A stretch of DNA of 64,000 bases, taken from Deltaproteobacteria bacterium. GTDB lineage: Bacteria; Desulfobacterota; Binatia; Binatales; Binataceae. Where the stretch lies: contig PLDK01000003.1 of assembly GCA_003135135.1 (NCBI GenBank), positions 1,492-65,491 on the forward strand, in the 5' to 3' direction. The notes under the pieces are model-generated. The model ran no database searches. It saw nothing but the letters and a program-made list of their open reading frames with translations, and was not told the DNA's origin. Shown piece after piece: positions 1 through 64,000 of the stretch (positions are counted from its first letter, which is position 1; every line of letters starts with the position of its first letter). The position numbers were made by a program, and so were the translations under genes.

Positions 1-586
1 CTACCGCATGACGGGGGTGTCGGGAAAAAAGAGACTGAGTCAGTAGTAAAATATATTTGATTACCTTCGATGCAAGTTGTTCGGATAATGGCAAGCCCGT
101 TCGAATGATTTTTCGTTCAGCGTCGATGAAGGTCTTTGCTATTTCGTCTATAGCCACAGGAATGTTGATGGCGTCCGCCAGCACTCGAGCCATTTGGGCG
201 TCAGCCTCGCGCCCTTTGTGTAGTAATTGCTCCCGCAAATAAACGTCGCCGAGTTTGGCCGCAAGGAGACGGTCACAGTACTTTGGAAAACCACGCGTTT
301 GATCATGGTCTATCAGCCGATGCTGTAGCTCGAGACGGCGGCCTCTTAATCCGCGTACGACCATTGTCGGCTTGAGCACGATGACTTGCCTCGGGAAGTC
401 AGCGAGGACTGCCATTGAACGAAAAATGGAAACGAGCGTATCGCCCTTATACGCCTCCATCGAGGCGTAGTCAGTTAAGACTGCAAAGTTGTTAATTGAT
501 TGTGAGAGATAGTCGCGAAGCATCGGGGACTGAAGCGCGTTGCTATCGACGACCATACGTGTCGGCCCTGACTTTTTGTACGGCAT
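1..586 (-). CDS. Hypothetical protein, partial (runs off left edge); possible PIN-like domain (N-terminus MVVDSNAL...). Lies in a conspicuously low-GC segment.
   Basis: Manual translation of the minus strand gives an open frame from ATG (revcomp of cat at 584-586) to position 1 with no stop (>190 aa). It is absent from the ORF track because no stop lies in the window. Local GC is about 48% against about 65% elsewhere. Confidence 0.4.
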   Translation of the reverse strand, partial: MPYKKSGPTRMVVDSNALQSPMLRDYLSQSINNFAVLTDYASMEAYKGDTLVSIFRSMAVLADFPRQVIVLKPTMVVRGLRGRRLELQHRLIDHDQTRGFPKYCDRLLAAKLGDVYLREQLLHKGREADAQMARVLADAINIPVAIDEIAKTFIDAERKIIRTGLPLSEQLASKVIKYILLLTQSLFSRHPRHAV

Positions 587-779
587 CTCTGTTAGCTCGA
601 AAAATGTGTCTTTTTGTGTCGGAGGCGAGCAAATCCGATACGATGGGAAGCCTCCCCGATTTGGAAAGTTCCCGCATTTTCCTATCCGATCCGATGCGAG
701 CCGATGCCGTTAGGCCCCCCTGATCACCTTAGCAATCTGGTGCCTTCGACCACTCGGCCGGGAAAGATAACCGCGAGGT

Positions 780-900
780 AATTCCCCTAACCCGTTCTAA
801 CAGGGCGAAGCCCGCATCTTCTCTTAACAGACGGGAAGCAACGAAAACGAAACCTGCGTGAGGTTTCGCTCTCTTCACTCTCTTGGGGGCGGGGGGAGGC
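780..900. repeat. Intergenic repeat/hairpin element. It contains the 20-mer gttctaacagggcgaagccc (794-813), the 12-mer ctcttcactctc and the hairpin gaaacctgcgtgaggtttc.
   Basis: The identical 20-mer and 12-mer recur at 50999-51018 and 50912-50923. Both copies sit in intergenic gaps. Confidence 0.5.
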
Positions 901-1510
901 CGGCGCGGGCCAGATCAGACGGCGTATCCAGATCGAGATTGATTCCCGGATCGTCCAGGTCAACGTAGGCCACCCGCGACGCATCGGCATTCACCACGAA
1001 ACGCGCGCCCTCCTCTTCCGGCGCGGACATAAGTTCGCCGAACATTGCGCGATCGAAAATCACCGGATGGCCCCGGCGGCCATTGTGGCGCGCAATCACA
1101 ATCGGCTTGCCCGTTCGATTGTATGAATCGACTACGGCTCGAAACGTTTCCGCGCGGACCATCGGATGATCCCCGAGATGCACAAGCGCACCCGCCGAGT
1201 CCGGTTGAACAGCGCCGAGCCCGACCTTCAACGACGACAGTTGCCCGCGCGCATAGTTCGGATTCTCGACGATCGCGATGCGCTTGTCGTCAGGAATCGC
1301 GGCCCGCACGCGCTCGCGATGCGCCCCGATCACAATCACTAGCCGCGGCACCACTGCGAGCATCGTCTCTGCGATCTGCTCGATGAAGGTCCGCCCGCCG
1401 ATCTCGAGCAGCGGCTTCGGATAGCCCATCCGGCGCGACTCGCCCGCCGCCAGAATGATTCCCTCGAGCTGCTGCTTCATCGTGTCGATCTCAGGGGCCG
1501 GGGGCCGCAT
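875..1510 (-). CDS. MobA-like nucleotidyltransferase (molybdenum cofactor cytidylyl/guanylyltransferase, MocA/MobA family)
   Basis: GIILAAGESRRMG...KPL N-terminal NTP-transferase motif, about 200 aa, immediately downstream of xdhC. An alternative start lies at MKQQ (1480). Confidence 0.75.
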   Translation of the reverse strand: MRPPAPEIDTMKQQLEGIILAAGESRRMGYPKPLLEIGGRTFIEQIAETMLAVVPRLVIVIGAHRERVRAAIPDDKRIAIVENPNYARGQLSSLKVGLGAVQPDSAGALVHLGDHPMVRAETFRAVVDSYNRTGKPIVIARHNGRRGHPVIFDRAMFGELMSAPEEEGARFVVNADASRVAYVDLDDPGINLDLDTPSDLARAGLPPPPRE

Positions 1511-1519
1511 CGATGCGAG

Positions 1520-2680
1520 CTACTTCAAGCGTTTGAGGATGCCGGAACGTACGCCGAGCGTGAAATCGTCGCGCTCGCCGGTCCGGCGCTCGCGAATAAT
1601 CTCCGCGATGATCGAGATCGCAATCTCGTCGGGCGTCTCGCCGCCAATCGCGACGCCGAGCGGCGCATGAACGTCGCCGAGCCGCTCGATCGGAACTCCG
1701 CTCTCGCCGATTCTCTCGAGCGTGGCCTTCACCCGGCGGCGCGAACCGATCATCCCGACGAATCCGCACGGCTGCATCAGCGCCGCGCGCACAACTTCCT
1801 CGTCGAAAGAATGACCGCGCGTGACGGAAACCAGATAACAGTGGCCGTCGAGCGCGAGCGAGTCGATCGCGGCCTTGAAGGGCTTGACGATTATTTCGTC
1901 GGCATCGGGGAACCGCTCACGATTCGCAAACGATGCGCGATCGTCGATCACCGTGACGTGAAACCCGAGCATCGCTCCGAGCACGCACAACGGCGCCGCG
2001 ATATGGCCCGCGCCGACGATTATCAGCCGCTGCGCACCAACGATCGGATCGACAAACAGGCGCACGCCGCCTTTGGGCTCGAGACGCGTGACAGGATGCA
2101 GACCGCCGGCGCCATCGACTTCGAGCAACGCGGGAATCGCCTCGGCGGTTCGCTCGATGATTTGTGCGAATTGCGCCGCGGGCAGATCGATCGGTCCCGC
2201 ATCGCGCGCGCCCGCATCGCGGGGATCGATAAACGTCCGCGACCCGGCCGGCATTTCGCTTCGCGAACCCGCATCGACCACCGTTATCAGTGCGCCGGAA
2301 GCACTGCGGCTGGCGGCGGCGGCCAGCTTGCGCGCGATTGGCAAGTCGCGGGCCGGGGACCACAGATCGACGAAGACGTCCATCACTCCGCCGCAGGTGC
2401 CGATCTCGCGCTGGTCGAAATCGCCGGTGAGATCGACTTCCGCAAGCCGCGCGCCGCTTTCGTTGCCTTCTTCAAGTAATACACGAGCTTTTCGAAAGAC
2501 CTCGGCTTCGCCGCATCCACCGCCGATGGTGCCGAACTGGCCGTCCTGGCGGACGATCATCTTGGCGCCGACTTCACGCGGCGTAGAGCCGCGAACGTTC
2601 ACCACCGTTGCCAGCGCAAATGGCTGACCGCGCTCCAGCGTGCGCAACGCCTCAGCCCAGATTTGATCCGAACCACTCAT
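1520..2680 (-). CDS. xdhC: XdhC/CoxF-family molybdenum-hydroxylase accessory (maturation) protein
   Basis: Two-domain XdhC architecture: an N-terminal XdhC_CoxI-like domain and a C-terminal Rossmann-like domain (IIVGAGHIA...). Length is 386 aa. Confidence 0.8.
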   Translation of the reverse strand: MSGSDQIWAEALRTLERGQPFALATVVNVRGSTPREVGAKMIVRQDGQFGTIGGGCGEAEVFRKARVLLEEGNESGARLAEVDLTGDFDQREIGTCGGVMDVFVDLWSPARDLPIARKLAAAASRSASGALITVVDAGSRSEMPAGSRTFIDPRDAGARDAGPIDLPAAQFAQIIERTAEAIPALLEVDGAGGLHPVTRLEPKGGVRLFVDPIVGAQRLIIVGAGHIAAPLCVLGAMLGFHVTVIDDRASFANRERFPDADEIIVKPFKAAIDSLALDGHCYLVSVTRGHSFDEEVVRAALMQPCGFVGMIGSRRRVKATLERIGESGVPIERLGDVHAPLGVAIGGETPDEIAISIIAEIIRERRTGERDDFTLGVRSGILKRLK

Positions 2681-2741
2681 TTGGGAAGCCGCGATTAGAA
2701 CTTACCAGAACCCGCACTCGCGATGAATGCGGTCGCCGGTG

Positions 2742-3047
2742 TCAGTCGGAGATCTCGCGCAGATGGCGGAGGATCTCGCGGGCGCGGAGCAGGCTGTCCT
2801 CGGCGGATTTGTAATCGCCGGATTTGATTGCCGCCTCGCCCTTCTGTTCCAACTGGTTCGCGTCGAAGAGCTGCTTGCGCTCGACGGGATCAGTAGGTCC
2901 GCTGTCGCGCACGTGCGCGAGTTCGAGCGACACCTGCCGCTCCATCTCGACCAAATCCGGCGGCGGAGAAGCGGCCAGCGCCGGGCAGATGTCAACTAAA
3001 GTTGCAATTGCGGCAATCGCCGCGAAAAGTCGCGCGCCCGTCCTCAT
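2742..3047 (-). CDS. Small secreted hypothetical protein (signal peptide MRTGARLFAAIAAIATLVDICPALAA)
   Basis: ORF with an N-terminal hydrophobic signal-like segment, downstream of the Cys-rich gene on the same strand. Confidence 0.45.
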   Translation of the reverse strand: MRTGARLFAAIAAIATLVDICPALAASPPPDLVEMERQVSLELAHVRDSGPTDPVERKQLFDANQLEQKGEAAIKSGDYKSAEDSLLRAREILRHLREISD

Positions 3048-3304
3048 CGAGACTGAATTGTTATGGAATCGATCGAGGATTTCCAGCGGTGGTAAGCCAG
3101 GAGGGGTGAGGGGGAAATTCACTTGATTGAATGTGAAACCCTCGGTGGGTTTCACACTTCCGTCGGCAGGGGCTGCAGCCCCTGCACCCGCAGTGAGAAG
3201 ACGCGAAAATCTGCGCAGCGCATCTTTTCGCGACTACGCGATGGGCAGGTGTGACCCCTGCAGCCAGTGTGAAGGGCGCCCGTCGCAACGGGCGGCGCGA
3301 GTGG

Positions 3305-4126
3305 CTAAGGGGTCGTATCTTCTGCCACCGTGCAGGAAATGCTGCCATCCGGACCCGGAGCCTGGGTACATGTGCACAGACACTCATTGATATCCGGAAG
3401 TGGCGGTCCGTCGAGCTGTAGCGCAAGGAATTTCGGGACTCCGGTTGCGGCTCCAACGGAGAGAGTGGTTCCGTTAGCGGTGGGGTTAGGCACGCTGCAG
3501 GATGCACAGGCGCTTGCGTCACATCTGCTTCCTTTGGGTGCCGTCGGATGGTACGGGCCGAACACCTGATATCCGAAGCTATCCGAGCTGCCTGGCGTCG
3601 AGCCAGATGAGATCGGGCAGGAGCAAATGATCTCATCATCGTCGAGCCGGCCAGCGAAGCCCGGGAACCTTTGACCCGTGCTGCTCTTGAAGCAAATGCC
3701 ACCGTCACATTGGCCATAGGCTACCGGCGCGATCACGCCACTCCCCGCGTCAGCCGATCCAGGGCAGGTGTAGACGGCCGCGCGACCACCTTTCGTCACA
3801 TCATCGGGCAGGCTGAAGGTGCTCACCATATAACCATTCGTCTTGCCCTGCCGGTTCACATCACAGACATTTTGCTCGTCGATGGGGCTTGAGTAGCTGA
3901 GCTGGAGACTGATGCTGTCACCTCGCAAGATATCGCACTTGCAATAAGCGACTCCGTCATAAACGAAGCAACTCGCCGCGGCGCAGAGCGCGTAACGCTG
4001 CTTTTTGCAAATCACGAAGGGCGGCTCGGGATCGAGCGACGGATCCAGGTGGAAGCCGAACGCTGATACCGCGGTGAAGAGTTGGACGGCCACCATGACA
4101 GACGTAGCTTTAAGGAACCAACGCAT
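3305..4126 (-). CDS. Cysteine-rich secreted hypothetical protein (about 273 aa, more than 20 Cys; signal peptide MRWFLKATSVMVAVQLFTAVSAFG)
   Basis: Long ORF. The internal Met with a signal peptide lies 5 nt downstream of the sigma-54 activator stop (4131), suggesting co-transcription. No recognisable family. Confidence 0.55.
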   Translation of the reverse strand: MRWFLKATSVMVAVQLFTAVSAFGFHLDPSLDPEPPFVICKKQRYALCAAASCFVYDGVAYCKCDILRGDSISLQLSYSSPIDEQNVCDVNRQGKTNGYMVSTFSLPDDVTKGGRAAVYTCPGSADAGSGVIAPVAYGQCDGGICFKSSTGQRFPGFAGRLDDDEIICSCPISSGSTPGSSDSFGYQVFGPYHPTAPKGSRCDASACASCSVPNPTANGTTLSVGAATGVPKFLALQLDGPPLPDINECLCTCTQAPGPDGSISCTVAEDTTP

Positions 4127-4130
4127 AATC

Positions 4131-5291
4131 TTAGAAAGGGCGCTGAAGGGATGGCCGGTGCGGATTATCGGCGATCCCATAGCGAATGAGCATCCGGTAG
4201 AGCGTTGAGCGCGAAACGCCCAGCAGGCCGGCGGCGCGCCGTCGATTTCCCTCGGTCTCTTCGAGCGAACGCATCAGGGTCTTCTTGACTACGTCATCGA
4301 GCAGGAACCCTGGCGGCTCACCGGCGAAATCTATGCTGGGCAAGTGGCGCGCGACTGGCGCAGCCGGGTAGCCGTTGGCGGACGATTGCTCGTGCGGGTA
4401 CAACAACTCGGCGCCGGTTCCGTCCACGATCTGCTTGGGGAGATCGGATACGCCGATGTTGTTGCTCTCGCTTAAAATCACGGCGCTTTCGATCGCATTG
4501 GAGAGTTCCCGGACATTTCCCGGCCACTGATATGCGCAGAGGATCTCGATGGCGCGACGTGAGATTTCCGAGACATTTTTGCCGAACAGGCGATTGTATT
4601 GTTCGATGAAAAACCCGATGAAGGCCGGGATAGCCTCGCGCCGTTCCCGCAGCGGCGGGATAAAGATCGCCGAAGCGCTCATGCGGTAGTAGAGATCGTC
4701 GCGAAACTGGCCCGCTCTGACCATCGCGTGCAAGTCGCGGTTGGTCGCGGCGACCAAACGGAGATCAACCTTGTAGCAATGCGACGATCCGACCGGCTGA
4801 ACCTCGTGCGTCTCGACCGAGCGCAACAGCTTGGGCTGGAGCTTGAGCGGCAATTCGCCGATCTCGTCAAGGAACAGCGTGCCTCCGTTGGCGGATCGGA
4901 AGTAGCCCTGCGACTCCTCGCGTGCGTCGGTAAAGGCGCCGCGAACGTGGCCGAATAACTGCGACTCGGCCAACGATTCGACGAGGTTGGAGCAGTTCAG
5001 CGTCACGAAGGGACCGTTTGGAACCGGACCCAGCGTGTGGAGCGCGCGCGCGACCAATTCCTTTCCGGTTCCGGATTCGCCTGAAATCAGCACGGTCGCT
5101 TTGTACGGACTGAGCAACGATACCGACTTCAAGACCTTGCGCACCTGCGCTGATCGTACGACCATGCCGCCGAGCCGATCCGCACTGTGCACGAGATGGT
5201 CGAGCGACACCATCTCGCTTGCCCCGTCTCCGATAGGGAGCGTTCCCGATGCGAGATTTCCTGGTGCCAATTGAGTGTCTGCGTGCTGCAC
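4131..5291 (-). CDS. Sigma-54-dependent transcriptional activator (AAA+ plus Fis-type HTH) with no receiver or sensory domain (PspF/HrpS-like)
   Basis: Walker A GESGTGKELVARALH, the GAFTDA (GAFTGA-like) sigma-54 contact motif, and a C-terminal HTH (RAAGLLGVSRSTLYRML). Only about 50 aa precede the AAA+ core. Confidence 0.9.
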   Translation of the reverse strand: MQHADTQLAPGNLASGTLPIGDGASEMVSLDHLVHSADRLGGMVVRSAQVRKVLKSVSLLSPYKATVLISGESGTGKELVARALHTLGPVPNGPFVTLNCSNLVESLAESQLFGHVRGAFTDAREESQGYFRSANGGTLFLDEIGELPLKLQPKLLRSVETHEVQPVGSSHCYKVDLRLVAATNRDLHAMVRAGQFRDDLYYRMSASAIFIPPLRERREAIPAFIGFFIEQYNRLFGKNVSEISRRAIEILCAYQWPGNVRELSNAIESAVILSESNNIGVSDLPKQIVDGTGAELLYPHEQSSANGYPAAPVARHLPSIDFAGEPPGFLLDDVVKKTLMRSLEETEGNRRRAAGLLGVSRSTLYRMLIRYGIADNPHRPSLQRPF

Positions 5292-5664
5292 AGTCCTACC
5301 TCTTTGGCCTGTAGTAACAGGTCAACAACAACTATCAGAGCAAGTGACGGGCCATCGTCTCGGAATCGGGACACTCATTGAACGTTGTCTCTAATAGGCA
5401 CAACTACGCGCCGCGCCGCATGGGGCGCGCGATGCGACATTTCAGTGTCATCGAGCAGGTCAGAATGCGACATTGGTTTGCCGCTGGAGATTGGCGCGGG
5501 TGGCAGCAGCGCAGGTCGATTAGCTATACGCCCAGCAGCCATTCAGCGCCTCGTCAGCGAGTGTGGATAGTCGCATTTTGTCGGAGTTTCAGAGCGTCCA
5601 CATCGAGCGTACAATCCGACGACATGCGGCTAGTCAATAACAAATTCGGATGAGGGATAGGAAT

Positions 5665-5895
5665 ATGCCACAATCCAAAACTCACTGTTCTTCCCGCTTC
5701 TGCAATAAATTTCAGGACGAGAGCAAGGTCTACGCACTGGGAGCGGGTGAATTCCATTGTGAGTGCGAAGCTGGGCACCAGTTCCACAACAAAATGCAGC
5801 AGGTTGCGGAGGGAGAAGTGCTGGAAGGACCTTGCCCGCGAAAATGCAAGTACCACGACAAGACGAGGCCTGCCGTTAAGCTCGCGACGGTATGA
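5665..5895 (+). CDS. Small cysteine-rich hypothetical protein (76 aa, 7 Cys; possible metal-binding)
   Basis: ORF with an upstream AGGGATAGGAAT RBS-like sequence. It carries CxxxxC, CxC and CxxxC spacings and has no clear homology. Confidence 0.35.
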   Translation: MPQSKTHCSSRFCNKFQDESKVYALGAGEFHCECEAGHQFHNKMQQVAEGEVLEGPCPRKCKYHDKTRPAVKLATV

Positions 5896-5935
5896 TCGAT
5901 TTCGATAAAGCTGACCGAATAGAGACTCGAATCTG

Positions 5936-6373
5936 ATGCTCGCGAAAGAGAAACGGTTTGCCATCCGGTCAATCGCTGTCGGAATAGTTGCCACTGGACT
6001 AGTTGCAGGCTTCTGTACATGGCAAGTGCAGCGAGCTGACGCTCGGCTCGAAGCGCTGCGGCACATCCCAACAGACGAGGAACTGAGACCGGTGCCAACA
6101 GCGCTCTCAACCCCGAAGGTTTTGCATGATCGCGATTTCGTTCCTGAGGCCGACCTGCCGAAACCAACAGGACACTGGGAGACTCTAGAAGGCGCGACCG
6201 TCGATCCCGACTTAGTTGAAGCTGAAACACAAGCAAATCAAGCTCACGATAGTCGCCTTTTTCTCAGCCTTCTGACCCTCGCCGTTTTTTCCCTGCCGCT
6301 TGTATGGTATTTGCTGCTTGACCGAATTCGTGAAATCAGCGCGGCAGTCTCAGGGCGGGACAAATCAAACTAA
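5936..6373 (+). CDS. Hypothetical membrane protein (N- and C-terminal TM helices)
   Basis: ORF with two hydrophobic segments. Confidence 0.4.
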   Translation: MLAKEKRFAIRSIAVGIVATGLVAGFCTWQVQRADARLEALRHIPTDEELRPVPTALSTPKVLHDRDFVPEADLPKPTGHWETLEGATVDPDLVEAETQANQAHDSRLFLSLLTLAVFSLPLVWYLLLDRIREISAAVSGRDKSN

Positions 6374-6528
6374 GACCTTGTTCGTCCAGTAGTTTGACTT
6401 AGTGCCTCGCGCGCGTTCGCACCTTGGCCCGCGGCCATGTTCGCCAAATCGAACTGTGCCCGCTGCACCGCGGCATCGCCATCGAGTGCGCGCGAGCGTG
6501 AAATCAGGCACCAGCTCCGCTTAATAGT

Positions 6529-7014
6529 TCAATTCAATAAGGCGCGGAGCTGCGCCAGCGCGGATAGGCAAGTCAGATCGCCGGGCGCGAATGCGAGTGC
6601 GCCTTCGAATTCGTCGATCGCCCGTTTCACCATTCCCTTGGCAGCGTAGATTCGGCCCAGGTTCATGAACGGATAATGACGCGGATCGTAACGCGGCGCG
6701 GTCTTGGCTTTTTCGAGCCACGGGACGGCCTCGTCGAGCTCGCCCTTGGCGATTAGATATGCGCCGATGTCGTTGTACGGATTGCCAAAGGCGGGATCGA
6801 TTTCGATGGCGCACCGACACTGGGCGATCGCGTCGTCGATTCGTCCCATCCCTTCGAACGCCCATCCCCGAAATGTGTAGGCCTCGGCGGTCGGAAAGAC
6901 TTCAATCGATTTTGTGTAGAGCTCGACCGCGCGTTCGAGATCGTGGTTCATGTGAAAGCGCATCGCCTCGTTCCATAACTCAAGCGCACGCATCCGCGGT
7001 TCCGCGTCAGCCAT
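6529..7014 (-). CDS. TPR-repeat protein (TadD-like position at the end of the tad operon)
   Basis: Multiple TPR-like 34-aa repeats (AxxYxxxG patterns), directly downstream of tadC on the same strand. The likely start is at MADAEP. Confidence 0.65.
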   Translation of the reverse strand: MADAEPRMRALELWNEAMRFHMNHDLERAVELYTKSIEVFPTAEAYTFRGWAFEGMGRIDDAIAQCRCAIEIDPAFGNPYNDIGAYLIAKGELDEAVPWLEKAKTAPRYDPRHYPFMNLGRIYAAKGMVKRAIDEFEGALAFAPGDLTCLSALAQLRALLN

Positions 7015-7058
7015 GATCGATCGGTTATTGTGCCGGCGCGGGCGCGTCAAGAGCGTTG

Positions 7059-8006
7059 CTACGGCTTGGGAACCGAGGTAAGGGCACGCATGATCTGAAT
7101 CATGGCGGGGCCGACGATCACGCTCATCATGGCGGGCAAAATGAACAGCACGAGCGGGAAGAGAATCTTGACCGTGGTTTTTGCCGCGGCTTCTTCAGCG
7201 CGCAGGCGGCGGGTGGAGCGCATCGAGTCCGAGATGGATCGGAGCGCGGGACCGATTGACGCGCCCAGCCTTTCGCTCTGCACCATAGTCGCGGCCAGCG
7301 GTTTGATGTCGTCGACGGCGGTGCGATCGGCGAAACTTTTCAGCGCCTGGCCAAGCGAATTGCCGGAGGCGAGCTCGGCTGACACGATCGACAGCTCGGC
7401 GCCTATTTCCTGATTTTGGCGCTGGGTTTCGGAACCGACGACCTTGATGGCTTCGCTGAGGCCGAGGCCGGCTTCGACGCAGACCACCAGCAAATCCAAA
7501 ACGTCGGAAAGTTGGCTGGCGATCAACTGCTGACGGTTTTTGGCCTTGCGGCCGACATAGTAGCCGGGTGCGAATGCGCCGACGCCCAGGCCCATCAACA
7601 TGAACATCAGCGGCTTGACGCCGTAGAAGCCGAATGCGATCGCGACGACGAGCGCGAGGAGCGCAGTACCGGCCGTCGATGAGAGGCGGGTGAAGTGAAA
7701 GATGCGTACGGCGCGGGACCCGGGAAAGCCGGCGCGAACCAGGGTCTGTGCGAGCTTCTCGCGCTCCGGAGTATTCGGCGCGGGTTCGGGAAGATGCTTG
7801 GCGACCCATCGAAACAGCGACCGGGTATAGGAATCGGAATCCATGTCGATATTGGCGGGATTTCCATAGGCGACGCGCATCTTGACGCCGATCTCGGTGA
7901 TGCGCTCGTCGAAGGGGCGATTGATCCCGTAGATGGCCGCGTAGATCGCGATGGAGATCGCGCCGAACAGGAAAAATACCGTCAAGCTCGCATAGATAGC
8001 CGGCAT
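7059..8006 (-). CDS. tadC: Flp pilus assembly protein TadC (T2SSF-domain inner-membrane platform protein)
   Basis: T2SSF-like domain with 3-4 TM segments, paired with the upstream TadB paralogue in tad-locus order. Confidence 0.8.
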   Translation of the reverse strand: MPAIYASLTVFFLFGAISIAIYAAIYGINRPFDERITEIGVKMRVAYGNPANIDMDSDSYTRSLFRWVAKHLPEPAPNTPEREKLAQTLVRAGFPGSRAVRIFHFTRLSSTAGTALLALVVAIAFGFYGVKPLMFMLMGLGVGAFAPGYYVGRKAKNRQQLIASQLSDVLDLLVVCVEAGLGLSEAIKVVGSETQRQNQEIGAELSIVSAELASGNSLGQALKSFADRTAVDDIKPLAATMVQSERLGASIGPALRSISDSMRSTRRLRAEEAAAKTTVKILFPLVLFILPAMMSVIVGPAMIQIMRALTSVPKP

Positions 8007-8016
8007 CGCAGTTACT

Positions 8017-8976
8017 TCAGTACTTCACCTTCAGGAGCTTGCGAATTGAGAGGAACGCCAGGGCGTCGAGCACGCAGGCAACTTCGAGAATCTTTTGGCC
8101 GGACGGATCGTAAAAGAGCGTGTTGGTGTAGCTTGGCTGGATGATACTGAACGCACCCAGCATCACGATCGGCAGGAAGCCGACCAGTATCCCGCTCATC
8201 CTGGATTGGGCCGTAAGCGCCTTGATTTGCTGTTGCAGACGCTGGCGGGTGCGAACGATTTCCGAGAGCCGTCCGATTATTATTGCCAGCGAACTGCCGA
8301 CTTCCGCCTGGACCCGGACCGCGACGACCAGCAGGCGGAGGTCATCCTGGGGCACGCGCTTGAGCATCTCTTCGAGCGCGCGGGGCAGCGGCAGCCCGAG
8401 CCGGCTCTGTTCGATAGCGGAGCGGAATTCGGTGGAGATCGGATCGGCGAACTCGGCCACCACGACTTGCAATCCGCGCAGCAGCGTATGGCCGGCTTCG
8501 AGTGACGATTTGATCAAATCGAGCGCGTACGGCAGTTGCTTGGCGAATGCCTTGAGGCGCCGCTGCCTGCGCAGCCGGATATAAATTATCGGCAGGCTTG
8601 CCATCGCCGCGCCCATCGCGATCGACAGGAGTTCCAACCCCCAAATCGCCTCGCCGGCGATCAGGCCGGCCGTGAACATCACCAGGATCACGAGCAGTAC
8701 GTCGACGATGCGGGCGTAGATTCCGGCCTGCCAGAGGTTTTCCTCGAGTTTTTGGAGCAGATTGAGCCGATAGAACCAGCTTAGAAATTCGCGTCCGGTA
8801 AGGCGGCGACGATCGGTCTTGGTGATGTCGTCGGCCAGGGCGACATTGGGCCGCGACATCCGGCGCATCACGGTGCGCGTGACGCGGGGCCGATTGGGCC
8901 GCATGAACAGCATCGCGCAGGCAATCAGCACGAGGCCCGCGGCCGCAGCCGGAATCAACAGGTCGCCGAGGTTCAT
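8017..8976 (-). CDS. tadB: Flp pilus assembly protein TadB (T2SSF-domain platform protein)
   Basis: T2SSF-family membrane protein. It has a 4-nt overlap with the cpaF stop. Confidence 0.8.
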
Positions 8977-10355
8977 CGCGCGGCCATTTTGATCACGTTC
9001 GATTCGGCCTTGTATCCGGCCGTTTCGAGGCGCTGTGCGTATGCTGAACGAATGCCGGTCGATTGAAAGGCGCCGTTGATTTTTCCCGTCGCGGTGGTGT
9101 CAGCGCGGACAAACTCGAACAAATCCTGCATCATGATCATCTCGCCTTCCATGCCGCTGATCTCGGAAATCCTCATGACTTTGCGCGAGCCGTCGGAGAG
9201 CCGGCTGACGTGAACGATAATGTTGACGGCAGAGGCAATCTGCTGGCGCATCGCGCGCTGCGGAATCGAGACGCCTGACAGCAGCATCATCATCTCGAGC
9301 CGGCCCAGGCATTCGCGAGGACTGTTGGCGTGGATGGTGGCGATAGAACCGTCATGGCCGGTGGACATCGCCTGCAACATGTCGAAGACTTCTGCGCCGC
9401 GGACCTCGCCGACGACGATTCTGTCCGGGCGCATGCGCAGACAGTTCTTGACCAGGTCGCGCTGCGTGACCTCGCCGCGGCCTTCAAGATTCGACGGCCG
9501 CGTCTCGAGCCGCACGACGTGGGGCTGCTGCAAGGAAAGCTCGGCAGAATCCTCGATCGTAACGATTCGCTCGTCCTCGGGAACGAACGCGGACAGACAA
9601 TTGAGCATCGTGGTTTTGCCCGAGCCGGTACCGCCGCAAACGATTACGTTGAGGCGCGCTCGAACAACCGCGAGCAGAAACTCGACCAGGTCCCAGGTGA
9701 GAGCGTCTTTTTCGACCAGCGCGCCGATGTCGAAGCGATGCTTGCCGAAACGCCGGATCGATAGCGCCGGCCCGTCGAGCGCCAGCGGCGGGATGATCGC
9801 GTTGATACGCGAGCCGTCAGGCAACCGCGCATCAACCATCGGCGACGATTCGTCGACGCGCCGTCCGACGCGAGACACGATCCGATCGATGATCAGCATC
9901 AGATGCTGGTCGTCCTGGAAGACGACGTCGGTGGCGTGCAGCTTGCCGCGCTTTTCGACGTAAACCTGGTCGTGGCCGTTGACGAGAATGTCGGTGATTT
10001 CGTCGTCACGGAGCAAGGGCTCGAGGGGACCCAGGCCGAGCAACTCGTTCTTAAGTTCCTCGATGAGCCGGCCGCGGTCGATGTCGGTCAGGAGGCGGCC
10101 ATCTTCATTAAGAATGTCATTGATAGCGTCGGTGACCTTGACGGAGACCATCGCGGGCTCGAGGGTCTCGAGCTTGGACACGTCGATAGTCTCGAACAAT
10201 TTGTTGTGAACTTTGACCTTCAAGCGGCGCGAGCTATCCGCGATCGCATCCTTGCGCCGGCGCACGGTCGCGCCGATAAGCGAGCCGCCGCCGGTAGTGG
10301 CCTCTGGCGGTCGTCCGCCCCTGGTGGCATTCGACAGCCTGTCTGTCAGTCCCAT
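8973..10355 (-). CDS. cpaF: CpaF/TadA secretion ATPase (VirB11/PilB superfamily)
   Basis: Walker [10 protein letters not shown], Asp box, and His box HANSPRE. The ORF extends to 10442, but the start with GAGG RBS at 10355 avoids overlap with cpaE. Confidence 0.9.
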
Positions 10356-10374
10356 CTTGCATACCTCATCGACT

Positions 10375-11553
10375 TCAATGCGTGACGAAGGCGGATTTGA
10401 GCCGCGACATAAATGATTCCTGAAGTGGGGCCAGTTCCGCACGCGGCATTACCAGCGCCGCGAGATCGAGCATCGCGCGCGCGACCGGAGACGACGGCGC
10501 GAGCTGGAACAGGTCCTGCGCCTTCATCTCGATAGATTCGAAGGTACGATCGTCGGTTGGAATCTTGGCGTAGATGGGCCTGGCGAGCGTTGCTTCGATC
10601 GCCTTCTCGGTCAACGGATGCGACGGATTATAGCGATTGAGAATGAAGCGCGGCTCGAGCGTAGTCAGGTCCAGGCGCTCGAACAGATCGATGAATCGCC
10701 ATGCGGATCGCGCCGCCGCGATCGTCTGATTGAGCACATAAAACAGATGCTCCGAGCGCTCCCATGCCGCGACCCCGTTTTCGTCCACGTGGTCGCCGCA
10801 ATCGACGATCACGTAGTCGAACAACTGACGAATCAGATCGAGCACCGTGCCGACCGTGATGTCCGAAACTAGTTCGCCTTCTTCGATTCGCTTGGGCGCG
10901 GCCAGCAAATAGACCCCCGATTGATGCTTGGTCAAGGCGGTTTCGAGCTGGATCGAATCGAGCTTATGGTCCAGCCGCACCAGCGGCATGATGGTCACTT
11001 CCGGATCGAGGTTGAGAAAGACCGCCAGGCCTCCGGTCTGAAGATCGAGATCGACCAGCGCTACGCGTTGATGCAACAACGCGAGCGCCAACGCGAGGTT
11101 GCCGGCCAGCGAAGTCACACCGACGCCGCCTATCAGGCTGGTGACGGAAATGACCACCCCGCCCTCGCGGCGCTCGGTGCGCCAGCGCGCTTCGCTTATT
11201 TTCAGCAAGGCGCAGGTAGCCTCTCCCGGGTCGAGCGGCATGAAGAGAATCTCGTCGGCGCCCGCGCGCAGCGCTCGCTTCATCAGGCCGGCCGAGCGCG
11301 CGGTAAGGACGGCGAGCAGGCTTGGGCGCGGCGAATGGAGCGCCTGGCTCTGTAGAAAGCGCAGGGCAGCCTCCTCGTTGCCGTTGACAATCACCAAGGT
11401 TGCGGCGGGCGGCGCGGCGACATTTTCGGAAAGATTCGCGGCGGTGGCAGTCTCGCCCTCGATGATCTCGAGTTCAGGCTCAACCAGCGCCGCCAGCACC
11501 GACTTGAGCTGGGTGCGCTGCTCGCCGGGCTCGCCGACCAGCATGACCTTCAT
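10375..11553 (-). CDS. cpaE: CpaE/TadZ: N-terminal receiver-like domain plus ParA/MinD-like ATPase domain
   Basis: MKVMLVGE... REC-like N-terminus and a deviant Walker A region ([10 protein letters not shown]) typical of CpaE. It sits between cpaB and cpaF. Confidence 0.8.
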
Positions 11554-11677
11554 CGTGCTGCGACGACCCTCACTCTTTGATCCGTTTAATGGCACTCGAT
11601 GTTTTTCCTAAGTATGCGGGGTCTGGCAGCGGGGAATGTTCGTGCGTAGGTTCCTGCGCATCCTCATGGCTTTCCCC

Positions 11678-12694
11678 TTATTGCCACCTGCGATCACTGG
11701 CAAAGCCCGCGGACGAGGCAGGCTTTGCGGCCGAGACCGGAGATTCCGGTGCGCCGGTCAATCCCGGAGCCGCGGGTAACTGCGGCGGCGAAATGGCAGG
11801 CGCATCCTGCTGCGCTTGAACGGAAGAACGCGCTCCCGCGGAGGAATTAGCAAAGGTAATCTCCTCGGACGATTTGCCATTGCGCATCACTTCCACTTCG
11901 ATAGGAAGCTGCGTAGGTCCATGCGCTGGGCGCGCGGCGAGCGCCGGCGCCATCTGCGGTTGCATCACGGGCAACGTCGATGGGCCCCGATGCAAAAGGT
12001 CATCGACTGCGATTCCCCTGGTCGCGACAATCTTGCTGTCGCTGTAGTTGCGCATCGCCAAACGCAGCATTCCCTCGTGACTGGCCAGGGTAAGTTTTTC
12101 GGCGTCGTCCGGAGTCACCAGCAACGTCACGACCTTTACTACTTGCGGCTCGTCCTTGACGTGTTCGATTTCCTGGGCGACCGCCAGAACCTCGATATTC
12201 TGGAGAACGATCCGCGAGAAAGACGGCTCGCCCGGGCCAGTGCCCGAGACCGCGACCAGGATGTCCACGCGCATGTGTGGCTGCACAAAGCCTGCGATGT
12301 CCGCGACTTCGTCCACCGGCACCGACATCGCACGCATTCCGGCTGGAATCAGCAGCGGCATCACGCCGGAGCTCTCTGCGCCCATGAACAGCTTGCTCGC
12401 GACAACCGGCTCATTGGCGAGGAACTGACTCTTTGCGAACGAGCCCGCGACCGCCTGCGGATCCGTGAACGCGCCCTGCGGAACGCCGTCGCGTGCCCAG
12501 CGAACCAGTTTGACCTCGTCGGGCTCGAGTTTCGCGCCAAGCGGGATATCCTTTGCCGCGACTACGACCTCGACCGTGTGCGCCATCGCGCGCTGCACTT
12601 CGGACTCACGGGTTCTGATCGCGGAAAAGACCACAATCGCGGCCAGCACCGCGCCCATTCCTGCAAGGATTATGAAAACTATAGGTCGTCTCAT
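11678..12694 (-). CDS. cpaB: Flp pilus assembly protein CpaB/RcpC (SAF-domain periplasmic protein) with a Pro/Ala-rich C-terminal tail
   Basis: N-terminal TM segment and the CpaB-like core (DIPLGAKL..., VRW...P). It immediately follows the flp pilin gene. Confidence 0.8.
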   Translation of the reverse strand: MRRPIVFIILAGMGAVLAAIVVFSAIRTRESEVQRAMAHTVEVVVAAKDIPLGAKLEPDEVKLVRWARDGVPQGAFTDPQAVAGSFAKSQFLANEPVVASKLFMGAESSGVMPLLIPAGMRAMSVPVDEVADIAGFVQPHMRVDILVAVSGTGPGEPSFSRIVLQNIEVLAVAQEIEHVKDEPQVVKVVTLLVTPDDAEKLTLASHEGMLRLAMRNYSDSKIVATRGIAVDDLLHRGPSTLPVMQPQMAPALAARPAHGPTQLPIEVEVMRNGKSSEEITFANSSAGARSSVQAQQDAPAISPPQLPAAPGLTGAPESPVSAAKPASSAGFASDRRWQ

Positions 12695-12946
12695 CTATGC
12701 CCCCGTTCTTGCGCGACCCGCCGATGCGGACCGCCCGCACAAGCACAATTCGATCGCTCACGCTCCCATTGCGAGCTGCGCCGAACCGGGCGAAGCCGGA
12801 GCTGCCTGAAGTCACTGTTTCTCTCGCATCGACGCGTCACTTCGTCTGCAAAAAAAGCGCTGAGTTTGCGCGGCGGGGCGCTCGGGGTCCCCGCCGCCGG
12901 TGTCCCGCGCGCCTGGTTTCGACCGTGCGGGCTTTGGGGGCTGTTC

Positions 12947-13126
12947 TTACGCAGCCTTCAGCGTCGTGGTCACGTTAGTGATGATCGTGTTGATTCCCCC
13001 TTCGAGGCCTTCATACGCGATGTAGCCAGCTACCGCGATCGCCGCGATAATCAGCACGTACTCAGTCATCGTCTGTCCGGTTTTGCTCTCGCGGACCCTG
13101 ACGATGAGTTTGTTGATGTAGTTCAT
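12947..13126 (-). CDS. flp: Flp/Fap family pilin (59 aa): MNYINKLIVRVRESKTGQTMTEYVLIIAAIAVAGYIAYEGLEGGINTIITNVTTTLKAA
   Basis: Found by manual translation; the ORF track misses it (below 60 aa). GGAGGA RBS 8 nt upstream. It carries the canonical Flp processing and hydrophobic motif G/QTMTEYVLIIAAIAV and is the first gene of the tad operon. Confidence 0.85.
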   Translation of the reverse strand: MNYINKLIVRVRESKTGQTMTEYVLIIAAIAVAGYIAYEGLEGGINTIITNVTTTLKAA

Positions 13127-13201
13127 TATTGATGTCCTCCTTTGCGCGTTGCGTCAGCGCAATCGATTTGTTTCATGCTCAGCACCTTGTACGAGGTTCA
13201 G

Positions 13202-13219
13202 GTGCACCACTCATGCCAG
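13202..13219 (-). promoter_or_regulatory. Candidate sigma-54 (-24/-12) promoter TGGCATG-N4-GTGCA upstream of flp
   Basis: The minus-strand sequence CTGGCATGAGTGGTGCAC has the GG and GC dinucleotides at the correct spacing, about 75-90 nt upstream of the flp ATG. Two sigma-54 activators are encoded in the window. Confidence 0.45.
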
Positions 13220-13391
13220 CGGTAGTTCCGAGAGAGAGTTGACGTAGCCGCCCAAAGAAGACTGCGGGGGCGAATCTGAGACCGCCGGTGTCGCACCGCG
13301 ACACATCAGATGATTCGGTCGCCGACGCGACAGTCCATTGCCTCTTCTTGACGGGTAGGCAATCGGCTGCCGCCTTTGCCATAATCAACTC

Positions 13392-14330
13392 ATGCCTCGC
13401 TACTCCCGCACTTCTATCCTGCGCTCCGCCTTCCCGCGGATTGCCGGCCAAGCGGCCGTCGCGATCGCGCTGGTAGCCGTGGTCTCAGGGTGCGCCCCGT
13501 CGGCGCTCACCGTGGCGCGTAGCCAAATAGCGGCCGGCAATTATCCGGCAGCGCGTCAAGAACTGGCCGCTCTCTCAGCTCACGGCAGCGATTTGAGTGC
13601 GAGCCAGCGGCGCGAGGTGAAGGACGACGTCTGTCTCTGTGACTTCATGATCGGCCGCCCCGCGTTCACACTGGCCGAGCAGCGCGGCGTCTGCGCCGAC
13701 GCGGCCAAAGAACCGGGCAGCCAGAGCAGTTCGATCATCGCGCGAATCGACGAGGCGGCGCGGCGCAAAGACGCCGACGAAGTCGAAGCGGCGCTGTCCG
13801 ACCACGATCTGGCAGACGCCGAGCGCGCTGCAACCGACTATCAGACTTTGCCGGCCGCCGATGCCGCAACAGTTGCGCGATGGTCGAAGCAGATCTGGAC
13901 GTTGGCGGACGCGCAGGTGTTCGCCGATTCCACCGCGAAGAAAGGCTCGCTCGACGCCGCTATCTCCGAGGTACGCAAGAACTATCGCGACGTCGAGAAC
14001 ATGGATAAGGGCCAATTCACCCGATGGGTCGTCAAGACTGCGACCGTCTCCGGCACCCCTGTCGCCGCCAGCGTCGAGATGAAGGACTCAACCCTGAAAC
14101 TTTCCGTCGACGATGCGAACTTGCAACTCGCCGCGCTCAGTCTCGACAAACTCGCTGCGATAAACGACGCGATGGCGGCGCGATGCGGTTGCGACGCGCG
14201 CACCAACGTCGCCGTCACTGAAACCGGCTTCCCTGCCTACTTCATCAGGCTGGATCCCGAGACCCGAATGTCCGAAGTAATGATCCTGCCGCGCCGCGAT
14301 CGCGCAATCGTATCCGCCACCTCGAACTAG
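13392..14330 (+). CDS. Hypothetical lipoprotein (lipobox VSG-C)
   Basis: Signal peptide followed by a Cys lipobox. No family recognised. Confidence 0.5.
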   Translation: MPRYSRTSILRSAFPRIAGQAAVAIALVAVVSGCAPSALTVARSQIAAGNYPAARQELAALSAHGSDLSASQRREVKDDVCLCDFMIGRPAFTLAEQRGVCADAAKEPGSQSSSIIARIDEAARRKDADEVEAALSDHDLADAERAATDYQTLPAADAATVARWSKQIWTLADAQVFADSTAKKGSLDAAISEVRKNYRDVENMDKGQFTRWVVKTATVSGTPVAASVEMKDSTLKLSVDDANLQLAALSLDKLAAINDAMAARCGCDARTNVAVTETGFPAYFIRLDPETRMSEVMILPRRDRAIVSATSN

Positions 14331-14359
14331 GCCTCCGCTGCGTCAAGTAAGGAGGCATC

Positions 14360-16003
14360 ATGCCGGCATCAACGAAAACCAATCCTCTGACCGAGCGCCC
14401 TGCGTGGAAAGCATTGCAGGCGCATTACAAGCAGATCCACGACCGTCACCTGAGAACTCTGTTCGCCGAAGATCCCAAACGCGGTGAACGGCTCGTCGTC
14501 GAGGCCGCCGGCCTGTACTTCGACTATTCCAAGCATCGCGTGACCGACGAGACTGTTCGCTTGCTGCTCGCATTGGCCGACGAGGTGGGGCTGCGCGGGC
14601 GCATCGACGCCATGTTCCGCGGCGACAAAATTAACCTGAGCGAAAAGCGCGCCGTCCTGCACGTCGCGCTGCGGGCGCCGCGCGGCGAGTCAATCGGCGT
14701 CGATGGCGACGACGTGGTGCCCAAGGTCCACGCGGTACTCGATCGCATGGCGGATTTTTCGGCGCGCATCCGCGACGGCTCGTGGAAAGGTCACACCGGC
14801 AAGCCCGTCCGCAACATCATTAATATAGGCATCGGCGGTTCCGACCTCGGCCCGGTCATGGCGTATGAGGCGATGCGCCATTACAGCGACCGTAACCTGA
14901 CCGTGCGCTTCGTCTCCAACGTCGATGGAACCGATTTTGCCGAAGCGACGCGCGACCTCGACCCGGCCGAGACACTGTTCATCATTTCGTCGAAGACTTT
15001 CACCACGCTCGAGACGATGACCAACGCGCACACCGCGCGGAGCTGGAGTCTGGCCGCGCTTGGCGACGACAAGGCGGTGGCGAAGCATTTCGTCGCGGTC
15101 TCGACCAACGCCGCCGAAGTGGCGAAGTTCGGCATCGACACGAAAAATATGTTCGGCTTCTGGGATTGGGTCGGCGGCCGCTACTCGATGGACTCCGCGA
15201 TCGGCCTGTCCACGATGGTGGCCGTCGGCGCCGACAATTTCCGCGCGATGCTGTCGGGCTTTCACTCGATCGACGAGCATTTTCGCACCGCGCCGTTCGC
15301 CCGCAACCTGCCGGTTCTGATGGGCCTGCTCGGAGTCTGGTACAACGATTTCTTCGGCGCGCAAACCGTCGCGGTGCTGCCGTACGAGCAATACTTGAAG
15401 CGCTTTCCCGCCTATCTGCAGCAGCTGACGATGGAATCGAACGGCAAGCACGTCACGCTCGAAGGCGCGCCGGTCGATTATCAGACGGGACCGATTTACT
15501 GGGGCGAGCCCGGCACCAACGGCCAGCATTCGTTCTACCAGCTCATCCACCAGGGGACGAAACTGATCCCGTGCGACTTCATCGGTTTCTGCCGGCCGCT
15601 GAATCCGCTCGGACGCCATCACGATCTGCTGCTCTCGAACGTATTCGCGCAGGCCGAGGCGCTCGCATTCGGGAAAACGCCCGAGCAGGTCAAGGCCGAA
15701 GGCACGCCGGATTGGCTGGTGCCGCATCGCGTGTTCGAGGGCAATCGTCCCTCGACCGTGATTCTCGCCGACCAACTGACTCCCCAAACGCTCGGCAAGC
15801 TGGTAGCGCTGTACGAGCATAGCGTCTTCACCCAGGGCGCAATCTGGAACATAGACTCATTCGATCAATGGGGGGTTGAACTGGGCAAAGTTCTGGCGCA
15901 AAAAATCATCCCGGAGCTGGAATCCGCCGCGGAGCCGCCGCTCGCCCACGACAGCTCGACCAACGCGTTGATTCGCCGCTACCGCGCGCGGCGCAGGAGC
16001 TAA
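14360..16003 (+). CDS. pgi: Glucose-6-phosphate isomerase
   Basis: 547 aa with conserved PGI regions ([20 protein letters not shown]). Confidence 0.95.
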
Positions 16004-16082
16004 TGACGACGGCGTCCGCCGCGATTGCCGCGGCTCGGCGCTAGTTGCCCGGGGTCGTGAGGGGAACATCGGGGTACAACCA

Positions 16083-16514
16083 ATGAATATCAATATCCCG
16101 CCCGTCGACGAAAAACCTTCTGACAGCGATGTCCATTTTCTCGAAGATCGTATCACTGAGTACAACCTCGAGCGGACTCGTATCAAAGACGGCAAAATCC
16201 TCTCTTACCTGGTGCGCGAGGAAGACGGAACGATCATTGCCGGCCTCTATGGTTGGACCTGGGGTGGATGCTGCGAAATTCGCTATCTTTGGGTACGGTG
16301 GGACTATCGCAATCGCGGATATGGCAAAGGTCTGATGGCGGCGGCGCAGACCGAGGCGATTGCGCGCGGATGCCGCCAGATGATCCTGGACACTCACAGC
16401 TTCCAGGCGCCGCGCTTTTACCAGGGTCTCGGGTTTGAGATCATCGCCACTCACGGCGACTATCCGCGTGGCCATCAGAAGCACTACCTGAGAAAAGCTC
16501 TTTTGGAATCTTAA
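16083..16514 (+). CDS. GNAT family N-acetyltransferase
   Basis: Acetyl-CoA-binding motif RNRGYGKGLM. Confidence 0.8.
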   Translation: MNINIPPVDEKPSDSDVHFLEDRITEYNLERTRIKDGKILSYLVREEDGTIIAGLYGWTWGGCCEIRYLWVRWDYRNRGYGKGLMAAAQTEAIARGCRQMILDTHSFQAPRFYQGLGFEIIATHGDYPRGHQKHYLRKALLES

Positions 16515-16705
16515 TCACCTCGATTCAGCGAGGTCGGCGACAGGAAATCCGGAGCGGGCGGCCAGCGACCGGTCGTCAAAGGCGTCGGGGTTCAAGTCCG
16601 CCCTCACGCATGGCATCCACCGGCGCGCCTGACGTATGATCACCGCGCAGCTGGCGGTCGTTGCGATCGATGCACCGGCCGCAGCCGCATTTTGGAGGAA
16701 GCTAG

Positions 16706-17104
16706 ATGACACAGCTGGTCGAGGTCCTGATGACACGGAAAGTAGTCACAGTAAACCCGGCCGATACGCTCGCTGCCGCAGCATCCAAAATGAAGGCGGG
16801 ACCATTTCGCCGGCTGCCGGTCGTCGAGGCAGACCAGCTCGTAGGAATCGTCAGCGAATTTGACTTAGTACGCTACGCGGACGCGCTCGACTCGACGCTC
16901 GTCGAAACCGCGATGACGCGTCAGCCGATCACCGTGATGCGCTCGGACACGCTGGACCGTGCGGCCGCCCTGATGCGCGAGCACAAAATCGGCGCGCTTC
17001 CCGTTATGCACGGGGCCAAGCTCGTCGGTATCGTTGCGGCAAAAGACCTCATGATGCCCGAGCCGCGGCCGCTGCCAGAGTGGGATCCGCGCAACCGCCG
17101 GTAG
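16706..17104 (+). CDS. CBS-domain pair protein
   Basis: Two CBS motifs (VMTRKVVTV..., HKIGALPVM...). Confidence 0.8.
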   Translation: MTQLVEVLMTRKVVTVNPADTLAAAASKMKAGPFRRLPVVEADQLVGIVSEFDLVRYADALDSTLVETAMTRQPITVMRSDTLDRAAALMREHKIGALPVMHGAKLVGIVAAKDLMMPEPRPLPEWDPRNRR

Positions 17105-17279
17105 AGCTAGTCTCGATATCGATTGCCGCGATCGGCGTGTCATTTTCGTGCCGCCGCTGACATCCGATTGCCACCGGCCGCCTGCTTAGTTTGCCTGCAA
17201 CAAGCCCATTCATTCACACCGCCCGGCATGAATCTTGAAATGTGCGCTGCCAGGGCAGTGAACTGAGAAGGGGCAATCT

Positions 17280-18746
17280 GTGGGCGAAGACAAGCTTGGG
17301 AAACGGAACCTCACAGACCGATTACTTTGGATTGGCCTTGCCGCGGCTATCGTTGCTGCGGTGGCAATCGCCTGGTATGCCGATAAAGACGCGCACGAGT
17401 CCTACGCCTGGAACAACTGGGTAGCTCACACGCAAAGTGTTCTCGACGCCCTGGACGACGCGCAAGAGAATTCACTCGCGGCGCTCTCCTCAATTCAAAA
17501 CTACTACCAGAGCGGCGATCTGAAGAGCCTGGACAGCGTCAGCAATTCTATCTCCAAGCTCAAGCGCCAGTCCGTAGTACTCCGCTCCCTGACGCAGGAT
17601 AACGCGTCCCAGCAGAAGCGACTTGAGCAATTCGATCGGATTGAGCGGCGAATGACAGCGCTCTCTGAGAACATTATTCGTTCGGCTCCGGCCTTTAGCC
17701 AGCCACAGTCCATCAGGGCGCCGGAGGCTGCAGGGCTGAGTACCGCCGTTTATCAACTGTTTGAGCAATTGTACCAAATGTCCGCGGCGGAACGGCGGCT
17801 GCTGACAGAACGCACGGCAAGGGCCCGCGCGACGTCGCGCCAGAGCACGACTGCGTTGGAGATCGGCGGCAGTATCGTCTTCCTATGGCTGCTAATAGTC
17901 GGCGGCTACGCCTTCCTGACCACGAGGCGGCTGACTGACATTGCAAGAGCTCTCGCGGTCAGCGAGGTAGCTCGCGTCACCGAGCGCAAGCGTGTCGCGG
18001 ACGATTTGCGGGCACTGAGCGAATCCGAGCGGCGATATGCCACGCAGCTCGAGGTCGTCAACAAGGAGCTGGAGGCGTTCTCGTATTCGGTGTCGCACGA
18101 TCTTCGCGCGCCGCTGCGCAGTATAGACGGCTTCAGCTCGGCGCTGATGGAGGATTACGCCGACAAACTCGACGAGCAGGCCAACAGCCACCTAAGGCGG
18201 ATCCGGGCGGCTGCTCAGCGCATGGCTCAACTGATCGACGACCTGCTGAAGCTGGCGTTCGTAACGCGCAGCGAGATGCGCACAGAAGCGGTGGACCTGA
18301 GCGCGTTGGCCAACGTCATCCTGGCCGAGTGCCAGACCGGCGAGCCGCTGCGGCAGGTCGAATGTGTGGTTCAGGACCGGATCATGGGGCAAGGAGATCC
18401 GCATCTGCTGCGTTTAGTGCTTGAAAATCTGCTCGGCAACGCATGGAAGTTCACCGGCAAGAAGCAGCAGGCAAAGATTGAATTCGCAGTGGCGGATCAG
18501 GACGGACAGGCGGTTTATTTCGTCCGCGACAATGGGGTCGGCTTCGACATGACCTATGCCGAAAAACTATTCGGCGCATTCCAGCGGCTTCATGCCGCAG
18601 CCGATTTCCCCGGGGTCGGCGTGGGACTCGCGACGGTTCAGCGGATCATTCGACGCCACGGCGGCCGGGTTTCGGCGCAAGCAGCGGAAGGCCAGGGCGC
18701 GACGTTTTCGTTTACTCTCGAAGTCAACCATGGGGGGCAACAATGA
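17280..18746 (+). CDS. Sensor histidine kinase with a periplasmic CHASE3-like domain
   Basis: TM segment, CHASE3-like sensor, the HisKA H-box SHDLRAPL, and an HATPase_c domain with N/G1/G2 boxes. Confidence 0.85.
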   Translation: MGEDKLGKRNLTDRLLWIGLAAAIVAAVAIAWYADKDAHESYAWNNWVAHTQSVLDALDDAQENSLAALSSIQNYYQSGDLKSLDSVSNSISKLKRQSVVLRSLTQDNASQQKRLEQFDRIERRMTALSENIIRSAPAFSQPQSIRAPEAAGLSTAVYQLFEQLYQMSAAERRLLTERTARARATSRQSTTALEIGGSIVFLWLLIVGGYAFLTTRRLTDIARALAVSEVARVTERKRVADDLRALSESERRYATQLEVVNKELEAFSYSVSHDLRAPLRSIDGFSSALMEDYADKLDEQANSHLRRIRAAAQRMAQLIDDLLKLAFVTRSEMRTEAVDLSALANVILAECQTGEPLRQVECVVQDRIMGQGDPHLLRLVLENLLGNAWKFTGKKQQAKIEFAVADQDGQAVYFVRDNGVGFDMTYAEKLFGAFQRLHAAADFPGVGVGLATVQRIIRRHGGRVSAQAAEGQGATFSFTLEVNHGGQQ

Positions 18747-19198
18747 AGGAACGGGTGATCCTGTTAGTGGAAGATAACGCTGACGACGAAGCGCTGACGC
18801 TGCGCGCACTCAAGAAGAACAATATCACCAACACGATCGTGGTCGCGCGCAACGGGGTCGAGGCGCTTGATTACCTCTTCGGCACGGGACAGTACGCGGG
18901 GCGCGACACCAGCGTCCAGCCGGAACTGATTCTGCTGGACCTGAAGTTGCCCAAAGTGGACGGCTTCGAGGTGTTAAGGAAGCTGCGCGCGGATGAGCGG
19001 ACGAAGCTGCTCGCCGTGGTTATTCTGACCTCCTCCAATGAGCAGCAGGACATCGTCAACGGCTACGGCCTGGGCGCTAACAGTTACGTTCGCAAGCCGG
19101 TTGACTTTCAGCACTTCATGGACGCCGTCCGGCAGCTCGGCCTGTATTGGCTGGTCCTGAACGAGAGGCCGTTTGCCGGTCTCAGGAACGGCCGGTGA
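18743..19198 (+). CDS. Single-domain response regulator (CheY-like receiver)
   Basis: LLVEDNADD...D...K receiver signature. 4-nt overlap with the kinase stop. Confidence 0.85.
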   Translation: MKERVILLVEDNADDEALTLRALKKNNITNTIVVARNGVEALDYLFGTGQYAGRDTSVQPELILLDLKLPKVDGFEVLRKLRADERTKLLAVVILTSSNEQQDIVNGYGLGANSYVRKPVDFQHFMDAVRQLGLYWLVLNERPFAGLRNGR

Positions 19199-21591
19199 AG
19201 CAGCCGCTCCGCATCCTGATCGTCGAGGACTCGCCGGACGATGCCGAGCTCGAGGTGCGGGCACTCCGGCGCGATGGCTGCGAGGTGACCTACCAGCGAG
19301 TGGATACGCCGGAAGCGATGCTGGCGGCGCTTGAAGGCGGCGGCTGGGATATGGTCATCGCCGACTACTCGATGCCTCACTTCAACGGGCTCGCCGCATT
19401 GAAGATGCTGCGCGACAGGGGACTCGACCTGCCGTTTGTCCTGGTCTCGGGGACGGTGGGCGAGGAGGTGGCCGTCGAGGCCATGAAGTGCGGCGCGGAT
19501 GACTACGTTTTAAAGACCAACCTGGCGCGGCTGCCGCTCGCCGTCGAGCGCGAGCTGCGCGACTATGAAGAGCGTATCGGGCGTAAGCGTGCGGAGGTCC
19601 GCTACCGCAGTCTCGTCGATCGCGTGCCGGTCGGATTGTACAGAATTTCTACCGAAGGAAATATTCTCGAGGCCAATCCGGCGATGGTCGAGATGCTGGG
19701 ATTCAAAGACGCCGAAAGTCTCAAACGCGCCAACATCGCGCAGCTGTGGCTGGACGCGGGGGAGCGCGCCCGGCTCGAGGCTATCATCGCAAAAGAAGGA
19801 GTGGTTCAGAACTTCGAAATGGGGATACGCCGGCCCGACGGCGGCGTCATCTGGTGCGAGCAGAGTGCGCGCGCTGTTTACGACGCAGCCGGCAAGGTCG
19901 AGCACTACGAGGGGGTGATGCTGGATACCACCAGCCGCAAGCGCGCCGGGGAAGAGGCCAATCGCGCGCGCGATGGAGTGCGTGACCTTGCGCTGGAAGC
20001 GGCCCGTCTGCGCTCGGAGTTCCTGGCCAGCATGAGCCACGAGATTCGGACCCCACTAGCCGGAATCATCGGGGCCGGAGAGCTGCTGTCGCTTTCCGAT
20101 TTGACTCCCGAGCAGCGCCGCCAAACTGAAATCATTCGGTCAAGCGGCGAGCTGCTGCTGACCACCGTCAACGACATACTCGACTTCTCGAAACTCGCAG
20201 CCGGCCGGGTCGTGCTGGAGAAACTTGACTTCGACCTTGTCGAACTGACGGAAAGTCTAATCGATTCTTTTGCAGTGGCTGCTCGCGGCAAAGGGATCGA
20301 GCTTGCTCTGTATGTGGACGTAAACATGCCAAGCGGTTTGCGAGGCGATCCGAGCAGGCTGCGCCAGATTCTCAACAACCTGGTGTCGAATGCGATCAAG
20401 TTCACCCACCAGGGAGAGGTGATGGTCCGCGCCAACAGAGTGGAAGACACGGCCGACGATGTGCTGGTGCGCTTCGAGGTGGCCGACACGGGAATTGGAA
20501 TTCCATTCGAGGCGCAGGGGCGCCTGTTTCAGCCGTTTGTTCAGGGGGAAAGCTCGACGAGCCGGCGCTTCGGCGGCACCGGACTCGGCCTCGTCATCGC
20601 GGCCAGGCTGACCGATCAAATGGGCGGCAAGATAGGATTTGAAAGCGCGCCCGGAAAAGGATCTAACTTTCATTTCACCGCGCGACTCGAGAAGGGATTG
20701 GAGATTGTTCGTCCGTGGATGACTGCGACAGCCACCTCATGCTTCAACGGGATACGCGCGCTGATCGTCAACGACAGTCCATCCAGTCGTCAAATCCTTT
20801 CCGAATACCTATCGTCGTGGGGAATTGAGAACGCGGCGGTCGGCAGCGGAGCCGAGGCCCTGGATATTTTGAAGCTGGCGCGGGCCGCTGACGAGAAGCA
20901 AATCGTTGCGCTGATCGATGAACAGATATCCGGCCTGAGCGCGCTCGGCCTCGCGCGTGCAATCAAGGAGCGCGCCGATATCAAACATAGCAAGGTGATC
21001 ATGCTTAGCGCGCAACGCGCTGTGCGCAATGCGACCGAAGTGGTGGATGCATGGATTACAAAGCCGGTGCGTCCGTCGCACTTGTTCAGCTGTCTCCTCG
21101 AGTTATGCAGAAATGCCGATGGCGTCAGCACCAGGACCATCGCGGCCCCGCCGCCGAGCCCGATTGACAACGTACCGCCGCAATGGCGCAAGGCGGTACG
21201 GGTGCTGTTGGTGGACGACAATCTGGTGAATCGAACCATCGGGGCGCAGCAGCTTTCCGTCCTCGGCTACACGGCGGAAATCGTCGATGGGGCGCGGCGA
21301 GGGTTGGAGTTCGTATCGTCCCGGCGCCCCGATATTGTCTTGATGGACTGCGAGATGCCCGAGATGGACGGCTACCAGGCGGTCGCGGAGATTAGGCGAC
21401 GCGAAGGAAATACTCGGCACACCGTGGTAGTCGCTCTTACTGCTCATGCGACGGAAGGCGATCGCGCCCGATGCCTCGACGCCGGGATGGACGATTATCT
21501 GAGCAAACCCGTAAAGCTGCAGTCGCTTGCAAAAATGCTGGACATCTGGGCAAGCGGCAAGCTCGACCACATCCTCCCTTCGGAGCAGTAG
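19195..21591 (+). CDS. Hybrid sensor histidine kinase: REC-PAS-HisKA-HATPase-REC(-like)-REC
   Basis: N-terminal receiver (ILIVEDSPDD), a PAS region, the H-box SHEIRTPL, an HATPase G-box (GGTGLGL), and two C-terminal receiver domains (the last with VLLVDDNLVNR ... DCEMPEMDG). The probable GTG start overlaps the upstream stop; the ORF track start is 19147. Confidence 0.9.
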   Translation: MKQPLRILIVEDSPDDAELEVRALRRDGCEVTYQRVDTPEAMLAALEGGGWDMVIADYSMPHFNGLAALKMLRDRGLDLPFVLVSGTVGEEVAVEAMKCGADDYVLKTNLARLPLAVERELRDYEERIGRKRAEVRYRSLVDRVPVGLYRISTEGNILEANPAMVEMLGFKDAESLKRANIAQLWLDAGERARLEAIIAKEGVVQNFEMGIRRPDGGVIWCEQSARAVYDAAGKVEHYEGVMLDTTSRKRAGEEANRARDGVRDLALEAARLRSEFLASMSHEIRTPLAGIIGAGELLSLSDLTPEQRRQTEIIRSSGELLLTTVNDILDFSKLAAGRVVLEKLDFDLVELTESLIDSFAVAARGKGIELALYVDVNMPSGLRGDPSRLRQILNNLVSNAIKFTHQGEVMVRANRVEDTADDVLVRFEVADTGIGIPFEAQGRLFQPFVQGESSTSRRFGGTGLGLVIAARLTDQMGGKIGFESAPGKGSNFHFTARLEKGLEIVRPWMTATATSCFNGIRALIVNDSPSSRQILSEYLSSWGIENAAVGSGAEALDILKLARAADEKQIVALIDEQISGLSALGLARAIKERADIKHSKVIMLSAQRAVRNATEVVDAWITKPVRPSHLFSCLLELCRNADGVSTRTIAAPPPSPIDNVPPQWRKAVRVLLVDDNLVNRTIGAQQLSVLGYTAEIVDGARRGLEFVSSRRPDIVLMDCEMPEMDGYQAVAEIRRREGNTRHTVVVALTAHATEGDRARCLDAGMDDYLSKPVKLQSLAKMLDIWASGKLDHILPSEQ

Positions 21592-21667
21592 ATGACCGGA
21601 GAATGCCTGCGAGATGCTCGATAGGCGCGATGGACGAAGCGGGTGACGGCAGATAGAAGTAGCTATC

Positions 21668-22546
21668 ATGCCGCTTGAATCATCGATCGTGGGCAGCACG
21701 GGTGCGCCAATGGTCAGCGAGATCGATTCGCGCTGGACGATGGCCTATGCCGCCGCGCTTGGCGACGCGATGCCCTGCTACATGGACACCAATCGCGCAG
21801 TGATTGCGCATCCGATGTTTCCGGTCTGCTTCGAATGGCCGGTGCAGGTCGCGATGCGCACACAGTTCGAAAAATCCTCCACGCTCACGCGCGACGAGGC
21901 GATGCGCGCCGTGCACGCGACGCATGACACTGTCCTATATCGCCCGATTCTGCCCCCCGAGCGGCTGACGACGCAGCTCACGGTCGCGGGAGTCCAGCGG
22001 CTCACGCCCGGCGCATACATGGTCACGCGCCTCGATACGATCGATGGCGCAGGCAAGCCGGTTTGCACCAGCTGGTATGGCGCGCTTTATCGCGGAGTTG
22101 AGGTCAGGGGGCCTGATATTCCGCCGACCCATCCGCCAGCGCCGATGCAACCGATCGTCGAGGAAGGCGAGCCCCGTTCGGAGTGCCGGGTCGATGTGCC
22201 GGCGGGCATGGCGCACATCTACACGGAGTGCGCGCGAATCTTCAATCCTATTCACACTGACGCATCGGTAGCGCGCGCCGCCGGGCTGCCCTCGATCATC
22301 CTGCACGGCACCGCGACGCTCGCGATCGCAGTGTCACGAATAATCGAGAGTGAAGCGGGCAACGATCCTGCGCGAATTGAAAGAGTCGCGGGCCGCTTCG
22401 GCGCGATGGTGACGATGCCCTCGACGCTGACGGTGCGGGTGCTGGGGCGCGATGACAGCCCGGACAAGGTAGCCGTCTTCTTCGAGACGTTGAGCGGCGA
22501 AGGCGGGCGCGCGATCCGCGAGGGTCTGGTCGTGTTGCGCGCGTAG
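21668..22546 (+). CDS. MaoC-like (double hot-dog) dehydratase
   Basis: Hot-dog fold motifs in the N- and C-terminal halves (HPMFPV..., NPIHTD). Confidence 0.7.
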   Translation: MPLESSIVGSTGAPMVSEIDSRWTMAYAAALGDAMPCYMDTNRAVIAHPMFPVCFEWPVQVAMRTQFEKSSTLTRDEAMRAVHATHDTVLYRPILPPERLTTQLTVAGVQRLTPGAYMVTRLDTIDGAGKPVCTSWYGALYRGVEVRGPDIPPTHPPAPMQPIVEEGEPRSECRVDVPAGMAHIYTECARIFNPIHTDASVARAAGLPSIILHGTATLAIAVSRIIESEAGNDPARIERVAGRFGAMVTMPSTLTVRVLGRDDSPDKVAVFFETLSGEGGRAIREGLVVLRA

Positions 22547-22547
22547 T

Positions 22548-23804
22548 TCACGACGAGTCCCGCTCCTCAAACTGTTCGTCGGAGGGTTTGACGGCGCGGA
22601 ACTGAATCAGCAATGCGATGTCGTAAATTGTTTTGAGCGCGCCCGCGCAAATCAGCGGCCATCCAAACGACGAATGATTCAGCATCGCGCCCGCCGGCAA
22701 TGGCGCCAGCGCCGCCGCCAGGCTGCGCGGCACATTGGTCACTGTCGCCGCGGCCGCGCGCTCCTCGGGCGGCACCACCGCCATCACATACGACTGGCGC
22801 GCGGGAACGTCCATCTGAGAGGTCGAAAAGCGCAGCAGCAGAAATGCCATCGCCAGCCCCGGGGTCGGCATCAACGCCGCGATGATCAGCATGGCGTTCG
22901 ACGGCAGATGGCTGAACACCATCGTGTTGATTCGGCCGAACCGCGCCGCAAGCGCCGACGAAATAAACTGTGAAAACGAGCTAAGCAGTCCGGCCGCGAA
23001 AAAAAACGTGCCCGCCACTTGAACTGAGAGGTTGAAGCGGCGAAACAGCCACAGCGCCAGCAGTGACTGAATTACGAATCCGCCGCCGAGCGAGTCGAGA
23101 CTGAACAGCGCCGAAAGCCGCAGCACGATTGCCCGCGACTTCGCCAGCGGCGCGGACTTGGCGGGCTGGCGCTCGACTTCGATGGCCGGGGAGAGACGCC
23201 GATAAACCGCGAACGCAATCACCGCGATGATCGAGTATGCGACGAAGCCCGACCGCAGCGCCGGCGCGAGCGCCCATCCATGGCGCGCCGCGAGTATCGC
23301 CGGCACGCCACTGGCCAGCGCGCCAAACGCACCAGCCGTCGCGCCCGCAACGTTGTACAGCGCGAACATCGCGGTCAGATCGCCAGGCTCTGCGGCCTCG
23401 GCCAACGCCGCCTGCTCGACGGGCAGAAACAGGCTGACGTCGCCGGCCGATGGATTCAGCGTGCCGACGACCGCCACCACGAACAGCAGCCAGAAGCTCT
23501 CCGTGGTGGCGAATCCTATTCCCGTCGCCAGCATCAGCGCGCACGCCGCAAGCAGGACTCGACGCCGGCCCAGCCGATCGGTGGCCAGCCCCACCCATAG
23601 CGTTAACGCCGCCGAACCCAGCAGCGTGCCAAACACGATTGCGCCGACGCGGAGCGGATTGAAGCCGATCGCGGTCAGGTAGCTTGGCAACAATATGCTG
23701 ACTGCCCCGTCGGCAAGGCCGCGCAGCGCGCGTGTCGCCAGCAGCAGCTTGGCGTCAGTCGTAGCGCTGCGCGGGAACCATCGACTGATCGGACTCACCA
23801 TCAT
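22548..23804 (-). CDS. MFS transporter (12 TM)
   Basis: Hydrophobicity pattern and an MFS loop motif (G..DR.GRR). Confidence 0.8.
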   Translation of the reverse strand: MMVSPISRWFPRSATTDAKLLLATRALRGLADGAVSILLPSYLTAIGFNPLRVGAIVFGTLLGSAALTLWVGLATDRLGRRRVLLAACALMLATGIGFATTESFWLLFVVAVVGTLNPSAGDVSLFLPVEQAALAEAAEPGDLTAMFALYNVAGATAGAFGALASGVPAILAARHGWALAPALRSGFVAYSIIAVIAFAVYRRLSPAIEVERQPAKSAPLAKSRAIVLRLSALFSLDSLGGGFVIQSLLALWLFRRFNLSVQVAGTFFFAAGLLSSFSQFISSALAARFGRINTMVFSHLPSNAMLIIAALMPTPGLAMAFLLLRFSTSQMDVPARQSYVMAVVPPEERAAAATVTNVPRSLAAALAPLPAGAMLNHSSFGWPLICAGALKTIYDIALLIQFRAVKPSDEQFEERDSS

Positions 23805-24004
23805 CTGGCCAAAACCTAACCCCTAACCCCTTCCCAATCTGGGAAGAGGAACAGTCGCATTGAGATGGTCTATAAGGCGCGCGCCGCCGAGGGAAGCCAA
23901 TAGCATAACGCTCTGTTCGCCGATCCGCTCGTTGTGGCATACTCTTGGCCTCTGCGCGTGTTTTTGAGGAGCAATCGTCCACGGCCATTCGAAGGGAAAG
24001 CTCG

Positions 24005-24289
24005 ATGCGCGTCGAAATCAGCGATGGCGTCATATGGCGGGATCTCGGCGGCGACGTGGTCATCTTGAACGTCGAAACGGGCGTCTACTTCGGCCTCGAC
24101 GGCTCGGGTGGCCAGATATGGCGCGAACTCGTCGAACACGGTTCCATTGAGAAAACCTTCGCCTCGCTAAAGCAGCAGTTCGACGTCGAACCCGATGAGC
24201 TACGCCGCGACCTCGACGCTCTCATGAATCAACTTGTCGAAAAGAGACTCGTGCATCTGATCGCCGAACCTAAAGGTCGTTTGCGATGA
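24005..24289 (+). CDS. PqqD-family RiPP recognition element (lasso peptide B1 protein)
   Basis: About 94 aa, PqqD-like (ILNVETGVYFGLDGSGGQIWRELVE... ). It lies directly upstream of the Asn-synthetase-like cyclase. The ORF extends to 23945, but the RBS-supported start is 24005. Confidence 0.8.
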   Translation: MRVEISDGVIWRDLGGDVVILNVETGVYFGLDGSGGQIWRELVEHGSIEKTFASLKQQFDVEPDELRRDLDALMNQLVEKRLVHLIAEPKGRLR

Positions 24290-24335
24290 CGCCAAGGCTG
24301 GAGGCATCGGGCCGTCACCCCGGCGCTTCGATCTA

Positions 24336-26288
24336 ATGAGCGGCATCGCGGTCCTCTATCAATGGGACGGAGCTCCAGCGGACCGCTCGACTGTCGAGCG
24401 GATGATTGATGTCATCCCGTACCGCTCGGTTGACGGCTTCGGCGTATGGGGCAACGGCCCGGTCGCGATTGGGCATGCAAAGCTCCAGACGACGCCCGAA
24501 GCTTCGGCTGAGACCAGCCCGTTCGTGGACGAAACCAGCAGGCTCGTTCTATCGATGGACGGGCGGGTGGATAACCGCGACGAACTCACGGCGGAGTTGA
24601 ATTCGCATGGTCATCGTGTTCGCACGGGCACGGACGCCGAGATCGTGCTGCGCGCCTGGCAGTGCTGGGGTACCGAGGCGCCTGCGAGAGTCATAGGCGA
24701 TTTCGCGTTCGCCTTATGGGACCCATCGAAGCGGACGCTCTTCTGTGCCCGGGATCCTTTGGGAGTAAAAAGCTTCTACTACTTCAATGGCCCAGGATTC
24801 TTTCTGTGCGCCTCGGAGCTTCATCAACTGTTCCAGGATCCAAGGGTCGTACGAAGGCCGAACGAGCCTGCTATAGCCGAGATGCTGGTGAGGCTCCCGG
24901 TAGACCGCGAGGAGACACTCTTCGAAGGTGTCAGCCGCCTCGAGCCGGCGCATTATCTGAGCGTGAGCGCGCGTGGCGTGGAACGTCGGCGCTACTACGA
25001 TCTGGACGCCTCACGGGAGATTATCTATCGGAGCGACGACGAATACTCCGATCATTTTCTCTCGCTGTTCAAGGAGGTGATGCGATGCCACCTTCGCAGC
25101 AACAAGGGAGTCGCCTCGGACCTGAGTGGCGGGCTTGATTCATCATCGATTGTCTGTTTGACAGAACAACTACGCCACGACGGCGAAGTGCAACTTCCTA
25201 GTTTTGAAAGCTTCACGGTTCCCTTCGAGACCGGACCCGCAGCCGAGACTGAGTACGTCGAAGAGGTCTTACATAAGTATCCTCATCGCCATACCTATCT
25301 TCCTCCAGGAATGGCCCCGCTCGGCCAGCTCACTGCCCAGGTTGCGCACTATCTGGACTTTCCGGATTTTCCCAACTCTGGATGCACCGATTACACGCCG
25401 ATTCTTGGCAATCGTAACGACCTGAGAGTTCGGCTGACCGGACTGGGCGGCGACGAGTGGTTTTCCGGAACATACTTAGTATATGCAGACCTGGTCAGGC
25501 AGCTTCGCATGATGGCGCTGTTGCGCAGGCTGCGGATTGATCGAAATCCACCGGTCGGATTCGCGCCCTTTCCGGGCTATGCCAGGACCCTTTGGCGGTA
25601 TGGCGTTTTGCCCCTCGTGCCCGACGGCCTTAAGTCGGCGCTCAGGCCATGGCTGCGTCGTCCGCCTGAGCTTCACCCGCTGGTCGTGCCCGCGTTCGCG
25701 GCCAGGACGAAACTTTTGGAGCGCCTGTCCACGAGGCGGCCGTTGCCCCGGAGCCGCAGCTTCGCACAGCAGGATCTGTTCAGGTACTACTTTTCCGGAT
25801 TGCTCTCGTACTCCCTTGAGATGGATGCACGGTGGACCGCGGGCTTTCGACTGGAGGCACGGCATCCTTTCCTGGACCGCCGCATACTCGAGTTTGCCTT
25901 CGCCATACCTGATAACCAACGATTCAGGCCCGGCGTCAGCAAGTTCGTGTTGCGCAATTCGATGCGTGGAATCCTGCCGGAGCGGGTACGGCTGCGGTAT
26001 GATAAGACTCACCTGACAGAGTTATACCCAATGGCGCTAATCGCGCTCGGCGGCGAGCGGCTGTTCGATCGCCTCAACGTCGTCAAAAACGGATGGGTCG
26101 ACGGAGTCGTTGTGCGCAGGCTTTACCGCTCGATGGCTGAGGCGTTTTCTCGCCGCGATCCCTCTTACGCAGAGAATGTCTTCGAACTGTGGAACATCTT
26201 TGCGCTCGAACTCTGGCTCAACGTGGTGTTTCTCGGTATCAGTGAGCCTTTCAAGCACGTGGCCGAAACCACAGAAGCGGCTTGGTGA
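24336..26288 (+). CDS. Asparagine synthetase B homologue: lasso peptide cyclase (C protein)
   Basis: N-terminal Ntn-glutaminase-like domain in which the catalytic Cys2 is replaced by Ser (MSGIA...), as in lasso cyclases, followed by an AsnB adenylation domain (SGGLDSS PP-loop). Length is 650 aa. Confidence 0.85.
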   Translation: MSGIAVLYQWDGAPADRSTVERMIDVIPYRSVDGFGVWGNGPVAIGHAKLQTTPEASAETSPFVDETSRLVLSMDGRVDNRDELTAELNSHGHRVRTGTDAEIVLRAWQCWGTEAPARVIGDFAFALWDPSKRTLFCARDPLGVKSFYYFNGPGFFLCASELHQLFQDPRVVRRPNEPAIAEMLVRLPVDREETLFEGVSRLEPAHYLSVSARGVERRRYYDLDASREIIYRSDDEYSDHFLSLFKEVMRCHLRSNKGVASDLSGGLDSSSIVCLTEQLRHDGEVQLPSFESFTVPFETGPAAETEYVEEVLHKYPHRHTYLPPGMAPLGQLTAQVAHYLDFPDFPNSGCTDYTPILGNRNDLRVRLTGLGGDEWFSGTYLVYADLVRQLRMMALLRRLRIDRNPPVGFAPFPGYARTLWRYGVLPLVPDGLKSALRPWLRRPPELHPLVVPAFAARTKLLERLSTRRPLPRSRSFAQQDLFRYYFSGLLSYSLEMDARWTAGFRLEARHPFLDRRILEFAFAIPDNQRFRPGVSKFVLRNSMRGILPERVRLRYDKTHLTELYPMALIALGGERLFDRLNVVKNGWVDGVVVRRLYRSMAEAFSRRDPSYAENVFELWNIFALELWLNVVFLGISEPFKHVAETTEAAW

Positions 26289-26364
26289 CCCTCATCGATG
26301 CGCTCTTCAAGCTGTAAACCCTGTCGCAATGCATGGCAGAGCGAACTGAAATGGAACGAGTAAA

Positions 26365-27507
26365 ATGTCTTTGATGCTGGATGAGCATCGCCTGTATCTT
26401 TCCGACCTGAACCGAACCTCATTGTTTCGACGGGCGATCAACGCCGTGGTTAAGCCGGGCGACCTCGTGCTCGACATCGGCTGCGGGACTGGGGTGCTTG
26501 GCCTGCTCGCGATGAAGGCCGGAGCCGCAAGGGTGTACCAGATTGACCAATCGCCCATGATCCAGGTCGCCGGCGACGTGGCATCTGCCAATGGTTACGG
26601 GCAAAGCACGATCGGGATTCACGAACGCTCCGGTCGTGCCAGGCTTCCCGAAAAGGCCGACGTCGTCGTTGCCGATCAGCTGAGCCACTTCGGAATTGGC
26701 GCCGGGATGCCCGAGGTATTCAACGACGCCCGCCGGCGTCTCCTCAAGCCGGGCGCCCGCGCGATCCCTCGACGCATCGAACTCTTCCTCGTCCCGGTGA
26801 ATTTTCCCGAGATGTGGGGCATCGCCGGCTTCTGGGAGAAAAGACATGCCGGGCTGAAGATGTCGCCGGCACGCAGCATTGCATTCAATACCGTTTACCC
26901 CAGCGAGAAGAGCCCGCGTCGGAGGCTGGGCAGACCCGCGCGGATGTTCAGCTTTGACCTTACGGACCTGACGCCGGAACGCTTCTCTGCCAAGGCTGCG
27001 ATCGAGGTTTCAGCGGCCGGCGTTATGCACGGTCTCAGCGGATGGTTCGTTGCCGAACTGGCGCCGGGCGTGATCATGACCAATTCGCCTTTTCGCAAAA
27101 GCCGAATCCAACGATCTGCGGTGTTTTTTCCGGTCGAGAAGCCTTTAGCGTTGAGCAAGGGGGATCGCCTGGATATCACGATGACTGCTATTACCGCGCA
27201 GAATCTCCTTAGCTGGAAGGTGGTGGTCTTCAATACTAAAGGTAGGGAAAAGGCACGATATGTTCATTCCACGCTCAATGGGATGTCGCTCATGCCTGGC
27301 GAATTGGCTAAGACCCGTCCGGACTTTGTGCCACACCTGTCGGATTGGGGCGTGGCGCGAAGGTCAGTGGTCAATCTGGCCGATGGAACACGCACACTGG
27401 CTGAAATAGAAAGGGAATTATTCCGAATTCATTCGGCTCTCTTCCCCTCATTGGCGGATGCAGCGGAATACGTCACCAAGGTTCTCATCGCCGACGCGAA
27501 CCCCTGA
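26365..27507 (+). CDS. Class I SAM-dependent methyltransferase with PRMT-like (protein arginine N-methyltransferase-like) motifs
   Basis: Motif I VLDIGCGTGVLGLLAMKAGAARVY, post-I VVVADQLSHFG (compare PRMT IIISEWMGYxL), about 380 aa with a C-terminal beta-barrel-like region. Confidence 0.7.
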   Translation: MSLMLDEHRLYLSDLNRTSLFRRAINAVVKPGDLVLDIGCGTGVLGLLAMKAGAARVYQIDQSPMIQVAGDVASANGYGQSTIGIHERSGRARLPEKADVVVADQLSHFGIGAGMPEVFNDARRRLLKPGARAIPRRIELFLVPVNFPEMWGIAGFWEKRHAGLKMSPARSIAFNTVYPSEKSPRRRLGRPARMFSFDLTDLTPERFSAKAAIEVSAAGVMHGLSGWFVAELAPGVIMTNSPFRKSRIQRSAVFFPVEKPLALSKGDRLDITMTAITAQNLLSWKVVVFNTKGREKARYVHSTLNGMSLMPGELAKTRPDFVPHLSDWGVARRSVVNLADGTRTLAEIERELFRIHSALFPSLADAAEYVTKVLIADANP

Positions 27508-27615
27508 CCGACTTGACCTTGGTCGTCGTCTTTCATAATCTGAACCCGCGTTTTCGAACCAGGTAGCGCATCCGTATCTTGACCAGCTTCGGCGAATCAG
27601 GAAGGGTTATGCTGC

Positions 27616-27642
27616 TTGTAAGAAGCGCAAGTGTGCTATATA
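27616..27642 (+). promoter_or_regulatory. Candidate sigma-70-type promoter (TTGTAA-N15-TATATA) upstream of the lasso precursor gene
   Basis: Sequence match in the AT-rich intergenic region, about 55 nt upstream of the precursor ATG. Confidence 0.35.
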
Positions 27643-27698
27643 AAGAAACGTGACGTTTTGGTGCGAGGCGAGATGCAATTGGAGTTTGGGGATTGGAG

Positions 27699-27869
27699 AT
27701 GATTAAAAAAATTAAGACAGACGCGCAGAAGCCTCGGACGCAGAGCATCAAGAAACCTTATGTCCGTCCTCACCTCGTAGAGTACGGCAACGTGGCAAAG
27801 CTCACAGCTTCAGGCGGCACGGCTGCATCTGACGGGATATCCGGGCAACGCCAAATTATGATAGGCTAG
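27699..27869 (+). CDS. Lasso peptide precursor (56 aa): MIKKIKTDAQKPRTQSIKKPYVRPHLVEYGNVAKLTA/SGGTAASDGISGQRQIMIG
   Basis: Found by manual translation; it is missing from the ORF track. GGAG RBS at 27695. The leader carries the conserved YxxPxLxxxG-x5-T-x motif (YVRPHLVEYG NVAKL T A). The predicted 19-aa core starts at Ser1 with Asp8 as the macrolactam acceptor. Confidence 0.75.
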   Translation: MIKKIKTDAQKPRTQSIKKPYVRPHLVEYGNVAKLTASGGTAASDGISGQRQIMIG

Positions 27870-27971
27870 CAGACCATCGGACTCCCCACCGAGGTTCTTG
27901 CGAGCTGATTCGCGTGGTCAAAATTACAGCCGGCTGCTACGCTTGGGGAAGAGACCGGGTACAATCCGTCG

Positions 27972-29021
27972 GTGGGGCAAATCGAACGGTCTCAACCGGA
28001 ACTTTTCTGGGCATCGCGCTCCGTCACCGACCTGAGCAAAACGAGAATCCCAGACTTTCATCAGCAAGCCTACGGGCTGCAAATCGTTACAGACCTTCCG
28101 CTTCCGGAGCTTCCGGCACTTCGAGTGTCGTCGGTAGGGTCGGCGGTTCGCGCGACTCTAGGCGGACGCTCTCAGCGCCTCCGCCTCAATCCCCGATGGT
28201 ACCTGCGTTCGCGGCTTCCAGGCGGCAGGATTTGGCTCCGCTGCGGCAAGACTCCGGCTGGTTACGTACTTTCCTTTGCTAACATAGCCGACTTTGTCAT
28301 TGACAGCTCCGGAAGCCAGGTAGTCTGCTGCAACGCGAGCAGCGACGTTAGTCTGGAGACCATCCGTCATCTCCTTATAGACCAGGTGCTCCCGCTGGTT
28401 GTAAACCTGCGCGGCCGGGAGGCCCTGCACGCTACTGCGGTCGCGACGCACAGGGGAGTTTGTGCATTCACGGGACCTGCAGGGTCGGGTAAGTCAACGC
28501 TCGCCGCGAGCTTCGTCCTATCTGGGTATCCGCTGGTCTGCGACGATTGCCTGGCGCTTTCCGAAGGCAAAGCGTTTATGGCGCTTCCCGGTTATCCGGG
28601 TTTGCGGCTGTGGCGCGATTCGATCCGGGCGCTTGGCGCAAGTTCACGGAATCTGAAGCCGGTCGCGCACTATACGACAAAATCGCGCTTAAAAAACCAC
28701 TCCCGACGCGCCGACTTCTGCTCGACAACACGCCGGCTCGCGCGCATCTATCTGCTCGAGCGCGCGCGATCGAGCAAACACTCAGCCCGCGTCGCGATCC
28801 AGGAGCTCGCTCCCGGCGAGGCGCTGATGGGGCTGGTCAAGGCGGCCTATAGGCTCGACATCACCGACCGTGCGATGCTGACGCGTCAGTTCCAGTTCCT
28901 CTCCCGCGTTGCCGAGCGCGTTCCGGTCAAACGTCTCATCGTGCCCAATGAATTTTCCGCACTCGCCGAGGTAAGAGCGGCGGTGCTGCACGACTTGAGC
29001 CACCGTCGGCCGCCCCGTTGA
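27972..29021 (+). CDS. HPr kinase/phosphorylase-like protein: putative lasso-peptide tailoring kinase
   Basis: HprK C-terminal domain signature LHATAV...GVCAFTGPAGSGKSTLAASFVLSGYPLVCDD (compare HprK GxSGxGKSE...ADD). Confidence 0.75.
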   Translation: MGQIERSQPELFWASRSVTDLSKTRIPDFHQQAYGLQIVTDLPLPELPALRVSSVGSAVRATLGGRSQRLRLNPRWYLRSRLPGGRIWLRCGKTPAGYVLSFANIADFVIDSSGSQVVCCNASSDVSLETIRHLLIDQVLPLVVNLRGREALHATAVATHRGVCAFTGPAGSGKSTLAASFVLSGYPLVCDDCLALSEGKAFMALPGYPGLRLWRDSIRALGASSRNLKPVAHYTTKSRLKNHSRRADFCSTTRRLARIYLLERARSSKHSARVAIQELAPGEALMGLVKAAYRLDITDRAMLTRQFQFLSRVAERVPVKRLIVPNEFSALAEVRAAVLHDLSHRRPPR

Positions 29022-29133
29022 GCGCTATACCAAGGCGATAGATGTCTCAGAAACGCGAAGCTCCGCGGGTCGCAGGACCCGCGGAGCCATCGCACAAACG
29101 ATCAAGACCTAAGCCTTAAATTCTCCATCCCGA

Positions 29134-30129
29134 TCAGAACGGAGTCAGCGGAATGCAGGCGGGACTCAACACGCCGTCGGCATCGGCCGTGCCATAGTCG
29201 TTGGTGACCCAGTGGTTGCCTCCGCACGTGCTGCTCGCGTCGTGGAGATCGTGACCGCTTGTAACACCATTGCCCGATGCGCTTATGAGGTAAACCTGAT
29301 CCATGTTGGTCGATTCACTTGCGTCCAGGAAAATTCCGTCACCGTTGTTGCCAGTGACCGCAGCTGAACCAGCGGTAGCACCTTCGGGCGCATCGCCCAC
29401 CTTAACCTCGGAATTGGAGCCGCAACCCCATGTGCAGCCTACGTGCACGCCAGCGCCACCGTTACCGGTAGCGGTGAACACGCTGATCCTCGGTCCGTCC
29501 GAGCCGGTTACGAGCACTCCATCGGCGCCGTTGCCTGAAGCGCTGAAGTCTGAAATGCCGCACTCATCACCGCAGTTATATATGTAAATACCCTGCTTGC
29601 TATTCGCCGTGGAATCAACATTGGTCCATATTTCCGTCGTGCTCTCGCCAGTGCCGTTCATCTCCAGCCCGACTCCGTTGTCGGTCGTGACGATCGCATC
29701 GCCTGCAGTATTACCTCCCTTATCCAACACACCCACTGCAAACCCCGAGATTACGCTGCCACCGCCTTCGATCACGTCCTCATTGGCTGAGCTTTCGACG
29801 AAGATTCCGTCCCCTGTCGAGGTCCCCGTCCCAGTGTACGTGATGCTGTAACCCTGGAGACTAAGGGTGTTGTCGTGGCCACCGAGAGTGAGGCAGGTGT
29901 TGCCGGCGACAGTCTCGGTGAGGTTATTCTGTACCAGATAGATCGTGTTGTTAGCCGTGTACGACCCGCACGTGGTGATACCCATGGGATCTACGGCGTT
30001 CGCAGACGCATGAGCCTTCTTGGCCCAAGCGGCCTGCGGGCCAGTCAGGACAAGCGCGGCCGTCAAAGCAAGAAAAGATACGCCAGGAGCGCCTATACTT
30101 TGAAAAAACCCTCGTTTGATTGCCTTCAT
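29134..30129 (-). CDS. Secreted parallel beta-helix repeat protein (Gly/Asn/Thr-rich, GNG/GDG repeats)
   Basis: Signal peptide followed by low-complexity repeats typical of right-handed beta-helix proteins. Confidence 0.55.
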   Translation of the reverse strand: MKAIKRGFFQSIGAPGVSFLALTAALVLTGPQAAWAKKAHASANAVDPMGITTCGSYTANNTIYLVQNNLTETVAGNTCLTLGGHDNTLSLQGYSITYTGTGTSTGDGIFVESSANEDVIEGGGSVISGFAVGVLDKGGNTAGDAIVTTDNGVGLEMNGTGESTTEIWTNVDSTANSKQGIYIYNCGDECGISDFSASGNGADGVLVTGSDGPRISVFTATGNGGAGVHVGCTWGCGSNSEVKVGDAPEGATAGSAAVTGNNGDGIFLDASESTNMDQVYLISASGNGVTSGHDLHDASSTCGGNHWVTNDYGTADADGVLSPACIPLTPF

Positions 30130-30380
30130 ATCGTTTATGCTCCTTCGCCTTTCTTTCGTTTTCTGTGTGGCGACACCATTAATAAGCGGCTCTTGGCAAC
30201 TCTTGTTCTTGGACGTTTGCTCACGACGTGCCGAGGTAGATTTAGCAATGGTTTAGATCGACGGCGAATCATTTCATTTTGCCTCCCTTGAGTCAAGCGG
30301 TTCTATGACGCCCATTGACGGCTTTGCTATTCGATTTTAGTCGTTAGAAGTCGTAGATTAGGCTCAGCGACGTAAATCTC

Positions 30381-30549
30381 TACAAGTTGTTATCCTGTTG
30401 CCCACAAAACGAAAGCCGGTGTCGCCGATAGATACACTTGCAAAGCGCAGTCGCTGGCCGCTTTCAGTCTACAATTTGTCATCCGGTTGTTATGCTCTTG
30501 CGGACGAGAAGGAAACGGCTGTCACCGATCGATACACTTGCAAGGCGCA
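30381..30549 (+). repeat. Tandem direct repeat (about 69 + 80 nt copies, roughly 85% identical). It overlaps the start of the nucleotidyltransferase gene.
   Basis: Copy 1 is 30381-30449, copy 2 is 30470-30549. Both encode the peptide [KR]KR.[VL]SPIDTLA[KR]R, but in different frames. Confidence 0.7.
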
Positions 30550-31802
30550 CTTGGTCCCAGCTCGCGCCTGGGGCTATTGTTGACAACTCTGTGGAATTCG
30601 ACGCCCTCCTCGACCTTGCCGGCTTGTCCATCGAAGCGGCGCTCGTGCTGTGCTGCGCGACAACTGCGGCCACGCCCGTGCGCACGGAACTGGCGGCCGA
30701 CCTTGCGCCGCGCGTGCGCAGTTGGGACCGCGTCGTCGATATCGCCAAACGTCATGCGGTGCTCCCGTTAGTACATCGCTATCTGAAACTCGAATGTCCG
30801 ACCGCGGTTCCGGGAGAGGGGCTTGCGAAGCTGCGGACGCAGTGGCAGCTGATCATTCTCTACAACCGTCATCTGACCGCCGAACTTGTGCGCCTGATGG
30901 GCCTGCTGAAAGCGGCTGGAGTTCCGGCTGTCACCTTCAAGGGTCCGGTACTTGCCGCGATGGCATACGGATCGATCGAACTTCGCCAGTTCAGCGATCT
31001 GGATATTCTCGTGCGTCAGACTGACCTGCCCCGGGTCGCCGAAATACTCACCGCCGAACGATATTTGTCGCCACATACCAGGCGCGAAGGTCTCGCCACC
31101 GGCTACTTTCAGGAGTACGAGGACGCCTTCGTCGGACCCGACGGGCTGGGCGCCGTGGACGTTCATTGGAACCTCACGCCGCGGTCGTTCCGTTTCGCCC
31201 CCGACGAGGAAGGCCTGTGGCGGCGCGCGCACGAGGTCGATCTGGAGTTCGGCAAAGCGATGGCGATCGCGCCCGACGACCTGTTGCTGTACATCTGCGT
31301 TCACGCCACGAAGCATGGATGGGTCACGCTCGGATCGATCTGCGATGTCGCCGAGACCGTTCGCGCGCGTCCGGAAATCGATCTGATGAGGATACTCGAC
31401 GAGGCAACCTCACTCGGGAGCCGGCGGATGTTCCTGACCGGCATCTGCCTGGCGCACGAGCTGGTCGGCGCGCCGATTCCCGCCGATCTTGTCACGATAG
31501 CTCGCGACGACCGCGCCGCCCGGGCATTGGCAGGACGCGTGGCGGGGCAACTGTTCAGCGGAGCCACGCAGGGACGGGCAGACTTCGATCCGTGGGCGGT
31601 TCCGATCCGCTCGATCGAGGGCGCACGCGCGCGAATGCGCTACATCGTCCGCCGAATGCTGGCGCCGACGATGGGCGACTACGAACTCATCCCGCTGCCA
31701 GCAGCGCTCTTTCCGCTCTACTGGGTGATTCGGCCGTTTCGGATGGCAGTGCAATACGGGCCGCGGCTGGTCCGCGGCTCTTCGACCAGTTCGAACGCGT
31801 GA
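30492..31802 (+). CDS. Uncharacterised nucleotidyltransferase-family protein (PF14907-like), a type often linked to kinase-containing lasso clusters
   Basis: About 436 aa, with the architecture and motifs (GS...DLDILV) of the 'uncharacterised nucleotidyltransferase' family. The start is taken at MLLRT (30492) inside repeat copy 2; the ORF track start is 30438. Confidence 0.55.
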   Translation: MLLRTRRKRLSPIDTLARRTWSQLAPGAIVDNSVEFDALLDLAGLSIEAALVLCCATTAATPVRTELAADLAPRVRSWDRVVDIAKRHAVLPLVHRYLKLECPTAVPGEGLAKLRTQWQLIILYNRHLTAELVRLMGLLKAAGVPAVTFKGPVLAAMAYGSIELRQFSDLDILVRQTDLPRVAEILTAERYLSPHTRREGLATGYFQEYEDAFVGPDGLGAVDVHWNLTPRSFRFAPDEEGLWRRAHEVDLEFGKAMAIAPDDLLLYICVHATKHGWVTLGSICDVAETVRARPEIDLMRILDEATSLGSRRMFLTGICLAHELVGAPIPADLVTIARDDRAARALAGRVAGQLFSGATQGRADFDPWAVPIRSIEGARARMRYIVRRMLAPTMGDYELIPLPAALFPLYWVIRPFRMAVQYGPRLVRGSSTSSNA

Positions 31803-31835
31803 GCAGTCTCAATTTTTGATTTTTTAGTGGATTTT

Positions 31836-31911
31836 TGGTGAGCCGGCCGGGACTTGAACCCGGGACCCTGTGATTAAAAGTCACATGCTCTACCGCCTGA
31901 GCTACCGGCTC
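31836..31911 (-). tRNA. tRNA-Lys (anticodon UUU), 76 nt with encoded CCA
   Basis: Manual cloverleaf: acceptor GAGCCGG/CCGGCTC, D-arm GCTC..GAGC, anticodon stem TGTGA/TCACA with loop CTTTTAA, T-arm CCGGG TTCAAGT CCCGG. Confidence 0.85.
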
Positions 31912-32356
31912 GCCCGAGAGGTTTCAATGCTTACAGGTAATTCGAAGCATTGGGAATAGTCGCGACTTCCGAAGTCGGTTCCGCAACTCCGCCCCGCTCT
32001 GATTTCAACTACGCATGTGCCGCGAAAGCTCTATTATTAGATAGTTAAATTAGCTCAAAGCGCGGCGTAGCGTTACCAGAAGAGCGACCGAGATGAGGGC
32101 GGTGAAGGCGCGGGGTTATGTCATTTTCTATCAAATTTTCTAGCCAGCGCCGTCATGGTTGCACCGCGCTCATCACGGTGAAAAGCGCAATGACTAAACA
32201 CAAGTTGACTAGCTTTTGCCCAAATTCGGCAATTTCTGCGCTGACCATCTTGACAGGCTAGCCCCTACTAGAATATATCCAAACCCTACAAATTAGTAGA
32301 GCAGGTTTAGGAAATAAGCGGAAGTTAGAAGAGTCAGCGCTCGAGGGGAACTGAAG

Positions 32357-33580
32357 ATGCGCCTACATGAGTACTCGGCGAAAGGATCGCCGGTCGCGAC
32401 TGCGAGGCAGAATCTTGGCGCCCAGCCGGCGGACGCAACGTCCGAGTGGTTGAGCCTGGCGGATCTTGCGCACGGGTCGGAACGGATTGGCGGGGCGGTG
32501 GTGCGGTCGGCGCACGCGCGCAAAATACTCAAAACCATTTCACGCTTGAGTCCGTACAAGGCAACGGTCCTGATTCACGGCGAATCCGGAACCGGGAAGG
32601 AACTGGTCGCGCGCGCGCTGCATACGATGGGCTCGGCGCCAAACGGTCCGTTCGTGACCTTCAATTGCTCCAACCTGGTCGAGTCGCTGGCAGAGTCGCA
32701 GCTTTTCGGTCATGTGCGCGGCGCATTCACCGATGCCCGCGAGGATTCGCTCGGCTATTTTCGCTCCGCCAACGGCGGAACTCTATTTCTGGACGAAGTC
32801 GGCGAGCTTCCGCTGCGCCTGCAGCCCAAGCTGCTGCGCGCGCTCGATACCCACGAGATTCAGCCGGTCGGTTCTTCACGCACCTACTCGGTTGATATTC
32901 GGCTGGTCGCGGCAAGCAATCGCGACCTGCACGCGATGGTCAAGGCGGGGCAATTCCGCGACGACCTCTACTACCGCCTTAACGCGGCGGCAATCCTGGT
33001 TCCGCCGCTTCGCGAGCGGCGCGAGGCAATCCCGGCCTTCATCGCTCATTTTATCGAGCACTTCAACCGCCTGTTCGGCAAAGATATAAAGCTCGTTTCG
33101 CGGATCGCCTTGGACGCACTGTACGCCGACCCGTGGCCCGGCAACGTCCGCGAGCTCAGCCATGCAATCGAGAGCGCGGTGCTGATGACCGAAAACGATC
33201 GTATCGATCTCGACGACCTGCCTTTGCGCCACCACGATGCGAATCCGGAAGTGGTGGGCGAGTCGGTCGAGAAGGTGCTGCAAAACGGCGGGCTCAATCT
33301 CGACGGCGGGCCCAATGGCGACGGGATTGACTGCGAGAAGGCGTCGAAGCGGTGCTTCGAAATGGCGAGCTGGCCCTACTCGCTCGACGCGGTAATCCGC
33401 GAGGCCTCGAAAGTCGCGCTGGTTCGCGCGCTGGAAGCGACCGAGGGCAATTGCCATCGCGCGGCCGAGTTGCTGGGCGTATCGCGCTACACGGTTTACC
33501 GAATGCTGAACCGGTATGGCCTGGGCGAAGGCCATACCTACAGGACGCTGCGCAAGTCGACTGTACGCCGCGCGTCTTGA
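32357..33580 (+). CDS. Sigma-54-dependent transcriptional activator (AAA+ plus HTH) with no receiver domain; paralogue of 4131-5291
   Basis: GESGTGKELVARALH, GAFTDA, and a C-terminal HTH (RAAELLGVSRYTVYRML). The N-terminus is short. Confidence 0.9.
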   Translation: MRLHEYSAKGSPVATARQNLGAQPADATSEWLSLADLAHGSERIGGAVVRSAHARKILKTISRLSPYKATVLIHGESGTGKELVARALHTMGSAPNGPFVTFNCSNLVESLAESQLFGHVRGAFTDAREDSLGYFRSANGGTLFLDEVGELPLRLQPKLLRALDTHEIQPVGSSRTYSVDIRLVAASNRDLHAMVKAGQFRDDLYYRLNAAAILVPPLRERREAIPAFIAHFIEHFNRLFGKDIKLVSRIALDALYADPWPGNVRELSHAIESAVLMTENDRIDLDDLPLRHHDANPEVVGESVEKVLQNGGLNLDGGPNGDGIDCEKASKRCFEMASWPYSLDAVIREASKVALVRALEATEGNCHRAAELLGVSRYTVYRMLNRYGLGEGHTYRTLRKSTVRRAS

Positions 33581-33840
33581 ATCTCCTCTGACGGCCTCTC
33601 CCGGTTTGCGACTGGCGACCTACTCGCCAGCCGCGGAGGCGGCTATTACCTCAAGCGGATAAGCCGAAGAAAAAACGACGGGATTTCCCGAAAGATGGAC
33701 AGTACGCGATCGATCCTGTACACCTGACTCGGTTGCACGAGGTCAGGTCCTGGAGCCGTGAACGGGAAGCGACCTGACAGGCTCTGTGAGTTGTTGAGCA
33801 CGCTGCGCCCGCGGACGGCGCAGTAAAGGGAAAGGCGCGC

Positions 33841-33981
33841 ATGCCGCTCGAAACATCGCGCGACGAATTCTGCGAAGAAGACCTACCTCCGCCTACCGGC
33901 ACGATCTTCATATTAGGAACGTACATGCTGGTGCTCGCCGTGAGCTGGGCCGTGATGTTCTGGATGCTGCTGGATAGATAA
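33841..33981 (+). CDS. Haem-copper oxidase subunit IIa (46 aa single-TM peptide of ba3-type oxidases)
   Basis: Found by manual translation (below the ORF threshold). Single TM helix IFILGTYMLVLAVSWAVMFWML. The stop abuts the subunit II start codon. Confidence 0.55.
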   Translation: MPLETSRDEFCEEDLPPPTGTIFILGTYMLVLAVSWAVMFWMLLDR

Positions 33982-34464
33982 ATGGAACGGTACGAGAAGG
34001 CCTTTCTTGCGGCATGCGCGGTAATACTGGTGATTTTTCTGGGCGCGCTTGCCTACGGCAGCGTCGCGATGGGCGTGCATCTTCCTTCGCGTGGCGGGCT
34101 GATCTATTGCGGGGTCGGCCAGAAGCTTCGCAAGGTGCTAAGCAAAACGCCACCTTTCGATCACCCCGGAGTGCAGGAAATCGCGCCGGGGAAATACCGG
34201 GCGGTGGTGATCGCGAAGACCTGGACCTTCGCTCCCAATGAGATCGACCTTCCGGTCGGCGCCGAGGTGAGCTTCGTCGCAACGTCGGTTGACGTGATTC
34301 ACGGATTTTTCATCGTCGGCACGCGGGTCAACGTGATGCTCGTTCCCGGGGAGATTTCTCAATTCGACTATCGCTTTACCAAACCCGGCGAATACCTGCT
34401 GATATGCCAGGAATACTGTGGCGAGCTGCATCAGACGATGTCCGGGAAGGTGGTGGTCAAATGA
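33982..34464 (+). CDS. Cytochrome c oxidase subunit II, ba3-type (short cupredoxin with CuA site)
   Basis: CuA ligand motif H...CQEYCGELHQTM, 160 aa, one N-terminal TM helix. Confidence 0.85.
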   Translation: MERYEKAFLAACAVILVIFLGALAYGSVAMGVHLPSRGGLIYCGVGQKLRKVLSKTPPFDHPGVQEIAPGKYRAVVIAKTWTFAPNEIDLPVGAEVSFVATSVDVIHGFFIVGTRVNVMLVPGEISQFDYRFTKPGEYLLICQEYCGELHQTMSGKVVVK

Positions 34465-36122
34465 GTACGGCTATCGTCTCGGAGCCGTCCGGCTTCGCCC
34501 TGCCGCAGGACCAGTTGAACGTTATCAAATGGAACATCTATTTCGGGTTCGCGGTGCTTGCGGTCGGCGTCATCATGGGGCTGGGTCAGGCGCTCAGTTA
34601 CGCGCGCGTGAACGTCTTCCCGTACTACCCGGTAGTGAAATCCTACTACCAGGCACTAACGATTCATGGGGTGTTCAACGCGCTGGTGCTCACGACGGCG
34701 TTCGCCAACGGCTTTATCGCGCTGACCACGGCGCGAGGTTTCGGGCGCAAGCTCAATAATGCGCTGCTGCATGCGGCGTTCTGGACGCTTTTTGCCGGCT
34801 CGATCCTGGCGGCGTATGCGATGTTCGCCGACAAGGCCTCGGTCCTGTACACCTTCTACCCGCCGCTGGAAGCCGACTGGACGTTCTACCTGGGCCTCGC
34901 GTTGGTGGTGGTGAGCACGTGGATAACCTCGGCGGCTCAGCTCGTGGCGCTGCGCGGATGGCGCAAGGATCATCCGGGCGAGCGAGTGCCGCTGCTCGCC
35001 TTCATGTCGATCGCAACCTACGTGATGTGGGATATCGCATCGGTGGGCCTGGCCGTAGAGGTCGTGGTGTTCCTGCTGCCATGGTCGCTGGGATTGCTTC
35101 CGGGCGTCGATCCGATGCTCGATCGCACGCTGTTCTGGTTCACGGGGCATCCGATCGTGTACTTCTGGCTGCTGCCGGTTTACGTTTCATGGTACGGACT
35201 GATTCCCAAACAGGCCGGCGGCGTGCTGTTCAGCGACACCGTGACGCGGGTGGCCTTCATACTTTTTATCCTGCTGATCCCGGTCGGTTTTCATCATCAG
35301 TTCATGGACCCGGGAGTATCGCAGGGACTGAAGTTCACCGTCGCGGCCATGACCTTCGCGATTTTCTTCCCCAGCCTGATAACGGCGTTCTCGGTAATGT
35401 ATGCGCTCGAGATCGGGGGACGCCGTCGTGGCGGGAAGGGGCTGATTGGTTGGTTTTTCAAGATTCCATGGAGCGATCCGTCGGTGGCGGCGCAGGTGCT
35501 GGCGATGATCGCATTCCTGCTCGGCGGCATCTCCGGCCTGATGAACGGGAGCTACACGATGAACATGGAGATTCACAACACCGCGTTTATATCGGGCCAT
35601 TTTCATCAAACCATCGGCTGCGCGGTGGCCCTCTCCTACATGGGAATTGCATATTGGCTGATACCGTATCTCGAGCGGCGCGAGCTATGGTCGGCGCGCC
35701 TGGCACTGTTCCAGGCATTTTTGTATTTCTTCGCAGTGATGATTTTCTCCAACGGCCTGGAAGCCGGAGGTCTGGAGGGAATGCCGCGGCGCACCGACAT
35801 GGTGCATGCAACCTACGGCCTGGCGGCGTGGAAGATTCCGGGAATCATGACCGCCTTCGGCGGAACGCTGATGTTCGTGAGCGCGATGCTGTTCTTTTTC
35901 ATCGTGGTGATGACGATAGTTGCCGGCAAAAAGGCCTCGCAGCGCGACCTTCCGTTTACCGCGACGGTCCAGGCGCCACCCACCGTCGGATGGCAGCCGC
36001 GGCTCGATCGGCTTAGCTACTGGGTTGCGGCTTCGGTCGTCCTGACAATCGCGGTCTATGGCCCATTTATCCTCGAACACTTCCCGCCCAGCCTCACGAC
36101 CCAGGGCCTGCTCTATCCTTAG
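34461..36122 (+). CDS. Cytochrome c oxidase subunit I, B-family (ba3-type)
   Basis: WFTGHPIVYFWLLPVYVSWYGLIPKQ is near-identical to the Thermus ba3 signature FFGHPIVYFWLLPAY. About 13 TM helices. ATGA overlap with the subunit II stop. Confidence 0.85.
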   Translation: MSTAIVSEPSGFALPQDQLNVIKWNIYFGFAVLAVGVIMGLGQALSYARVNVFPYYPVVKSYYQALTIHGVFNALVLTTAFANGFIALTTARGFGRKLNNALLHAAFWTLFAGSILAAYAMFADKASVLYTFYPPLEADWTFYLGLALVVVSTWITSAAQLVALRGWRKDHPGERVPLLAFMSIATYVMWDIASVGLAVEVVVFLLPWSLGLLPGVDPMLDRTLFWFTGHPIVYFWLLPVYVSWYGLIPKQAGGVLFSDTVTRVAFILFILLIPVGFHHQFMDPGVSQGLKFTVAAMTFAIFFPSLITAFSVMYALEIGGRRRGGKGLIGWFFKIPWSDPSVAAQVLAMIAFLLGGISGLMNGSYTMNMEIHNTAFISGHFHQTIGCAVALSYMGIAYWLIPYLERRELWSARLALFQAFLYFFAVMIFSNGLEAGGLEGMPRRTDMVHATYGLAAWKIPGIMTAFGGTLMFVSAMLFFFIVVMTIVAGKKASQRDLPFTATVQAPPTVGWQPRLDRLSYWVAASVVLTIAVYGPFILEHFPPSLTTQGLLYP

Positions 36123-36397
36123 CAGGCTGTTGAAAAAGTAGTTTTCAACGCCTGCTCCCTCTCTCTTGTCTCCCCCAGAGGGGGAGATGTTGTAGGTAAG
36201 AAGCCATCTTTTACGCAGGGTGTTGAACGGTTCGAGACCCTAACTACGCTTCGATATGAGTTTATCAACACCCTGTTGGAGCCTGAGCCGGTCGGCTTCA
36301 TCACCCGCCGGTTGAGCCGGTTGGCACAAGCCGTGTAACCTACCGGCAAAGGGCCCGCGCGGCCTGCCAAAAAACCATGAGAGAGCCAAGCTAAACG

Positions 36398-37372
36398 GTG
36401 CCTCGCGTTTCGGTAATCATTCCCGCGTACAACGCGGCCTCGACTATCGCCGGCACCTTGGACAGCGTAATCGGGCAGACCTTCCAGGATTTTGAAATCA
36501 TTTGCGTTGACGACGGCTCGACCGATCGAACCCGCGCAATCGTTGAACAGTACGCCCGGGACTGCGGCGACCGCCTGAGGCTTATCGAGCAGGCCAACAG
36601 CGGACCGGCGGCGGGGCGCAACAATGGCGCGCGGCATGCGACGGGCGAGTATCTCGCTTTTCTTGATGCCGACGACGTCTGGACGGCGCCGATGCTCGAG
36701 CGGACGGTGGCGGTTCTGGACGCCGCCCCCCTGCTCTCGCTGGTGTATTGCAACGCGGCGCTCGCCGACAGCGAAGGCGTGGCGCTGGATACGTCGCTGG
36801 TCGGCAAAGGCTTCGACCATCCGCCGTCGCTGCATGAACTGCTGACGCGGCTGTGGCCGATAATGCCGAGCGCGGCGCTGGTGCGGCGCTGCGCGTACGA
36901 AAAATGCGGCGGCTATCGCGACGAATTGCGCGGCGCGAGCTTCCGCTTCGAGGACGTAGATTTCTGGATCAAGATGCGCGAGCAGGGGCCGTTCGGCTAT
37001 ATCGCCGAGCCGCTGGTGATATGGCGGTTCGCATGGTTTCCGAAGCAGCTCAAGCGGTTGCCTGACTATTCGAAAGCGTTGCACGTTTTCGAGGCGTATC
37101 TGCAGGAGCGTTACGGGGTTTCCGCGGCGCCGCTGGTAAAGGCACGGACGCGGGCTCCACGGAGTATCCTGGCGACGATAGGATTGAAGGCGCTTCGCGA
37201 CGGCGATCGCCCCAGGGCGCGGGCGGCGTTCGCGCGCGCGATCAGGGTGGATCCCTACCGGCTGAAGAACTACCTGCGCTGGATGAGGACGTTTCTGCCG
37301 GATCGGCTGGCGCAGAATCTATCGGGTAAAAGTTCTCGGCGTGCTCGATCTGGCGGCGCGTATCAGGAATAA
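36398..37372 (+). CDS. Family 2 glycosyltransferase
   Basis: VSVIIPAYN...DDGSTD...LDADD (DxD) GT2 motifs. Confidence 0.8.
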   Translation: MPRVSVIIPAYNAASTIAGTLDSVIGQTFQDFEIICVDDGSTDRTRAIVEQYARDCGDRLRLIEQANSGPAAGRNNGARHATGEYLAFLDADDVWTAPMLERTVAVLDAAPLLSLVYCNAALADSEGVALDTSLVGKGFDHPPSLHELLTRLWPIMPSAALVRRCAYEKCGGYRDELRGASFRFEDVDFWIKMREQGPFGYIAEPLVIWRFAWFPKQLKRLPDYSKALHVFEAYLQERYGVSAAPLVKARTRAPRSILATIGLKALRDGDRPRARAAFARAIRVDPYRLKNYLRWMRTFLPDRLAQNLSGKSSRRARSGGAYQE

Positions 37373-38665
<1,293 letters not shown>

Positions 38666-38750
38666 GGAAGCTGCGCTCGATCCGCAAGTAACTTTTCAGG
38701 TGGCGCGGATCGCGCGATAGTCACTACCTTCGAAGATCGAACCGCACAGG

Positions 38751-39716
38751 CTATCGACTGTCACGGGAACGATCGAGTGCGCGAATAATGCTCATCGGGA
38801 GTAGCGTTCGCGCGATCCTCAAATATGTCTTGAACGCCGTGCGATCATAAGAGAGCGAGCGAATCAGGCATTTGCGCGCGGCGGCTCGATTACCCTTGCT
38901 GAGTTCAGCAAGGCCAGTATTTCTGAGGATACGGACTTTGTGTTGGGTGTAACTCTGAAGAACTCCAGACGCGCGATCTCCATATCGAGATCGAATCGAG
39001 CGCACGAAGAGCTCGCCGCGGCTGTCTCGCCTGAGCACTTTGGGATATAGCGGGCCCATCGTGAACCGCGTCAGCTTTTCGGGCAAATAGCTGAACTCGC
39101 CTTGTTCGCGAATACGAATCCAGAAGTCCAGGTCCTCGCTGAATCCTTCGGCAAAACGGCCGCATTTTTCATAGGCCGCGCGACGCATCACGACCGTGCT
39201 TGGCATGATCGGCCACAAACGGCTGAGCATCTCGTCGAGGGTGGGAGGATGCGCTGTTTGCGCATCGACGGGCGAAGTACCGAGGTCCCGGCCAGCGGTG
39301 TCGCAATTGGAAACATCCGTATAGACCAGTGCGACTTGCGGGGACTTGTCGAGAATCGCGATCGACTTTTCGAGTTTGGTTGGCAGCCAGAAATCATCTG
39401 CGTCCAACAACGCGAGATACTCGGCTTTCGACTTTGCGATTCCGGCGTTGCGGGCGGCGCAAAATCCCTGGTTGGGCTGCCGAATGATCACGATCCTGGA
39501 ACCAAACCGTTCAAGTATGGAAGCCGTTGCGTCGGTCGAGCCGTCATCGACGACGACGACCTCGTAGTCGGTGACGGTTTGATCGAAGATGCTCTGGAGC
39601 ACAAGGCTAATCGTGGCGGCCCCGTTATAAACCGGGATTATTACCGAGACGCGCGGGGCGCGTCCGCCGGATGTTGACGCGGCAGATGTCATCCGCGCCG
39701 GCTCAGGCCTCGCCAT
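38751..39716 (-). CDS. Family 2 glycosyltransferase
   Basis: VSVIIPVYNGA...DDGSTD...LDADD motifs. Confidence 0.8.
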   Translation of the reverse strand: MARPEPARMTSAASTSGGRAPRVSVIIPVYNGAATISLVLQSIFDQTVTDYEVVVVDDGSTDATASILERFGSRIVIIRQPNQGFCAARNAGIAKSKAEYLALLDADDFWLPTKLEKSIAILDKSPQVALVYTDVSNCDTAGRDLGTSPVDAQTAHPPTLDEMLSRLWPIMPSTVVMRRAAYEKCGRFAEGFSEDLDFWIRIREQGEFSYLPEKLTRFTMGPLYPKVLRRDSRGELFVRSIRSRYGDRASGVLQSYTQHKVRILRNTGLAELSKGNRAAARKCLIRSLSYDRTAFKTYLRIARTLLPMSIIRALDRSRDSR

Positions 39717-40623
39717 CGCCCGTGCGCGAGGTCGCCAGCGGCGAGCGGGCCGGAAGGAAAGTCTTCAAGTATCGACGGTAGGCCTTCGGTGACGCGGGTT
39801 GATAGTGGATGACGCGGGCGAGACAACGGCGCGCATCCTTGGGGCGTCCCTCCTCCATCAGAGTGCGGGCCATATGTCTCATGACCTTCATTCGCATGCG
39901 CCGGAATTCCCGGATGAGACCGGTGGCCGAGGCGCCATAGCGCGCGCGGACCAGCCGAACGAACAGTTCGCACACTTGCTCGCGTTCCAGCGCCTTGGGA
40001 TAGAGCGGGCGCGTGGTCTTGCGCACCAGCAATTCGGGGACGGATCGGAAATGCCCGTATTCGCGGGCATTGAGCAGGAAATAGAGATCCTCGCATGACG
40101 TTACGCAGCGCTCGTCAAATCCATCGCATCGGTCGAAGACCTCGCGGCGCACCATGAACTGACTCGGCACGACATTCCACGGGCGCTCGAGCATCTGCGC
40201 GAGCGTCGGAGAATCGACGCCTTGGGTCTGGCTGTCCTGGTTGGGCATCGGCCGGCCGGCCAGATCCACCTTGAGCGCTCCCGTGTACACCAGCACGCAA
40301 TTCGGATCTTGATCAAGGACGGCTGCGGATCGCGCGAGGTTTTGGGGCATCCATTCGTCGTCATCGTCGAGGAACGCGACATACTCGCCGCCCGATGCGC
40401 GTACGCCTGCGTTGCGCGCCCCGGAAAGACCGCGATTGGGCTGGCTGACAACGCGAATTCGATCGCCGTAACCGGCCAGCACCGACGCGGTATCGTCGGT
40501 CGAGCCATCGTCGAGGACCACGACTTCATAGTCGGAGTACGACTGCGCGAACACGCTCGCGAGCGCGCGGCTGATCGTGGCTGCGCCGTTATATACCGGA
40601 ATTACTACCGACACCTTTGCCAT
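39703..40623 (-). CDS. Family 2 glycosyltransferase (paralogue of 38751-39716)
   Basis: VSVVIPVYNGA...DDGSTDD...LDDDD motifs. It overlaps the downstream GT2 by 14 nt. Confidence 0.8.
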   Translation of the reverse strand: MAKVSVVIPVYNGAATISRALASVFAQSYSDYEVVVLDDGSTDDTASVLAGYGDRIRVVSQPNRGLSGARNAGVRASGGEYVAFLDDDDEWMPQNLARSAAVLDQDPNCVLVYTGALKVDLAGRPMPNQDSQTQGVDSPTLAQMLERPWNVVPSQFMVRREVFDRCDGFDERCVTSCEDLYFLLNAREYGHFRSVPELLVRKTTRPLYPKALEREQVCELFVRLVRARYGASATGLIREFRRMRMKVMRHMARTLMEEGRPKDARRCLARVIHYQPASPKAYRRYLKTFLPARSPLATSRTGDGEA

Positions 40624-40632
40624 TGCGGGTCG

Positions 40633-41571
40633 CTATTTCCCTTGAATGGCGTCAGCGCGAGGAGCTGCGGGACTGCAATCAGCCTGAGGTCTCTTCCACA
40701 TGGAAAGGTCTCGCCCGATCATCGGCTCCAGCGCATCGAATTCCGGCCGCATTAAATCGTGAAGGCGCGCTTCAGTCTCCTGATCAAGAGATGAGAACTT
40801 CGGCCCGCCGCCGAATGAGAATTTCCAAAGTCCCACTCGTTCAAGGAAATTGAGCATGCCGTAAAGTTGTTTCTCTTCGAGCCAGTACATGAAATGGCGC
40901 GCCTTGCGGGCGACGTGCGGAAACCTTGGCAGATCGGTAATTGAATTGATCAACTGGCCCTGGGCTGCCAATGCCGGCACGGGGTACCGCGCGATACCGA
41001 TAAAATCGCAAACCCGGTCGAGGTAGGCCTGCGGATCGGCGCGCAGGTCGTCGTTGAGCAGGACCAGCACCCGGTCCTGGCCAAACCGCGCGCGCCAATC
41101 GGGCAGATGCCTGGCATAGCGGGTCACTTCGATCACCTGCGGAACTTTTATGAGGAACTCATCGAGCGGAAAATTCGTAAGCGTGTAGTGACGCCAGAGT
41201 TTATAAGCCGAGTAGATTCGCTCGACCGGATTGCGAAACGTGCAGATGATTTTGCATCGCGGGATATGCAGCGCGATGCGCTCGGCGGCCTCAGGGAATC
41301 CGAAGTATGGATTGACCTCGCCAATCGGGCGGCTGCCGTCGGCATCGCGAAAGTGATGCGCGTACCACTGGATTCCCTTGTGGTAGTTGGTGGTGAAGAA
41401 ATCGGTCTCCTTGATTCCAGCCGGCAGATCGACACCGCCCTTGAGGACTTCATGAAGCCACGTTGTGCCGGTCCGGCCCGGTCCGACCGCAACGAAATCG
41501 GGCAGTCTCAGTTGACGTCCGCTATTTAACGATTGAGTCACGAAGATCGTCACGGCTGATCGCGCGCGCAC
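40633..41571 (-). CDS. Sulfotransferase-family protein (PAPS-dependent)
   Basis: 5'-PSB motif GPGRTGTTWL and 3'-PB motif RNPVERIYSAY. Confidence 0.8.
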   Translation of the reverse strand: MRARSAVTIFVTQSLNSGRQLRLPDFVAVGPGRTGTTWLHEVLKGGVDLPAGIKETDFFTTNYHKGIQWYAHHFRDADGSRPIGEVNPYFGFPEAAERIALHIPRCKIICTFRNPVERIYSAYKLWRHYTLTNFPLDEFLIKVPQVIEVTRYARHLPDWRARFGQDRVLVLLNDDLRADPQAYLDRVCDFIGIARYPVPALAAQGQLINSITDLPRFPHVARKARHFMYWLEEKQLYGMLNFLERVGLWKFSFGGGPKFSSLDQETEARLHDLMRPEFDALEPMIGRDLSMWKRPQADCSPAAPRADAIQGK

Positions 41572-42460
41572 CAGATATAGCTGCCTTTCGCTTATCGTGG
41601 CCAGCTTGTGGTGCGCGCGGTTTCTTCCACGCAGAGAGATCGATCGTAAGCAATTCCTCGAGCTCCTCGACTTCGGGGAGGTAGCGCTGACGCAGGCGCT
41701 CCTCCTGCTCGGGCGTCAGCCAGCCGAACGGCTCGCCGCGGCCGTGGCAGAAATCCCATACGCCCCAGCGGTCCAGAAGATTTATCGCGCCGTATGCCTG
41801 GCGGACCTTGAACCAGTACATCAAGCGCGTCGCGCTGCGTGCGAGCCTGCGATTTTTTGGCGCGCGATCGAACGAGTGCACATCGTCACGGATTTCGGGC
41901 CGCGCGGAAAGTGCAATCCGCTCGATGCCCATGAAATCGGTCACCCGATCCAGATACGACTGCGGCTGCGTGCGCAATTCATCATACATCGTGATGAGCA
42001 CGTTCTGGCGGCCGAAGTTTTCGAACCATTTGCGCAGATGGAATGCGTAGCGGTTGCCGCCGCCTAAACTGGGCCGGGATTTCAGGACCTCGTCGAACGA
42101 CCCGCGTGCCCAGGCGTAGTGCGCAACCAGTTTATAGACCGAAAACGAATGCTCGACGGGATCGCGCAGCGTGATGATTACCCGGCAGTTCGGAATGTAC
42201 GTCTTGATACGGTCGGGGGCGCGTGGTTCGAACAGGTATGGACAGATCTCGACGATCGGCCGCTGGCCGGTTGCGTAGCGAAAATGGCGCGCGTACCAGT
42301 CGATGCCCTTGTCGTAGTACGTGCTGAAAAACTGGGTCTCCTTGACGCCGTAAGGCAGATCGACGTGGCCTTCGAGCACGCGATGCAACCAGGTAGTGCC
42401 GGTGCGACCGGGACCGGCGCCGATGATCTCAGGGAGCCGATGTTTGATGGTTGCGCTCAT
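41522..42460 (-). CDS. Sulfotransferase-family protein (paralogue)
   Basis: GPGRTGTTWL and RDPVEHSFSVY. The start at MSATIK forms an ATGA overlap with the upstream sulfotransferase stop; the ORF extends to 42532. Confidence 0.8.
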   Translation of the reverse strand: MSATIKHRLPEIIGAGPGRTGTTWLHRVLEGHVDLPYGVKETQFFSTYYDKGIDWYARHFRYATGQRPIVEICPYLFEPRAPDRIKTYIPNCRVIITLRDPVEHSFSVYKLVAHYAWARGSFDEVLKSRPSLGGGNRYAFHLRKWFENFGRQNVLITMYDELRTQPQSYLDRVTDFMGIERIALSARPEIRDDVHSFDRAPKNRRLARSATRLMYWFKVRQAYGAINLLDRWGVWDFCHGRGEPFGWLTPEQEERLRQRYLPEVEELEELLTIDLSAWKKPRAPQAGHDKRKAAISGARAISRDDLRDSIVK

Positions 42461-43410
42461 CCGTTGGCTAGTCGCTGCAGCCGGGGCGCCGGGGAAGTAT
42501 CGATAGTGCGCGGCGAGCGCGATTTCTTCCACGCGGAGAGATCGATCATCAGCAATTCCTCGAGCGCTTCGACCTCGGGCAGAAAGCGCGCGCGCAAGCG
42601 CTCATCCTGCTCGGGAGTAAGGCCCGGAAATAGCTCGCCGCGCCCGTGGCAGAACTCCCACACGCCCGCGCGCTCGAGCAGGTTGATAAGGCGATATGCC
42701 TGATGGCCCCTGAGCCAGTACATGAACCTGGTCGCTTTGCGCGCGAGTTTGCGGTTCTTGGGCGCACGAGCAAAAGCATTCACATCGCCACTGAGATCGG
42801 GGCGCGGCGAGAGCACGACTCGCTCGGCGCTCATAAAGTCGCAAACCCGATTCACATAGCTCTGCGGATCCGCGCGCAATTCATCATATATCGTGACCAG
42901 GACGTTCTCGCGGCCGAAGTTCTCGAACCATGTCTCGAGACGCGCCGCGTAGCGGTTGGCGCCACCCAGATGCGGCAACGCTTTGAGGGCCTCGTCGAAG
43001 GTTCCGCGACGCACCCATCCGTAATGACGCTGAAGCTTGTACGCAGAATAGATTCGATCGACCGGATCGCGCATCGTCGCGACGATCCTGCAGTTCGGGA
43101 TGTGGGTCTTGATGCGTTCGGGCGCCAGCGGATGGAAAAAATACGGGCAGATTTCGGCGATCGTGCGATCGCCGGTCGCGTAGCGAAAATGGCGCGCGTA
43201 CCAGTCGATACCCTTGTCGTAAAACGTGTTGAAGAACTGGGTTTCCTTGACGCCGCAGGGCATGTCGACCGCATCGCGCAGCGCGTTGTAAAGCCAGGTC
43301 GAACCGGTGCGCGGCGGCCCGATTACGATAACGTCGGGGAGCCTCGAGGGGCGCGCTCTTCGCATTGCGGGCGATACAGAGTTCAAAGATTGTGGCTTAG
43401 CGATGATCAT
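42457..43410 (-). CDS. Sulfotransferase-family protein (paralogue)
   Basis: GPPRTGSTWL and RDPVDRIYSAY. Confidence 0.8.
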   Translation of the reverse strand: MIIAKPQSLNSVSPAMRRARPSRLPDVIVIGPPRTGSTWLYNALRDAVDMPCGVKETQFFNTFYDKGIDWYARHFRYATGDRTIAEICPYFFHPLAPERIKTHIPNCRIVATMRDPVDRIYSAYKLQRHYGWVRRGTFDEALKALPHLGGANRYAARLETWFENFGRENVLVTIYDELRADPQSYVNRVCDFMSAERVVLSPRPDLSGDVNAFARAPKNRKLARKATRFMYWLRGHQAYRLINLLERAGVWEFCHGRGELFPGLTPEQDERLRARFLPEVEALEELLMIDLSAWKKSRSPRTIDTSPAPRLQRLANG

Positions 43411-43738
43411 TCCGGACGTGCCCCCAGCACCGGCATCGCGACGATGACGGTCAACGATAACATCACCAATATTTCATATCAATGAGGCTGCAGCCGCCAG
43501 CGCAGGTCGGCGCGTGGGGATCGCCGCGCAGGATGCGCTCGGACAGCGGTGTTGCGATGCTGACAGGTGGCTGAGCGACAGTTTCGACCCGCCCTCAAAT
43601 CGGTAATAATTGACCTCCACGAACCAGACTGATACTTCGAATGGATCTGGAAAATGCGAGGAGATGCGCCGGCGGCGGCCCTGATGCGGGCCCGCGGAAC
43701 TCCCGGCGCGACGGTTTCAAACGGATGAAGAAATATAG

Positions 43739-44623
43739 ATGAGTACGCAGGCCGAAAGTTCAAAGTTTTACGAACCGATCGTACCGTCGGACCAGATTCA
43801 GTATCGCGAATACAAGCTGCTGCTGAAGCCGGAGCGGTTTCCCGACGAGAAAGCGTTTCACAAGTTCTGGAAGTTAGCGCATCACGCAGCCAAATCACTC
43901 GGTATCAAGCTGGGCAAGATCGACCAATCGGTCAAGCCGCATCAGCGCGAAGTGGTGTTCTACGACACGCCGCACTTCAAGCTCTACAATCACGGCTTCA
44001 TCCTGAGAAAACGCACCTTCTTTCATCATGGAGTGCCCGACGCGAAGCACGAGCTGGTGATCAAATTTAGGCATCCGGAAAAGAAGACGGCGCTGGCGGT
44101 AGATCCGCGTCCACTGCTGCCGTGCGAGTACACGCTGAAGTTCAAGGAGGAAATCCTCCTGCCGAAAGATGGCGCGCTGGGGATGCGGCTGGTGTATTCG
44201 CACAACTGCGAGCTCGACACACCCAACATCATATTGACGCAGCGATTCGAAACGACCGCGGAAGCATTTCCGGCGCTCAAGAAAATCGACGCGAACCCGA
44301 AGGCGGCGCTGAGCGTAGTCAACGGCGTATCGATCCAGGAATACCAGGTAGATCTCGGGATGCTGGACTTCGGGCACAAGCTCGAGGCGAAGGCGACGCT
44401 GGCGGTATGGCGGGTGCGCACGACCAATACGCCAATCGTGGCGGAGTTCGGCTACCAATTGAACTTCGATAGTCCCGAAGCGGTGCGGCGCAAGCAGCGC
44501 GAGCTTTCGGAATTCTTCTACACGGCCCTGCAGTCGCGGGCCTCAGACTGGGTGCAGCGTGGAACAACCAAAACCGCCCTCATCTACGGATACGGAAACA
44601 CCAGTCTCAAGCACCAGGAATGA
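43739..44623 (+). CDS. Hypothetical protein (294 aa), no recognised family
   Basis: Clean ORF in the coding frame, with a stop overlapping the downstream ATG. Confidence 0.45.
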   Translation: MSTQAESSKFYEPIVPSDQIQYREYKLLLKPERFPDEKAFHKFWKLAHHAAKSLGIKLGKIDQSVKPHQREVVFYDTPHFKLYNHGFILRKRTFFHHGVPDAKHELVIKFRHPEKKTALAVDPRPLLPCEYTLKFKEEILLPKDGALGMRLVYSHNCELDTPNIILTQRFETTAEAFPALKKIDANPKAALSVVNGVSIQEYQVDLGMLDFGHKLEAKATLAVWRVRTTNTPIVAEFGYQLNFDSPEAVRRKQRELSEFFYTALQSRASDWVQRGTTKTALIYGYGNTSLKHQE

Positions 44624-45230
44624 ACCCGATCTTCATCCGAGCCTGCTGACGCTGTTCCGAATCTTCCTGCTCGCAGGCGGGCTCAGCTTCGGCGGCGGCG
44701 CGGTTGCCTATCTGCGCGAATACCTGGTGCGGCAAGAAGGATGGCTCGACGACGAGGGATTTCTCGGCGCGATGGAGATCAGCGAGACGCTGCCGGGGCT
44801 CAACGCCGTCAACATGGCGATCATCATGGGCGACAATCTGCGCGGGTTGGCCGGCGCGGCGGTGTCGGTCATCGGGATGCTGCTGCCGGGGGGAATCGTC
44901 GTGATGGTGCTGGGGATACTGTATCAATCGAATCACAGTAATCCCGACGTCAAGCGTTTCCTGCTCGGGATCGCTGCCGCAGCGGTTGGCTTGCTGTCGG
45001 CGGTGACGTTGCAGATCGGGCGGCGCCAATTCCGCCAGCTTCCGGATATCGCGATCATCATCCTGACGTTTCTGGCGGTCAGCTTCGTTAAATTGCCGCT
45101 GTTCGTGGTGCTGCTGGGTCTCGGGCCGATATCGGTCTGGCTCTACCGGCCCAAGGTCTCAAAACCGCGCGCGCAGGATGAGCATTTGCCATTTCATCGC
45201 GGCCCGCGCCATCACCTGTTTCGTCATTAA
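44559..45230 (+). CDS. chrA: Chromate transporter ChrA, short-chain (N-terminal-type half)
   Basis: CHR family motifs (LFRIFLLAGGLSFGGG, ...GLNAVN...). The start is uncertain: this ORF overlaps the upstream gene by 65 nt, so the true start may be an internal TTG/CTG. Confidence 0.7.
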   Translation: MEQPKPPSSTDTETPVSSTRNEPDLHPSLLTLFRIFLLAGGLSFGGGAVAYLREYLVRQEGWLDDEGFLGAMEISETLPGLNAVNMAIIMGDNLRGLAGAAVSVIGMLLPGGIVVMVLGILYQSNHSNPDVKRFLLGIAAAAVGLLSAVTLQIGRRQFRQLPDIAIIILTFLAVSFVKLPLFVVLLGLGPISVWLYRPKVSKPRAQDEHLPFHRGPRHHLFRH

Positions 45231-45250
45231 CTATTGAGATCGAACCCCGC

Positions 45251-45769
45251 ATGACGCGATTGATACATCTGTTCCTGGTTTTCGCGCTGCTGTCGGTGTT
45301 GGCGGTCGGCGGCGGCACGGCGGTCCTGCCCGAGATGCAGCACATGACGGTGCATACGTTTCACTGGCTGACCGACGCGCAGTTCCGCAACATCTACAGC
45401 CTCGGCCAGGTTGCGCCGGGACCAAACATGTTGATGGTGCTGGTGATTGGCTATCAGCTGGCGGGATGGGCCGGGATGGTGGTGGTGGGAATCGGATTTT
45501 TCCTGCCCGACTGCGTGATTACATTGTTCGTCAATCGATGGTGGGTGCATCTGGGCGGGTGGCCGTGGCGTACGTCGATTCAGCGCGGGCTGGCGCCGGT
45601 CGCAATCGGCCTGATGACGTCGGGGACGTTTGCGATTGCGAGGCTTTCGATCGTGAACGTGCCGACGCTGGCGATCGCAATTGCGGTGTTCGGGATTTTG
45701 CTGTGGCGCCACGTCAATCCGGGCATACTGGTGCTGGTGGGAGGCGCGGTTTACATGTTGTTGAGATAG
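45251..45769 (+). CDS. chrA: Chromate transporter ChrA, short-chain (second half-size paralogue)
   Basis: CHR motifs LLSVLAVGGGTAVLPEM ... GQVAPGPNML. Confidence 0.75.
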   Translation: MTRLIHLFLVFALLSVLAVGGGTAVLPEMQHMTVHTFHWLTDAQFRNIYSLGQVAPGPNMLMVLVIGYQLAGWAGMVVVGIGFFLPDCVITLFVNRWWVHLGGWPWRTSIQRGLAPVAIGLMTSGTFAIARLSIVNVPTLAIAIAVFGILLWRHVNPGILVLVGGAVYMLLR

Positions 45770-45808
45770 GCCGCGGGAATCGACGTCCGCGCGTGAGAGA
45801 AAAGAAAA

Positions 45809-45838
45809 CGCCGGCAGGAGTGGATGCTCCTGCCGGCG
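45809..45838 (-). terminator. Rho-independent terminator hairpin (cgccggcaggag-tggatg-ctcctgccggcg) followed by a T-rich tract on the minus strand
   Basis: Perfect 12-bp stem. An A-tract on the plus side gives a U-tract for the minus-strand DUF1329 gene; it may also terminate chrA. Confidence 0.65.
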
Positions 45839-45882
45839 TCGTACGATCAGAATCGTAAGGCGATTGGCCTCGCGGCCGCTTG

Positions 45883-47196
45883 CTACATGTGTCCGGTTTC
45901 GGCCATCTTCACCATCCCCTCGGTGCTGAAGAACGCTCGATCCACCGCACCCATGTTGATGTACCAGCATTCACGCTCGGGCGTCTCGATGCCGGGCAGG
46001 TAGCACATCGATGCCTGGCCGCTTTGCACATCGGTGGAGCAGGATCCGACGACGAATTCGCGCTTGAAGGGATAGATGGCGACTTTCGCGTCGGGCACCG
46101 GACGATCGCGATACGCGAGCCAGAAGATGTTGTTGCGGAACAGCGCGCCGTGACGATCGTAGGTATCGATGTACGGCTCGAACCACATTTCGGAATCCAT
46201 GTAGATGACGGTCTTGGAATCGAGCGCCGAAGCGTTGTTAACGCCGCGCCGGGGCTCGGCAGTCACGATGTACATGTGGCGCATCTGCCAACGCTCGGGG
46301 CACGCGCTGCCGCCGCCGTCGGTGGCGCATCGGATTTCCGGTGAATGCTCGGCGTCAACCGTCGCGAGCATCTCCTTCTCGCCAATGAACTTATAGTCAT
46401 ACTCTTCGGTCTTGGGATTGAAACCCGAATAGTGATCGGGGCTGAAGGTCTGCGCGTCGGTCGCGGTCGAATTCATCGCCTCGTTCAGACGGCGCAGCCG
46501 CCGCGTGCCGGGCTCCCAAGCCCAGGTGTCGTCGCCATGAGTCGGACTGCCGTACCGATAACGCAGCAGACTGCTGCCACGCTGGTTCTGGGGCGCCAGT
46601 TCGGGACCGAGCAGGAACAACCACAGGCGGTTGGTAGTCTTGAAGTCGGGATCGACGGGAATCGGCTCGACCTCGGTTCGGCCGACGAGGTCATAACCGG
46701 CGTAGTGCCCCTCCTGCAGGTATTCGACTGGAAAGTAGGGCTTCTTGTAGCCGGTGTAGACCGTCTCGCAATCGAAATATCGCAGATCGTAGTCGTCAGT
46801 GCTGATCGGACGCCACAAGGCGTTCCAGACGACCTTGCTCGCGACGTAGGGATCGTTGGCGTCGATGAGCGGGAACGGCTGGCCAGCGACATAGCCGATG
46901 ACGCTGCGATGATCCTTCGAGAGTTGTACCTGCGACGAATATTTCTCGGTCGCGTCCTTGTACGGAGGCGGCCAATCGATGCGCGCGGTGGGGACTATCT
47001 TCATCGTCATCCCGCGCTGCACCTTGTAAAATACGCCCGGCGAAACAAGATCCTTCACCTGCGACGCGTTGTCCGGAGTGATGAAGTCGCCCGGCTTGAC
47101 GCCTGCCTCCCCTGGCAAGCTCAAGACCACGAGGGCCAACAATCCAAGGCCCCCGGCGACGACTATTCTGCGAAACCTCGCTATCCCCAATTGCAT
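45883..47196 (-). CDS. Secreted DUF1329-like protein (putative LolA-like fold), copy A
   Basis: Signal peptide MQLGIARFRRIVVAGGLGLLALVVLSLPGEA. About 438 aa. I recall similarity to DUF1329 proteins. GGAGG RBS at the 47196 start. Confidence 0.55.
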   Translation of the reverse strand: MQLGIARFRRIVVAGGLGLLALVVLSLPGEAGVKPGDFITPDNASQVKDLVSPGVFYKVQRGMTMKIVPTARIDWPPPYKDATEKYSSQVQLSKDHRSVIGYVAGQPFPLIDANDPYVASKVVWNALWRPISTDDYDLRYFDCETVYTGYKKPYFPVEYLQEGHYAGYDLVGRTEVEPIPVDPDFKTTNRLWLFLLGPELAPQNQRGSSLLRYRYGSPTHGDDTWAWEPGTRRLRRLNEAMNSTATDAQTFSPDHYSGFNPKTEEYDYKFIGEKEMLATVDAEHSPEIRCATDGGGSACPERWQMRHMYIVTAEPRRGVNNASALDSKTVIYMDSEMWFEPYIDTYDRHGALFRNNIFWLAYRDRPVPDAKVAIYPFKREFVVGSCSTDVQSGQASMCYLPGIETPERECWYINMGAVDRAFFSTEGMVKMAETGHM

Positions 47197-47456
47197 TCGA
47201 ACCTCCGTAAAAGCCTTAAGCTGTTTCCCCTGGTTGGAAAAAATACCCGCAAGCACGAGTTTTTCACGAACCTGTATTAGAATGGAAGCACGCCGATGTC
47301 AATCTTTCTATTGCGTATCGAATAAAATTTACCTGTTGCGTTCCGAGAGGCACGGTTTGACGCGAGGCGAAATCGCCTATTTGCCGGCAATCCACTCGAC
47401 AGTTTAGATGAAGATTGGCTGCGGGAATCGACGTCCGCGCGTGAGTGAAAAGAAAA

Positions 47457-47486
47457 CGCCGGCAGGAGTGGATGCTCCTGCCGGCG
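47457..47486 (-). terminator. Second copy of the same rho-independent terminator hairpin
   Basis: Identical stem-loop, part of the tandemly duplicated unit. Confidence 0.65.
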
Positions 47487-47530
47487 TCGTACGATCAGAA
47501 TCGTAAGGCGATTCGCCTCGCGGCCGCTTG

Positions 47531-48847
47531 CTACAAGTGTCCGGTTTCGGCCATCTTCACCATCGCCTCGGTGGTGAAGAACGCTCGATCCACCGCACCC
47601 ATGTTGATGTACCAGCATTCACGCTCGGGCGTCTCGATGCCGGGCAAATAGCACATCGTTGCCTGGCTGCTCTGCACATCGGTGGAGCAGGCGCCGACGA
47701 CGAATTCTCGCTTGAAAGGATAGATAGCGATTTTCGCATCGGGCACTGGACGATCGCGATACGCGAGCCAGAAGACGTTGTTGCGGAACAGCTGGCCACG
47801 ACGATCGTAGGTATCGATGTACGGCTCGAACCACATTTCTGAATCCATGTAGATGACCGTCTTGGAATCGATCGCCTCGGCATTGTTAACGCTGCGCCGC
47901 GGCTCGGCGCTCACGATGTACATGTGGCGCATCTGCCAACGCTCGGGGCATGCGCTGCCGCCGCCGTCGGTGGCGCAGCGGACTTCCGGCGAATGCTCGG
48001 CGTCAACCGAGCCAAGCATCTCCTTCTCGCCAATGAACTTATAGTCGTACTCTTCGGTCTTGGGATTGAAACCCGAATAGTGATCGGGGCTAAAGGTCTG
48101 CGTGCCGGTCGCGGTTGAATTCATCGCCTCGTTCAGACGGCGCAGGCGCCGCGTGCCGGGCTCCCAGGCCCAGGTGTCGTCGCCATGAGTCGGACTGCCG
48201 TACCGATAACGCAGCAGACTGGTGCCACGTTCATTCTGGGGCGCGAGTTCGGGACCGAGCAGGAACAACCACAGGCGGTTGGTAATCTTGAAGTCGGGAT
48301 CGACGGGCATTGGCTCGACCTCGGTTCGGCCGACGAGGTCATAACCGGCGTAGTGCCCCGTCTGATAGTACCAGAGTGCAAAGAAGGGCTTGTTGATGCC
48401 GGTGTAAACCGTGTCGCAATCGAAATATCGCAGGTCGTAGTCATCGCTCTGAATCGGACGCCACAAGGCGTTCCAAACAACCTTGGTCGCGACGTAGGGA
48501 TCGTTGGCGTCGATCAGCGGGAACGGCTGGCCGGCGACATAGCCGATGAGGCTGCGATGATCCTTCGAGAGTTGTACCTGCGACGAATATTTTTCGGTCG
48601 CGTCCTTGTACGGAGGCGGCCAATCGATGCGCGAGGTGGGGACTATCTTCATCGTCATCCCACGCTGCACCTTGTAGAACACGCCCGGCGAAACAAGATC
48701 CTTCACCTGCGACGCGTTGTCCGGAGTGATGAAGTCGCCCGGCTTGACGCCTGCCTCCCCTGGCAAGCTCAAGGCCAAAAGGGCCAACAATCCAAGGCCG
48801 CCGGCGACGACTGTTCTGCGAAACCCCGCTATCCCCAATTGCATTCG
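47531..48847 (-). CDS. Secreted DUF1329-like protein, copy B (about 90% identical to copy A)
   Basis: Near-identical protein to 45883-47196. The duplicated unit includes the promoter and terminator. Confidence 0.55.
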   Translation of the reverse strand, partial: RMQLGIAGFRRTVVAGGLGLLALLALSLPGEAGVKPGDFITPDNASQVKDLVSPGVFYKVQRGMTMKIVPTSRIDWPPPYKDATEKYSSQVQLSKDHRSLIGYVAGQPFPLIDANDPYVATKVVWNALWRPIQSDDYDLRYFDCDTVYTGINKPFFALWYYQTGHYAGYDLVGRTEVEPMPVDPDFKITNRLWLFLLGPELAPQNERGTSLLRYRYGSPTHGDDTWAWEPGTRRLRRLNEAMNSTATGTQTFSPDHYSGFNPKTEEYDYKFIGEKEMLGSVDAEHSPEVRCATDGGGSACPERWQMRHMYIVSAEPRRSVNNAEAIDSKTVIYMDSEMWFEPYIDTYDRRGQLFRNNVFWLAYRDRPVPDAKIAIYPFKREFVVGACSTDVQSSQATMCYLPGIETPERECWYINMGAVDRAFFTTEAMVKMAETGHL

Positions 48848-49151
48848 AACCTCCGTAAAAACCTTGAGCCGTTTTTCCCCGTGGCTGGATAAACTAACTG
48901 CCCGCATAGAGTTTTCAGTAATCTCTATTAGAAAAAAAGACGCGGAATGTCAATCCGCCTAATTGCAAATCAAATGAAATTATCCTGTTGCGTTCCCAGA
49001 GGCACGATTTGACGCGAGGCGATATCGCCTATTTGCCGGCAATCCGCCACTCCGATACCGGGCTGCGGCGATAGATGCCCTTATCGCGCGTCAGCATCCC
49101 GTATCGGACCATCTCGCGGCGCAGCGTCGCGCAGTCGGAAAGGAAGAAAGA

Positions 49152-49229
49152 TGGTGTCCCCGACGGGATTTGAACCCGTGTTACCGACGTGAAAGGCCGG
49201 TGTCCTAGGCCGAGCTAGACGACGGGGAC
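49152..49229 (-). tRNA. tRNA-Glu (anticodon UUC)
   Basis: The sense strand GTCCCCGTCGTCTAG...CCGGCCTTTCACGTCGG...GGTTCAAATCCCGTCGGGGACACCA is very similar to bacterial tRNA-Glu(UUC). Confidence 0.85.
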
Positions 49230-49390
49230 GTTAGGATCGAAGCCCGAAAATACGAACGCGCGCGATGCGCGCGCCTGACAGCCAAAAGTATCAGAGCCGC
49301 AAGAAGCGGAGCAAGTCATCGCGGCCAGCGGTCCAACGGCCGCAAGCGGTGGCGTTGTCTGGCGAATCGGCTACCGATAATTTCAACACG

Positions 49391-50371
49391 ATGTCCGATA
49401 CTCCCATTTTGATCGCGGGCGCCGGCGCGATTGGCTCGATCCTCGGCGGAATGCTGCATGATGCAGGGCACGACGTCACGCTGCTTGGCCGGCCAGCGCA
49501 TCTCGAGGCGATTGCACGCGGAGGCTTAAGAATTTCGGGACTGCTTGGCGATCGAATCGTCGCCGGCATGACGCTGGCCGACGATCCCGCCAGACTTGGC
49601 AGGCGCTTCGGATTAATCGTCTGCGCGGTCAAGAGTTATGACACCGAATCGATCGCGGCTGCGCTGGCCGACCGTTTGAGCGACGACGGCGCGATCGTCT
49701 CGATGCAAAATGGCCTGGGCAATATCGAGTCGTTGATCGAGAGCTTCGGACGGCGGCGCGTATTGGGCGCGCGCGTGATCTTCGGCGCGGAAATACCCAC
49801 GCCGGGCAGCGCGCACGTGACGGTTTTCGCGCAGCCGGTCGCAATCGGACCAGCGCCTGCGATTCATCGCGAGGACTCGCCGGCGCTGGCGGCGCGCGCC
49901 CGCGCGATCGCCGCAATGATCGACGCCGCCGGCGTTCCAGCGGTCAGTGTTGACGACATCATGCCCGTGCTGTGGATCAAGGTTCTCTATAACGTGGCGC
50001 TGAATCCGCTCGGCGCACTTTTGCAGCAGCATTACGGGGCGCTGGCCGGGGATCCGGACGTGAGGCCGATAATGGATCGCGCGATCGAGGAGGCATTCGC
50101 GGTCGCGCGCGCGCTCGGCATCGCCCTGCCCTTTTCGAGTGCGGCCGAATATCGAAAAGTCTTTTACGAGCAGATGATTCCGCCGACGTTCAGCCATCGG
50201 CCGACGATGCTGCACGATCTTCATATTCGTGGGCGCACCGAGATCGGCGCGCTCAACGGCAAGATCGTCGAGCTTGCCGATCGCCTGGGGCTCGGCGCGG
50301 AGACCAATCGGATACTCACTCGGCTCGTCCGAGCTGCGCAGCGCGTCACTGAAAAAAAGGAGCAACGATGA
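49391..50371 (+). CDS. panE: 2-dehydropantoate 2-reductase (ketopantoate reductase, ApbA/PanE family)
   Basis: N-terminal Rossmann motif ILIAGAGAIGSILGG. About 326 aa. The ORF N-terminal extension (from 49265) is probably not translated. Confidence 0.75.
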   Translation: MSDTPILIAGAGAIGSILGGMLHDAGHDVTLLGRPAHLEAIARGGLRISGLLGDRIVAGMTLADDPARLGRRFGLIVCAVKSYDTESIAAALADRLSDDGAIVSMQNGLGNIESLIESFGRRRVLGARVIFGAEIPTPGSAHVTVFAQPVAIGPAPAIHREDSPALAARARAIAAMIDAAGVPAVSVDDIMPVLWIKVLYNVALNPLGALLQQHYGALAGDPDVRPIMDRAIEEAFAVARALGIALPFSSAAEYRKVFYEQMIPPTFSHRPTMLHDLHIRGRTEIGALNGKIVELADRLGLGAETNRILTRLVRAAQRVTEKKEQR

Positions 50372-50844
50372 AGGCGGCGTCGATACGCCGCGCGAGCATG
50401 GATGCGATCGTCGCACAGGCTGAGCGCGAGTTCCCCTTCGAATGCTGCGGCTTCATCATCGGTGACAACGAAAACTCGGTCGAGGAAGTCCGCCCGGTCG
50501 CCAACATCCAGAACCGCATGCACGCCGAAGATGCGGCGGCGTTTCCGCGCGATGCGCGCGCGGCTTTCCTGATGGAGCCGAAGGAGCATCTGGCGGTAAT
50601 GAACGAAGTCGATCGGCGCAAGCTCGCGGTCCGCGCCGTTTACCATTCGCATCCCGATCACGACGCGTACTTTTCCGCGACCGATCGCGCGCAGGCGTGC
50701 TCATTCGATCCGCCGGCACCCGACTATCCCGGCGTCGTTTACATCGTGATGTCGATTCGCGCCGGCAAATTCGCGGGCGCAGCCGCGTTCGCCTGGGATT
50801 TCGAAAAGCACGAGTTCGCCGAGACGGAGTTAACCGTCGAATGA
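50368..50844 (+). CDS. Mov34/MPN/JAMM-family metallopeptidase
   Basis: JAMM motif E...HSHP...S..D (ECCGFIIG ... YHSHPDHDAYFSATD). Confidence 0.8.
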   Translation: MKAASIRRASMDAIVAQAEREFPFECCGFIIGDNENSVEEVRPVANIQNRMHAEDAAAFPRDARAAFLMEPKEHLAVMNEVDRRKLAVRAVYHSHPDHDAYFSATDRAQACSFDPPAPDYPGVVYIVMSIRAGKFAGAAAFAWDFEKHEFAETELTVE

Positions 50845-51045
50845 ATGCGCGCCCGTTGGCACGGGCGGCCAGGGTTAAAAAAACAGATGGAGGTGGCGTG
50901 CGGTATAAGGACTCTTCACTCTCACCTTCGTCCCTCACCCTAACAGGAAGAGGCAAGGATCCGGGTTCCTTCGCTGCGCTCAGGATGACACAAAAGAAGT
51001 TCTAACAGGGCGAAGCCCGGCCGTTGGCACGGCTGGCCAGTATGC
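50845..51045. repeat. Intergenic repeat cluster: two hairpins with the TTGGCA loop (cgcccgTTGGCAcgggcg at about 50853-50870, ggccgTTGGCAcggc at about 51019-51035), plus the gttctaacagggcgaagccc 20-mer (50999-51018) and ctcttcactctc, both shared with 780-900
   Basis: Direct sequence comparison within the window. Confidence 0.5.
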
Positions 51046-51169
51046 AGGGGCCGCGCGCGACAACGGAGCGCGGCCTTAACACTGGGTGCAGGGGTTACCC
51101 CTGCCACGGCGGGTTTCACATCAAATAAAGTGATTTCCGTTTCCCCACTGCATGCGCGGGGGGCGGGGA

Positions 51170-52486
51170 TCAGTTCTCCAACCTGGTGAATTCATCTTCC
51201 TTGCCGGCGATCTCGAGCGACATCCCGCGAGTTTCGTCGATCATCAGGCCGAACAGGATCGCAGCCGGGATTCCAATAATCGACAGCGCACCGACGACGA
51301 TCGACAGCCCGCCCATCGCGTTCGCCAGCATCGCGACCGCGGCATTGGAAATGACGGCGCCGATCGCGCCGACCAGTGCGAACCAACCGATCATGGTGCC
51401 GCGTAGCGGGGTGGGAAACAGTTCGGTCGCCGCCGCGTTGGTCGCGACGGTGCCCCCGTTGTCGCATACGTTGAACCAGAAAAACCCGCTCGCCAGCCAT
51501 ATCAACGGCCACGCGAAATGCGCCGGCGGTCCCCAAAAAAACCACAAATGTCCGGCGGTGATGAAAATGCCGAAGCCGACCACGGTCGGCACGCGGCCGA
51601 AGCGCTCGGCCGCCCACGCGCCGAGTGGAAACCCGACCAAGCCGATTCCGCCGGCGACGATCATCATCGCGCTGGCGGCGGCGGCCGACAGGCCGACCAC
51701 GGAAACCGCGTGGTAATAGCCGAAGGCGTTGGCGGCGGTGGTCGAGATTGCGACGGCCAGCGCGCATACGATCATCGTGATCGAGCGTTTGCGGTAGAGC
51801 GGCTGAAAGACGTCGTAAAAGTGCGACCTGGCGGTGAATCCCGCAGCTTCGGAGAGCTCCCATCGCTCGCTCTCGGGCAACAGCCGCGCCATCGCGGGCA
51901 GCATCGCGACGCCAGCCGCTGAAATCACGAACATCCATCGCCACGACCATCCGTAGGCCACGAAGATCGGCATGAGGAAAACGCAGAGTCCGGCTCCCAT
52001 CGAGGCCGCCAGACCGCCGAAACTTTGGCCGCGCGCGCGACGTGCGATGGGGAGCTCCTCGGAAAGCATCACGATACAGCCGGCGCCGGCGGCGCCGAGG
52101 ACCGCGTAGAGCGCGATCTGAAATGAAGTGAACGCGACAAAATTGGCCGCGAGCGCGGCCCCGATGCTGAAAACGGGAATCGCGGCCATGCACCACAGAA
52201 TCATGCGGCGGCGTCCGTGCCTGTCGATCATCCGTGAAAGCGCCAGCGCGCCCAGGGCAGAGAGCGAGATCCATGCGAACAGGCGGGCGATACCGGCGCC
52301 GTCGAGATGGAAGCTGATTGCGATCCACGGCGCCGCGACCGAGACAATCGAGGCCGCGAAGCCCTGATAGAAGAGCATCGCGACCAGCGCGATAACGGTC
52401 ACCCGCTCGCGCCGGGCGGACTGGCCGACGGCATCGAGCTGCTCGTGATTCGGGGTCGGGGCCGTCGGCGTCGCGGGATCAATCAC
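51170..52486 (-). CDS. MFS transporter
   Basis: 12 TM hydropathy pattern and an MFS signature (G..DR.GRRR). Confidence 0.8.
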   Translation of the reverse strand: MIDPATPTAPTPNHEQLDAVGQSARRERVTVIALVAMLFYQGFAASIVSVAAPWIAISFHLDGAGIARLFAWISLSALGALALSRMIDRHGRRRMILWCMAAIPVFSIGAALAANFVAFTSFQIALYAVLGAAGAGCIVMLSEELPIARRARGQSFGGLAASMGAGLCVFLMPIFVAYGWSWRWMFVISAAGVAMLPAMARLLPESERWELSEAAGFTARSHFYDVFQPLYRKRSITMIVCALAVAISTTAANAFGYYHAVSVVGLSAAAASAMMIVAGGIGLVGFPLGAWAAERFGRVPTVVGFGIFITAGHLWFFWGPPAHFAWPLIWLASGFFWFNVCDNGGTVATNAAATELFPTPLRGTMIGWFALVGAIGAVISNAAVAMLANAMGGLSIVVGALSIIGIPAAILFGLMIDETRGMSLEIAGKEDEFTRLEN

Positions 52487-52504
52487 AAATAAATTCGGGG
52501 CCCC

Positions 52505-52987
52505 TCATGCGTCGGCGACCAGCTCAAAGACGGGCGTGCGCGACGCGACGGCGCCAAACGCGGTGGCGGGCGACCCGGCGGGCACGTCGAAGAAACGCTG
52601 AACCTGGGAGGCGAAGCGATCGAGGAACGCCTTGATAATCTCGGGCTTGTCGGCATCGGCAAGCTCGCGAACGGTCAGCGATTCGCAACTGGCGCCGCGG
52701 CGCAGCACGACGCGACCGGCGGCGCGCGCGTTGCGGGCCCATGCAGTCTCGCCGCGAGCAGCCACCAGCCATCGGCGACCCTGGAATTCAAGCAGGTTGA
52801 CGGGAGTGGTGAAGGCCAACCCCGATTTTCTGCCGCGGACCTCGAGCAGGCGCATGTATCGCGGCGCGATTCCGAGCCTGACGGCGCGGCCCATCAGGCG
52901 GTTGAAGAATCGAGCGAGCGCGCTTTCCTTCTGAAAAGTCTCGGGCACGATGTGGAGGCCTCCGCGGCGAGGATATACGGCGAGCAT
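52505..52987 (-). CDS. Nitroreductase-family deazaflavin-dependent oxidoreductase (DUF385/DDN-like)
   Basis: LLEVRGRKSGLAFTTPVNLL...WLVAARGETAWARNARAAGRVVL matches the F420-dependent nitroreductase-family core. Confidence 0.65.
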   Translation of the reverse strand: MLAVYPRRGGLHIVPETFQKESALARFFNRLMGRAVRLGIAPRYMRLLEVRGRKSGLAFTTPVNLLEFQGRRWLVAARGETAWARNARAAGRVVLRRGASCESLTVRELADADKPEIIKAFLDRFASQVQRFFDVPAGSPATAFGAVASRTPVFELVADA

Positions 52988-53005
52988 ACTCAGTGCATAG
53001 GCGCT

Positions 53006-54655
53006 TTATCCAAGCAGCTGGTATTCGGGTTTGTAGGTCTGCGATCGGACGAATTGCGCGATATCCTTCGGCGCCGGCACGCGCGCCAAGCCGCGCGCGA
53101 AAATCACCTCCGCCACGCGCGCGGCAGCATATAACTCGGTCTCGAATATCGCCGACACGGGCGGATAGATGAGCCCGGCATCGAGCTGGGCCGGAGTCAC
53201 CTGCTCCGCCACCGCGCAAGCGGCAGCTATGAACATCTCATTGGTCACGCGGGTTGCGCGGGTCGCATAGACCGCCAGACCTATGGCGGGAAAGATGTAA
53301 ATGTTGTTCCCCTGTCCGGGCACAAAGGTCTTGCCGCTAAGGTGCACCGGAGGAAACGGGCTGCCGCTGGCGAAGATGGCACGGCCCTCCGACCAGCGGT
53401 AAGCCTCATCGGCCGAACATTCGGAGTGCGAGGTCGGATTGGAGCAGGCGAAGATAATCGGGCGCCGGTTGATTCGCGACATCGTTTCGATCACGCGCTG
53501 GTTGAAGGCCTTGCCAACCGTGCTGACCCCGATGATCGCGGTGGGCTTGATCGACTCGATCGCATCGACAAAATCCCTGCTCGGCGCGTGGCGATGCGCG
53601 TAAGGCTTGTGGAAATCAGCCAGGTCAGTCCGGGTTGATTCCAGCAGTCCGTTTATGTCGAACAACCACAGTCGAGCGCGCGCATCCTGGGCGGCAATCC
53701 CCTCGAGTATCAACCTTTCGGCCAACAGGCCCGAGATTCCGATCGCGGCGGAACCGGCGCCGAGGAACAGGAAGGTCTGGTCGGAGAGCTTCCCGCCGGT
53801 GGGGCGAAGCGCTCCGAGAATTCCCGCAAGCGCGACCGCCGCGGTGCCCTGGATGTCGTCGTTGAAGCAGCAAATCCGGTCGCGGTAGCGGGCAAGCAGC
53901 CGGATGGCGTCGGTGCCGGCCCAATCCTCGAACTGGACGCAGCAATTAGGGAACTCTTCCTGAACCGCGGTTATGAATTCCTCGACAAACTCATCCAACT
54001 CGGCGATTGGCGGGCGCGTCTGGCGCAAGCCCAGGTAGAGCGGGTCGCGCAGCAACGCCTCATTGTTGGTGCCACAGTCGATGAGGATGGGGAGAGAATA
54101 CTGCGGCGGCACGCCGGCGCATGCGGTATAAAGCGCGAGCTTGCCGATCGGGATTCCCATGCCGTTTGCGCCGAGATCGCCAAGCCCCAGAATTCGCTGC
54201 CCGCTGCTGACCACGATGAAGCGTACGTCGCGTTGCGGCCAATTGCGGAGAATTTCGCGGACGCGGCCCTTGCGTTTGATCGACAGGTAAAGGCCCTTGG
54301 GGCGGCGTATGATGTGGCCGAACTGCAGGCAGGCCTCGCCCACCGTCGGGGTGTAGACGAGCGGCAGGAATTGCACCGGGTCCGACATGAGCACGCAGAA
54401 GAAAAGCGTTTCGTCGGTATCCTGCAGTTGCGACAAGTAGATGTACTTTTCGAGATCGTTCGGTTTTTGCGACAACTGAAGATGCACCCGCCGAATCTGA
54501 TCTGCCTCGGAATCGATCCCTTCGGGCAAGAGGCCGTGCAGGCCCAGCGCCTCGCGCTCGGACTCAGTGAACGCGGTCGATTTATTGAATTGCGGGTCAC
54601 GCAGAAGCGCCAAGCCACGCGGTGTACCTGCCATTTTGGTTTCGCTGTCCTCCAA
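53006..54655 (-). CDS. maeA: NAD(P)-dependent malic enzyme
   Basis: About 549 aa with a malic-enzyme N-terminal domain (VYTPTVGEAC), FNDDIQGTAAV and a Rossmann GAGSAAIG. Confidence 0.9.
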   Translation of the reverse strand: MEDSETKMAGTPRGLALLRDPQFNKSTAFTESEREALGLHGLLPEGIDSEADQIRRVHLQLSQKPNDLEKYIYLSQLQDTDETLFFCVLMSDPVQFLPLVYTPTVGEACLQFGHIIRRPKGLYLSIKRKGRVREILRNWPQRDVRFIVVSSGQRILGLGDLGANGMGIPIGKLALYTACAGVPPQYSLPILIDCGTNNEALLRDPLYLGLRQTRPPIAELDEFVEEFITAVQEEFPNCCVQFEDWAGTDAIRLLARYRDRICCFNDDIQGTAAVALAGILGALRPTGGKLSDQTFLFLGAGSAAIGISGLLAERLILEGIAAQDARARLWLFDINGLLESTRTDLADFHKPYAHRHAPSRDFVDAIESIKPTAIIGVSTVGKAFNQRVIETMSRINRRPIIFACSNPTSHSECSADEAYRWSEGRAIFASGSPFPPVHLSGKTFVPGQGNNIYIFPAIGLAVYATRATRVTNEMFIAAACAVAEQVTPAQLDAGLIYPPVSAIFETELYAAARVAEVIFARGLARVPAPKDIAQFVRSQTYKPEYQLLG

Positions 54656-54906
54656 TCCTGATTTTCAGGTCCGAACCGGTGATCCGATCACCGGAAGATG
54701 TTGGTCTCGGCAAGCTCGACGCGGTCGCTGCCCGCAGCCATCCTGCGCGCCGCCCCAATCGCATTCAAGCCAGCGTGAATAAAGGCGTTTTAAGCGTAGT
54801 ATAATTTAGTAGTTTACCAGTAAAATGGAAGTCGGGGATTGCCATCCGATGTGCGCAGGATTGCATTACGCACCTGCGTTAGCATAGGAATTACGGTTCA
54901 CAAATT

Positions 54907-56742
54907 TTGCCGAGGAGCGATGAAGTGACGCCCAACCCCGACAACACAACCAATTCACCGACCGGCGGCCGCGCGTTGCGCGATTGGGTCAAGAAAGTAG
55001 CCCAGCTCACCCGGCCCGATGCCGTGGTCTGGTGCGACGGTTCCGAAGCGGAGAAAGATCGCCTCACCAAGCAGGCGGTCGCCGAGGGAATACTCATCGA
55101 GCTCAATCAGGCCAAACGGCCCGGCTGCTACCTGCATCGCTCGAACCCCAACGACGTTGCGCGCACCGAACAACTGACCTTCGTCTGCACTCCGAACAAA
55201 ATCGAGGCTGGTCCTACCAACAATTGGTCCGATCCCGCCCAGACGTACACCAAGCTGCGCGGATGGCTCAACGGCTCGATGCGCGGGCGCACGATGTACG
55301 TGGTGCCGTACGTGCTGGGCCCGCTCGGGTCGCCGTTCTCGAAGGTCGGCATCGAGCTCACCGACAGCATCTACGTCGTGCTGAACATGCGAATCATGAC
55401 GCGGATGGGCGCGGCGGTGCTCGATCAGCTCGGCGAGTCGCGCGATTTCAATCGGGGAATTCATTGCACGCTCGATTTGAATCCCGAGCGCCGGCTGATT
55501 TGTCACTTCCCGCAGGACAACACGATCATCTCGGTCGGCAGCGGCTACGGCGGCAACGCTTTGCTCAGCAAGAAATGTTTCGCGCTTCGGATCGCAAGTT
55601 CGCTCGGCCGTGACGAAGGCTGGCTCGCCGAGCACATGCTGATCCTCGGCCTGGAAAGTCCCGATGGCGAGACCACTTATGTCGCGGCCGCGTTTCCGAG
55701 CATGTGCGGCAAGACCAATCTTGCGATGCTGACGCCGCCGGCCGAGTTCAAGGGCTGGAAGGTGCACACGATTGGCGACGATATCGCGTGGCTGCAGGTC
55801 GGTCCCGACGGCGGCCTGTGGGCCGTCAATCCCGAGAACGGCTACTTCGCCGTCGCGCCCGGAAACAGCGAAAAATCGAACCTGAACGCGATGCGGATGC
55901 TCCAGCATGATTCGATCTTCACCAACGTCGCGATGACTCCCGACGGCGACGTGTGGTGGGAAGGGATGGACACGCCGGCGCCCGACGGTCTGCTCGACTG
56001 GCAGGGACGCCCGTGGAAAAAAGGCTCGCCGGACAAGGCCGCGCATCCCAACAGCCGCTTCACGACTCCGATGCGCAACAATCCCGCCTGGTCGCCGCAC
56101 GCGGACGATCCCCAGGGTGTGCCGATCTCCGCGATCATCTTCGGTGGACGGCGCGCCACAACGGTGCCGCTGGTGCTCGAATCGACGGACTGGACACACG
56201 GCGTCTTCATGGGCGCGACGATGGGTTCCGAAACGACGGCCGCGGCTGCAGGAGCGGTGGGAGTGTTGCGGCGCGATCCGATGGCGATGCTGCCGTTTTG
56301 CGGCTACAACATGGGCGATTATTTCGCTCACTGGCTCAAGATGGGGATCGCGATCAAGAAACTGCCGCGCGTCTTCATGGTCAACTGGTTTCGCAAGAGT
56401 CCCGACGGCGACTTTATCTGGCCCGGCTACGGCGAAAACCTGCGCGTGCTCAAATGGATGCTCGACCGAATCCATGGACGCGCAGGTGGCCGCCAAACGC
56501 CGGTGGGAATCGTTCCCAATCAGGCAGACCTCGATCTCAAGGGCCTCGATCTGCCCGCGAGCACCGCACGGGATGCGCTCGCCATAAATCCCGCGGAATG
56601 GAAGGCGGAGCTCGAATCCGCCGGCGAGTTTTTCGAAAAGATTGGTCCGACGATGCCGAAGGAATTGAAGGAACGTCGTCAAGCGATCCTCAAATCAATC
56701 CACGACGACGCCCCCGTTCAGCAAGTCGCCGCCGGCCGCTGA
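54907..56742 (+). CDS. pckG: Phosphoenolpyruvate carboxykinase (GTP)
   Basis: GTP-PEPCK signatures (FPSMCGKTN kinase-1a loop, GDDIAWL, WEG). About 611 aa. Confidence 0.95.
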   Translation: MPRSDEVTPNPDNTTNSPTGGRALRDWVKKVAQLTRPDAVVWCDGSEAEKDRLTKQAVAEGILIELNQAKRPGCYLHRSNPNDVARTEQLTFVCTPNKIEAGPTNNWSDPAQTYTKLRGWLNGSMRGRTMYVVPYVLGPLGSPFSKVGIELTDSIYVVLNMRIMTRMGAAVLDQLGESRDFNRGIHCTLDLNPERRLICHFPQDNTIISVGSGYGGNALLSKKCFALRIASSLGRDEGWLAEHMLILGLESPDGETTYVAAAFPSMCGKTNLAMLTPPAEFKGWKVHTIGDDIAWLQVGPDGGLWAVNPENGYFAVAPGNSEKSNLNAMRMLQHDSIFTNVAMTPDGDVWWEGMDTPAPDGLLDWQGRPWKKGSPDKAAHPNSRFTTPMRNNPAWSPHADDPQGVPISAIIFGGRRATTVPLVLESTDWTHGVFMGATMGSETTAAAAGAVGVLRRDPMAMLPFCGYNMGDYFAHWLKMGIAIKKLPRVFMVNWFRKSPDGDFIWPGYGENLRVLKWMLDRIHGRAGGRQTPVGIVPNQADLDLKGLDLPASTARDALAINPAEWKAELESAGEFFEKIGPTMPKELKERRQAILKSIHDDAPVQQVAAGR

Positions 56743-56972
56743 CAGGCCCGCAGGATACGACGCGTTTGCGCCGCACCCTCTGTCATCCTGACGACGCGAG
56801 CAACGCGAGCCGAGGAAGGATCTCGGACAGCTTCGCGCCAGCGAAGCCGGTACCGGTTTTGGAATCGCGACACCCGCGCCATCCGCTCCGCGCGGGCGTC
56901 TCGCCGGCTCGCTTCCAGCAGATCCTCGGACAGCTTCAGGTATATAGACTCCATGAGAGGTTCGCCTCGGCT

Positions 56973-58004
56973 ATGCGCAAAATATTGTGGGTGATTCCAT
57001 GCCTCGCTCTATGCTGTGGGTTCGCGTCATCGGGGTGGGCGGCGCAACCAGATTTGGCGTCAACCGATTGGTCGGTTAAATCTTCGCACAATCTGGCCAC
57101 CAACCCGCCGCCCGATGAAGCGGTATTAACCCTAGTGAAGAAGGTGAAAGACCTGGACGATCCACATCTAAGGTTGTGCTCGTCCCGCTTCGCCGACTTA
57201 CGTCATTCGGGCGATTTGTCTTTGGTGGTGTCAACAGACAGTGGGAGGTTTTGCGATGTCGAGATAATTGACAAGACCGCGTCAGGTTTCGAGGTATACG
57301 ATGTTGACAGCTCAAGCGCCCACCTTAGAGACATCAACGGAAGTGGGAGTCTCGAGTTGATCGCTGAGGTCGATTTAACCTCCTACGAAGGCGCGAGCCA
57401 CTGTCAGGCCACCTGGCCGGTGATATATGCTTGGACCGGCAATGGCTATGCTGACGTGAGCAGTCAGTATAGGGAATACTACCAGCAGCAGCTCGCGTTT
57501 CTGAAGAAAGAGATCGCCGCTAGATATTCCGCCAGTGAACAAGCGCGGGCGGCGGCTAGTCAGACGCCGGGTTCTGCGCCGACAGTGGTTCCGGCTCCGC
57601 CGGCCGAGTCGTTCTCCGAACCTGCGAAGGGCATGGGCGGCCGACGCGACGTCGCCCCTGCTGCAGCTCCGTCGCCAGCCGCTGCCTCCGCCGCCACGCC
57701 TGACCTGCGGGGCACGGACTGCATTAAAGCTGAAGCCGCGAAGATCGAACGATTCCTGGGCATCTCCCGGGACGCCGGGATGAGCGACGCGATACGATGG
57801 GCGAATAGCGATGACGTTTCGACGCGAGATTTTGCTACTGAGGTTCTGTCCGACATTGGGACTCCGGACGCGATCGTATATCTGCGGACCCTGAGCAACG
57901 ACTCGAATCCTATGGTGGCCCAGTCGGCAAAGTCCTTCCTCGCGGCCGTAGGACAAGGACCTATTCCCCATAAGATCGAACGGGAGCCGCTGGCCGATCA
58001 TTGA
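56973..58004 (+). CDS. Secreted hypothetical protein with C-terminal HEAT/PBS-like repeats and a Pro/Ala-rich linker
   Basis: Signal peptide MRKILWVIPCLALCCGFASSGWAA. It forms the real 3' third of a long out-of-frame ORF (55953-58004). Confidence 0.5.
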   Translation: MRKILWVIPCLALCCGFASSGWAAQPDLASTDWSVKSSHNLATNPPPDEAVLTLVKKVKDLDDPHLRLCSSRFADLRHSGDLSLVVSTDSGRFCDVEIIDKTASGFEVYDVDSSSAHLRDINGSGSLELIAEVDLTSYEGASHCQATWPVIYAWTGNGYADVSSQYREYYQQQLAFLKKEIAARYSASEQARAAASQTPGSAPTVVPAPPAESFSEPAKGMGGRRDVAPAAAPSPAAASAATPDLRGTDCIKAEAAKIERFLGISRDAGMSDAIRWANSDDVSTRDFATEVLSDIGTPDAIVYLRTLSNDSNPMVAQSAKSFLAAVGQGPIPHKIEREPLADH

Positions 58005-58376
58005 TTCGCTATCTCCGACGAGGTCGCGCACCCTCGCACTTTCTCTGCGCCCGGTCCGAGTCTTTCGCCCTGTCACTGCGCTGCCGTCGCAACGGCCGGT
58101 TCAGGGATGAACTGTTCAGCCTGCCCGCGCCGCTCCTCGCGTGCTAGTCGATCCCCTATGGTCAACACTCATCATAATCGCCGCGGCCATGCCTCCAGCA
58201 TCGGGGAACCTGCTCGCGAAAAATTATTTTTGACGGAACAAAGCTAGCCCTTGTGGCCCATACGTCACTAGACCACAAGCAATGATATGAATTGCCCCTT
58301 TCCCAGCCCTGACAAGATACGGCCTCCAGAGCGTCTGCGGACTCCGGTGCCTCGACTGTTTGCGCGATCGCCGGCG

Positions 58377-59648
58377 CTAGTCGAGATGCTTGCGCAGGAA
58401 GGTCGGGATGTCGAGCTTGTCGTCGCCGTCGAGCAGCGAATTCGGCTCGAGCTTCTCTCCATCCACCAGGCCCGCATCCTCGCCGCGGCGCCTGAAAGCC
58501 GGAATGTCCAGCGAGCTGTCGTCCACGACCATCCCCATCCTGCGCACCGGCTTGTTGCCCGGGAACATCCTGACCTGCCCGGCCTGGGCCGCCGGCTTGA
58601 CCTCCATCGGATCGACGGGCCGCGTCGAGGCCGCCGCGATCGGTGTGGTGACGGGAGCGCCCGACGGCGAATAGCGCGCCGGACCCCGGTCGAGATCGCC
58701 GAATCCTGTGGCGATAACCGTGACGCGAATCTCGTCGGTCATGGAGTCGTCGATCACGGCGCCGAAAATGATGTTCGCGTCCTCGTGCGCCTCTTCCTGG
58801 ATCAGGCTGGCCGCCTCGTTGACTTCGTAGAGCGCCATGTCCGGGCCGCCGGTCACGTTGATCAGCAGGCCGCGCGCGCCCTTGATCGAGACGTCTTCGA
58901 GCAGCGGGCTCGAGATCGCACGCTGCGCGGCCTCGACTGCGCGATTTTCGCCCGACGCTGTCGCCGCGCCCATCATCGCCATGCCCATCTCGGCCATGAT
59001 CGATCGCACGTCGGCAAAATCCAGATTGATCAGGCCATGGACGGTGACCAGTTCGGAAATACCGCGCACCGCCTGCAGCAGCACGTCGTCAGCCTTCTGA
59101 AACGATTCCTTCAACGAGGTATTTTTGCTCGCGACCGAGAGCAGGCGTTGATTGGGAATCGTGATGAGCGTATCGACGGCGTTCTTGAGCTCGCGCAGTC
59201 CTTCCTCCGCCTGTGCCATGCGGCGGCGTCCTTCGAACTGGAACGGCTTGGTTACGACACCGACGGTCAGCGCACCGAGCTCGCGCGCGACGCGGGCAAT
59301 CACCGGCGCAGAGCCGGTGCCGGTGCCGCCGCCCATCCCGGCGGTCACGAACACCATCTCCGCTTCCGACAGGATTTCGCGGATCCGTTCTTCGTCTTCG
59401 AGCGCGGCCTTGCGTCCGATTTCAGGATTGCCGCCGGTGCCGCGTCCGCGCGTGATCGCGTCGCCAATCTGAACGCGCAGCGCAGCATGATTATTCTGCA
59501 GCGCCTGGATGTCGGTATTCACGGCTATGAAATCGACGTTGCGCAGCCCCACATTGATCATGTGGTTGACCGCATTGCCACCGCATCCACCAGCGCCGAT
59601 TACCTTGATCCTCGCGCCCGGGTCGGGATTACTCACCAACTCAATCAT
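58377..59648 (-). CDS. ftsZ: Cell division protein FtsZ
   Basis: GGGTGTG tubulin signature and the NTD motifs. The GGAGGA RBS supports a start at MIELV; the ORF extends to 59738. Confidence 0.95.
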
Positions 59649-59716
59649 TACAGATCCTCCTCCACCACCTACTGGCAAAGCTTGTTGCCCGATTAAATTT
59701 TTCTTTCGGCGACTTC

Positions 59717-60934
59717 TCAAAAGAAGTCCCTCACCCAATCGCTAAGTCGCGAGCGCAGCCGTCCCAGCCGGCCCGTTCTTCCCACCCCGTTGCCAATTCC
59801 ACCCGCCGCGCTCTGGTGCAGCAGCAATCCCGCGGCCGTCGTGTACATCGGCTTCATCAGTTCTTCGGGCAGCCCCTTGAGGTTGATCGGAAGTCCGCGC
59901 CGCACCGGCACGCCGAAGATGCGCTCGGCCAGTTCCTGCGTGCCCTCCAGCAGCGAGGTGCCTCCGACCAGCACCACGCCCGAGGCAAGACCGTCGGAAA
60001 CCCCCGAGCGCAGCAGCTCGCGCTGCACCATCGTGAAAATCTCTTCCATCCGCGGCTCGATTATTTCGCCGAGCAAGCGGCGCGCGATCACCCGCGGTTC
60101 GCGTCCGCCGACCCCCGGCACCTGGACCATCTCTTCGCGGCGCACGACCTGGTTGGTCGCCACGCCGAAGGTAATCTTGAGCCGCTCCGCTTCGGAAATC
60201 GGCGTGCGCAATCCCGCGGCGATATCGCTGGTAAGATGGTTTCCGCCAACAGGCAGCACCGCGGTATGCATCACCGCGCCGCCATGAAACACGATGATGT
60301 CGGTGGTGCCGCCGCCCAGATCGATCAGCGCCACTCCGAGCTCGCGTTCCTCCGGAAACAGCGCCGCGTCCGCCGACGCCAGCGGCTGGAAGACCATCTC
60401 CGATGGCGTGACGCCCGCGCGCTCGCAGCACTTGGTGAGATTCTGGCCGTAGCTCTGCGCCGCGGTCACGATATGAATGCGCGCCTCGAGGCGCACTCCC
60501 GCCATCCCGCACGGCTCGCGCACGCCTTCCTGCTCATCGACCGCAAACTGCTGCGGCAGGATATGCAGCACTTGCCGATCGAGCGGGATTGCGACCGCGC
60601 GCGCCGCATCGATCACTCGATCCACATCGCGCGAACTGACTTCACCGCCGCGCACCGCGACGATCCCGTGGCTGTTGAGGCCCTTTATATGCGGTCCCGC
60701 AATCCCAACCACGGCCGAACCGACCCGCACGCCGGAAGTTTTCTCCGCTTCCGCGACCGCCAATCGGATCGCATCGACCGTCGCCTCGATATTGACCACC
60801 ACGCCCTTGCGCAACCCCGTGCACGGCGCGATGCCGTAACCGAGCGTCGCCAATTGGCCGTCGGGCAGCGACTCGCCGACGATTGCGCATACTTTGCTGG
60901 TGCCGACGTCCAATCCGGTGAGCAGATTTCTCAT
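59717..60934 (-). CDS. ftsA: Cell division protein FtsA
   Basis: Actin-like ATPase motifs (DVGTSKV..., DLGGGTTD). Confidence 0.95.
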
Positions 60935-61725
60935 CGCGTCACGGACTCCCCGCTCGGCTGGAGCGAAACTTTTCGAATCCCGGCTTTATGTTTTGAGTGG
61001 TTACCCTCGCCTGCATGCAGGCGCACGACCACCAGCCCCGGCGTAGTCAAATCGAGCGCGGCGATCAGGTTCTCGCGCCCCCGCCATTGCTGGCGCACCT
61101 TAGTCGCGCGCTGAAGTTCCGTCGTCGCGCGATCGAGATCGATCACCACTTCGGTGCGCTCGCGTTCCAGAAAAAGCGACGCGGTCGCGTCATCATTAAT
61201 TCGCATTTCCGAGATAATTTCGGAGAGCTGCGCCTCCGCGCGCACCAGCACCGCCGCATAATCGACCATCTGTGGTCCGCGCGCGTTGTCGAGCGCCGCG
61301 CCGCTCAGCACCGGCAGATCGCCCTGCACCCCGGGCGAGACCGGCCCGCGCAGCTCGCCGCCGCTGAACAGCTCGTAGAAGCCGTCGCGGCGCTCGACGA
61401 TCGCGATCGCGCCTTCACGCACGTCGCCCGCCGCCAGCGCCGCGCCGCCCGGTTCGTGGCTGGCGCGATGGTAAATTCCGGCGCGTCCGGCCCACTGGGT
61501 CAGCAACGCCGGGTAGCTCGCGGCGGCAGTGCGCGCGGGCGCGAGCGAATCCATTATTTGATTTCGATATGAGCTGAGGGTCGCGCAAGCTCTGAGCGCG
61601 ATTGCGCGGCCGGCCGTGCTGAATCCCGTCATCACGCCCAGCGTAAAAAAGGCGCACACGACCAGCCCGCCCAACCGCGGGCTCCATCCTGCCACCACCC
61701 TGCTTCCACCGCTGCGAACCGCCAC
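60931..61725 (-). CDS. ftsQ: Cell division protein FtsQ/DivIB (POTRA domain)
   Basis: Position between murB and ftsA, an N-terminal TM segment, and size. Confidence 0.7.
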   Translation of the reverse strand: MAVRSGGSRVVAGWSPRLGGLVVCAFFTLGVMTGFSTAGRAIALRACATLSSYRNQIMDSLAPARTAAASYPALLTQWAGRAGIYHRASHEPGGAALAAGDVREGAIAIVERRDGFYELFSGGELRGPVSPGVQGDLPVLSGAALDNARGPQMVDYAAVLVRAEAQLSEIISEMRINDDATASLFLERERTEVVIDLDRATTELQRATKVRQQWRGRENLIAALDLTTPGLVVVRLHAGEGNHSKHKAGIRKVSLQPSGESVTR

Positions 61726-61745
61726 CCCGCCACCTCAATCCCGCG

Positions 61746-62648
61746 TCACCAATCGCCGACCAGCTTAACCTCCGGTTCAAGCCAGACGCCGCTCTGCTCC
61801 TTGACCTTGTTGCGCGCCATGTCGATCAGCGCGCGCACTTCCGCGGCCTGAGCACCGCCAAGATTCACGATAAAATTTGCATGCTGATCGGAAAAAGCCG
61901 CGCCGCCCAGCCGCGTCCCCTTCAGACCCGCGCCTTCCAACAGCTTCCCCGCAAAATTGCCGGGCGGATTCTTGAAGATCGATCCCGCATTCGGCACGCC
62001 ACGCGGCTGGCGCGACGCACGCCTGGCCTTCAGCTCCGCGACTCGCGCCATCAGCTGTGCGCGATCGCCGCGAGCAAGCTCGAAATCGACGCGCGTGATT
62101 ACGAAGTGCGCCGGCAGCTCGGTGCGCCGGTATGCGAACTTGACTTCGTCCCTGGTCAGCGCAATCGCCTCGCCAGCCTCGCTGACGCCGTGGACCAGCG
62201 TGACCACCTTGGCGATTTCGCCGCCGAACGCGCCCGCGTTCATCACCAATCCGCCGCCGACCGTGCCGGGAATGCCCTCGCCGAATTCGAGCCCCTCAAG
62301 ACCCTGATCGACGACCGCCTGGACCAGGGCGCCGAACGCGGCAGCAGCGCCCGCGACGACTTTCGTGTCGTCAATTTTTATTTTGCCGAAGCCATCGCCA
62401 AGCCTCACGACCAACCCGCGCACCCCGCGATCGCTCACCAGCAGATTGGTCCCCGCGCCGAGGCACAAGCACGGCGGGCCAGCGCGATACGCCGCCGCCT
62501 TCGCGTGCATCAGCTCGGCTTCGTCCTCGACGGTGACGAACAAGTCCGCGGGCCCGCCAATGCGAAACGACGTCAGCTCGGCCAGCGGCATCGCGCAGCG
62601 GACTCGCTCGCCAAATTTCTCGCGCAGCTCGCGTTCAAGCGCCTTCAT
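61746..62648 (-). CDS. murB: UDP-N-acetylenolpyruvoylglucosamine reductase
   Basis: FAD-binding domain (FRIGGPADLF) and the MurB C-terminal domain. About 300 aa. Confidence 0.9.
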   Translation of the reverse strand: MKALERELREKFGERVRCAMPLAELTSFRIGGPADLFVTVEDEAELMHAKAAAYRAGPPCLCLGAGTNLLVSDRGVRGLVVRLGDGFGKIKIDDTKVVAGAAAAFGALVQAVVDQGLEGLEFGEGIPGTVGGGLVMNAGAFGGEIAKVVTLVHGVSEAGEAIALTRDEVKFAYRRTELPAHFVITRVDFELARGDRAQLMARVAELKARRASRQPRGVPNAGSIFKNPPGNFAGKLLEGAGLKGTRLGGAAFSDQHANFIVNLGGAQAAEVRALIDMARNKVKEQSGVWLEPEVKLVGDW

Positions 62649-64000
62649 GGATTTTGACCTCGGCGCTGAGCGCGTCCAGTACTTCGCCGCCCATCTTGTA
62701 GATATCGCCGGCGCCTAAAGTCGCGATCACGTCGCCCGCGCGCGAGCCTGACGCGATGCGCGCGGCGGGATCTTCCTCGGCGCCGAGGTAATGCACTTCG
62801 AGATGCCCCCGCGCACGCAACGCCTCGTACAGACGCCGCGCGGAGACATCGGCAATCGGCTCCTCGCCGGCCGGATACACGTCGAACAGGTAGAGCACGT
62901 CGGCATCGTCGAATGCCGACAGAAAATCGTCGAACAAATCGCGCAGCCGGGTGTATCGATGCGGCTGAAAGACTGCCACTACCCGGCGCTTGAACGATGC
63001 GCGCACCGCGGCCAGGGTGGCGCGCACCTCCGCCGGATGATGCGCATAGTCGTCGAGCACAATTCGCCCGGCCGCTTCGCCCTTGATCTCGAATCGCCGG
63101 CTGATTCCGCCGAACTTCGCCAGTGCCGACGCCGCACGCTCGAAACTGATTCCAATTTCCATCGCGACTGCGATCGCCGCGAGTGAGTTCATCGCAACAT
63201 GCACGCCCGGCGTCGGTATCGTCACTGTGCCAAGATGCTCGCCATTGCGAATCACCTCGAAGCGAGTGGAAAGACCGTCGATTACGATCTTCTCGGCGCG
63301 CAGATCCGCGTCCTGCGCAACACCGTAGGTCACCATCGGCTTGCGAATCGACGCCATCAGGCCGCGCACGTTCACACTGTCGATTCCCAGCACGGCAACG
63401 CCGTAGAACGGCACCCGGTTGATAAAGTCCGCAAACGCCTGCCGCACGCGATCCATCGTGCCGTAGTGATCGAGATGTTCCGGATCGATGTTCGTCACCA
63501 CCGCGATCGTCGGGATCAGCAGCAGAAACGATGCGTCGCTCTCGTCGGCCTCGGCAACCATGAAATCGCCGCGCCCCAGCCGGACGTTGGTGCCCGTGTT
63601 GCGAATATTTCCGCCCACCGCGACCGTGGGATCAAGGTCTGCTTCTTCCATGATCAACGCGATCAGACCGGTCGTGGTCGTCTTGCCATGAGTCCCCGCG
63701 ACCGCCACGCCGAGCTTGGCCATCCGCAGCAGCTCACCGAGCATCTCGGCGCGTGCGATTACCGGAATTTTCAGCTCGCGCGCTCGCGCAACTTCAGGAT
63801 TCGAAAATTTTATCGCCGACGAGATTACCACCGCGTCGATACCAGCCTCATCCTTCAGATGCGCCGGATGATGCCCCTGGCTGATTTGCGCACCCAGCGA
63901 CGCGAGCCGCGTGATCGTCGCCGATGGTTTCACATCGCATCCGCTGACCCGCATCCCGAGCTTCAGGCACAGTTCGGCGATTCCGCTCATGCCCGCGCCG
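62635..64000 (-). CDS. murC: UDP-N-acetylmuramate--L-alanine ligase, partial (N-terminus beyond the window end)
   Basis: Mur ligase motifs (GTHGKTTTT, central and C-terminal Mur domains). The frame stays open to position 64000. Confidence 0.9.
   Translation of the reverse strand, partial: GAGMSGIAELCLKLGMRVSGCDVKPSATITRLASLGAQISQGHHPAHLKDEAGIDAVVISSAIKFSNPEVARARELKIPVIARAEMLGELLRMAKLGVAVAGTHGKTTTTGLIALIMEEADLDPTVAVGGNIRNTGTNVRLGRGDFMVAEADESDASFLLLIPTIAVVTNIDPEHLDHYGTMDRVRQAFADFINRVPFYGVAVLGIDSVNVRGLMASIRKPMVTYGVAQDADLRAEKIVIDGLSTRFEVIRNGEHLGTVTIPTPGVHVAMNSLAAIAVAMEIGISFERAASALAKFGGISRRFEIKGEAAGRIVLDDYAHHPAEVRATLAAVRASFKRRVVAVFQPHRYTRLRDLFDDFLSAFDDADVLYLFDVYPAGEEPIADVSARRLYEALRARGHLEVHYLGAEEDPAARIASGSRAGDVIATLGAGDIYKMGGEVLDALSAEVKIHEGA

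Follow-up and report, generated by a model that had tools for sequence, protein, structure and literature searches.

The 64-kb stretch of DNA analysed here (the window) belongs to an uncultured soil Candidatus Binatus (phylum Binatota), and a genuine lasso-peptide biosynthetic cluster lies at positions 24005-31802. Genes B1, C, M, A and K follow each other on the plus strand, then come a beta-helix gene on the minus strand and gene N on the plus strand (Table 1). All genes named in the preliminary description were found where it had placed them, and its core reading, a lasso cluster with kinase, PRMT-like methyltransferase and PF14907 nucleotidyltransferase, stands. Chance is excluded by the E-values and by a gene order that is conserved among related loci (numbered below with the prefix L). 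The same synteny as in the window was also seen in the NCBI MAG GCA_050013435.1.

Table 1. Features of the lasso-peptide locus and its flanks in the window.
Feature	Coordinates	Strand	Evidence
MFS transporter, divergently transcribed	22548..23804	-	Pfam MFS_1 1.3e-34
B1, PqqD-family RiPP recognition element, 94 aa	24005..24289	+	Pfam PqqD 1.5e-16
C, lasso macrolactam cyclase, Asn-synthetase-like, 650 aa	24336..26288	+	Asn_synthase 5.5e-38
M, PRMT-fold SAM methyltransferase, 380 aa	26365..27507	+	PrmA 2.6e-11, PRMT_C 2e-07
A, precursor, 56 aa	27699..27869	+	Direct reading; leader motif
K, HPr-kinase-related peptide kinase, 349 aa, GTG start	27972..29021	+	NCBIfam HprK_rel_A 1.8e-09
Secreted parallel-beta-helix protein, 331 aa	29134..30129	-	Signal peptide; TIGR03804 repeat 0.0097, weak
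N, PF14907 nucleotidyltransferase-family protein, 403 aa	30591..31802	+	Pfam NTP_transf_5 2.2e-56
tRNA-Lys(UUU), downstream cluster edge	31836..31911	-	ARAGORN; Rfam tRNA 72.3 bits

The Pfam domains expected for B1, C and N (PqqD, Asn_synthase and PF14907) were all recovered. B1 also matched NCBIfam lasso_PqqD_Bac at 1.5e-14, and it is orthologous to the second PqqD protein (B1', adjoining C) of complete Binataceae clusters, with 1.2e-20 against B1' versus 1.7e-10 against the B2-linked PqqD copy. The cyclase further matched Pfam GATase_7 (8.6e-29) and GATase_6, and its best NCBIfam family was the lasso isopeptide cyclase NF033535 (3.5e-130), where its 435.6 bits did not reach the curated cutoff of 525. 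Its N-terminus reads MSGI, not MCGI, and the Ser is kept in 15/15 homologues inspected, which agrees with the Cys-to-Ser change described before. The contig collection lists an identical cyclase protein in 66 of its blocks.

The precursor A reads MIKKIKTDAQKPRTQSIKKP-YVRPHLVEYGNVAKLTA for the leader (37 aa, ending in YVRPHLVEYGNVAKLTA) followed by the core SGGTAASDGISGQRQIMIG (19 aa). On re-reading, the leader motif YxxPxLxxxG..T was present as an exact match to YxxPxLxxxGxxxxxTx, and it is conserved across about 25 related loci with variable cores. NCBIfam lasso-leader models matched weakly (17.2 bits versus a cutoff of 19; lasso_cyano 0.0015, lasso_leader_L3 0.0039). The core is predicted to be able to form a Ser1-Asp8 isopeptide ring, and the predicted lasso mass of 1786.86 Da agrees with the product of about 1.8 kDa proposed before. 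Position 3 of the core is Gly, the only Arg is Arg14 in the tail, and the C-terminal residue is Gly. Two features that characterise the wider family, a C-terminal Cys-Leu and a Met-rich tail, have been lost from the cores of the window and L002, and Cys-Leu is also gone from L087; the L011 core has no Ser/Thr at positions 4-5.

For K, Pfam Hpr_kinase_C was not matched at E <= 0.01, so the HprK identity formally failed its Pfam test; the NCBIfam match, the family profile and the catalytic motif nevertheless agree with it. The family profile matched HPr kinases with solved PDB structures at 1e-06 to 2.7e-05. The motif H-x14-G-x2-G-x-G-K-S-x15-D-D has spacing identical to that of BsfK, a characterised lasso kinase, and the invariant residues of the family alignment (H153, G168, G173, K174, S175, D192) are the BsfK catalytic motif. 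The JGI gene call for K spans the last 147 aa only.

The kinases of the paeninodin, ThcoK/SyanK and pseudomycoidin clusters phosphorylate a C-terminal Ser (PMC8498205, PMC9266682, PMC6993621), whereas BsfK phosphorylates ring Ser3 in a reaction sped up by B1 (PMC10368454). The precursor here ends in Gly, therefore K is unable to act as in paeninodin and the analogy drawn earlier fails; BsfK is the nearer precedent. The bsf cluster of Bradymonas sediminis FA350 (BsfA/B1/B2/C/D/K/N) is like the window in its split-B layout, HPr-kinase-like kinase and PF14907-type nucleotidyltransferase, and its precursor is also not Ser-terminated, with BsfK acting on a ring residue with B1 help (PMC10368454). 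It differs from the window in having B2 and an ABC exporter but no methyltransferase, and in a leader with Ile(-2) instead of the canonical Thr(-2). Because the window core has Gly at position 3, the phosphosite must differ from that of BsfK.

M consists of a Rossmann domain and a beta-barrel (aa 1 to about 300) and a helical RRE-like C-terminal domain (aa about 320-380). It has the Rossmann and beta-barrel domains, SAM-binding motifs and an N-terminal helix motif in common with eukaryotic type I PRMTs (PRMT1/2/6, CARM1), against which we obtained a profile E-value of 4.5e-43 and TM-scores of 0.65-0.71. The Pfam scan of M matched no family named as isoaspartyl/PIMT-type methyltransferase. The 'PRMT-like' label is thus borne out for the fold, but not for the active site, in which other residues stand at the arginine-binding positions. 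In the double-E loop, Asp (D104) invariably takes the place of the first Glu and, within the window clade, Gly (G112) that of the second; I-x-R-R stands in for the THW loop (Q249-R250 in the window). The lasso-linked clade carries ADQ / I-x-R-R, while non-lasso bacterial homologues keep the canonical [ST]E...E...(T/S)HW. A genuine protein arginine methyltransferase acting on Arg14 would fit the fold and clear sequence homology of M, the one Arg of the window core and the tail Arg or Lys of many related cores. As judged from the sequences this activity is unlikely, because the arginine-binding residues are replaced and Arg is not conserved in orthologous cores: L087, with the same gene order as the window, has the core SGGTATPVDSMSGMTGPPM without Arg or Lys, and the cores of L011, L012, L014 and L015 are likewise without them. 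M differs from the eukaryotic enzymes also in its RiPP-cluster context, in presumed substrates without a conserved Arg, and in carrying an additional domain of about 60 aa at its C-terminus.

The best structural match of this C-terminal domain was PqqD/B1. The homologues of M number at least 531. Where the homologue has the domain, 23 of 24 loci adjoin lasso genes, as against 3 of 18 where the domain is missing (Fisher p = 1.2e-07). In L043 the methyltransferase is fused to a true PqqD domain, and in L035 a PqqD ORF immediately precedes its gene. SAM-dependent tailoring methyltransferases are also known from lassomycin/StspM, where a C-terminal methyl ester is formed, and from lihuanodin/cellulonodin-2, where O-methylation of Asp results in an aspartimide; the substrate of StspM is the linear precursor. 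Should M target a carboxylate, its chemistry would resemble theirs. By the descriptions of StspM and LihM, M is set apart by its PRMT fold with beta-barrel and its RRE-like domain, and, unlike StspM/lihuanodin-type methyltransferases, it is always paired with a kinase.

M, K and usually N adjoin lasso genes in several phyla, always in uncultured organisms and in no fewer than 23 species-level MAG loci. The genome scan found M and K in 23 such loci, with lasso B1/B2/C present wherever the flanks were long enough. N lies directly 3' of K in L004, L006, L010, L013-L015, L090 and L092; in the window an alternative TTG start at 30438 would give an N of 454 aa. M, K and N could be mere neighbours with an unrelated cellular substrate, leaving the lasso peptide unmodified, as an opposite-strand gene separates N from K in the window. 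This is extremely improbable when the M-K pair stands beside lasso genes in several phyla with otherwise different flanks, the precursor gene sits between M and K or adjoins them, M occurs with RRE-like or PqqD fusions, and lasso tailoring has been proven for homologues of K and N. In the paeninodin, ThcoK/SyanK and pseudomycoidin clusters, whose products are phosphorylated or phosphoglycosylated (PMC8498205, PMC9266682, PMC6993621), the linear precursor is the substrate of an HprK-like kinase, and PsmN is of NTP_transf_5 type; B2 and an ABC transporter are encoded there, a PRMT-fold methyltransferase is not. The literature search yielded no paper describing an M-K(-N) lasso module, in line with the earlier claim that the combination is undescribed.

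The cluster is incomplete by the canonical lasso definition. No B2 leader peptidase was found in any frame of the window with a profile from 15 B2 of related clusters, which finds its positive control at 1.7e-49, and no ABC exporter was found within the window, which counts against production of the peptide. More distant relatives (L004, L006, L090, L092) have a complete B1-B2-B1'-C-M-A-K-N-ABC architecture, and the window type probably derived from this Binataceae type by losing the B1-B2 pair and the exporter. PsmB1 and PsmB2 were dispensable for pseudomycoidin in heterologous hosts (PMC6993621), so a B2-less cluster is plausible. The non-canonical triculamin cluster (triA/triC/triD/triT; PMC12070363) also has no leader peptidase; whereas the window retains B1, its cyclase is full-length and its leader canonical, triculamin clusters have no RRE, an N-terminally truncated cyclase and a follower sequence.

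The loss of B2 and exporter could also mean a decaying remnant, in which the genes drift and no lasso peptide is made. The loss of Cys-Leu in the window, L002 and L087 fits with it, and so does L089, another Binatus with a split cyclase and without M and K, which means that the cluster is capable of decay. We consider a remnant improbable, though, since all six cluster ORFs are intact, no recognition residue of the leader, Thr(-2) included, has been lost, K retains its catalytic motif and M its SAM motifs, and the B2-less layout persists in at least four species-level genomes. Among three B2-less lineages (window, L002, L007) dN/dS was 0.15-0.39 for B1, C, M and K (0.15-0.30 for K; 0.27 for C against L002), and these ratios indicate that the remaining genes of the B2-less Binatus subclade are under purifying selection.

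The beta-helix gene is a conserved neighbour of the cluster and one of a family of paralogues specific to Binatus; any part in biosynthesis would be hypothetical. The Pfam scan gave no match, and of only 42 homologues found, those with a name all belong to Candidatus Binatus/Binataceae, where single contigs carry several paralogues. The gene adjoins all B2-less loci examined (window, L002, L007, L087, L089) and is missing from the B2-containing loci examined, so the secreted protein might substitute for B2, for example as extracellular leader peptidase or maturation factor. Such a role is very unlikely: it has no protease motif, evolves faster (dN/dS 0.27-0.50) and persists beside the degraded L089 cluster, and shared neighbourhood ancestry explains the linkage equally well. 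Moreover, lasso cyclisation is cytoplasmic and requires a free N-terminus before export. The MFS gene does flank the cluster as described, and it is syntenic in the closest Binatus genomes (L087/L088/L089); since it is not beside the cluster in L002 and L007, its proposed role as exporter is weakly supported and its cluster membership is uncertain.

The best explanation, which we consider likely, is a tailored lasso cluster with the following pathway. B1 would bind the YxxP leader and present the linear precursor. K would phosphorylate a Ser or Thr of the ring, after the BsfK precedent; the likeliest site is Thr4, at the conserved G-[S/T] position. M would dock via its own RRE-like domain and methylate a non-arginine acceptor; its Arg-rich remodelled pocket suggests an anionic one, either a carboxylate or the phosphate added by K. 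Both modification sites are predicted from sequence. PsmN attaches hexose to the phosphate (PMC9266682), and N may further decorate the phosphate in the same way. A housekeeping protease, or a B2 whose gene lies outside the window, would cut off the leader behind Thr(-2)-Ala(-1), and C would close the macrolactam around the tail. The locus is probably chromosomal and a member of a widespread uncharacterised lasso subfamily, of which the PRMT-fold methyltransferase together with the HPr-kinase-like peptide kinase, usually with the PF14907 nucleotidyltransferase, is the hallmark.

The window carries what is, judging from its sequence, a genuine lasso-peptide cluster, with a predicted product and predicted modification sites. 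Every gene named in the preliminary description was recovered at its position by the ORF list and the domain scans, and the Pfam families proposed for the PqqD-type recognition protein (B1), the Asn-synthetase-like lasso cyclase (C) and the nucleotidyltransferase (N) all matched. B1 also matched NF033536 (NCBIfam) at 1.5e-14, under the curated cutoff, and the top NCBIfam family for C was the lasso isopeptide cyclase, with 435.6 bits where the curated cutoff is 525. The cyclase begins with MSGI, without the glutaminase Cys1, and the same start was present in 15 of 15 homologues inspected, which is matched with the Cys-to-Ser N-terminus noticed earlier. A protein identical to C is encoded on a 128-kb JGI metagenome contig, and the contig collection has entries for it in 66 blocks. 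N is separated from the kinase gene (K) in the window by a beta-helix gene. By its sequence N is likened to PsmN, both being PF14907 proteins of kinase-containing lasso clusters; PsmN attaches a hexose to the phosphate of pseudomycoidin (PMC9266682).

Genes of the lasso cluster and its borders, with the evidence for each assignment
Feature	Position	Strand	Evidence or remark
MFS transporter	22548-23804	minus	
B1, PqqD-type recognition protein	24005-24289		PqqD PF05402, 1.5e-16
C, lasso cyclase	24336-26288		Asn_synthase PF00733, 5.5e-38
M, PRMT-fold methyltransferase	26365-27507		PrmA + PRMT_C
A, precursor	27699-27869		56 aa
K, HPr-kinase-like kinase	27972-29021		NCBIfam HprK-related kinase A, family profile, catalytic motif
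Secreted beta-helix protein	29134-30129	minus	
N, nucleotidyltransferase	30591-31802		PF14907, 2.2e-56
tRNA-Lys	31836-31911		ARAGORN and Rfam; closes the region

The precursor A reads ...KKP-YVRPHLVEYGNVAKLTA and then SGGTAASDGISGQRQIMIG. Its leader matches YxxPxLx3Gx5Tx exactly, and so the YxxPxLxxxG..T motif reported before was borne out on re-reading. In addition to this leader motif, the core has Ser as its first residue and Asp at position 8, positioned for an 8-residue ring followed by a tail of 11 residues. The predicted lasso mass is 1786.86 Da, in agreement with the product of about 1.8 kDa expected earlier. The same layout of leader and core was found in about 25 related loci, with the consensus leader ...KKP-Y-x-x-P-x-L-[VI]-E-Y-G-x-[VI]-A-K-L-T-[QA], while the related cores begin with [G/S/T]-x-x-G-[S/T] or S-G-G-[S/T] and carry an acidic residue (Asp or Glu) as their eighth or ninth. 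Such pairing of a conserved leader with a core that varies is the RiPP hallmark.

The core of A ends in ...QIMIG, and related cores finish in Gly, Met or Cys-Leu. In the wider family, most precursors (genes adjoining M or K in L004, L006, L007, L009-L018, L027 and L039) have a Met-rich tail and a Cys-Leu ending, for example ...GMRMGMGMRCL and ...SGTTMMMMCL, and these tails resemble Cu(I)-binding Met/Cys motifs. This ending is lost from the cores of the window and of the related loci L002 and L087. Near the precursor gene, no RNA structure or attenuator was detected (z-scores 0.14 and -0.61), and a promoter and terminator scan gave fewer matches than in shuffled sequence.

K had been described as HPr-kinase-like. 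The PF07475 (Hpr_kinase_C) check formally fails, with no Pfam match on K, but the identity holds on other evidence. K matched the NCBIfam HprK-related kinase A (HprK_rel_A) at 1.8e-09, and a profile of 20 K family members matched solved (PDB) HPr kinases at 1e-06. The catalytic motif H...G..G.GKS...DD is complete (H153, G168, G171, G173, K174, S175, D191, D192), with H153, G168, G173, K174, S175 and D192 invariant in the family. Its spacing equals that of BsfK, the kinase of the bsf cluster (H148-G163-G166-G168-K169-S170-D186-D187), whose motif residues are necessary according to mutagenesis (PMC10368454). Because of these matches and this spacing, we assign K as an HPr-kinase-type lasso kinase. 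In the JGI contig with the window genes (L001), the gene call for K (14243-14686) takes in the last 147 aa only and a 90-aa opposite-strand ORF is set over the P-loop region, therefore automated annotation hides K in this contig. A tRNA-Tyr called by ARAGORN inside K (28370-28458, 89 nt) is without Rfam support and is probably a false positive.

The earlier analogy with paeninodin stands for the type of kinase and fails for its target. PadeK, ThcoK and SyanK phosphorylate a C-terminal Ser (PMC8498205), and so does PsmK of pseudomycoidin (PMC9266682), whereas A ends in Gly and lacks this acceptor. BsfK, which phosphorylates the ring residue Ser3 in a reaction sped up by B1 (PMC10368454), is a closer model for K than these four kinases, although position 3 of the window core is Gly. 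The sole Ser/Thr conserved across nearly all cores, with L011 as the exception, follows Gly at position 4/5 and is Thr4 in the window; Thr4 is the residue that K is predicted to phosphorylate.

The AlphaFold model of M is confident (pLDDT 92.7) and matches PRMT6, PRMT2, CARM1 and PRMT1 (Foldseek about 1e-26, TM-score 0.65-0.71), and the M family profile matches PRMT2 at 4.5e-43. M is thus a true homologue of the PRMT fold, with both the class I SAM-binding Rossmann domain and the PRMT beta-barrel (PF22528, 2e-07). In PRMTs, the two Glu residues of the double-E loop bind the guanidinium of arginine, and likewise the THW loop (PRMT1 numbering). Both loops are altered in M. In place of the first Glu there is invariantly Asp104, and then Gln105; at the second acidic position distant members have Glu/Asp and the window clade has Gly112; and the THW loop reads I248-Q249-R250, where R250 is invariant and usually followed by another Arg. 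Bacterial PRMT-like proteins away from lasso genes, found in the same scan, retain [S/T]E...E...(T/S)HW. So the earlier label "PRMT-like" is right for the fold and wrong for the arginine-binding residues.

The window core carries Arg14. The core of L087 has no Arg and no Lys, though the gene order of this cluster equals that of the window, and the cores of L011, L012, L014 and L015 are likewise without both residues. Because the residues that hold the guanidinium are changed and Arg is not conserved in the substrates, methylation of arginine by M is unlikely, and Arg was rejected as the acceptor on core-peptide conservation together with active-site residues. Met, Cys and Gln were rejected as universal acceptors, each being missing from at least one core in an M-bearing cluster. 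The chemistry of phosphorylation and methylation here appears to differ from that known for paeninodin and for PRMTs. The Arg-lined pocket of M suggests an anionic methyl acceptor. Since the M and K genes are adjacent and frequently overlapping, methylation by M of the phosphate placed by K is an attractive, unproven hypothesis; a carboxylate, either the C-terminus or an Asp, would be the more conservative alternative.

Residues about 320-380 of M are missing from eukaryotic PRMTs and conserved within the M family. The PqqD-like signal for this C-terminal domain comes from fold comparison alone, since sequence comparison (hhalign with 24 B1 proteins and with the B1 of the window; Pfam up to E 10) showed no likeness; with moderate confidence we regard the domain as RRE-like. 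M homologues with the domain adjoin lasso genes in 23 of 24 loci, compared with 3 of 18 for those without it (Fisher p = 1.2e-07). In a Vicinamibacteria MAG (L043, 9689-11134) a canonical PqqD domain (4.8e-12) is fused at the N-terminus of the methyltransferase, in a gene that a frameshift or stop interrupts somewhere from 10390 to 10394, and in a Planctomycetia MAG (L035, 9284-10963) a PqqD ORF lies directly upstream of a PRMT-like methyltransferase. Because the C-terminal domain tracks the lasso neighbourhood, and in view of this fusion and adjacency, we consider M, with moderate confidence, to be a tailoring enzyme that is guided by the leader and works on the linear precursor.

The leader peptidase B2 was not found with the cluster. 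Tblastn with two B2 queries gave no match in the window, and a 15-protein HMM gave nothing better than E 0.7 in six-frame translations of the window and of the relatives L002 and L007, while it recovered the B2 of L004 at 1.7e-49 as positive control. No PF13471 gene was called within 10 kb on either side, and no ABC exporter was found in the 64-kb window. The window B1 matches B1', the second PqqD copy adjoining C in full Binataceae clusters, at 1.2e-20, versus 1.7e-10 for the B2-linked copy. It is the orthologue of B1', the B2-linked copy not being retained, and the Binatus type therefore arose through loss of the B1-B2 pair.

Loss of B2 does not look like simple decay, because dN/dS among the B2-less window, L002 and L007 is low (0.15-0.39 for B1, C, M and K; 0.16-0.52 for A), all window ORFs of the cluster are intact, Thr(-2), the residue read by the peptidase, is retained in the leader, and K and M keep their catalytic motifs. 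The B2-less Binatus version thus remains under selection. In another Binatus genome (L089, 9001-15680) the cluster is degraded: the cyclase is split into two ORFs and M and K give way to an unrelated ORF of 573 aa on the opposite strand; a precursor-like ORF with the core SGGSHTPTDGAALKKPG is still present, and so is the beta-helix gene.

The pseudomycoidin cluster encodes PsmB1 and PsmB2, which are dispensable in E. coli and B. subtilis (PMC6993621), and triculamin clusters are without B1 and B2 (PMC12070363). From these precedents, lasso formation does not always need a peptidase encoded in the cluster. For the window it is equally possible that B2 is supplied from a second cluster. The best 120 profile matches included B2 proteins of Binataceae and Nitrospira and none labelled Candidatus Binatus, and the two B2 contexts examined (L090, L092) were complete clusters from another clade and other samples.

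The beta-helix protein has only 42 homologues, and all named ones belong to Candidatus Binatus or Binataceae. The family is lineage-specific, fast-evolving and multi-copy; its gene adjoins every B2-less locus and remains beside the degraded cluster, and we treat it as a neighbour without assigned role. The MFS transporter does flank the cluster as described before, but a role as exporter is weakly supported, for it is syntenic only within the closest Binatus genomes. A sigma-54-like element (TGGCATACTCTTGGC, 23935-23949, 2 mismatches) lies 56 nt upstream of B1, and sigma-54 activator genes are present at 4131-5291 and 32357-33580. We do not take this -24/-12 element as evidence, as the window has 58 matches at this stringency, fewer than the 65 expected by chance.

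Three tandem sulfotransferase genes (PF00685, 40633-43410) stand beside three GT2 glycosyltransferases and an epimerase (36398-40623), and this block looks like a sulfated-glycan locus. Because they are about 9 kb from the lasso cluster, with cytochrome oxidase genes between, these sulfotransferases are probably unrelated to those reported for some lasso clusters. On the minus strand there are also a Tad/Flp pilus assembly block (7059-12694), with two TadB/C-like T2SSF proteins, a CpaF-like T2SSE ATPase, a ParA/TadZ-like ATPase and RcpC/CpaB, and two paralogous DUF1329/LolA-like genes about 270 bp apart (45883-48907).

The homologues of M, which share its length, number at least 531. Family contexts were collected by exact-protein look-up and a scan of one genome per species, and the loci were annotated by profile searches. 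M was found together with K in at least 23 species-level genome loci, with the lasso genes B1, B2 and C present wherever the flank suffices, and N lies directly after K in about half of them. The hosts are MAGs of Binatia ("delta proteobacterium"), Acidobacteriota, Nitrospira, Rokubacteria, Acidimicrobiia, a gammaproteobacterium and a Filomicrobium, so the module is spread over Binatota, Acidobacteriota, Nitrospirota, Rokubacteria, Actinobacteriota and Proteobacteria; the scan of one genome per species gave no cultured isolate.

The full layout in the Binataceae loci L004, L090 and L092 is B1-B2-B1'-C-M-A-K-N-ABC, ABC being an ABC exporter, and in the Nitrospira and Acidobacteria loci L006, L010 and L013 it is B1-B2-C-A-M-K-N. 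The two PqqD genes of the full Binataceae clusters precede B2 and C, respectively (L004 4686-5780; L090 and L092 7706-8814). The gene order of MAG GCA_050013435.1 (Candidatus Binatus sp.) is the same as in the window: response-regulator kinase, MFS, B1, C, M, K, beta-helix, N, sigma-54 activator and cytochrome oxidase. Together with the taxonomic range of the beta-helix homologues, this shared order places the window in a Binatus (phylum Binatota). In a gammaproteobacterial MAG (L019, 704-4011) two tandem copies of the PRMT-fold methyltransferase are followed by the kinase. Cyclase genes were split into two to five ORFs, with intact neighbours, in L003 (5987-7940), L007 (7987-9933) and L014 (7761-9712), for which assembly frameshift errors seem more likely than pseudogenes.

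A June 2026 review lists as lasso modifications C-terminal methylation, hydroxylation, epimerisation, a second isopeptide bond, citrullination, aromatic cross-links, chlorination, prenylation, glycosylation, phosphorylation, acetylation, acylation and aspartimide, and a PRMT-type methyltransferase is absent from them (PMC13352647). Our literature search, of incomplete coverage, on lasso peptides with PRMT or arginine methyltransferase, with kinase plus methyltransferase, or with RRE fusions gave no description of the M-K(-N) module, in line with the earlier view that the combination is uncharacterised. What stands out is this uncharacterised module, in which an HprK-like kinase and a PF14907 protein accompany a PRMT-fold methyltransferase whose pocket is remodelled and which bears an RRE-like domain.

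Antibiotics and enzyme inhibitors can be built on lasso peptides, which are valued as scaffolds for this reason, and every added tailoring enzyme broadens the products. With its presence in at least 23 species-level genomes from several phyla, all uncultured, the M-K(-N) module marks out a branch of lasso chemistry that is sizeable and still unexplored. The reading that bacteria have turned a PRMT fold into a RiPP tailoring enzyme guided by the leader, that this enzyme methylates an anionic group of the precursor, for example a phospho-Ser/Thr installed by K, and that the Binatus subclade matures its lasso peptide without a dedicated B2, is speculative, with a small chance of holding in full. 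If it is true, the methyl phosphate ester on phospho-Ser/Thr would be a modification not known in RiPPs. Pseudomycoidin in heterologous hosts and the triculamin family are so far the only cases of lasso maturation without a dedicated peptidase, and the B2-less but selectively maintained Binatus version bears on whether natural lasso maturation can skip the dedicated leader peptidase. Taken together, the remodelled PRMT site and the RRE-like appendage provide a concrete and testable example of a protein methyltransferase fold of eukaryotic type being recruited for the making of peptide natural products.

Follow-up and report, generated by a model that had tools for sequence, protein, structure and literature searches.

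Gene content of the locus

The window analysed here, a 64 kb stretch of DNA, carries a lasso peptide cluster of seven ORFs, all of them intact (Table 1). Pfam searches reproduced the gene content given in an earlier note on this DNA (B1/PqqD, beta-helix protein and PF14907 protein); beyond N lies a tRNA-Lys gene (31836-31911). B1 matches the NCBIfam model lasso_PqqD_Bac at 1.3e-14, below the model's curated cut-off, and its orthologues have an identical start, MRVEISDG. The cyclase has 650 aa, including the GATase-like N-domain, and reaches 435 bits (3.5e-130) against NCBIfam lass_lactam_cya, which is below the model cut-off of 525 bits. The methyltransferase was found in 28 related loci, both with and without the B2 leader peptidase. 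An MFS gene adjoins the cluster on the opposite strand, and the cluster's 5' edge is a hot spot for rearrangement.

Table 1. Features of the lasso cluster and its surroundings (positions in the window).
Feature	Position	Strand	Basis
Possible sigma-54 promoter TGGCATACTCTTGGCC	23935..23950	+	55 bp upstream of B1, inference only
B1: PqqD-type RiPP recognition element (RRE), leader-binding chaperone	24005..24289	+	Pfam PqqD 1.5e-16
C: lasso macrolactam cyclase, Asn-synthase-like with GATase-like N-domain	24336..26288	+	Pfam Asn_synthase 5.5e-38, GATase_7 8.6e-29
MT: PRMT/PrmA-like SAM methyltransferase, putative tailoring enzyme	26365..27507	+	Pfam PrmA 2.6e-11, PRMT_C 2e-7
A: precursor peptide MIKKIKTDAQKPRTQSIKKPYVRPHLVEYGNVAKLTA / SGGTAASDGISGQRQIMIG	27699..27869	+	leader and core motifs, orthologues in relatives
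K: HprK-related precursor kinase	27972..29021	+	NCBIfam HprK_rel_A 1.8e-9
BH: beta-rich, probably secreted protein, beta-helix-like	29134..30129	-	weak Beta_helix and para_beta_helix matches
N: PF14907 nucleotidyltransferase-fold tailoring enzyme, PsmN/BsfN-like	30438..31802	+	Pfam NTP_transf_5 2.2e-56
Sigma-54-dependent activator (bEBP)	32357..33580	+	Pfam Sigma54_activat 6.4e-63, HTH_8 7e-9

Lasso cores have Gly, Ala, Ser or Cys at position 1 and Asp or Glu at positions 7-9, and Thr(-2) of the leader is a known recognition residue for B2. The precursor, which was missed by the JGI gene caller, shows these features: its leader follows the pattern YxxPxLx3Gx5Tx (Tyr(-17), Thr(-2)), its core has Ser1 and Asp8, and the junction reads ...PYVRPHLVEYGNVAKLTA/SGGTAASDG.... 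It matches NCBIfam lasso_cyano and lasso_leader_L3 weakly, and its orthologues lie at the equivalent position in relatives. The leader, including Thr(-2), is kept in B2-bearing and B2-less loci alike. The C-terminal residue of the core is Gly, not Ser, and most window-type precursors have Ser or Thr at core position 4; the phospho-acceptor Ser is C-terminal in paeninodin and pseudomycoidin and is Ser3 in BsfA (PMC6993621, PMC10368454).

The kinase K carries the exact motif H-x14-GxxGxGKS-x15-DD (sequence HATAVATHRGVCAFTGPAGSGKSTLAASFVLSGYPLVCDD) described for BsfK (PMC10368454); its start codon is uncertain, the family alignment beginning near residue 25-30. N, for which the JGI start lies at ~30591, has the DxD motif FSDLDIL, as in PsmN, a PF14907 tailoring enzyme of known function (PMC6993621). 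Two features of the kinase/nucleotidyltransferase (paeninodin-like) lasso subfamily, the H...GxxGxGKS...DD kinase and the PF14907 protein with its DxD metal site, are present.

The promoter pattern TGGCAY-N5-TKGCH has one match in the 64 kb window, where 0.33 are expected by chance and 26 of 100 shuffles contain at least one; this possible promoter is conserved in all six syntenic B2-less loci. The bEBP gene is syntenic with the cluster in the homologous loci L001, L002, L003, L006, L008 and L019, and its product is a possible regulator of the cluster.

Absence of a leader peptidase and an exporter

From the canonical set A-B1-B2-C(-D), the locus has A, B1 and C; B2 and D are missing from it. 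The earlier note's observation that B2 is lacking in and next to the cluster is confirmed: B2 (PF13471/NF033537) is missing from every frame of 23600-32001 and from the remainder of the 64 kb window, and none of the cluster proteins hides one. Pfam revealed PF13471 neither in any cluster ORF (E<=0.1) nor in the six frames of 23600-32001 with stops masked (E<=1). A local HMM was made from 45 B2 sequences taken from homologous clusters and verified as PF13471 (E 3e-20 to 6e-25); run with --max on all stop-to-stop segments of the window, its top match had E 2.7. When nine Binataceae B2 proteins were compared with the window by tblastn, the matches were scattered, the best having E 0.033. With hhalign, the B2 family reached a probability of at most 1.3% against the B1, C, MT, K, BH and N families, while the B2-vs-B2 control gave 100%. 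Neither a B2 ORF in an alternative frame nor a fused B2 domain, which the earlier note said would refute it, was found, and since the largest coding-strand intergenic gaps are ~300-460 bp, an uncalled gene would not fit. ABC exporters are frequent, but not universal, in lasso clusters; the ABC family HMM had no match in the window. The earlier note mentions neither this lack nor the precursor gene.

The earlier note suggested that the beta-helix protein or the PF14907 protein might substitute for B2. In a wider form, this replacement could also involve the N-terminal part of K or the Ntn-like N-domain of the cyclase. Some 80 homologues show almost no variation in the first residues of the cyclase, MS[GA]I, in which Ser sits where asparagine synthetase B has the Cys nucleophile; furthermore, pseudomycoidin needs only PsmC and PsmA (PMC6993621), and BH and N have no PDB match by sequence, all of which would suit such a substitution. 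However, clusters with B2 contain BH, N, K, MT and the MS[GA]I start just as well, so that none tracks the absence of B2, and profile similarity to B2 is at the negligible level given above. K and N also show the full kinase and DxD motifs that tailoring enzymes should have. The N-terminus of BH, as read from the sequence, is signal-like and ends AWA/KK, and the BH family alignment contains six conserved Cys and no conserved His. Profile searches with both products returned the families in Table 1, neither of which is B2-like. BH adjoins K in 16 loci, B2-bearing and B2-less; it travels with the cluster and is no protease candidate. We therefore regard an in-cluster replacement of B2 as very improbable.

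Maintenance of the cluster

The intact cluster is maintained by purifying selection and is not decaying. Between B2-less genomes (the window, L001, L019 and L008; dS up to ~0.5), dN/dS was 0.21-0.55 (B1), 0.26-0.31 (C), 0.20-0.24 (MT), 0.22-0.25 (K), 0.23-0.31 (N) and 0.16-0.31 (A); BH gave 0.56-0.83, and the flanking MaoC and MFS genes 0.13-0.23. One MFS-B1 junction is common to the six syntenic B2-less loci, which indicates that the B2-less state has been inherited through speciation, and the arrangement persists in six or more lineages at the species level.

The 'non-functional or degenerate' option of the earlier note, a remnant in decay that has lost B2 and ceased to yield a product, would account for the absence of both an essential canonical gene and the exporter from the locus, as well as for the hot spot at the 5' edge. 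It is contradicted by the seven intact ORFs, by dN/dS values of ~0.2-0.3 (B1, C, MT, K, N, A) similar to those of the flanks, by the conservation of the K and N catalytic motifs and of the leader and core motifs, and by the recurrence of the same layout across those lineages; in our view it hardly deserves credence.

A remote PqqD-B2-ABC module in relatives

A metagenome scan with B2 yielded a recurrent PqqD-B2-ABC module. In genomes of Candidatus Binatus/Binataceae it stands alone at a conserved position of the chromosome, near nadE, and its flanks (+-10 kb in the case of L157) contain no cyclase, no kinase and no precursor. The best matches of the module proteins are Binataceae loci, the protein clusters to which they belong include members annotated 'lasso peptide biosynthesis B2 protein [Candidatus Binatus sp.]', and the tetranucleotide correlation of the module with the window is 0.97-0.99. 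The omega values of 0.27-0.39 for B2 and 0.16-0.23 for ABC indicate purifying selection. The orphan B2 clade is sister to the clade holding the B2 of L011, which is embedded in a window-type cluster.

Two genomes with a window-type B2-less cluster, those of L001 and L003, encode this module elsewhere; among fully assembled relatives they are the two nearest to the window. In the former, whose cyclase is 88% identical to that of the window, the cluster (NZ_JBEKFG010000003.1) and the module P0135 (JBEKFG010000019.1) lie on different contigs of the same MAG. In the latter, the module P0001 at ~79 kb and the cluster at ~696 kb are ~617 kb apart on the same contig_15392 (2,045,318 bp); this MAG is rich in frameshift-split genes, probably long-read errors, and the integrity of its cluster is thus less certain.

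For the window's own population, the candidate copy is the module P0121, 95% identical to P0135. It is indexed in 67 collection blocks, the window's exact cyclase protein in 66 and its MaoC in 64, with similar contig-length profiles, and in sample 3300036645 P0121 (Ga0395986_000010) occurs together with a MaoC identical to that of the window (Ga0395986_000057). The dS to the MAG of L001 is 0.04-0.15 for the P0121 locus, and 0.06-0.11 for N and the flanking genes of the window; to the genome of L003 it is 0.28-0.37 and ~0.20-0.6 for the P0121 locus and the window, respectively. From this circumstantial evidence (one metagenome co-occurrence, prevalence, divergence and composition) we infer that the window's own genome carries the module. 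A protease encoded elsewhere is thus the best supported of the three explanations in the earlier note: it holds for the MAG of L001 and the contig of L003, and it may hold for the window's own genome.

Comparison with known systems

The locus resembles paeninodin/pseudomycoidin/Bsf-type systems in its YxxPxL...T(-2) leader, separate B1, Asn-synthase-like cyclase, HprK-type kinase of identical catalytic motif and PF14907 nucleotidyltransferase (PMC6993621, PMC10368454). Paeninodin-type clusters have B2 and usually an ABC exporter alongside, whereas the window locus lacks both, and its close relatives hold PqqD-B2-ABC separately, hundreds of kb away. In addition, the window cluster has a PRMT-like methyltransferase as well as a beta-rich protein that is probably secreted, and its core does not end in Ser.

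A complete sister cluster, B1a-B2-B1b-C-MT-A-K-N-ABC, occurs in one locus of the Binataceae MAG JASHQJ01 (L014). The families and their order in its B1b-C-MT-A-K-N part are the same as in the window, so that the orphan B1a-B2-ABC and the window genes together correspond to the L014 gene set; in the window lineage, unlike L014, the B1a-B2 and ABC genes lie away from the cyclase locus. The L014 cyclase (44% identity) falls as outgroup to the window-type clade. Among labelled sequences, the B1a and ABC of L014 match the B1 and ABC of the remote module best, and its B2 ranks second for the module B2, after that of L011.

Other systems resemble the window in part. In lanthipeptides the final protease may also be encoded outside the cluster (PMC8960859), but these belong to a different RiPP class and rely on general proteases of different families, whereas the remote gene here is a canonical pathway-specific B2 with its own RRE and exporter. 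Triculamin-type lasso clusters likewise have no B2 at the locus; they have no B proteins and no RRE, a C-terminal follower replaces the leader, and the cyclase is truncated, without the N-terminal domain (10.64898/2026.07.03.736388). The canonical leader, the full-length cyclase with its GATase-like N-domain and the presence of B1 exclude such a B-free cluster here. The LPP family has an RRE, a kinase resembling HprK, an NTP transferase and a YxxPxL-type leader logic in common with the window, but uses an SpI-like (signal-peptidase-I-like) leader peptidase, and its cyclase is often absent (PMC13381572). An LPP-type RiPP was rejected, as no S24/S26 peptidase was found in any frame of 23600-32001 and the cyclase is present.

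A putative split pathway

Taken at the sequence level, the data point to a lasso pathway split over two loci, the second of which would carry the peptidase and the exporter; we consider this probable. The window would be the cyclase half of a two-locus pathway of a Candidatus Binatus/Binataceae bacterium, supplying A, B1, C and the tailoring enzymes K, N and MT, while the genes for B2, for another PqqD chaperone (B1a) and for the ABC exporter (D) would lie together at the distant conserved site near nadE. By analogy with characterised paeninodin-type systems, B1 would bind the YxxPxL leader and hand the precursor to K, possibly also to MT and C; the kinase would phosphorylate a core Ser/Thr, possibly the residue at core position 4, and N would decorate the phosphate. 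The remote B2, with a PqqD protein, would then cut after Thr(-2)-Ala(-1), C would join Ser1 to Asp8, and the remote ABC pump would export the product.

Alternatively, leader removal may be independent of B2: a housekeeping protease would cut an exposed leader-core junction, as it does for pseudomycoidin in E. coli and B. subtilis, and B1 would be kept only for the kinase, the methyltransferase and the cyclase. With psmCAD alone, both hosts give a correctly cleaved, cyclised peptide, and a cyanobacterial cluster without B genes has been noted (PMC6993621). B1 accelerates the bsf kinase (PMC10368454), which would explain its retention, and among 48 homologous loci flanked by 6 kb or more on each side, 17 have no B2 nearby. 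The B2-less calls in other phyla come from the local HMM only. However, two genomes with the same cluster keep an intact, selected B2 elsewhere, and Thr(-2) is strictly retained. In addition, the exporter gene missing from the window travels with the remote B2 in relatives, suggesting that they form one functional unit. We therefore consider B2-independent cleavage unlikely.

Within the split pathway, the remote module is predicted to act on the window's precursor. PsmB1/B2 failed on a precursor with 14 of 19 leader residues identical (PMC6993621), and cross-recognition is therefore not to be assumed. Binataceae carry several paralogous lasso clusters, and the module could serve another cyclase locus in the same genome.

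The balance tips slightly towards a lasso pathway that is stably divided in Binataceae into a hub at the nadE site (PqqD, B2, ABC) and at least one distant spoke locus (chaperone, cyclase, precursor and tailoring enzymes). If this is true, genome-mining tools that require B2 beside C would miss or mis-score both halves, and in these bacteria a single peptidase-exporter pair would mature and export the products of separate cyclase loci.

Composition of the Lasso Peptide Cluster

The lasso cluster spans positions 24005–31802 of the window and belongs to a Binataceae/Candidatus Binatus host; its closest loci in reference genomes are those of Binatus/Binataceae MAGs (81–90% cyclase identity), and the JGI counterpart of the window is contig Ga0334857_000083. 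The leader of the precursor ends in KKPYVRPHLVEYGNVAKLTA, followed directly by the core SGGTAASDGISGQRQIMIG. The leader matches the lasso consensus (YxxPxLx3Gx5Tx; Tyr at -17, Thr at -2), and the core has Ser1 and Asp8. The H-x14-GxxGxGKS-x15-DD motif described for BsfK, a lasso precursor kinase (PMC10368454), occurs in exact form in the kinase K, and the nucleotidyltransferase N has a DxD motif resembling that of PsmN, which was mutated in earlier work (PMC6993621). Judged by these sequence features, the cluster is of the kinase/nucleotidyltransferase (paeninodin-like) lasso type with an extra methyltransferase, MT.

Predicted genes and elements of the lasso cluster and its immediate surroundings
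Feature	Description	Position	Strand
Sigma-54-like element	-24/-12 element TGGCATACTCTTGGCC	23935–23950	+
B1	PqqD chaperone	24005–24289	
C	Asn-synthase-like cyclase	24336–26288	
C, N-terminus	MS[GA]I motif	24336–24350	
MT	PRMT/PrmA-like methyltransferase	26365–27507	
A	Precursor, 56 residues	27699–27869	
K	HprK-related kinase	27972–29021	
tRNA-Tyr call	89 nt, ARAGORN, within the K ORF	28370–28458	+
BH	Beta-rich protein, N-terminal signal-like sequence	29134–30129	Opposite to other cluster genes
N	PF14907 nucleotidyltransferase	30438–31802	
Activator gene	Sigma-54 activator	32357–33580	+

Gene calling at JGI overlooked the precursor, reduced K to its last 147 residues (L080) and placed a spurious 90-aa antisense ORF in this stretch. 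The tRNA-Tyr call is a false positive, because at the gathering threshold Rfam detected no tRNA in this place, and the K ORF is under purifying selection. Among the precursors of thirteen loci (L005, L009, L011, L014, L016, L021, L022, L023, L027, L028, L032, L039, L059), the core C-termini in MT-bearing clusters tend to be Met-rich and frequently end in -CL, and those in clusters without MT frequently have basic or Pro/Gly-rich tails; the window core ends in -QIMIG. This trend hints at where the substrate region of MT may lie.

Absence of B2 and Candidates for Its Replacement

The B2 leader peptidase (PF13471) is missing from the cluster and from the entire 64 kb window, which bears out the earlier note. 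Pfam detected no PF13471 in any ORF, nor in the six stop-masked frames of 23600–32001 at E ≤ 1, so that no B2 ORF in an alternative frame came to light. An HMM was built from 45 B2 proteins adjoining homologous cyclases, confirmed by PF13471 (3e-20 to 6e-25, Pfam) and lasso_biosyn_B2 (2.7e-22, NCBIfam); its unfiltered application to every stop-to-stop segment of the window gave a best E of 2.7. Only scattered matches (E ≥ 0.03) were obtained by tblastn with nine Binataceae B2 proteins, and when the B2 family was aligned profile to profile against those of B1, C, MT, K, BH and N, the probabilities were at most 1.3% (self-control, 100%), with no B2 domain fused inside any of these ORFs. The intergenic gaps of the cluster are too short for an overlooked B2 gene. 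An ABC exporter is likewise lacking in the window.

The suggestion that the beta-helix protein BH or the PF14907 protein N replaces B2 found no support in sequence comparisons. Both, together with K and MT, also occur in the B2-containing sister clusters L002, L006, L007, L012, L011 and L014, their profile matches to B2 stay within the same 1.3%, and BH has six conserved Cys but no conserved His. Single-sequence searches of the PDB returned no matches for N and BH and only weak HPr-kinase matches for K, and the AlphaFold model of BH from a single sequence was unusable (pLDDT 35.7). In window-type clusters BH always follows K, even in non-syntenic genomes, and is probably secreted; three copies are found in L011 (14798–18508). 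A test for gene families enriched where B2 is absent gave only phylogenetic hitch-hikers: BH, genes of the syntenic flanks and an antisense ORF within K.

The N-terminal domain of the cyclase is regarded as catalytically inactive. Its MS[GA]I terminus is near-invariant in about 80 homologues (cyclases of L001–L079), which is unexpected for such a domain, and the Ser sits where class II amidotransferases have the Cys nucleophile. The motif runs through the whole family irrespective of B2 status, and this Ntn-domain was rejected as a B2 substitute.

Distribution of B2 Among Relatives and Integrity of the Cluster

Of 48 homologous loci flanked by at least 6 kb on each side, 31 have B2 and 17 lack it, as scored by the local HMM, the sole source of B2 status in distant phyla. 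Within the clade of the window, B2 occurs in at least three arrangements: in the order B2-B1-C (L007, L012), as an inverted B1'+B2 cassette replacing the 5' part of the original B1, either with a 3' remnant (L006, L010) or without one (L002), and about 7 kb downstream, adjoining N (L011). L006 and L010 (~9850–10000) still have, downstream of B2, the last ~130–150 bp of a window-type B1, so the cassette overwrote most of the original B1. The varied placements thus mark B2 as a mobile element on the margins of these clusters. Locus L031 has a window-type B1-C-MT-A-BH module directly downstream of a full B2-C'-A'-K'-N'-ABC cluster; this module lacks its own K and N, and the tandem super-cluster (1–16595) opens with B1 and a 644-aa ORF without a Pfam match. 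In metagenome contig L086, B1'(-), B2(+), an intact B1, C and MT are found together.

The possibility that the cluster is non-functional or degenerate is contradicted by its selection pattern. Between the B2-less genomes (window, L001, L019, L008), dN/dS was 0.21–0.55 for B1, 0.26–0.31 for C, 0.20–0.24 for MT, 0.22–0.25 for K, 0.23–0.31 for N and 0.16–0.31 for the precursor, comparable to the values of the flanking MaoC and MFS genes; BH alone was relaxed (0.56–0.83). The leader motif, including Thr(-2), is kept at loci with and without B2 alike. Six syntenic B2-less loci (window, L001, L013, L008, L003, L019) have the same MFS-B1 junction in common, as well as a conserved block, about 100 bp long, ahead of B1; therefore, the B2-less state was inherited through several speciations and is not a recent accident. 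In L019 (6323–9670), a 3.2 kb insertion with other ORFs lies between MFS and B1, inside the shared junction sequence. The MAG of L003/L161 (contig_15392) contains many split genes, including housekeeping transporters and the cluster K and N, which are probably due to long-read frameshift error rather than pseudogenisation.

The sigma-54-like element precedes B1 by 55 bp; no other match of this kind occurs in the 64 kb, and all six syntenic B2-less loci conserve it. The putative activator gene just downstream of the cluster is syntenic in relatives and encodes no obvious sensor domain. L012 has neither the GG element nor the activator, and L007 lacks the conserved block upstream of B1. A scan for sigma-70 promoters and terminators gave fewer matches than shuffled controls and was uninformative.

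A Remote PqqD-B2-ABC Module

A scan of metagenomes with the B2 alignment recovered cluster-embedded B2 genes and a recurring PqqD-B2-ABC triplet (L138, L150, L154, L157, L160 and several partial copies), whose flanks contain no cyclase, kinase or precursor. The triplet B2 is 62–69% identical to that of L011, its ABC and PqqD best match those of L014, the complete Binataceae sister cluster, and its GC content is 0.60–0.62. The B2 of L157 was searched against the protein database, and the encoding contigs were looked up. One match, P0001, lies at ~79 kb on contig_15392 (2,045,318 bp), which bears the B2-less cluster of L003 at ~696 kb; another, P0135, is encoded on JBEKFG010000019.1, a contig of the MAG that also contains L001 (Candidatus Binatus sp. 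SPRUCE 224), whose cyclase is 88% identical to that of the window over its full length. Four further copies (P0002, P0003, P0007, P0013) are in assemblies not tied to a B2-less locus.

The module is always in one housekeeping context near nadE, where a pair of short ORFs (of 261 and 175 aa in populations nearest the window) comes first, then PqqD, B2, ABC and an ORF of ~230 aa; RefSeq names members of its protein clusters Candidatus Binatus B2 proteins. It is under purifying selection (omega of 0.27–0.39 for B2 and 0.16–0.23 for ABC). The orphan B2 proteins form a clade whose sister in the B2 tree includes the embedded B2 of L011; the B2 of L014 branches next. The orphan B1a-B2-ABC and the window B1b-C-MT-A-K-N (B1a and B1b being the PqqD proteins of the module and beside the cyclase, respectively) together make up the same gene set as the complete L014 cluster. 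P0121 is another copy of the module; in its population, the module is followed (L188–L190, 13400–20444) by genes for toxin-antitoxin systems and for conjugative type IV secretion (VirB8, CagX, TrbI, TraD, relaxase), and an integrated mobile element appears to adjoin it; other populations have a DsbA-like gene in this place.

The link between the module and the genome of the window itself is circumstantial. P0121 is 95% identical to P0135 of L001. The P0121 locus has a dS of 0.04–0.15 to the MAG of L001 and of 0.28–0.37 to the genome of L003, and the corresponding values for the window are 0.06–0.11 (N and flanking genes) and ~0.20–0.6. The numbers of indexed blocks are 67 for P0121, 66 for the window cyclase and 64 for the window MaoC, with similar contig-length profiles. 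At least one sample, JGI 3300036645, contains both P0121 (Ga0395986_000010, 248 kb) and the exact MaoC of the window (Ga0395986_000057, 125 kb); Stordalen Mire (WOOD18) data likewise include the two. The tetranucleotide correlation of module loci with the window is 0.985–0.988, the value found between the window's own halves.

Evidence for a Probable Split Pathway

Based on these results, a split lasso pathway is the best explanation, and we regard it as probable: the cyclase, precursor and tailoring genes would be at the window locus, and another locus would supply the chaperone, peptidase and exporter, which may act on the window precursor. The proposal that the protease is encoded elsewhere thus holds for the contig of L003 and the MAG of L001, and for the window's own genome it has the circumstantial link described. 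The main rival is B2-independent removal of the leader by cellular proteases, for which pseudomycoidin is an experimental precedent, B1 and B2 being dispensable for it in heterologous hosts (PMC6993621). Two observations lower its likelihood here: a B2 under selection persists in close relatives, and the exporter missing from the cluster travels with that B2.

The persistence of B1 beside the cyclase has an independent explanation, because B1 also speeds up the kinase in the bsf system (PMC10368454). The window B1 is orthologous to that of relatives possessing B2 and is conserved to the same degree, with no relaxation. A division into B1 subtypes paired with B2 or with C was rejected, since the B1 tree intermixes the window B1 with those of L007 and L012. 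The split pathway raises the question of how one leader serves two different PqqD chaperones.

Among known systems, triculamin, with no B proteins and a follower peptide (10.64898/2026.07.03.736388), and LPP, with an SpI-type peptidase (PMC13381572), differ in defining features, and unclustered proteases are already known for lanthipeptides (PMC8960859). A remote B2-exporter module for lasso peptides appeared nowhere in the literature that we searched, whose coverage was incomplete.

In general, the detection of lasso clusters, and the verdict on whether they are complete, relies on finding B (or B1 and B2) beside C. If a lineage stably keeps its peptidase and exporter hundreds of kb from the cyclase, B2-less cyclase clusters need not be broken, and a stable split also implies that PqqD-B2-ABC triplets without a cyclase need not be orphans. 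The window operon and a P0121-type module form a testable pair for reconstitution, and they offer a natural system for asking whether the kinase-type lasso family needs B2 at all.

Follow-up and report, generated by a model that had tools for sequence, protein, structure and literature searches.

A PRMT-fold methyltransferase of a kinase-type lasso-peptide cluster that has probably lost arginine recognition

The gene at positions 26365..27507 of the forward strand encodes a SAM-dependent methyltransferase (MT) of 380 aa with the fold of the protein arginine methyltransferases (PRMTs), as identified from its open reading frame, Pfam and PDB matches, AF2 and Foldseek analysis, and dN/dS. It is located in a 64,000-nucleotide stretch of a Binataceae genome (contig PLDK01000003.1), which is referred to here as the window. 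MT is probably a PRMT scaffold that was retooled, with loss of arginine recognition, into a dedicated tailoring enzyme of a kinase-type lasso-peptide pathway, and its methyl acceptor is most likely not arginine. That it is a real, selected, pathway-specific and non-arginine RiPP methyltransferase can be stated with high confidence.

The ATG-initiated frame is the sole long open reading frame at this place, and a longer N-terminus is ruled out by an in-frame TGA at 26347-26349, five codons upstream of the start. Upstream on the same strand, a PqqD-type RiPP recognition element of 94 aa (B1, 24005..24289; Pfam PqqD 9e-17, NCBIfam lasso_PqqD_Bac 1.3e-14) is followed by a lasso macrolactam cyclase of 650 aa (C, 24336..26288) with Asn_synthase and GATase domains, which matched NF033535 at an E-value of 3.5e-130 and with 435.6 bits, under the 525-bit cut-off of that model. 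Downstream of MT, the lasso precursor of 56 aa (A, 27699..27869, forward strand) was recognized by its leader motif YVRPHLVEYGNVAKLTA and a weak lasso_leader_L3 match. Its leader (27699-27809) carries the lasso motif YxxPxLxxxGxxxxxT, while the predicted core (27810-27866) is SGGTAASDGISGQRQIMIG, with a putative ring from Ser1 to Asp8; Asp8 falls within the required core positions 7-9. Both the cleavage site and the ring are predictions from the Thr(-2) rule. The precursor is followed on the same strand by an HprK-like peptide kinase of 349 aa (27972..29021; TIGR04352 HprK_rel_A 1.8e-9) and an NTP_transf_5 nucleotidyltransferase-like protein (30438..31802, start codon uncertain; PF14907 2.2e-56). 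Judged by sequence, the cyclase, the PqqD-type B1 and a precursor with leader motif and Asp8 mark the context as a lasso cluster.

An MFS transporter encoded divergently from B1 (22548..23804, reverse strand; PF07690 1.3e-34) is a possible exporter, a role suggested by its adjacency. Four queries for the leader peptidase B2 gave zero tblastn matches in the window, and a profile HMM of 43 B2 sequences reached a best E-value of 0.094 over the 64 kb, compared to 3.6e-50 for the control. The transglutaminase-like B2 may be encoded elsewhere in the genome, and with no B2 found in the window, the locus may not suffice on its own for a mature lasso. A promoter and terminator scan of 23700-32000 gave counts equal to or under the shuffle expectation.

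Pfam PRMT_C (PF22528) was assigned to residues 139-274 of MT with 31.5 bits (cut-off 27) and PrmA (PF06325) to residues 19-107 (2.6e-11). Searched against the PDB with phmmer, MT matched PRMTs only, with PRMT6 at the top (E-value 1.4e-19, residues 8-262 aligned). The AF2 model had a pLDDT of 89.2, and Foldseek placed it with PRMT6, PRMT2, and PRMT1 at E-values of about 1e-26, with a target TM of 0.73-0.85 over about 320 columns. The protein is divided into a Rossmann SAM-binding domain (residues 1-135, 26365..26769; HMMER alignment to PRMT6 and PRMT2), a PRMT-type beta-barrel domain (residues 136-305, 26770..27279; PF22528, AF2 strands, and Foldseek), and, at the C-terminus, a three-helix domain particular to the family (residues 312-380, 27298..27507), all on the forward strand. 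MT begins at the PRMT alpha-Y helix (DEHRxYLSDxxR), and its homologues all begin MSLxLDEHR. The family invariants of the Rossmann domain are E7, H8, R9, D14, R17, G41, and G43. The two glycines lie in the SAM-binding motif I VLDIGCGTGVLG (residues 35-46, 26467..26502, forward strand; PRMT6 and PRMT2 alignment) and are invariant across 27 homologues, while R17, the SAM-carboxylate Arg on alpha-Y, aligns with PRMT6 and PRMT2. Together with motif I, Arg17, Asp104, Asn240, and Arg250 are invariant in relatives down to about 44% identity. With dN/dS values against orthologues of 0.18-0.26 in all three domains, MT is under purifying selection.

The C-terminal domain is strongly conserved and, modelled alone in AF2, consists of three helices and zero sheet (pLDDT 88). 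It appeared PqqD-like by eye, and its reading as a RiPP recognition element was dropped after further searches. Neither hhalign of the domain against the cluster B1 alignment nor a PDB profile search with it found anything, and Pfam PqqD matched 2 of 22 members weakly (0.059). Foldseek with the isolated domain returned suggestive, non-significant matches to PqqD 3g2b (probability 0.90, E-value 0.5) and, at rank 11, B1 6jx3, with none at E < 0.001. The domain also occurs in a relative, P0248, beside a separate true PqqD domain, as well as in a non-RiPP relative. Rv2067c was likewise rejected as the nearest whole-protein relative, as only the C-terminal domain is alike (a weak fold match) and the dimerisation domain of Rv2067c is built of helices instead of a PRMT barrel.

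The PRMT fold is typical of eukaryotes. The eukaryotic type I enzymes PRMT1, PRMT2, PRMT6, and CARM1 share with MT the Rossmann and beta-barrel core, the alpha-Y residues His8, Asp14, and Arg17, motif I, and the positions of the loops, while the residues that recognize arginine differ. At the double-E position, MT carries the loop VVVADQLSHFGIGAG (26662..26706, forward strand; PRMT6 and PRMT2 alignment register), which begins with VVVADQLSHFG (residues 100-110, 26662-26694). In the PRMT register, SEWMGYGLLHES stands opposite ADQLSHFGIGAG, with the first Glu falling on D104 and the second on A113, and the E-W of PRMTs is replaced by D104-Q105. Over 83 family members, D104 is invariant, Q105 is almost always kept, and E, N, D, or G is found at position 112. 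The loop at the THW position, NSPFRKSRIQR (27082..27114, forward strand; PRMT6 and PRMT2 alignment), has R-I-Q opposite T-H-W; T-H-W was never found among the 83 members of this branch, and N240, P242, and R250 are invariant in the loop. YFxxY and helix alpha-X are missing from the N-terminus in the alignment to PRMT6 and PRMT2. In further contrast to the PRMTs, MT has the extra C-terminal domain, is encoded in a bacterial RiPP operon, and has cognate peptides most of which lack Arg.

The preliminary description had reported a PRMT-like methyltransferase with the lasso cyclase on one side and the precursor on the other, and the reading frame and its neighbours bear this out. Both sequences quoted there, motif I and the loop at residues 100-110, are present, and the resemblance to PRMTs that was drawn from them is far beyond chance, with PRMT1, PRMT2, and PRMT6 also at the top of the fold comparison that had been suggested as a check. 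The loop described as double-E-like was correctly positioned, while its residues are not those of a double-E loop. The description had named missing PRMT-specific loops and closest homologues among small-molecule or rRNA methyltransferases as evidence against a PRMT; the loops are indeed missing, while the closest homologues are PRMTs. Its distinction of MT from the known lasso O-methyltransferases also holds, as MT is unrelated to the StspM/LasF O-methyltransferases and to the PIMT-like TceM/LihM.

A sister branch of uncharacterised enzymes (P0224, P0243, P0266, and others) has the same three domains and occurs in lasso clusters, usually beside an HprK-like kinase. In its members, the two Glu are retained in the PRMT register (SETIGNFGxDEG), T/K-S-W stands opposite THW, and PRMT6 is matched at 3e-30, compared to 1e-19 for MT. 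All three sister-branch cores sampled contain Arg, and from its sequences this branch probably targets Arg.

Genomic relatives of MT numbered 275, found in Binatota, Acidobacteriota, Nitrospirota, and others. At E <= 1e-30, a profile search collected 3,296 cluster representatives, some of them non-RiPP (for example P0241), and the top 150 representatives are full length. Nearly the whole family belongs to uncultured phyla of soil and fresh water (Binatota, Acidobacteriota, Nitrospirota, Methylomirabilota), and public records label relatives as "50S ribosomal protein L11 methyltransferase" or "PRMT1". Among the best 80 of the 275 loci, nearly all carry B1, C, A, and the kinase, and 78 have homologous precursors. 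Linkage was counted in the 56 loci with enough flank, where the kinase was present in 56, C and B1 in 54 each, NTP_transf_5 in 41, and B2 in 39. The HprK-like kinase lies directly downstream of MT in 48 of these 56 loci, and the same adjacency occurs again in four divergent branches (L117, L118, L119, and L121), while one relative (L123) has no kinase within 6.8 kb. The linkage of MT and kinase could also stem from shared dependence on B1 or from co-inheritance, rather than from sequential chemistry. The kinase also neighbours MT in the double-E sister branch with its probable Arg target, which counts against a kinase-dependent acceptor.

A second clade shows the gene order B1-MT-X-B2-C-A-K-N, with MT next to B1 and 6-8 kb upstream of the kinase. 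MT is either present or absent (L088, L083) alongside the same core type in this clade, which indicates a modification that is dispensable and without a sequence signature. This clade had at first been taken for one without MT that could serve as a control, a reading that was dropped, as MT is in fact there beside B1 in some members. P0248 (34% identical, E-value 7e-63) carries a fused PqqD domain, and two copies of it occur in a RiPP cluster of the NHLP/radical-SAM kind, alongside a ScmC-like P-loop protein.

The cores encoded beside MT bear directly on the methyl acceptor. The single Arg of the window core (R14, in GQRQ) had been put forward as a site of N-methylation, and this Arg is present. 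A genuine protein arginine N-methyltransferase acting on it would fit the PRMT fold and top matches of MT, Asp104 could still touch a guanidinium, and Arg occurs, often as x-R-M, in 7 of the 10 cores of the close sub-clade (the window, L001-L008, and the second cluster of L045); the pairing of both Glu and T-x-W with Arg cores in the sister branch points in the same direction. Against this, three PRMT features are gone (second Glu, THW loop, YFxxY helix), and Arg is absent from 52 of 79 cognate cores although the gene stays under purifying selection. Side-chain nitrogen is absent altogether from 14 of 82 cores. One of these is the core SGGTATPVDSMSGMTGPPM of L001, with zero Arg and zero side-chain nitrogen; the MT of that locus shares 92% identity with the window enzyme and has the same active-site loops. 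Arginine methylation by the window enzyme is thus quite improbable, and the idea may instead be right for the sister-branch relatives; the accompanying caveat that another nucleophile could be the acceptor was apt. Methylation of sulfur in the Met- and Cys-rich tail, as S-methyl-Cys or Met sulfonium, was favoured at first, as Met or Cys occurs in every one of the 79 clade-1 cores (Met in 94%, 2.6 per core) and a PRMT-type channel fits a long unbranched side chain. From the single frequencies, however, only about 0.7 cores without both would be expected, which makes the 79 of 79 uninformative, and 5 clade-1 cores without Met and 12 without Cys are accompanied by intact MTs. The reading was rejected on the sulfur-free clade-2 cores L096 GTTGTHSDKGHLGGAHGSG and L112 GTTGSATDKGTLANVHGSG, both linked to an intact MT, and is held to be highly improbable; Met and Cys are both absent in 2 of the 82 cores.

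A lassomycin-like ester at the C-terminal carboxyl, formed by an enzyme that converged on the reaction from another fold, is a more serious, if still doubtful, alternative. A C-terminal carboxylate is found in every core, methylation of the linear precursor at this end is established for the lasso enzymes StspM and LasF (PMC9266682), and the Cys-Leu end conserved in 67 of 79 cores could be a recognition motif. As 74 of 82 cores carry no other free carboxylate once the ring acceptor is set aside, and Arg and Lys are both absent from 36 of 79, such an ester would leave many products uncharged. On the other hand, MT has no homology to StspM-type O-methyltransferases, an anionic substrate would not be expected to face an invariant Asp at the nucleophile site, the near-obligate kinase linkage is left unexplained, and the C-terminal residue varies widely (G, M, F, V, K, D, S, R, or A) where Cys-Leu is lost. 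PRMT prozymes exist, and the loss of the catalytic Glu residues, together with the T. brucei PRMT1 prozyme 6dnz among the Foldseek matches, would suit a catalytically dead or scaffolding subunit, just as the database name of its relatives would suit a housekeeping PrmA caught in the cluster. Very little weight is given to either, as motif I, Arg17, Asp104, Asn240, and Arg250 are held invariant over the range given above, the PrmA match covers the Rossmann core only and reaches 34 bits (TIGR00406 33.8) compared to a cut-off of 183, and a linkage to lasso genes that spans at least 7 phyla is incompatible with a housekeeping role.

With Arg and side-chain nitrogen, sulfur, and spare Asp/Glu eliminated across the cores, an oxygen or a backbone nitrogen is left as acceptor, on the assumption of one conserved acceptor type throughout the branch. 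Ser or Thr is present in every one of the 82 cores, and the L015 core has one hydroxyl residue only. Our single pick, made tentatively, is a ring phospho-Ser/Thr supplied by the kinase, or the group added to it by NTP_transf_5, which would give a methyl phosphodiester. A free ring Ser/Thr hydroxyl appears rather unlikely, and a backbone amide less likely still. Against a phosphate or carboxylate, D104, the one invariant acid of the active site, would better suit an OH or NH donating a hydrogen bond than an anionic acceptor.

In the proposed pathway, B1 would bind the linear precursor at its conserved leader (YxxPxLxEYGxxAKLT), as suggested by known lasso biology and the natural fusion of MT to PqqD. 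The HprK-like kinase and MT, whose genes are linked, would then work together, as a module of two genes, on the peptide while it is bound through its leader, a timing that is conjectural. SAM would be bound as in PRMTs, through the retained motif I and Arg17, and the methyl group would be passed to an acceptor found in every cognate core. BsfK phosphorylates Ser3 of its lasso precursor core, in the ring region, and is stimulated by B1 (PMC10368454); by analogy, the kinase site in the window may be placed correspondingly.

The pathways of PadeK (paeninodin), PsmK/PsmN (pseudomycoidin), and BsfK/BsfN (Bradymonas) are of the same cluster type, with B split into B1 and B2 and with an HprK-like kinase and a protein of the NTP_transf_5 type. 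For none of their clusters is a methyltransferase described, whereas MT is here an added module, usually located between A and the kinase. LasF and StspM modify the linear precursor (PMC9266682, PMC8498205) and are, like MT, SAM-dependent lasso tailoring enzymes. The model of StspM was based on mitomycin-7-O-methyltransferase and shows a catalytic pair of His and Glu (PMC9266682), while the O-methyltransferase family is absent from the Pfam and NCBIfam matches of MT. TceM and LihM, which serve aspartimide formation in cellulonodin-2 and lihuanodin, are also encoded in lasso clusters, but they belong to the PCMT family and target an Asp in the ring of the already threaded peptide (PMC9266682, PMC13352647). 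MT has zero Pfam match to PCMT, and the spare Asp/Glu is missing from the 74 cores noted above. PrmA resembles MT in the Rossmann core; MT lacks its L11-binding N-terminal domain and has the PRMT beta-barrel instead. No description of the enzyme type was found in a literature search on lasso and RiPP arginine methyltransferases, Nitrospira, methionine-rich lasso peptides, and lasso tailoring methyltransferases from 2023. Soil-metagenome lasso clusters with "phospho- or methyltransferases" were cloned in a 2025 paper, the accessible part of which reports no product apart from that of another cluster, BGC 89.

To our knowledge, the lasso tailoring methyltransferases come from two unrelated families only, and the MT family is a third and much larger one. 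Its tight pairing with the kinase and the natural PqqD fusion in a non-lasso cluster point to a portable RiPP tailoring module. The occurrence of canonical double-E and D-Q members in the same pathway type provides a natural experiment in the change of PRMT active-site specificity. We know of no methyl phosphodiester modification in RiPPs; if the preferred acceptor is correct, the product would be a lasso peptide with a methyl phosphodiester, made by a kinase-methyltransferase module that is also found in other RiPP classes. If the reading of the sister branch with its intact double-E loop is correct, that branch would hold the first RiPP arginine methyltransferase.

The methyltransferase is encoded on the forward strand at 26365-27507 by an ORF of 380 codons with an ATG start; no other long ORF is present there. 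Five codons 5' of the ATG, the frame is closed by a TGA (26347-26349), which makes a longer N-terminus impossible. Both motifs quoted in the preliminary description were found in the protein, VLDIGCGTGVLG at residues 35-46 and VVVADQLSHFG at residues 100-110, and the gene lies, as claimed there, between a lasso cyclase and a precursor. Upstream are B1, a PqqD-type protein (24005-24289; Pfam PqqD, 9e-17), and cyclase C (24336-26288; NF033535, E 3.5e-130). Downstream, the 56-aa precursor A (27699-27869) consists of leader MIKKIKTDAQKPRTQSIKKPYVRPHLVEYGNVAKLTA, which carries a lasso leader motif with Thr at -2, and predicted core SGGTAASDGISGQRQIMIG, with Asp as its eighth residue and a single Arg; the boundary between leader and core, like the size of the ring, was inferred by the Thr(-2) rule. 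It is followed by an HprK-like kinase (27972-29021; TIGR04352, 1.8e-9) and an NTP_transf_5 protein (30438-31802; PF14907, 2.2e-56). The leader peptidase B2 was detected in the 64-kb window neither by tblastn nor by a profile HMM of 43 sequences (best E 0.094 versus 3.6e-50 for the positive control). Among the closest related loci, no transglutaminase-like B2 was found within 8 kb at L001-L004, L006-L008 and L045, the exception being L005, where B2 is kept, divergent from NTP_transf_5.

A Gly/Thr/Asn-rich secreted protein of 331 aa with a weak match to the parallel beta-helix repeat is encoded on the reverse strand at 29134-30129; it is kept next to the cluster in the Binataceae clade (L001-L009, L045), with three tandem copies in L005. 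The cluster is flanked at 19147-21591 and 32357-33580 by a hybrid PAS histidine kinase with several receiver domains and a sigma-54 enhancer-binding protein, which are possible regulators.

The PRMT-like structure proposed in the preliminary description was confirmed by sequence and model searches and is not due to chance. The PRMT beta-barrel PF22528 was matched with 31.5 bits, above its curated cut-off of 27, as were generic class I methyltransferase models. A phmmer search of all PDB chains returned PRMTs exclusively, led by PRMT6 (1.4e-19, residues 8-262 aligned). The AlphaFold2 model, computed with 27 homologues as input, reached a mean pLDDT of 89.2 and matched PRMT6, PRMT2, PRMT1, PRMT8 and CARM1 in Foldseek against the PDB (E ~1e-26; target TM up to 0.85; rmsd ~3 Å for PRMT1). 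Family members are named "50S ribosomal protein L11 methyltransferase" or "PRMT1" in public databases; the PrmA models give 34 bits where 183 are required, and the L11 name is therefore wrong.

The arginine-specific loops differ from those of PRMTs. In the HMMER alignment common to PRMT6 and PRMT2, the double-E loop SEWMGYGLLHES pairs with ADQLSHFGIGAG, and therefore Glu corresponds to Asp104, Trp to Gln105 and the second Glu to Ala113. The THW loop A-T-H-W-K-Q pairs with S-R-I-Q-R-S, and the YFxxY/alpha-X helix that closes the active site in PRMTs is absent, since the N-terminus starts at helix alpha-Y. Across 27 homologues and then 83 family members, Asp104 is invariant, Gln105 almost so, and Phe109, Gly110, Gly114, Asn240, Pro242 and Arg250 are conserved. 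T-H-W does not occur in either set, and the residue one before the second-Glu site varies between Glu, Asn, Asp and Gly, so that no acid is conserved there. The preliminary description had named PRMT-specific THW and double-E loops as a test of its proposal, and with D104/A113 and no T-H-W the enzyme fails it; the fold assignment stands, and arginine methylation by this enzyme is not supported.

When genomes were scanned, one for each species, 275 relatives were recovered, the best 80 of them in Binatota, Acidobacteriota, Nitrospirota, Methylomirabilota/Rokubacteria, Actinomycetota, Burkholderiales and Myxococcota; the nearest, from a Candidatus Binatus MAG, is 92% identical. A profile run against 1.84 billion representatives matched 3,296 of them at E <= 1e-30, and the best 150 of these were full length throughout, C-terminal domain included. 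The dN/dS against six orthologues was 0.18-0.26, with all three domains alike. By tblastn with the window proteins, the lasso gene set recurs at almost all related loci, typically in the order B1-B2-C-A-methyltransferase-kinase-NTP5. Among the 56 loci whose flanks measure 4 kb or more upstream and 3 kb or more downstream, the kinase was present in 56, cyclase and B1 in 54 each, NTP_transf_5 in 41 and B2 in 39, and the kinase lay immediately 3' of the methyltransferase in 48.

A second branch (clade 2), 40% identical, has the order B1-methyltransferase-X588-B2-C-A-kinase-NTP5. X588, encoded 5' of B2 and 3' of the methyltransferase (or of B1), is a conserved, apparently polytopic membrane protein of ~588 aa without family assignment (L096 3081-4808; L108 9271-11037; L112 9529-11298; L088 1578-3341). 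At L045 (1-9400), two lasso clusters with unrelated core tails lie ~2 kb apart with an ABC transporter between them, the first alone carrying its own kinase and NTP_transf_5 and the second alone the methyltransferase. In P0181 (417 aa), the ORF continues into a lasso-leader-like stretch, RRPYQPPVLFRFDG, which reflects either a fusion of enzyme and precursor or a frameshift in the assembly. P0241 (L115 211-1428), a PRMT-like member that shares the C-terminal helical domain and has its double-E residues at canonical spacing, is encoded between a STAS protein and a SulP transporter and outside any RiPP cluster; linkage to RiPPs is thus not universal in the family.

The acceptor was approached by comparison of cognate cores, an argument that is comparative throughout and not chemical. 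From 80 loci and the window, 79 distinct cores were collected, and three clade-2 cores added later brought the set to 82. Arg is missing from 52/79 cores and both Arg and Lys from 36/79, while 14/82 have no side-chain nitrogen at all. The latter include SGGTATPVDSMSGMTGPPM of L001, whose methyltransferase is 92% identical to that of the window with identical active-site loops, and Arg, although present once in the window core, is a very improbable acceptor. Asp/Glu serves only as ring acceptor in 74/82 cores. Sulfur methylation was first suggested by the Met-richness of clade 1, that of the window enzyme (2.6 Met per core), and was rejected because clade-2 cores may lack both Met and Cys (GTTGTHSDKGHLGGAHGSG, GTTGSATDKGTLANVHGSG); Met or Cys would be the least probable target of all. 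Cores end in Cys-Leu/Ile in 67/79 cases, and these, from the L004-L080 precursors, reach extreme Met-richness (e.g., GMFMTTACL, MMMMCL, GMGMGMCL), lack Trp and have hardly any Tyr; the window core (27810-27866) has lost the Cys-Leu end. Such tails recall Cu(I)-binding "Mets" motifs, and their hosts include Nitrospira and Methylomirabilota; a tail-to-ring thioether formed after phosphate elimination is also conceivable. On the assumption of a single acceptor type conserved throughout the branch, side-chain nitrogen, sulfur and spare carboxylates would be excluded; the methyl group would then go to a ring Ser/Thr oxygen, whether free or phosphorylated, to the C-terminal carboxylate or to a backbone amide.

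A ring Ser/Thr after position 1 occurs in 78/79 cores, and a single core, NGQGSGNDGGPNAGMMMVCL of L015, has only one hydroxyl residue. Four more divergent branches (L117, L118, L119, L121), sampled from the profile search, each belong to a lasso cluster and have an HprK/ScmC-like gene as neighbor, and L123, on a 6.8-kb contig, was the only methyltransferase locus found without a kinase in view. Lasso clusters of the kinase type that lack a methyltransferase, by contrast, are familiar (paeninodin, pseudomycoidin, Bsf), an asymmetry that would be expected of sequential chemistry in which the methyltransferase would use the kinase product. Methylated phospho-Ser/Thr, or an extension added by NTP5, is therefore ranked first, and a phospho-linked acceptor is a tentative possibility. 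The argument from kinase linkage is weak, however, as both enzymes may merely have B1 in common, and the sister branch with a canonical double-E loop is kinase-linked too. Invariant Asp104 also suits a neutral OH or NH nucleophile better than an anion; a free Ser/Thr hydroxyl appears unlikely, and a backbone amide more unlikely still. The C-terminal carboxylate is a conceivable but doubtful acceptor.

The last 70 residues of the methyltransferase looked PqqD-like by eye, a likeness not borne out by profile, Pfam, model or Foldseek comparisons. Profile-profile alignment with the cluster B1 proteins gave no match, Pfam matches among 22 members were weak (PKMT_2nd 3/22, PqqD 2/22), and the isolated domain was modeled as three helices without a sheet, with non-significant Foldseek matches only (Rv2067c C-terminal domain, PqqD 3g2b, lasso B1 6jx3). 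P0248 (34% identity over 366 residues, E 7e-63) keeps the three-helix domain and terminates in an additional, true PqqD domain. Two such fusions stand in tandem in a non-lasso RiPP cluster (L113 185-11542; also L114) that encodes a ScmD-like PqqD protein, two radical-SAM enzymes, a Cys-rich 82-aa peptide, a ScmC-like P-loop protein, an S24-like peptidase, a GT2 glycosyltransferase and an NHLP-leader precursor. The fusion links the family with RRE-mediated leader recognition, and in the window B1 would provide this recognition in trans. Lasso kinases, the methyltransferase StspM, the hydroxylase CanE and the epimerase MslH all act on the linear precursor, and B1 reportedly promotes hydroxylation and epimerisation and stimulates the kinase BsfK (PMC9266682, PMC8498205, PMC10368454).

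In the sister branch, six proteins (P0224, P0240, P0243, P0252, P0266, P0267) share SETIGNFG[VLF][DE]EG, with both Glu in exact PRMT register and T/K-S-W at the THW position; P0224 matches PRMT6 at 3e-30. All three cores recovered beside them contain Arg (SGTGVLPETRRNPGEDRLQRL, AKMIFSRNPLDGKTKMFGMFTLQWRS, NISGSVTDGARDGLQSN) versus 27/79 in the D-Q (Asp104-Gln105) branch (hypergeometric p ~0.046, hand-calculated with kinship ignored and n=3). The arginine proposal is thus plausible for these relatives, which may be real arginine methyltransferases, and the window enzyme looks like a derivative with a changed acceptor.

Lasso modifications in reviews up to 2026 comprise C-terminal methyl ester, phosphorylation, phosphoglycosylation, acetylation, citrullination, epimerisation, hydroxylation, aspartimide, biaryl links, prenylation and a second isopeptide bond; neither a PRMT-like enzyme nor methyl-arginine is among them, and targeted full-text searches found no description of such a lasso or RiPP enzyme. 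The accessible part of a 2025 study describes cloned soil-metagenome lasso clusters with "phospho- or methyltransferases" and reports a product solely for another cluster, BGC 89. The enzyme is very probably a real, selected, pathway-specific, non-arginine RiPP methyltransferase, and would best be explained as a B1-guided, kinase-coupled tailoring enzyme. As the reviews and searches contain no such enzyme, it would be a tailoring methyltransferase of lasso peptides and, more broadly, of RiPPs from a fold family with no earlier link to RiPPs in that literature.

Follow-up and report, generated by a model that had tools for sequence, protein, structure and literature searches.

A 56-codon open reading frame in the window, by which we mean the whole 64-kb stretch of DNA that was analysed, is a real and conserved lasso-peptide precursor gene (A). 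It sits in a lasso cluster together with genes encoding a B1 protein, a cyclase (C), a PRMT-fold methyltransferase, a kinase (K) and an N protein, all on the same strand. We consider it likely that the ORF encodes a class II, disulfide-free lasso precursor belonging to a kinase/nucleotidyltransferase-type cluster in the genome of a Candidatus Binatus (Binatota). The precursor itself is a fresh member of an already known peptide type and, as such, an ordinary gene-finding result. The cluster is a modest variant, set apart by the PRMT-fold methyltransferase, by having no B2 leader peptidase in cis and by a host from an uncultured phylum.

Lasso peptides form compact scaffolds that withstand proteases and have antibiotic and receptor-binding activities. 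Thousands have been predicted and, to our knowledge, few have been characterised outside the Proteobacteria, Actinobacteria and Firmicutes. The window adds a lasso cluster in the uncultured phylum Binatota, for which our literature search found no paper describing one. It also illustrates how a length cut-off on ORFs can miss a short RiPP precursor. If the methyltransferase modifies the peptide, it would add both a modification type and a bacterial use of the PRMT fold, and the variable position of B2 genes in this clade provides a natural test of leader peptidase sharing in trans.

A conserved precursor gene

The first-pass annotation, which was made from the letters of the DNA, had described an unlisted 56-aa lasso precursor gene at 27699-27869 (+), and the coordinates, the translation and 24 homologues all agree with that description. 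The gene begins with an ATG at 27699 and ends with a TAG stop codon at 27867-27869 (56 codons), and its translation is MIKKIKTDAQKPRTQSIKKPYVRPHLVEYGNVAKLTASGGTAASDGISGQRQIMIG (56 aa). Starting instead from a TTG at 27693 would give a protein of 58 aa (two additional residues); aligning the DNA of 15 related loci showed an invariant ATG and a TTG that varies. The 24 homologues were found in a search of 5.8 billion proteins with E values of 2.6e-28 to 2.2e-7. Peptide P0001 is identical to the window precursor and is present on five other contigs, which argues against a frameshift or an error of assembly.

Alignment of the family showed residues Y21, P24, L26, V27, E28, Y29, G30, A33, K34, L35, T36, S38 and D45 to be invariant. 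Over the 23-codon leader/ring block KKP...SGG, comparison of the window with 13 loci gave pS values of 0.11-0.85 versus pN values of 0.02-0.18, a sign of strong purifying selection on the leader (pN/pS about 0.05-0.2). The profiles NF033521 (lasso_leader_L3, counted at E<=0.1) and NF033528 (lasso_cyano) matched all 25 of 25 family members, with a best E of ~4e-5. The window precursor itself scored 17.3 bits against NF033521, under the curated cut-off of 19, and 18.6 bits against NF033528, under the curated cut-off of 33.

The GC content falls to 0.475-0.53 at 27500-27900 versus ~0.6 in the flanks, in keeping with the AT-rich island noted around the gene at first reading. Rfam returned nothing between 26000 and 30500, no repeats were found in the precursor region and RNA folding 3' of the precursor was not significant (z = 0.27), results on which reading the region as an RNA element, a repeat or a terminator was rejected. 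The sole terminator-like hairpin (27505-27525) lies upstream of the precursor. A fortuitous motif match in a random or non-RiPP reading frame might be argued from the shortness of the ORF, which puts it under the usual gene-calling cut-offs, and from the lack of a Pfam match to the window precursor. Against this stand the 24 homologues, the codon-level selection, the invariant start, the fixed synteny beside lasso enzymes and the lack of any Rfam family, repeat or significant RNA structure in the region. The chance of such a coincidence is very small, the homologues, the alignment and the codon selection having effectively refuted it already.

Leader, cleavage register and predicted ring

The leader peptide (27699-27809, +; 37 aa, M1-A37) has YVRPHL at -17 to -12 and ends in Thr-2/Ala-1. 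Residues Y21, P24, L26 and T36 fall at -17, -14, -12 and -2 counted from Ser38 and thereby follow the spacing rule of lasso leaders (Tyr-17, Pro-14, Leu-12 and Thr-2; PMC10368454). All four residues are invariant in the family. The lasso leader motif with Thr-2 reported in the first-pass annotation held when checked against the consensus. The spacing of YxxPxL and Thr-2 places cleavage between Ala37 and Ser38, the core start that had been proposed, and the resulting Ser1 is invariant.

The core peptide (27810-27866, +, with the stop codon extending the segment to 27869) is SGGTAASDGISGQRQIMIG (19 aa), with a predicted Ser1-Asp8 macrolactam followed by an 11-residue tail. The Asp8 codon is GAC at 27831-27833. 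The pairing of a small first residue with an Asp or Glu at core positions 7-9 is that of lasso precursors. Across the precursor family Ser1 and the ring Asp are invariant, so that the acceptor required by the Ser1-Asp8 ring first predicted from the letters is present. The ring region contains a one-residue indel within the family and the Asp is found at core position 8 or 9. The predicted ring is 8-membered (S1-D8) in the window, P0001, P0003, P0004 and P0013 and 9-membered (SGGSxxPxD) in most other relatives. Lasso rings span 7-9 residues and hence both sizes fit. The core has no Cys, as is the case for class II lasso peptides. Its predicted monoisotopic masses are 1804.874 Da for the linear form and 1786.863 Da for the lasso form. 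The core C-terminus is Gly and a conserved C-terminal Ser is absent from the precursor family, whereas 22 of the 25 members have a hydroxyl residue, Ser or Thr, at core position 4.

The lasso gene cluster

The overall lasso reading was borne out by the neighbouring genes, since a PqqD-type RiPP recognition element (RRE) and a lasso-type cyclase are encoded 1.4-3.8 kb upstream of the precursor on the same strand. B1 (23945-24289, +) is a PqqD-family RRE (Pfam PqqD, E 1.5e-16) that matches NCBIfam lasso_PqqD_Bac with an E of 1.5e-14, under the cut-off of that family; translation probably begins at the Met of MRVEIS, at about 24005. It adjoins C (24336-26288, +), an Asn-synthetase-like lasso cyclase composed of Pfam Asn_synthase and GATase_7 domains, and this adjoining pair is the arrangement of lasso clusters. 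The best NCBIfam match of C is NF033535 (lasso isopeptide cyclase; E 3.5e-130, 435.6 bits, cut-off 525).

Downstream of the precursor, K (27972-29021, +) is an HPrK/PEPCK-fold P-loop kinase (a weak match to HprK-related kinase A; TIGR04352, E 1.8e-9) having the Walker A motif GPAGSGKST. Foldseek with the AF2 model of K (pLDDT 86.7) found PEPCK and the HPrK/P catalytic domain, and as modelled K has the kinase fold used by known lasso kinases. An HPr-kinase-like gene of this sort is characteristic of clusters for phosphorylated lasso peptides, and of the 86 clustered sources, the window included, 71 have K together with the cyclase. The listed K start (27972-28120) is likely too early: homologues cover ~85% of the ORF and residues 1-23 have pLDDT <50. 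The real start is probably ~50 codons downstream. The N protein (30438-31802, +) is PF14907 nucleotidyltransferase-like (Pfam NTP_transf_5, E 2.2e-56) and is syntenic in relatives. Its listed start (30438-30590) is probably also too early, homologues being 403-419 aa versus 454 aa for the window ORF. A literature search on PF14907 gave nothing relevant.

Between K and N on the opposite strand lies a gene for a secreted parallel beta-helix protein (29134-30129, -) having a signal-peptide-like N-terminus, a weak TIGR03804 match and no Pfam family. The gene keeps this position in 21 Binataceae-type loci other than the window, and L017 has three copies of it (related loci are given L numbers); its membership in the lasso cluster is uncertain. 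An MFS transporter (22548-23804, -; Pfam MFS_1) is encoded divergently from B1. It adjoins the cluster in most close relatives (86-97% identity) and is absent from several others. This transporter is a possible, although uncertain, exporter; the window cluster contains no dedicated ABC exporter.

Cyclase relatives of 64-90% identity come from MAGs named Candidatus Binatus, Binataceae or 'uncultured delta proteobacterium', and those of 30-45% identity come from Acidobacteriota, Nitrospirota, Chloroflexota, Cyanobacteria and others. The synteny of the cluster is conserved in Binataceae MAGs, and precursors sharing the leader core adjoin the cyclase across phyla. B1, C, the methyltransferase, A, K and N are all intact ORFs with 86-95% amino-acid identity to their counterparts in L007 and L025. 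One Binataceae-type MAG (L021, 9785-15777) encodes three tandem cyclase paralogues (43%, 38% and 37% identity to window C) beside one kinase gene.

A PRMT-fold methyltransferase tracks Met/Cys-rich tails

The gene between C and the precursor (26365-27507, +) encodes a PRMT-fold SAM methyltransferase, a putative tailoring enzyme with PrmA and PRMT_C matches and a C-terminal three-helix extension. By sequence (phmmer) it is closest to PRMT6, PRMT2 and PRMT1 (E ~1e-19). Its AF2 model (pLDDT 91.7) can be superposed on type-I PRMTs across ~320 residues (Foldseek E 1e-26, target-normalised TM 0.75-0.83) and comprises the Rossmann and beta-barrel parts of the PRMT fold; the three-helix extension is conserved and falls outside the PRMT superposition. 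The guanidinium-binding loops of type I PRMTs are lost. The double-E loop has changed from SEW...E to ADQ...A/G and THW has become RIQ, and the methyltransferase family as a whole does not keep E/E or THW at these positions. Many cores in methyltransferase-bearing clusters contain neither Arg nor Lys. Methylation of core Arg14 was rejected on these two grounds, the lost catalytic loops and the many associated cores that lack Arg or Lys. The C-terminal domain was also considered as an RRE and this was not supported: hhalign against the B1 alignment gave a probability of 0.5%, Pfam searches of 19 members gave only isolated matches of E>0.02 and the AF2 model has three helices there and lacks the beta-sheet of an RRE.

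At least 511 homologues of the methyltransferase were found, annotated in their sources as 'L11 methyltransferase' or 'PRMT1'. The gene was in a lasso cluster in 27 of 27 locus copies, and the same held in three of three independent look-ups of distant homologues (45-46% identity). The archetypal gene order, B1-B2-C-A-MT-K-N (MT, methyltransferase), is seen in L086-L088.

The presence of the methyltransferase goes with the composition of the core. Met or Cys occurs in the predicted tail at 21 of the 23 loci with the methyltransferase versus 4 of the 20 without it (Fisher p = 2e-6, uncorrected for phylogeny), and 12 of the 23 methyltransferase-bearing loci end in -CL. L015, L039 and L086-L088 fit this pattern. 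Met-rich tails, mostly ending in Cys-Leu, accompany the methyltransferase in the window and in L011, L015, L017, L020, L022, L027-L029, L033, L034, L038, L045, L065 and L086-L088. In L001 and L009 a gene encoding an FAD oxidoreductase now stands in place of the 5' part of the methyltransferase gene, of which a pseudogene remnant survives downstream; the L001 core lacks Met. The remnants of the methyltransferase C-terminus lie at L001 9637-9874 and L009 14614-14956 and have 57-83% identity to window residues 230/264-380.

We tentatively propose, as a reading that is possible rather than probable, that the PRMT-fold methyltransferase is a fresh tailoring class that has lost Arg recognition and is found only in kinase-type lasso clusters. 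The enzyme would alter the Met/Cys-rich tail (...M...CL-COOH) by a chemistry so far unseen among lasso peptides, for example S-methylation or C-terminal modification, and the window would be a derived B2-less satellite needing another cluster for leader cleavage. A literature search found no report linking a PRMT-fold or L11-methyltransferase enzyme to lasso clusters, and in a 2022 review the lasso methyltransferases are StspM/LasF-type O-methyltransferases and PIMT homologues only (PMC9266682).

The missing B2 leader peptidase

No PF13471 transglutaminase-like B2, a usual component of lasso clusters, is encoded in the 64-kb window. Neighbour clustering gave a family of ~150-aa proteins carrying the ...HAWLE motif of lasso B2 proteases at 43 loci, the window not among them, and L086-L088 confirmed that this family is PF13471 in equivalent clusters. 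An HMM built from the 43 B2 sequences and run with --max at E<=10 matched 47 of 85 related loci, with B2 also being present in L086-L088, and the same search of the 64-kb window gave no match. An H[AS]W regular expression applied to all six frames of the window likewise found nothing, and Pfam found no Transglut_core3 in ten small ORFs across the window. A B2-N fusion has been reported for some Firmicutes; fusion of B2 to the window N protein was rejected by the lack of a match to the same HMM.

The position of B2 varies within the close clade. The order is B2-B1-C in L013 and L018, and in L008, L012 and L016 it is B1(-) B2 C, with B2 directly upstream of C. The minus-strand B1 of the latter three loci is a genuine PqqD protein (L008 9244-9579, L012 9095-9373 and L016 8986-9264; 40-44% identity to window B1). 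Among close relatives the DNA preceding the cyclase gene has been swapped more than once. In L017 B2 lies five kb downstream, whereas in L037, L004 and L005 it is found only in an adjacent second lasso cluster. These tandem clusters (L037 2187-13374, also L004 and L005) read B2-C'-A'-K'-N'-ABC and then B1-C-MT-A, the first core being GTTGSHTDKGSHAGIHGQG. The second unit, B1-C-MT-A, has no B2, K, N or transporter of its own, an arrangement that suggests the tandem clusters share enzymes, and both precursor types in these loci have the same ...VAKLTA cleavage region. B2 was absent within +-10 kb in L001, L007, L009, L010, L014, L015, L025, L029 and L030.

Since the window does not encode B2, either the cluster is inactive or its leader must be cut in trans. 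The shared ...VAKLTA region and the selection seen on the leader between B2-less loci (pN/pS ~0.1 for the window versus L007, L014, L025 and L001) favour the supply of B2 in trans for the window precursor. The opposing reading of a decaying or silent remnant, in which B2 was lost and the precursor, if made at all, is never matured into a lasso peptide, draws on the absence of B2 from the window and from within +-10 kb of ten related loci, on the lack of a dedicated ABC exporter and on the methyltransferase pseudogenes of L001 and L009, which show that such clusters erode. However, the six cluster genes of the window are all intact and close to those of L007 and L025, the leader selection just given is that of B2-less loci, the promoter-like element is conserved and B2 is mobile within the clade to the point of residing in a neighbouring cluster. 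We therefore regard a remnant as unlikely.

Less likely still is a B2-independent lasso pathway, in which a protease other than B2, either a housekeeping enzyme or a cluster protein such as the beta-helix protein, cuts the leader. Although about ten species-level genomes keep the B2-less arrangement and a conserved secreted protein sits inside the cluster, the beta-helix protein is also present in the B2-bearing relatives L008, L012, L013 and L018, domain searches of the cluster proteins detected no protease and the Thr-2 signature recognised by B2 is strictly conserved. Supply of B2 in trans is the reading adopted below.

Comparison with known lasso systems and a proposed pathway

Close parallels are the paeninodin (PadeK), ThcoK, SyanK and pseudomycoidin (PsmK/PsmN) systems, which share with the window a split B1, an Asn-synthetase-like C, an HPr-kinase-like K, a PF14907-type N and a YxxPxL...T-x leader (PMC8498205, PMC9266682). 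The clusters of these systems differ in that they encode B2 and an ABC transporter, both lacking from the window cluster, and do not have a PRMT-fold methyltransferase. Paeninodin-type kinases act on a C-terminal Ser, whereas the window core ends in Gly and offers no such phosphate acceptor. The bsf cluster of Bradymonas sediminis (BsfA/B1/B2/C/D/K/N) comes, like the window, from a Gram-negative bacterium once filed under 'delta-proteobacteria'. Both clusters have K and N genes and an 8-membered ring closed on Asp8 (predicted in the window). BsfA has Ile-2 and Gly1 in place of the window Thr-2 and Ser1, and bsf encodes B2 and D and no methyltransferase, whereas the window lacks B2 and has the methyltransferase. 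The mature bsf peptide has never been observed, and the window product is likewise a prediction.

SAM methyltransferases inside lasso clusters are also known from the lassomycin/StspM type, which makes a C-terminal O-methyl ester, and from the PIMT type (the aspartimide of cellulonodin-2 and lihuanodin). StspM acts on the linear precursor and was modelled on mitomycin 7-O-methyltransferase, the others being PIMT homologues (PMC9266682). In contrast, the window enzyme has a type-I PRMT fold plus a three-helix extension and is without the PRMT Arg-binding residues.

In the pathway that we propose, the PqqD protein B1 would bind the YxxPxL leader and K would modify the linear precursor. The paeninodin mode is inapplicable to K because the core has no C-terminal Ser. 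A lasso kinase, BsfK, phosphorylates the ring hydroxyl of Ser3 with the help of B1, on which the reaction depends (PMC10368454), and by analogy with that site in BsfA a ring hydroxyl is a possible phosphate acceptor, most likely Thr4 or Ser1 or a similar residue. The methyltransferase, the presence of which tracks Met or Cys in the tail, probably also acts on the linear precursor before cyclisation. A B2 cysteine protease supplied in trans would then cut the leader after Thr-2/Ala-1, and C would link the amine of Ser1 with the side chain of Asp8, closing the ring around the 11-residue tail and giving the predicted threaded form. N may add a sugar or a nucleotide to the phosphate, as does PsmN; precedents for phosphoglycosylation by K plus N have been described (PMC8498205, PMC9266682). 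The product could leave the cell through the MFS protein or through a transporter encoded by another cluster.

Promoter-like element and ribosome-binding site

A promoter-like sequence, TTGTAA-N15-TATATA (27616-27642, +), lies upstream of the precursor, with TTGTAA at 27616-27621 and TATATA at 27637-27642, just as first described. The element is conserved as TTG[C/T]AA-N15-TATATAAAG in the window and in L001, L007, L008, L010, L014 and L025, and its conservation in six relatives makes it probably functional. A sigma-70 scanner having a spacer range of 16-18 did not call the element at 27616-27642 because its spacer is 15 nt. The first-pass annotation had also assigned a GGAG ribosome-binding site. 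GGAG is indeed present, twice, but its placement is poor. The copy at 27681-27684 would serve the non-conserved TTG start, whereas that at 27695-27698 abuts the ATG and is a doubtful Shine-Dalgarno sequence owing to the 0-nt spacer.

The -35-like hexamer sits within an imperfect palindrome, CTTG(C/T)AAGAAGCGCAAG (27612-27631), that is kept in the closest relatives and may serve to bind a regulator at a site that overlaps the promoter. At 32357-33580 (+) the window encodes a sigma-54 enhancer-binding protein that lacks a receiver domain; its gene is syntenic with the cluster and its relevance is uncertain. Control of the cluster by this neighbouring protein through sigma-54 was rejected, there being no TGGCAC-N5-TTGC site in the cluster intergenic regions and fewer matches in the window than in shuffles. 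A 63%-identical paralogue of this activator is encoded at 4131-5291 (-), and about 48 nt upstream of its start is a near-consensus sigma-54 promoter-like site with one mismatch, TGGCCCGTCACTTGCT (5339-5354, -).
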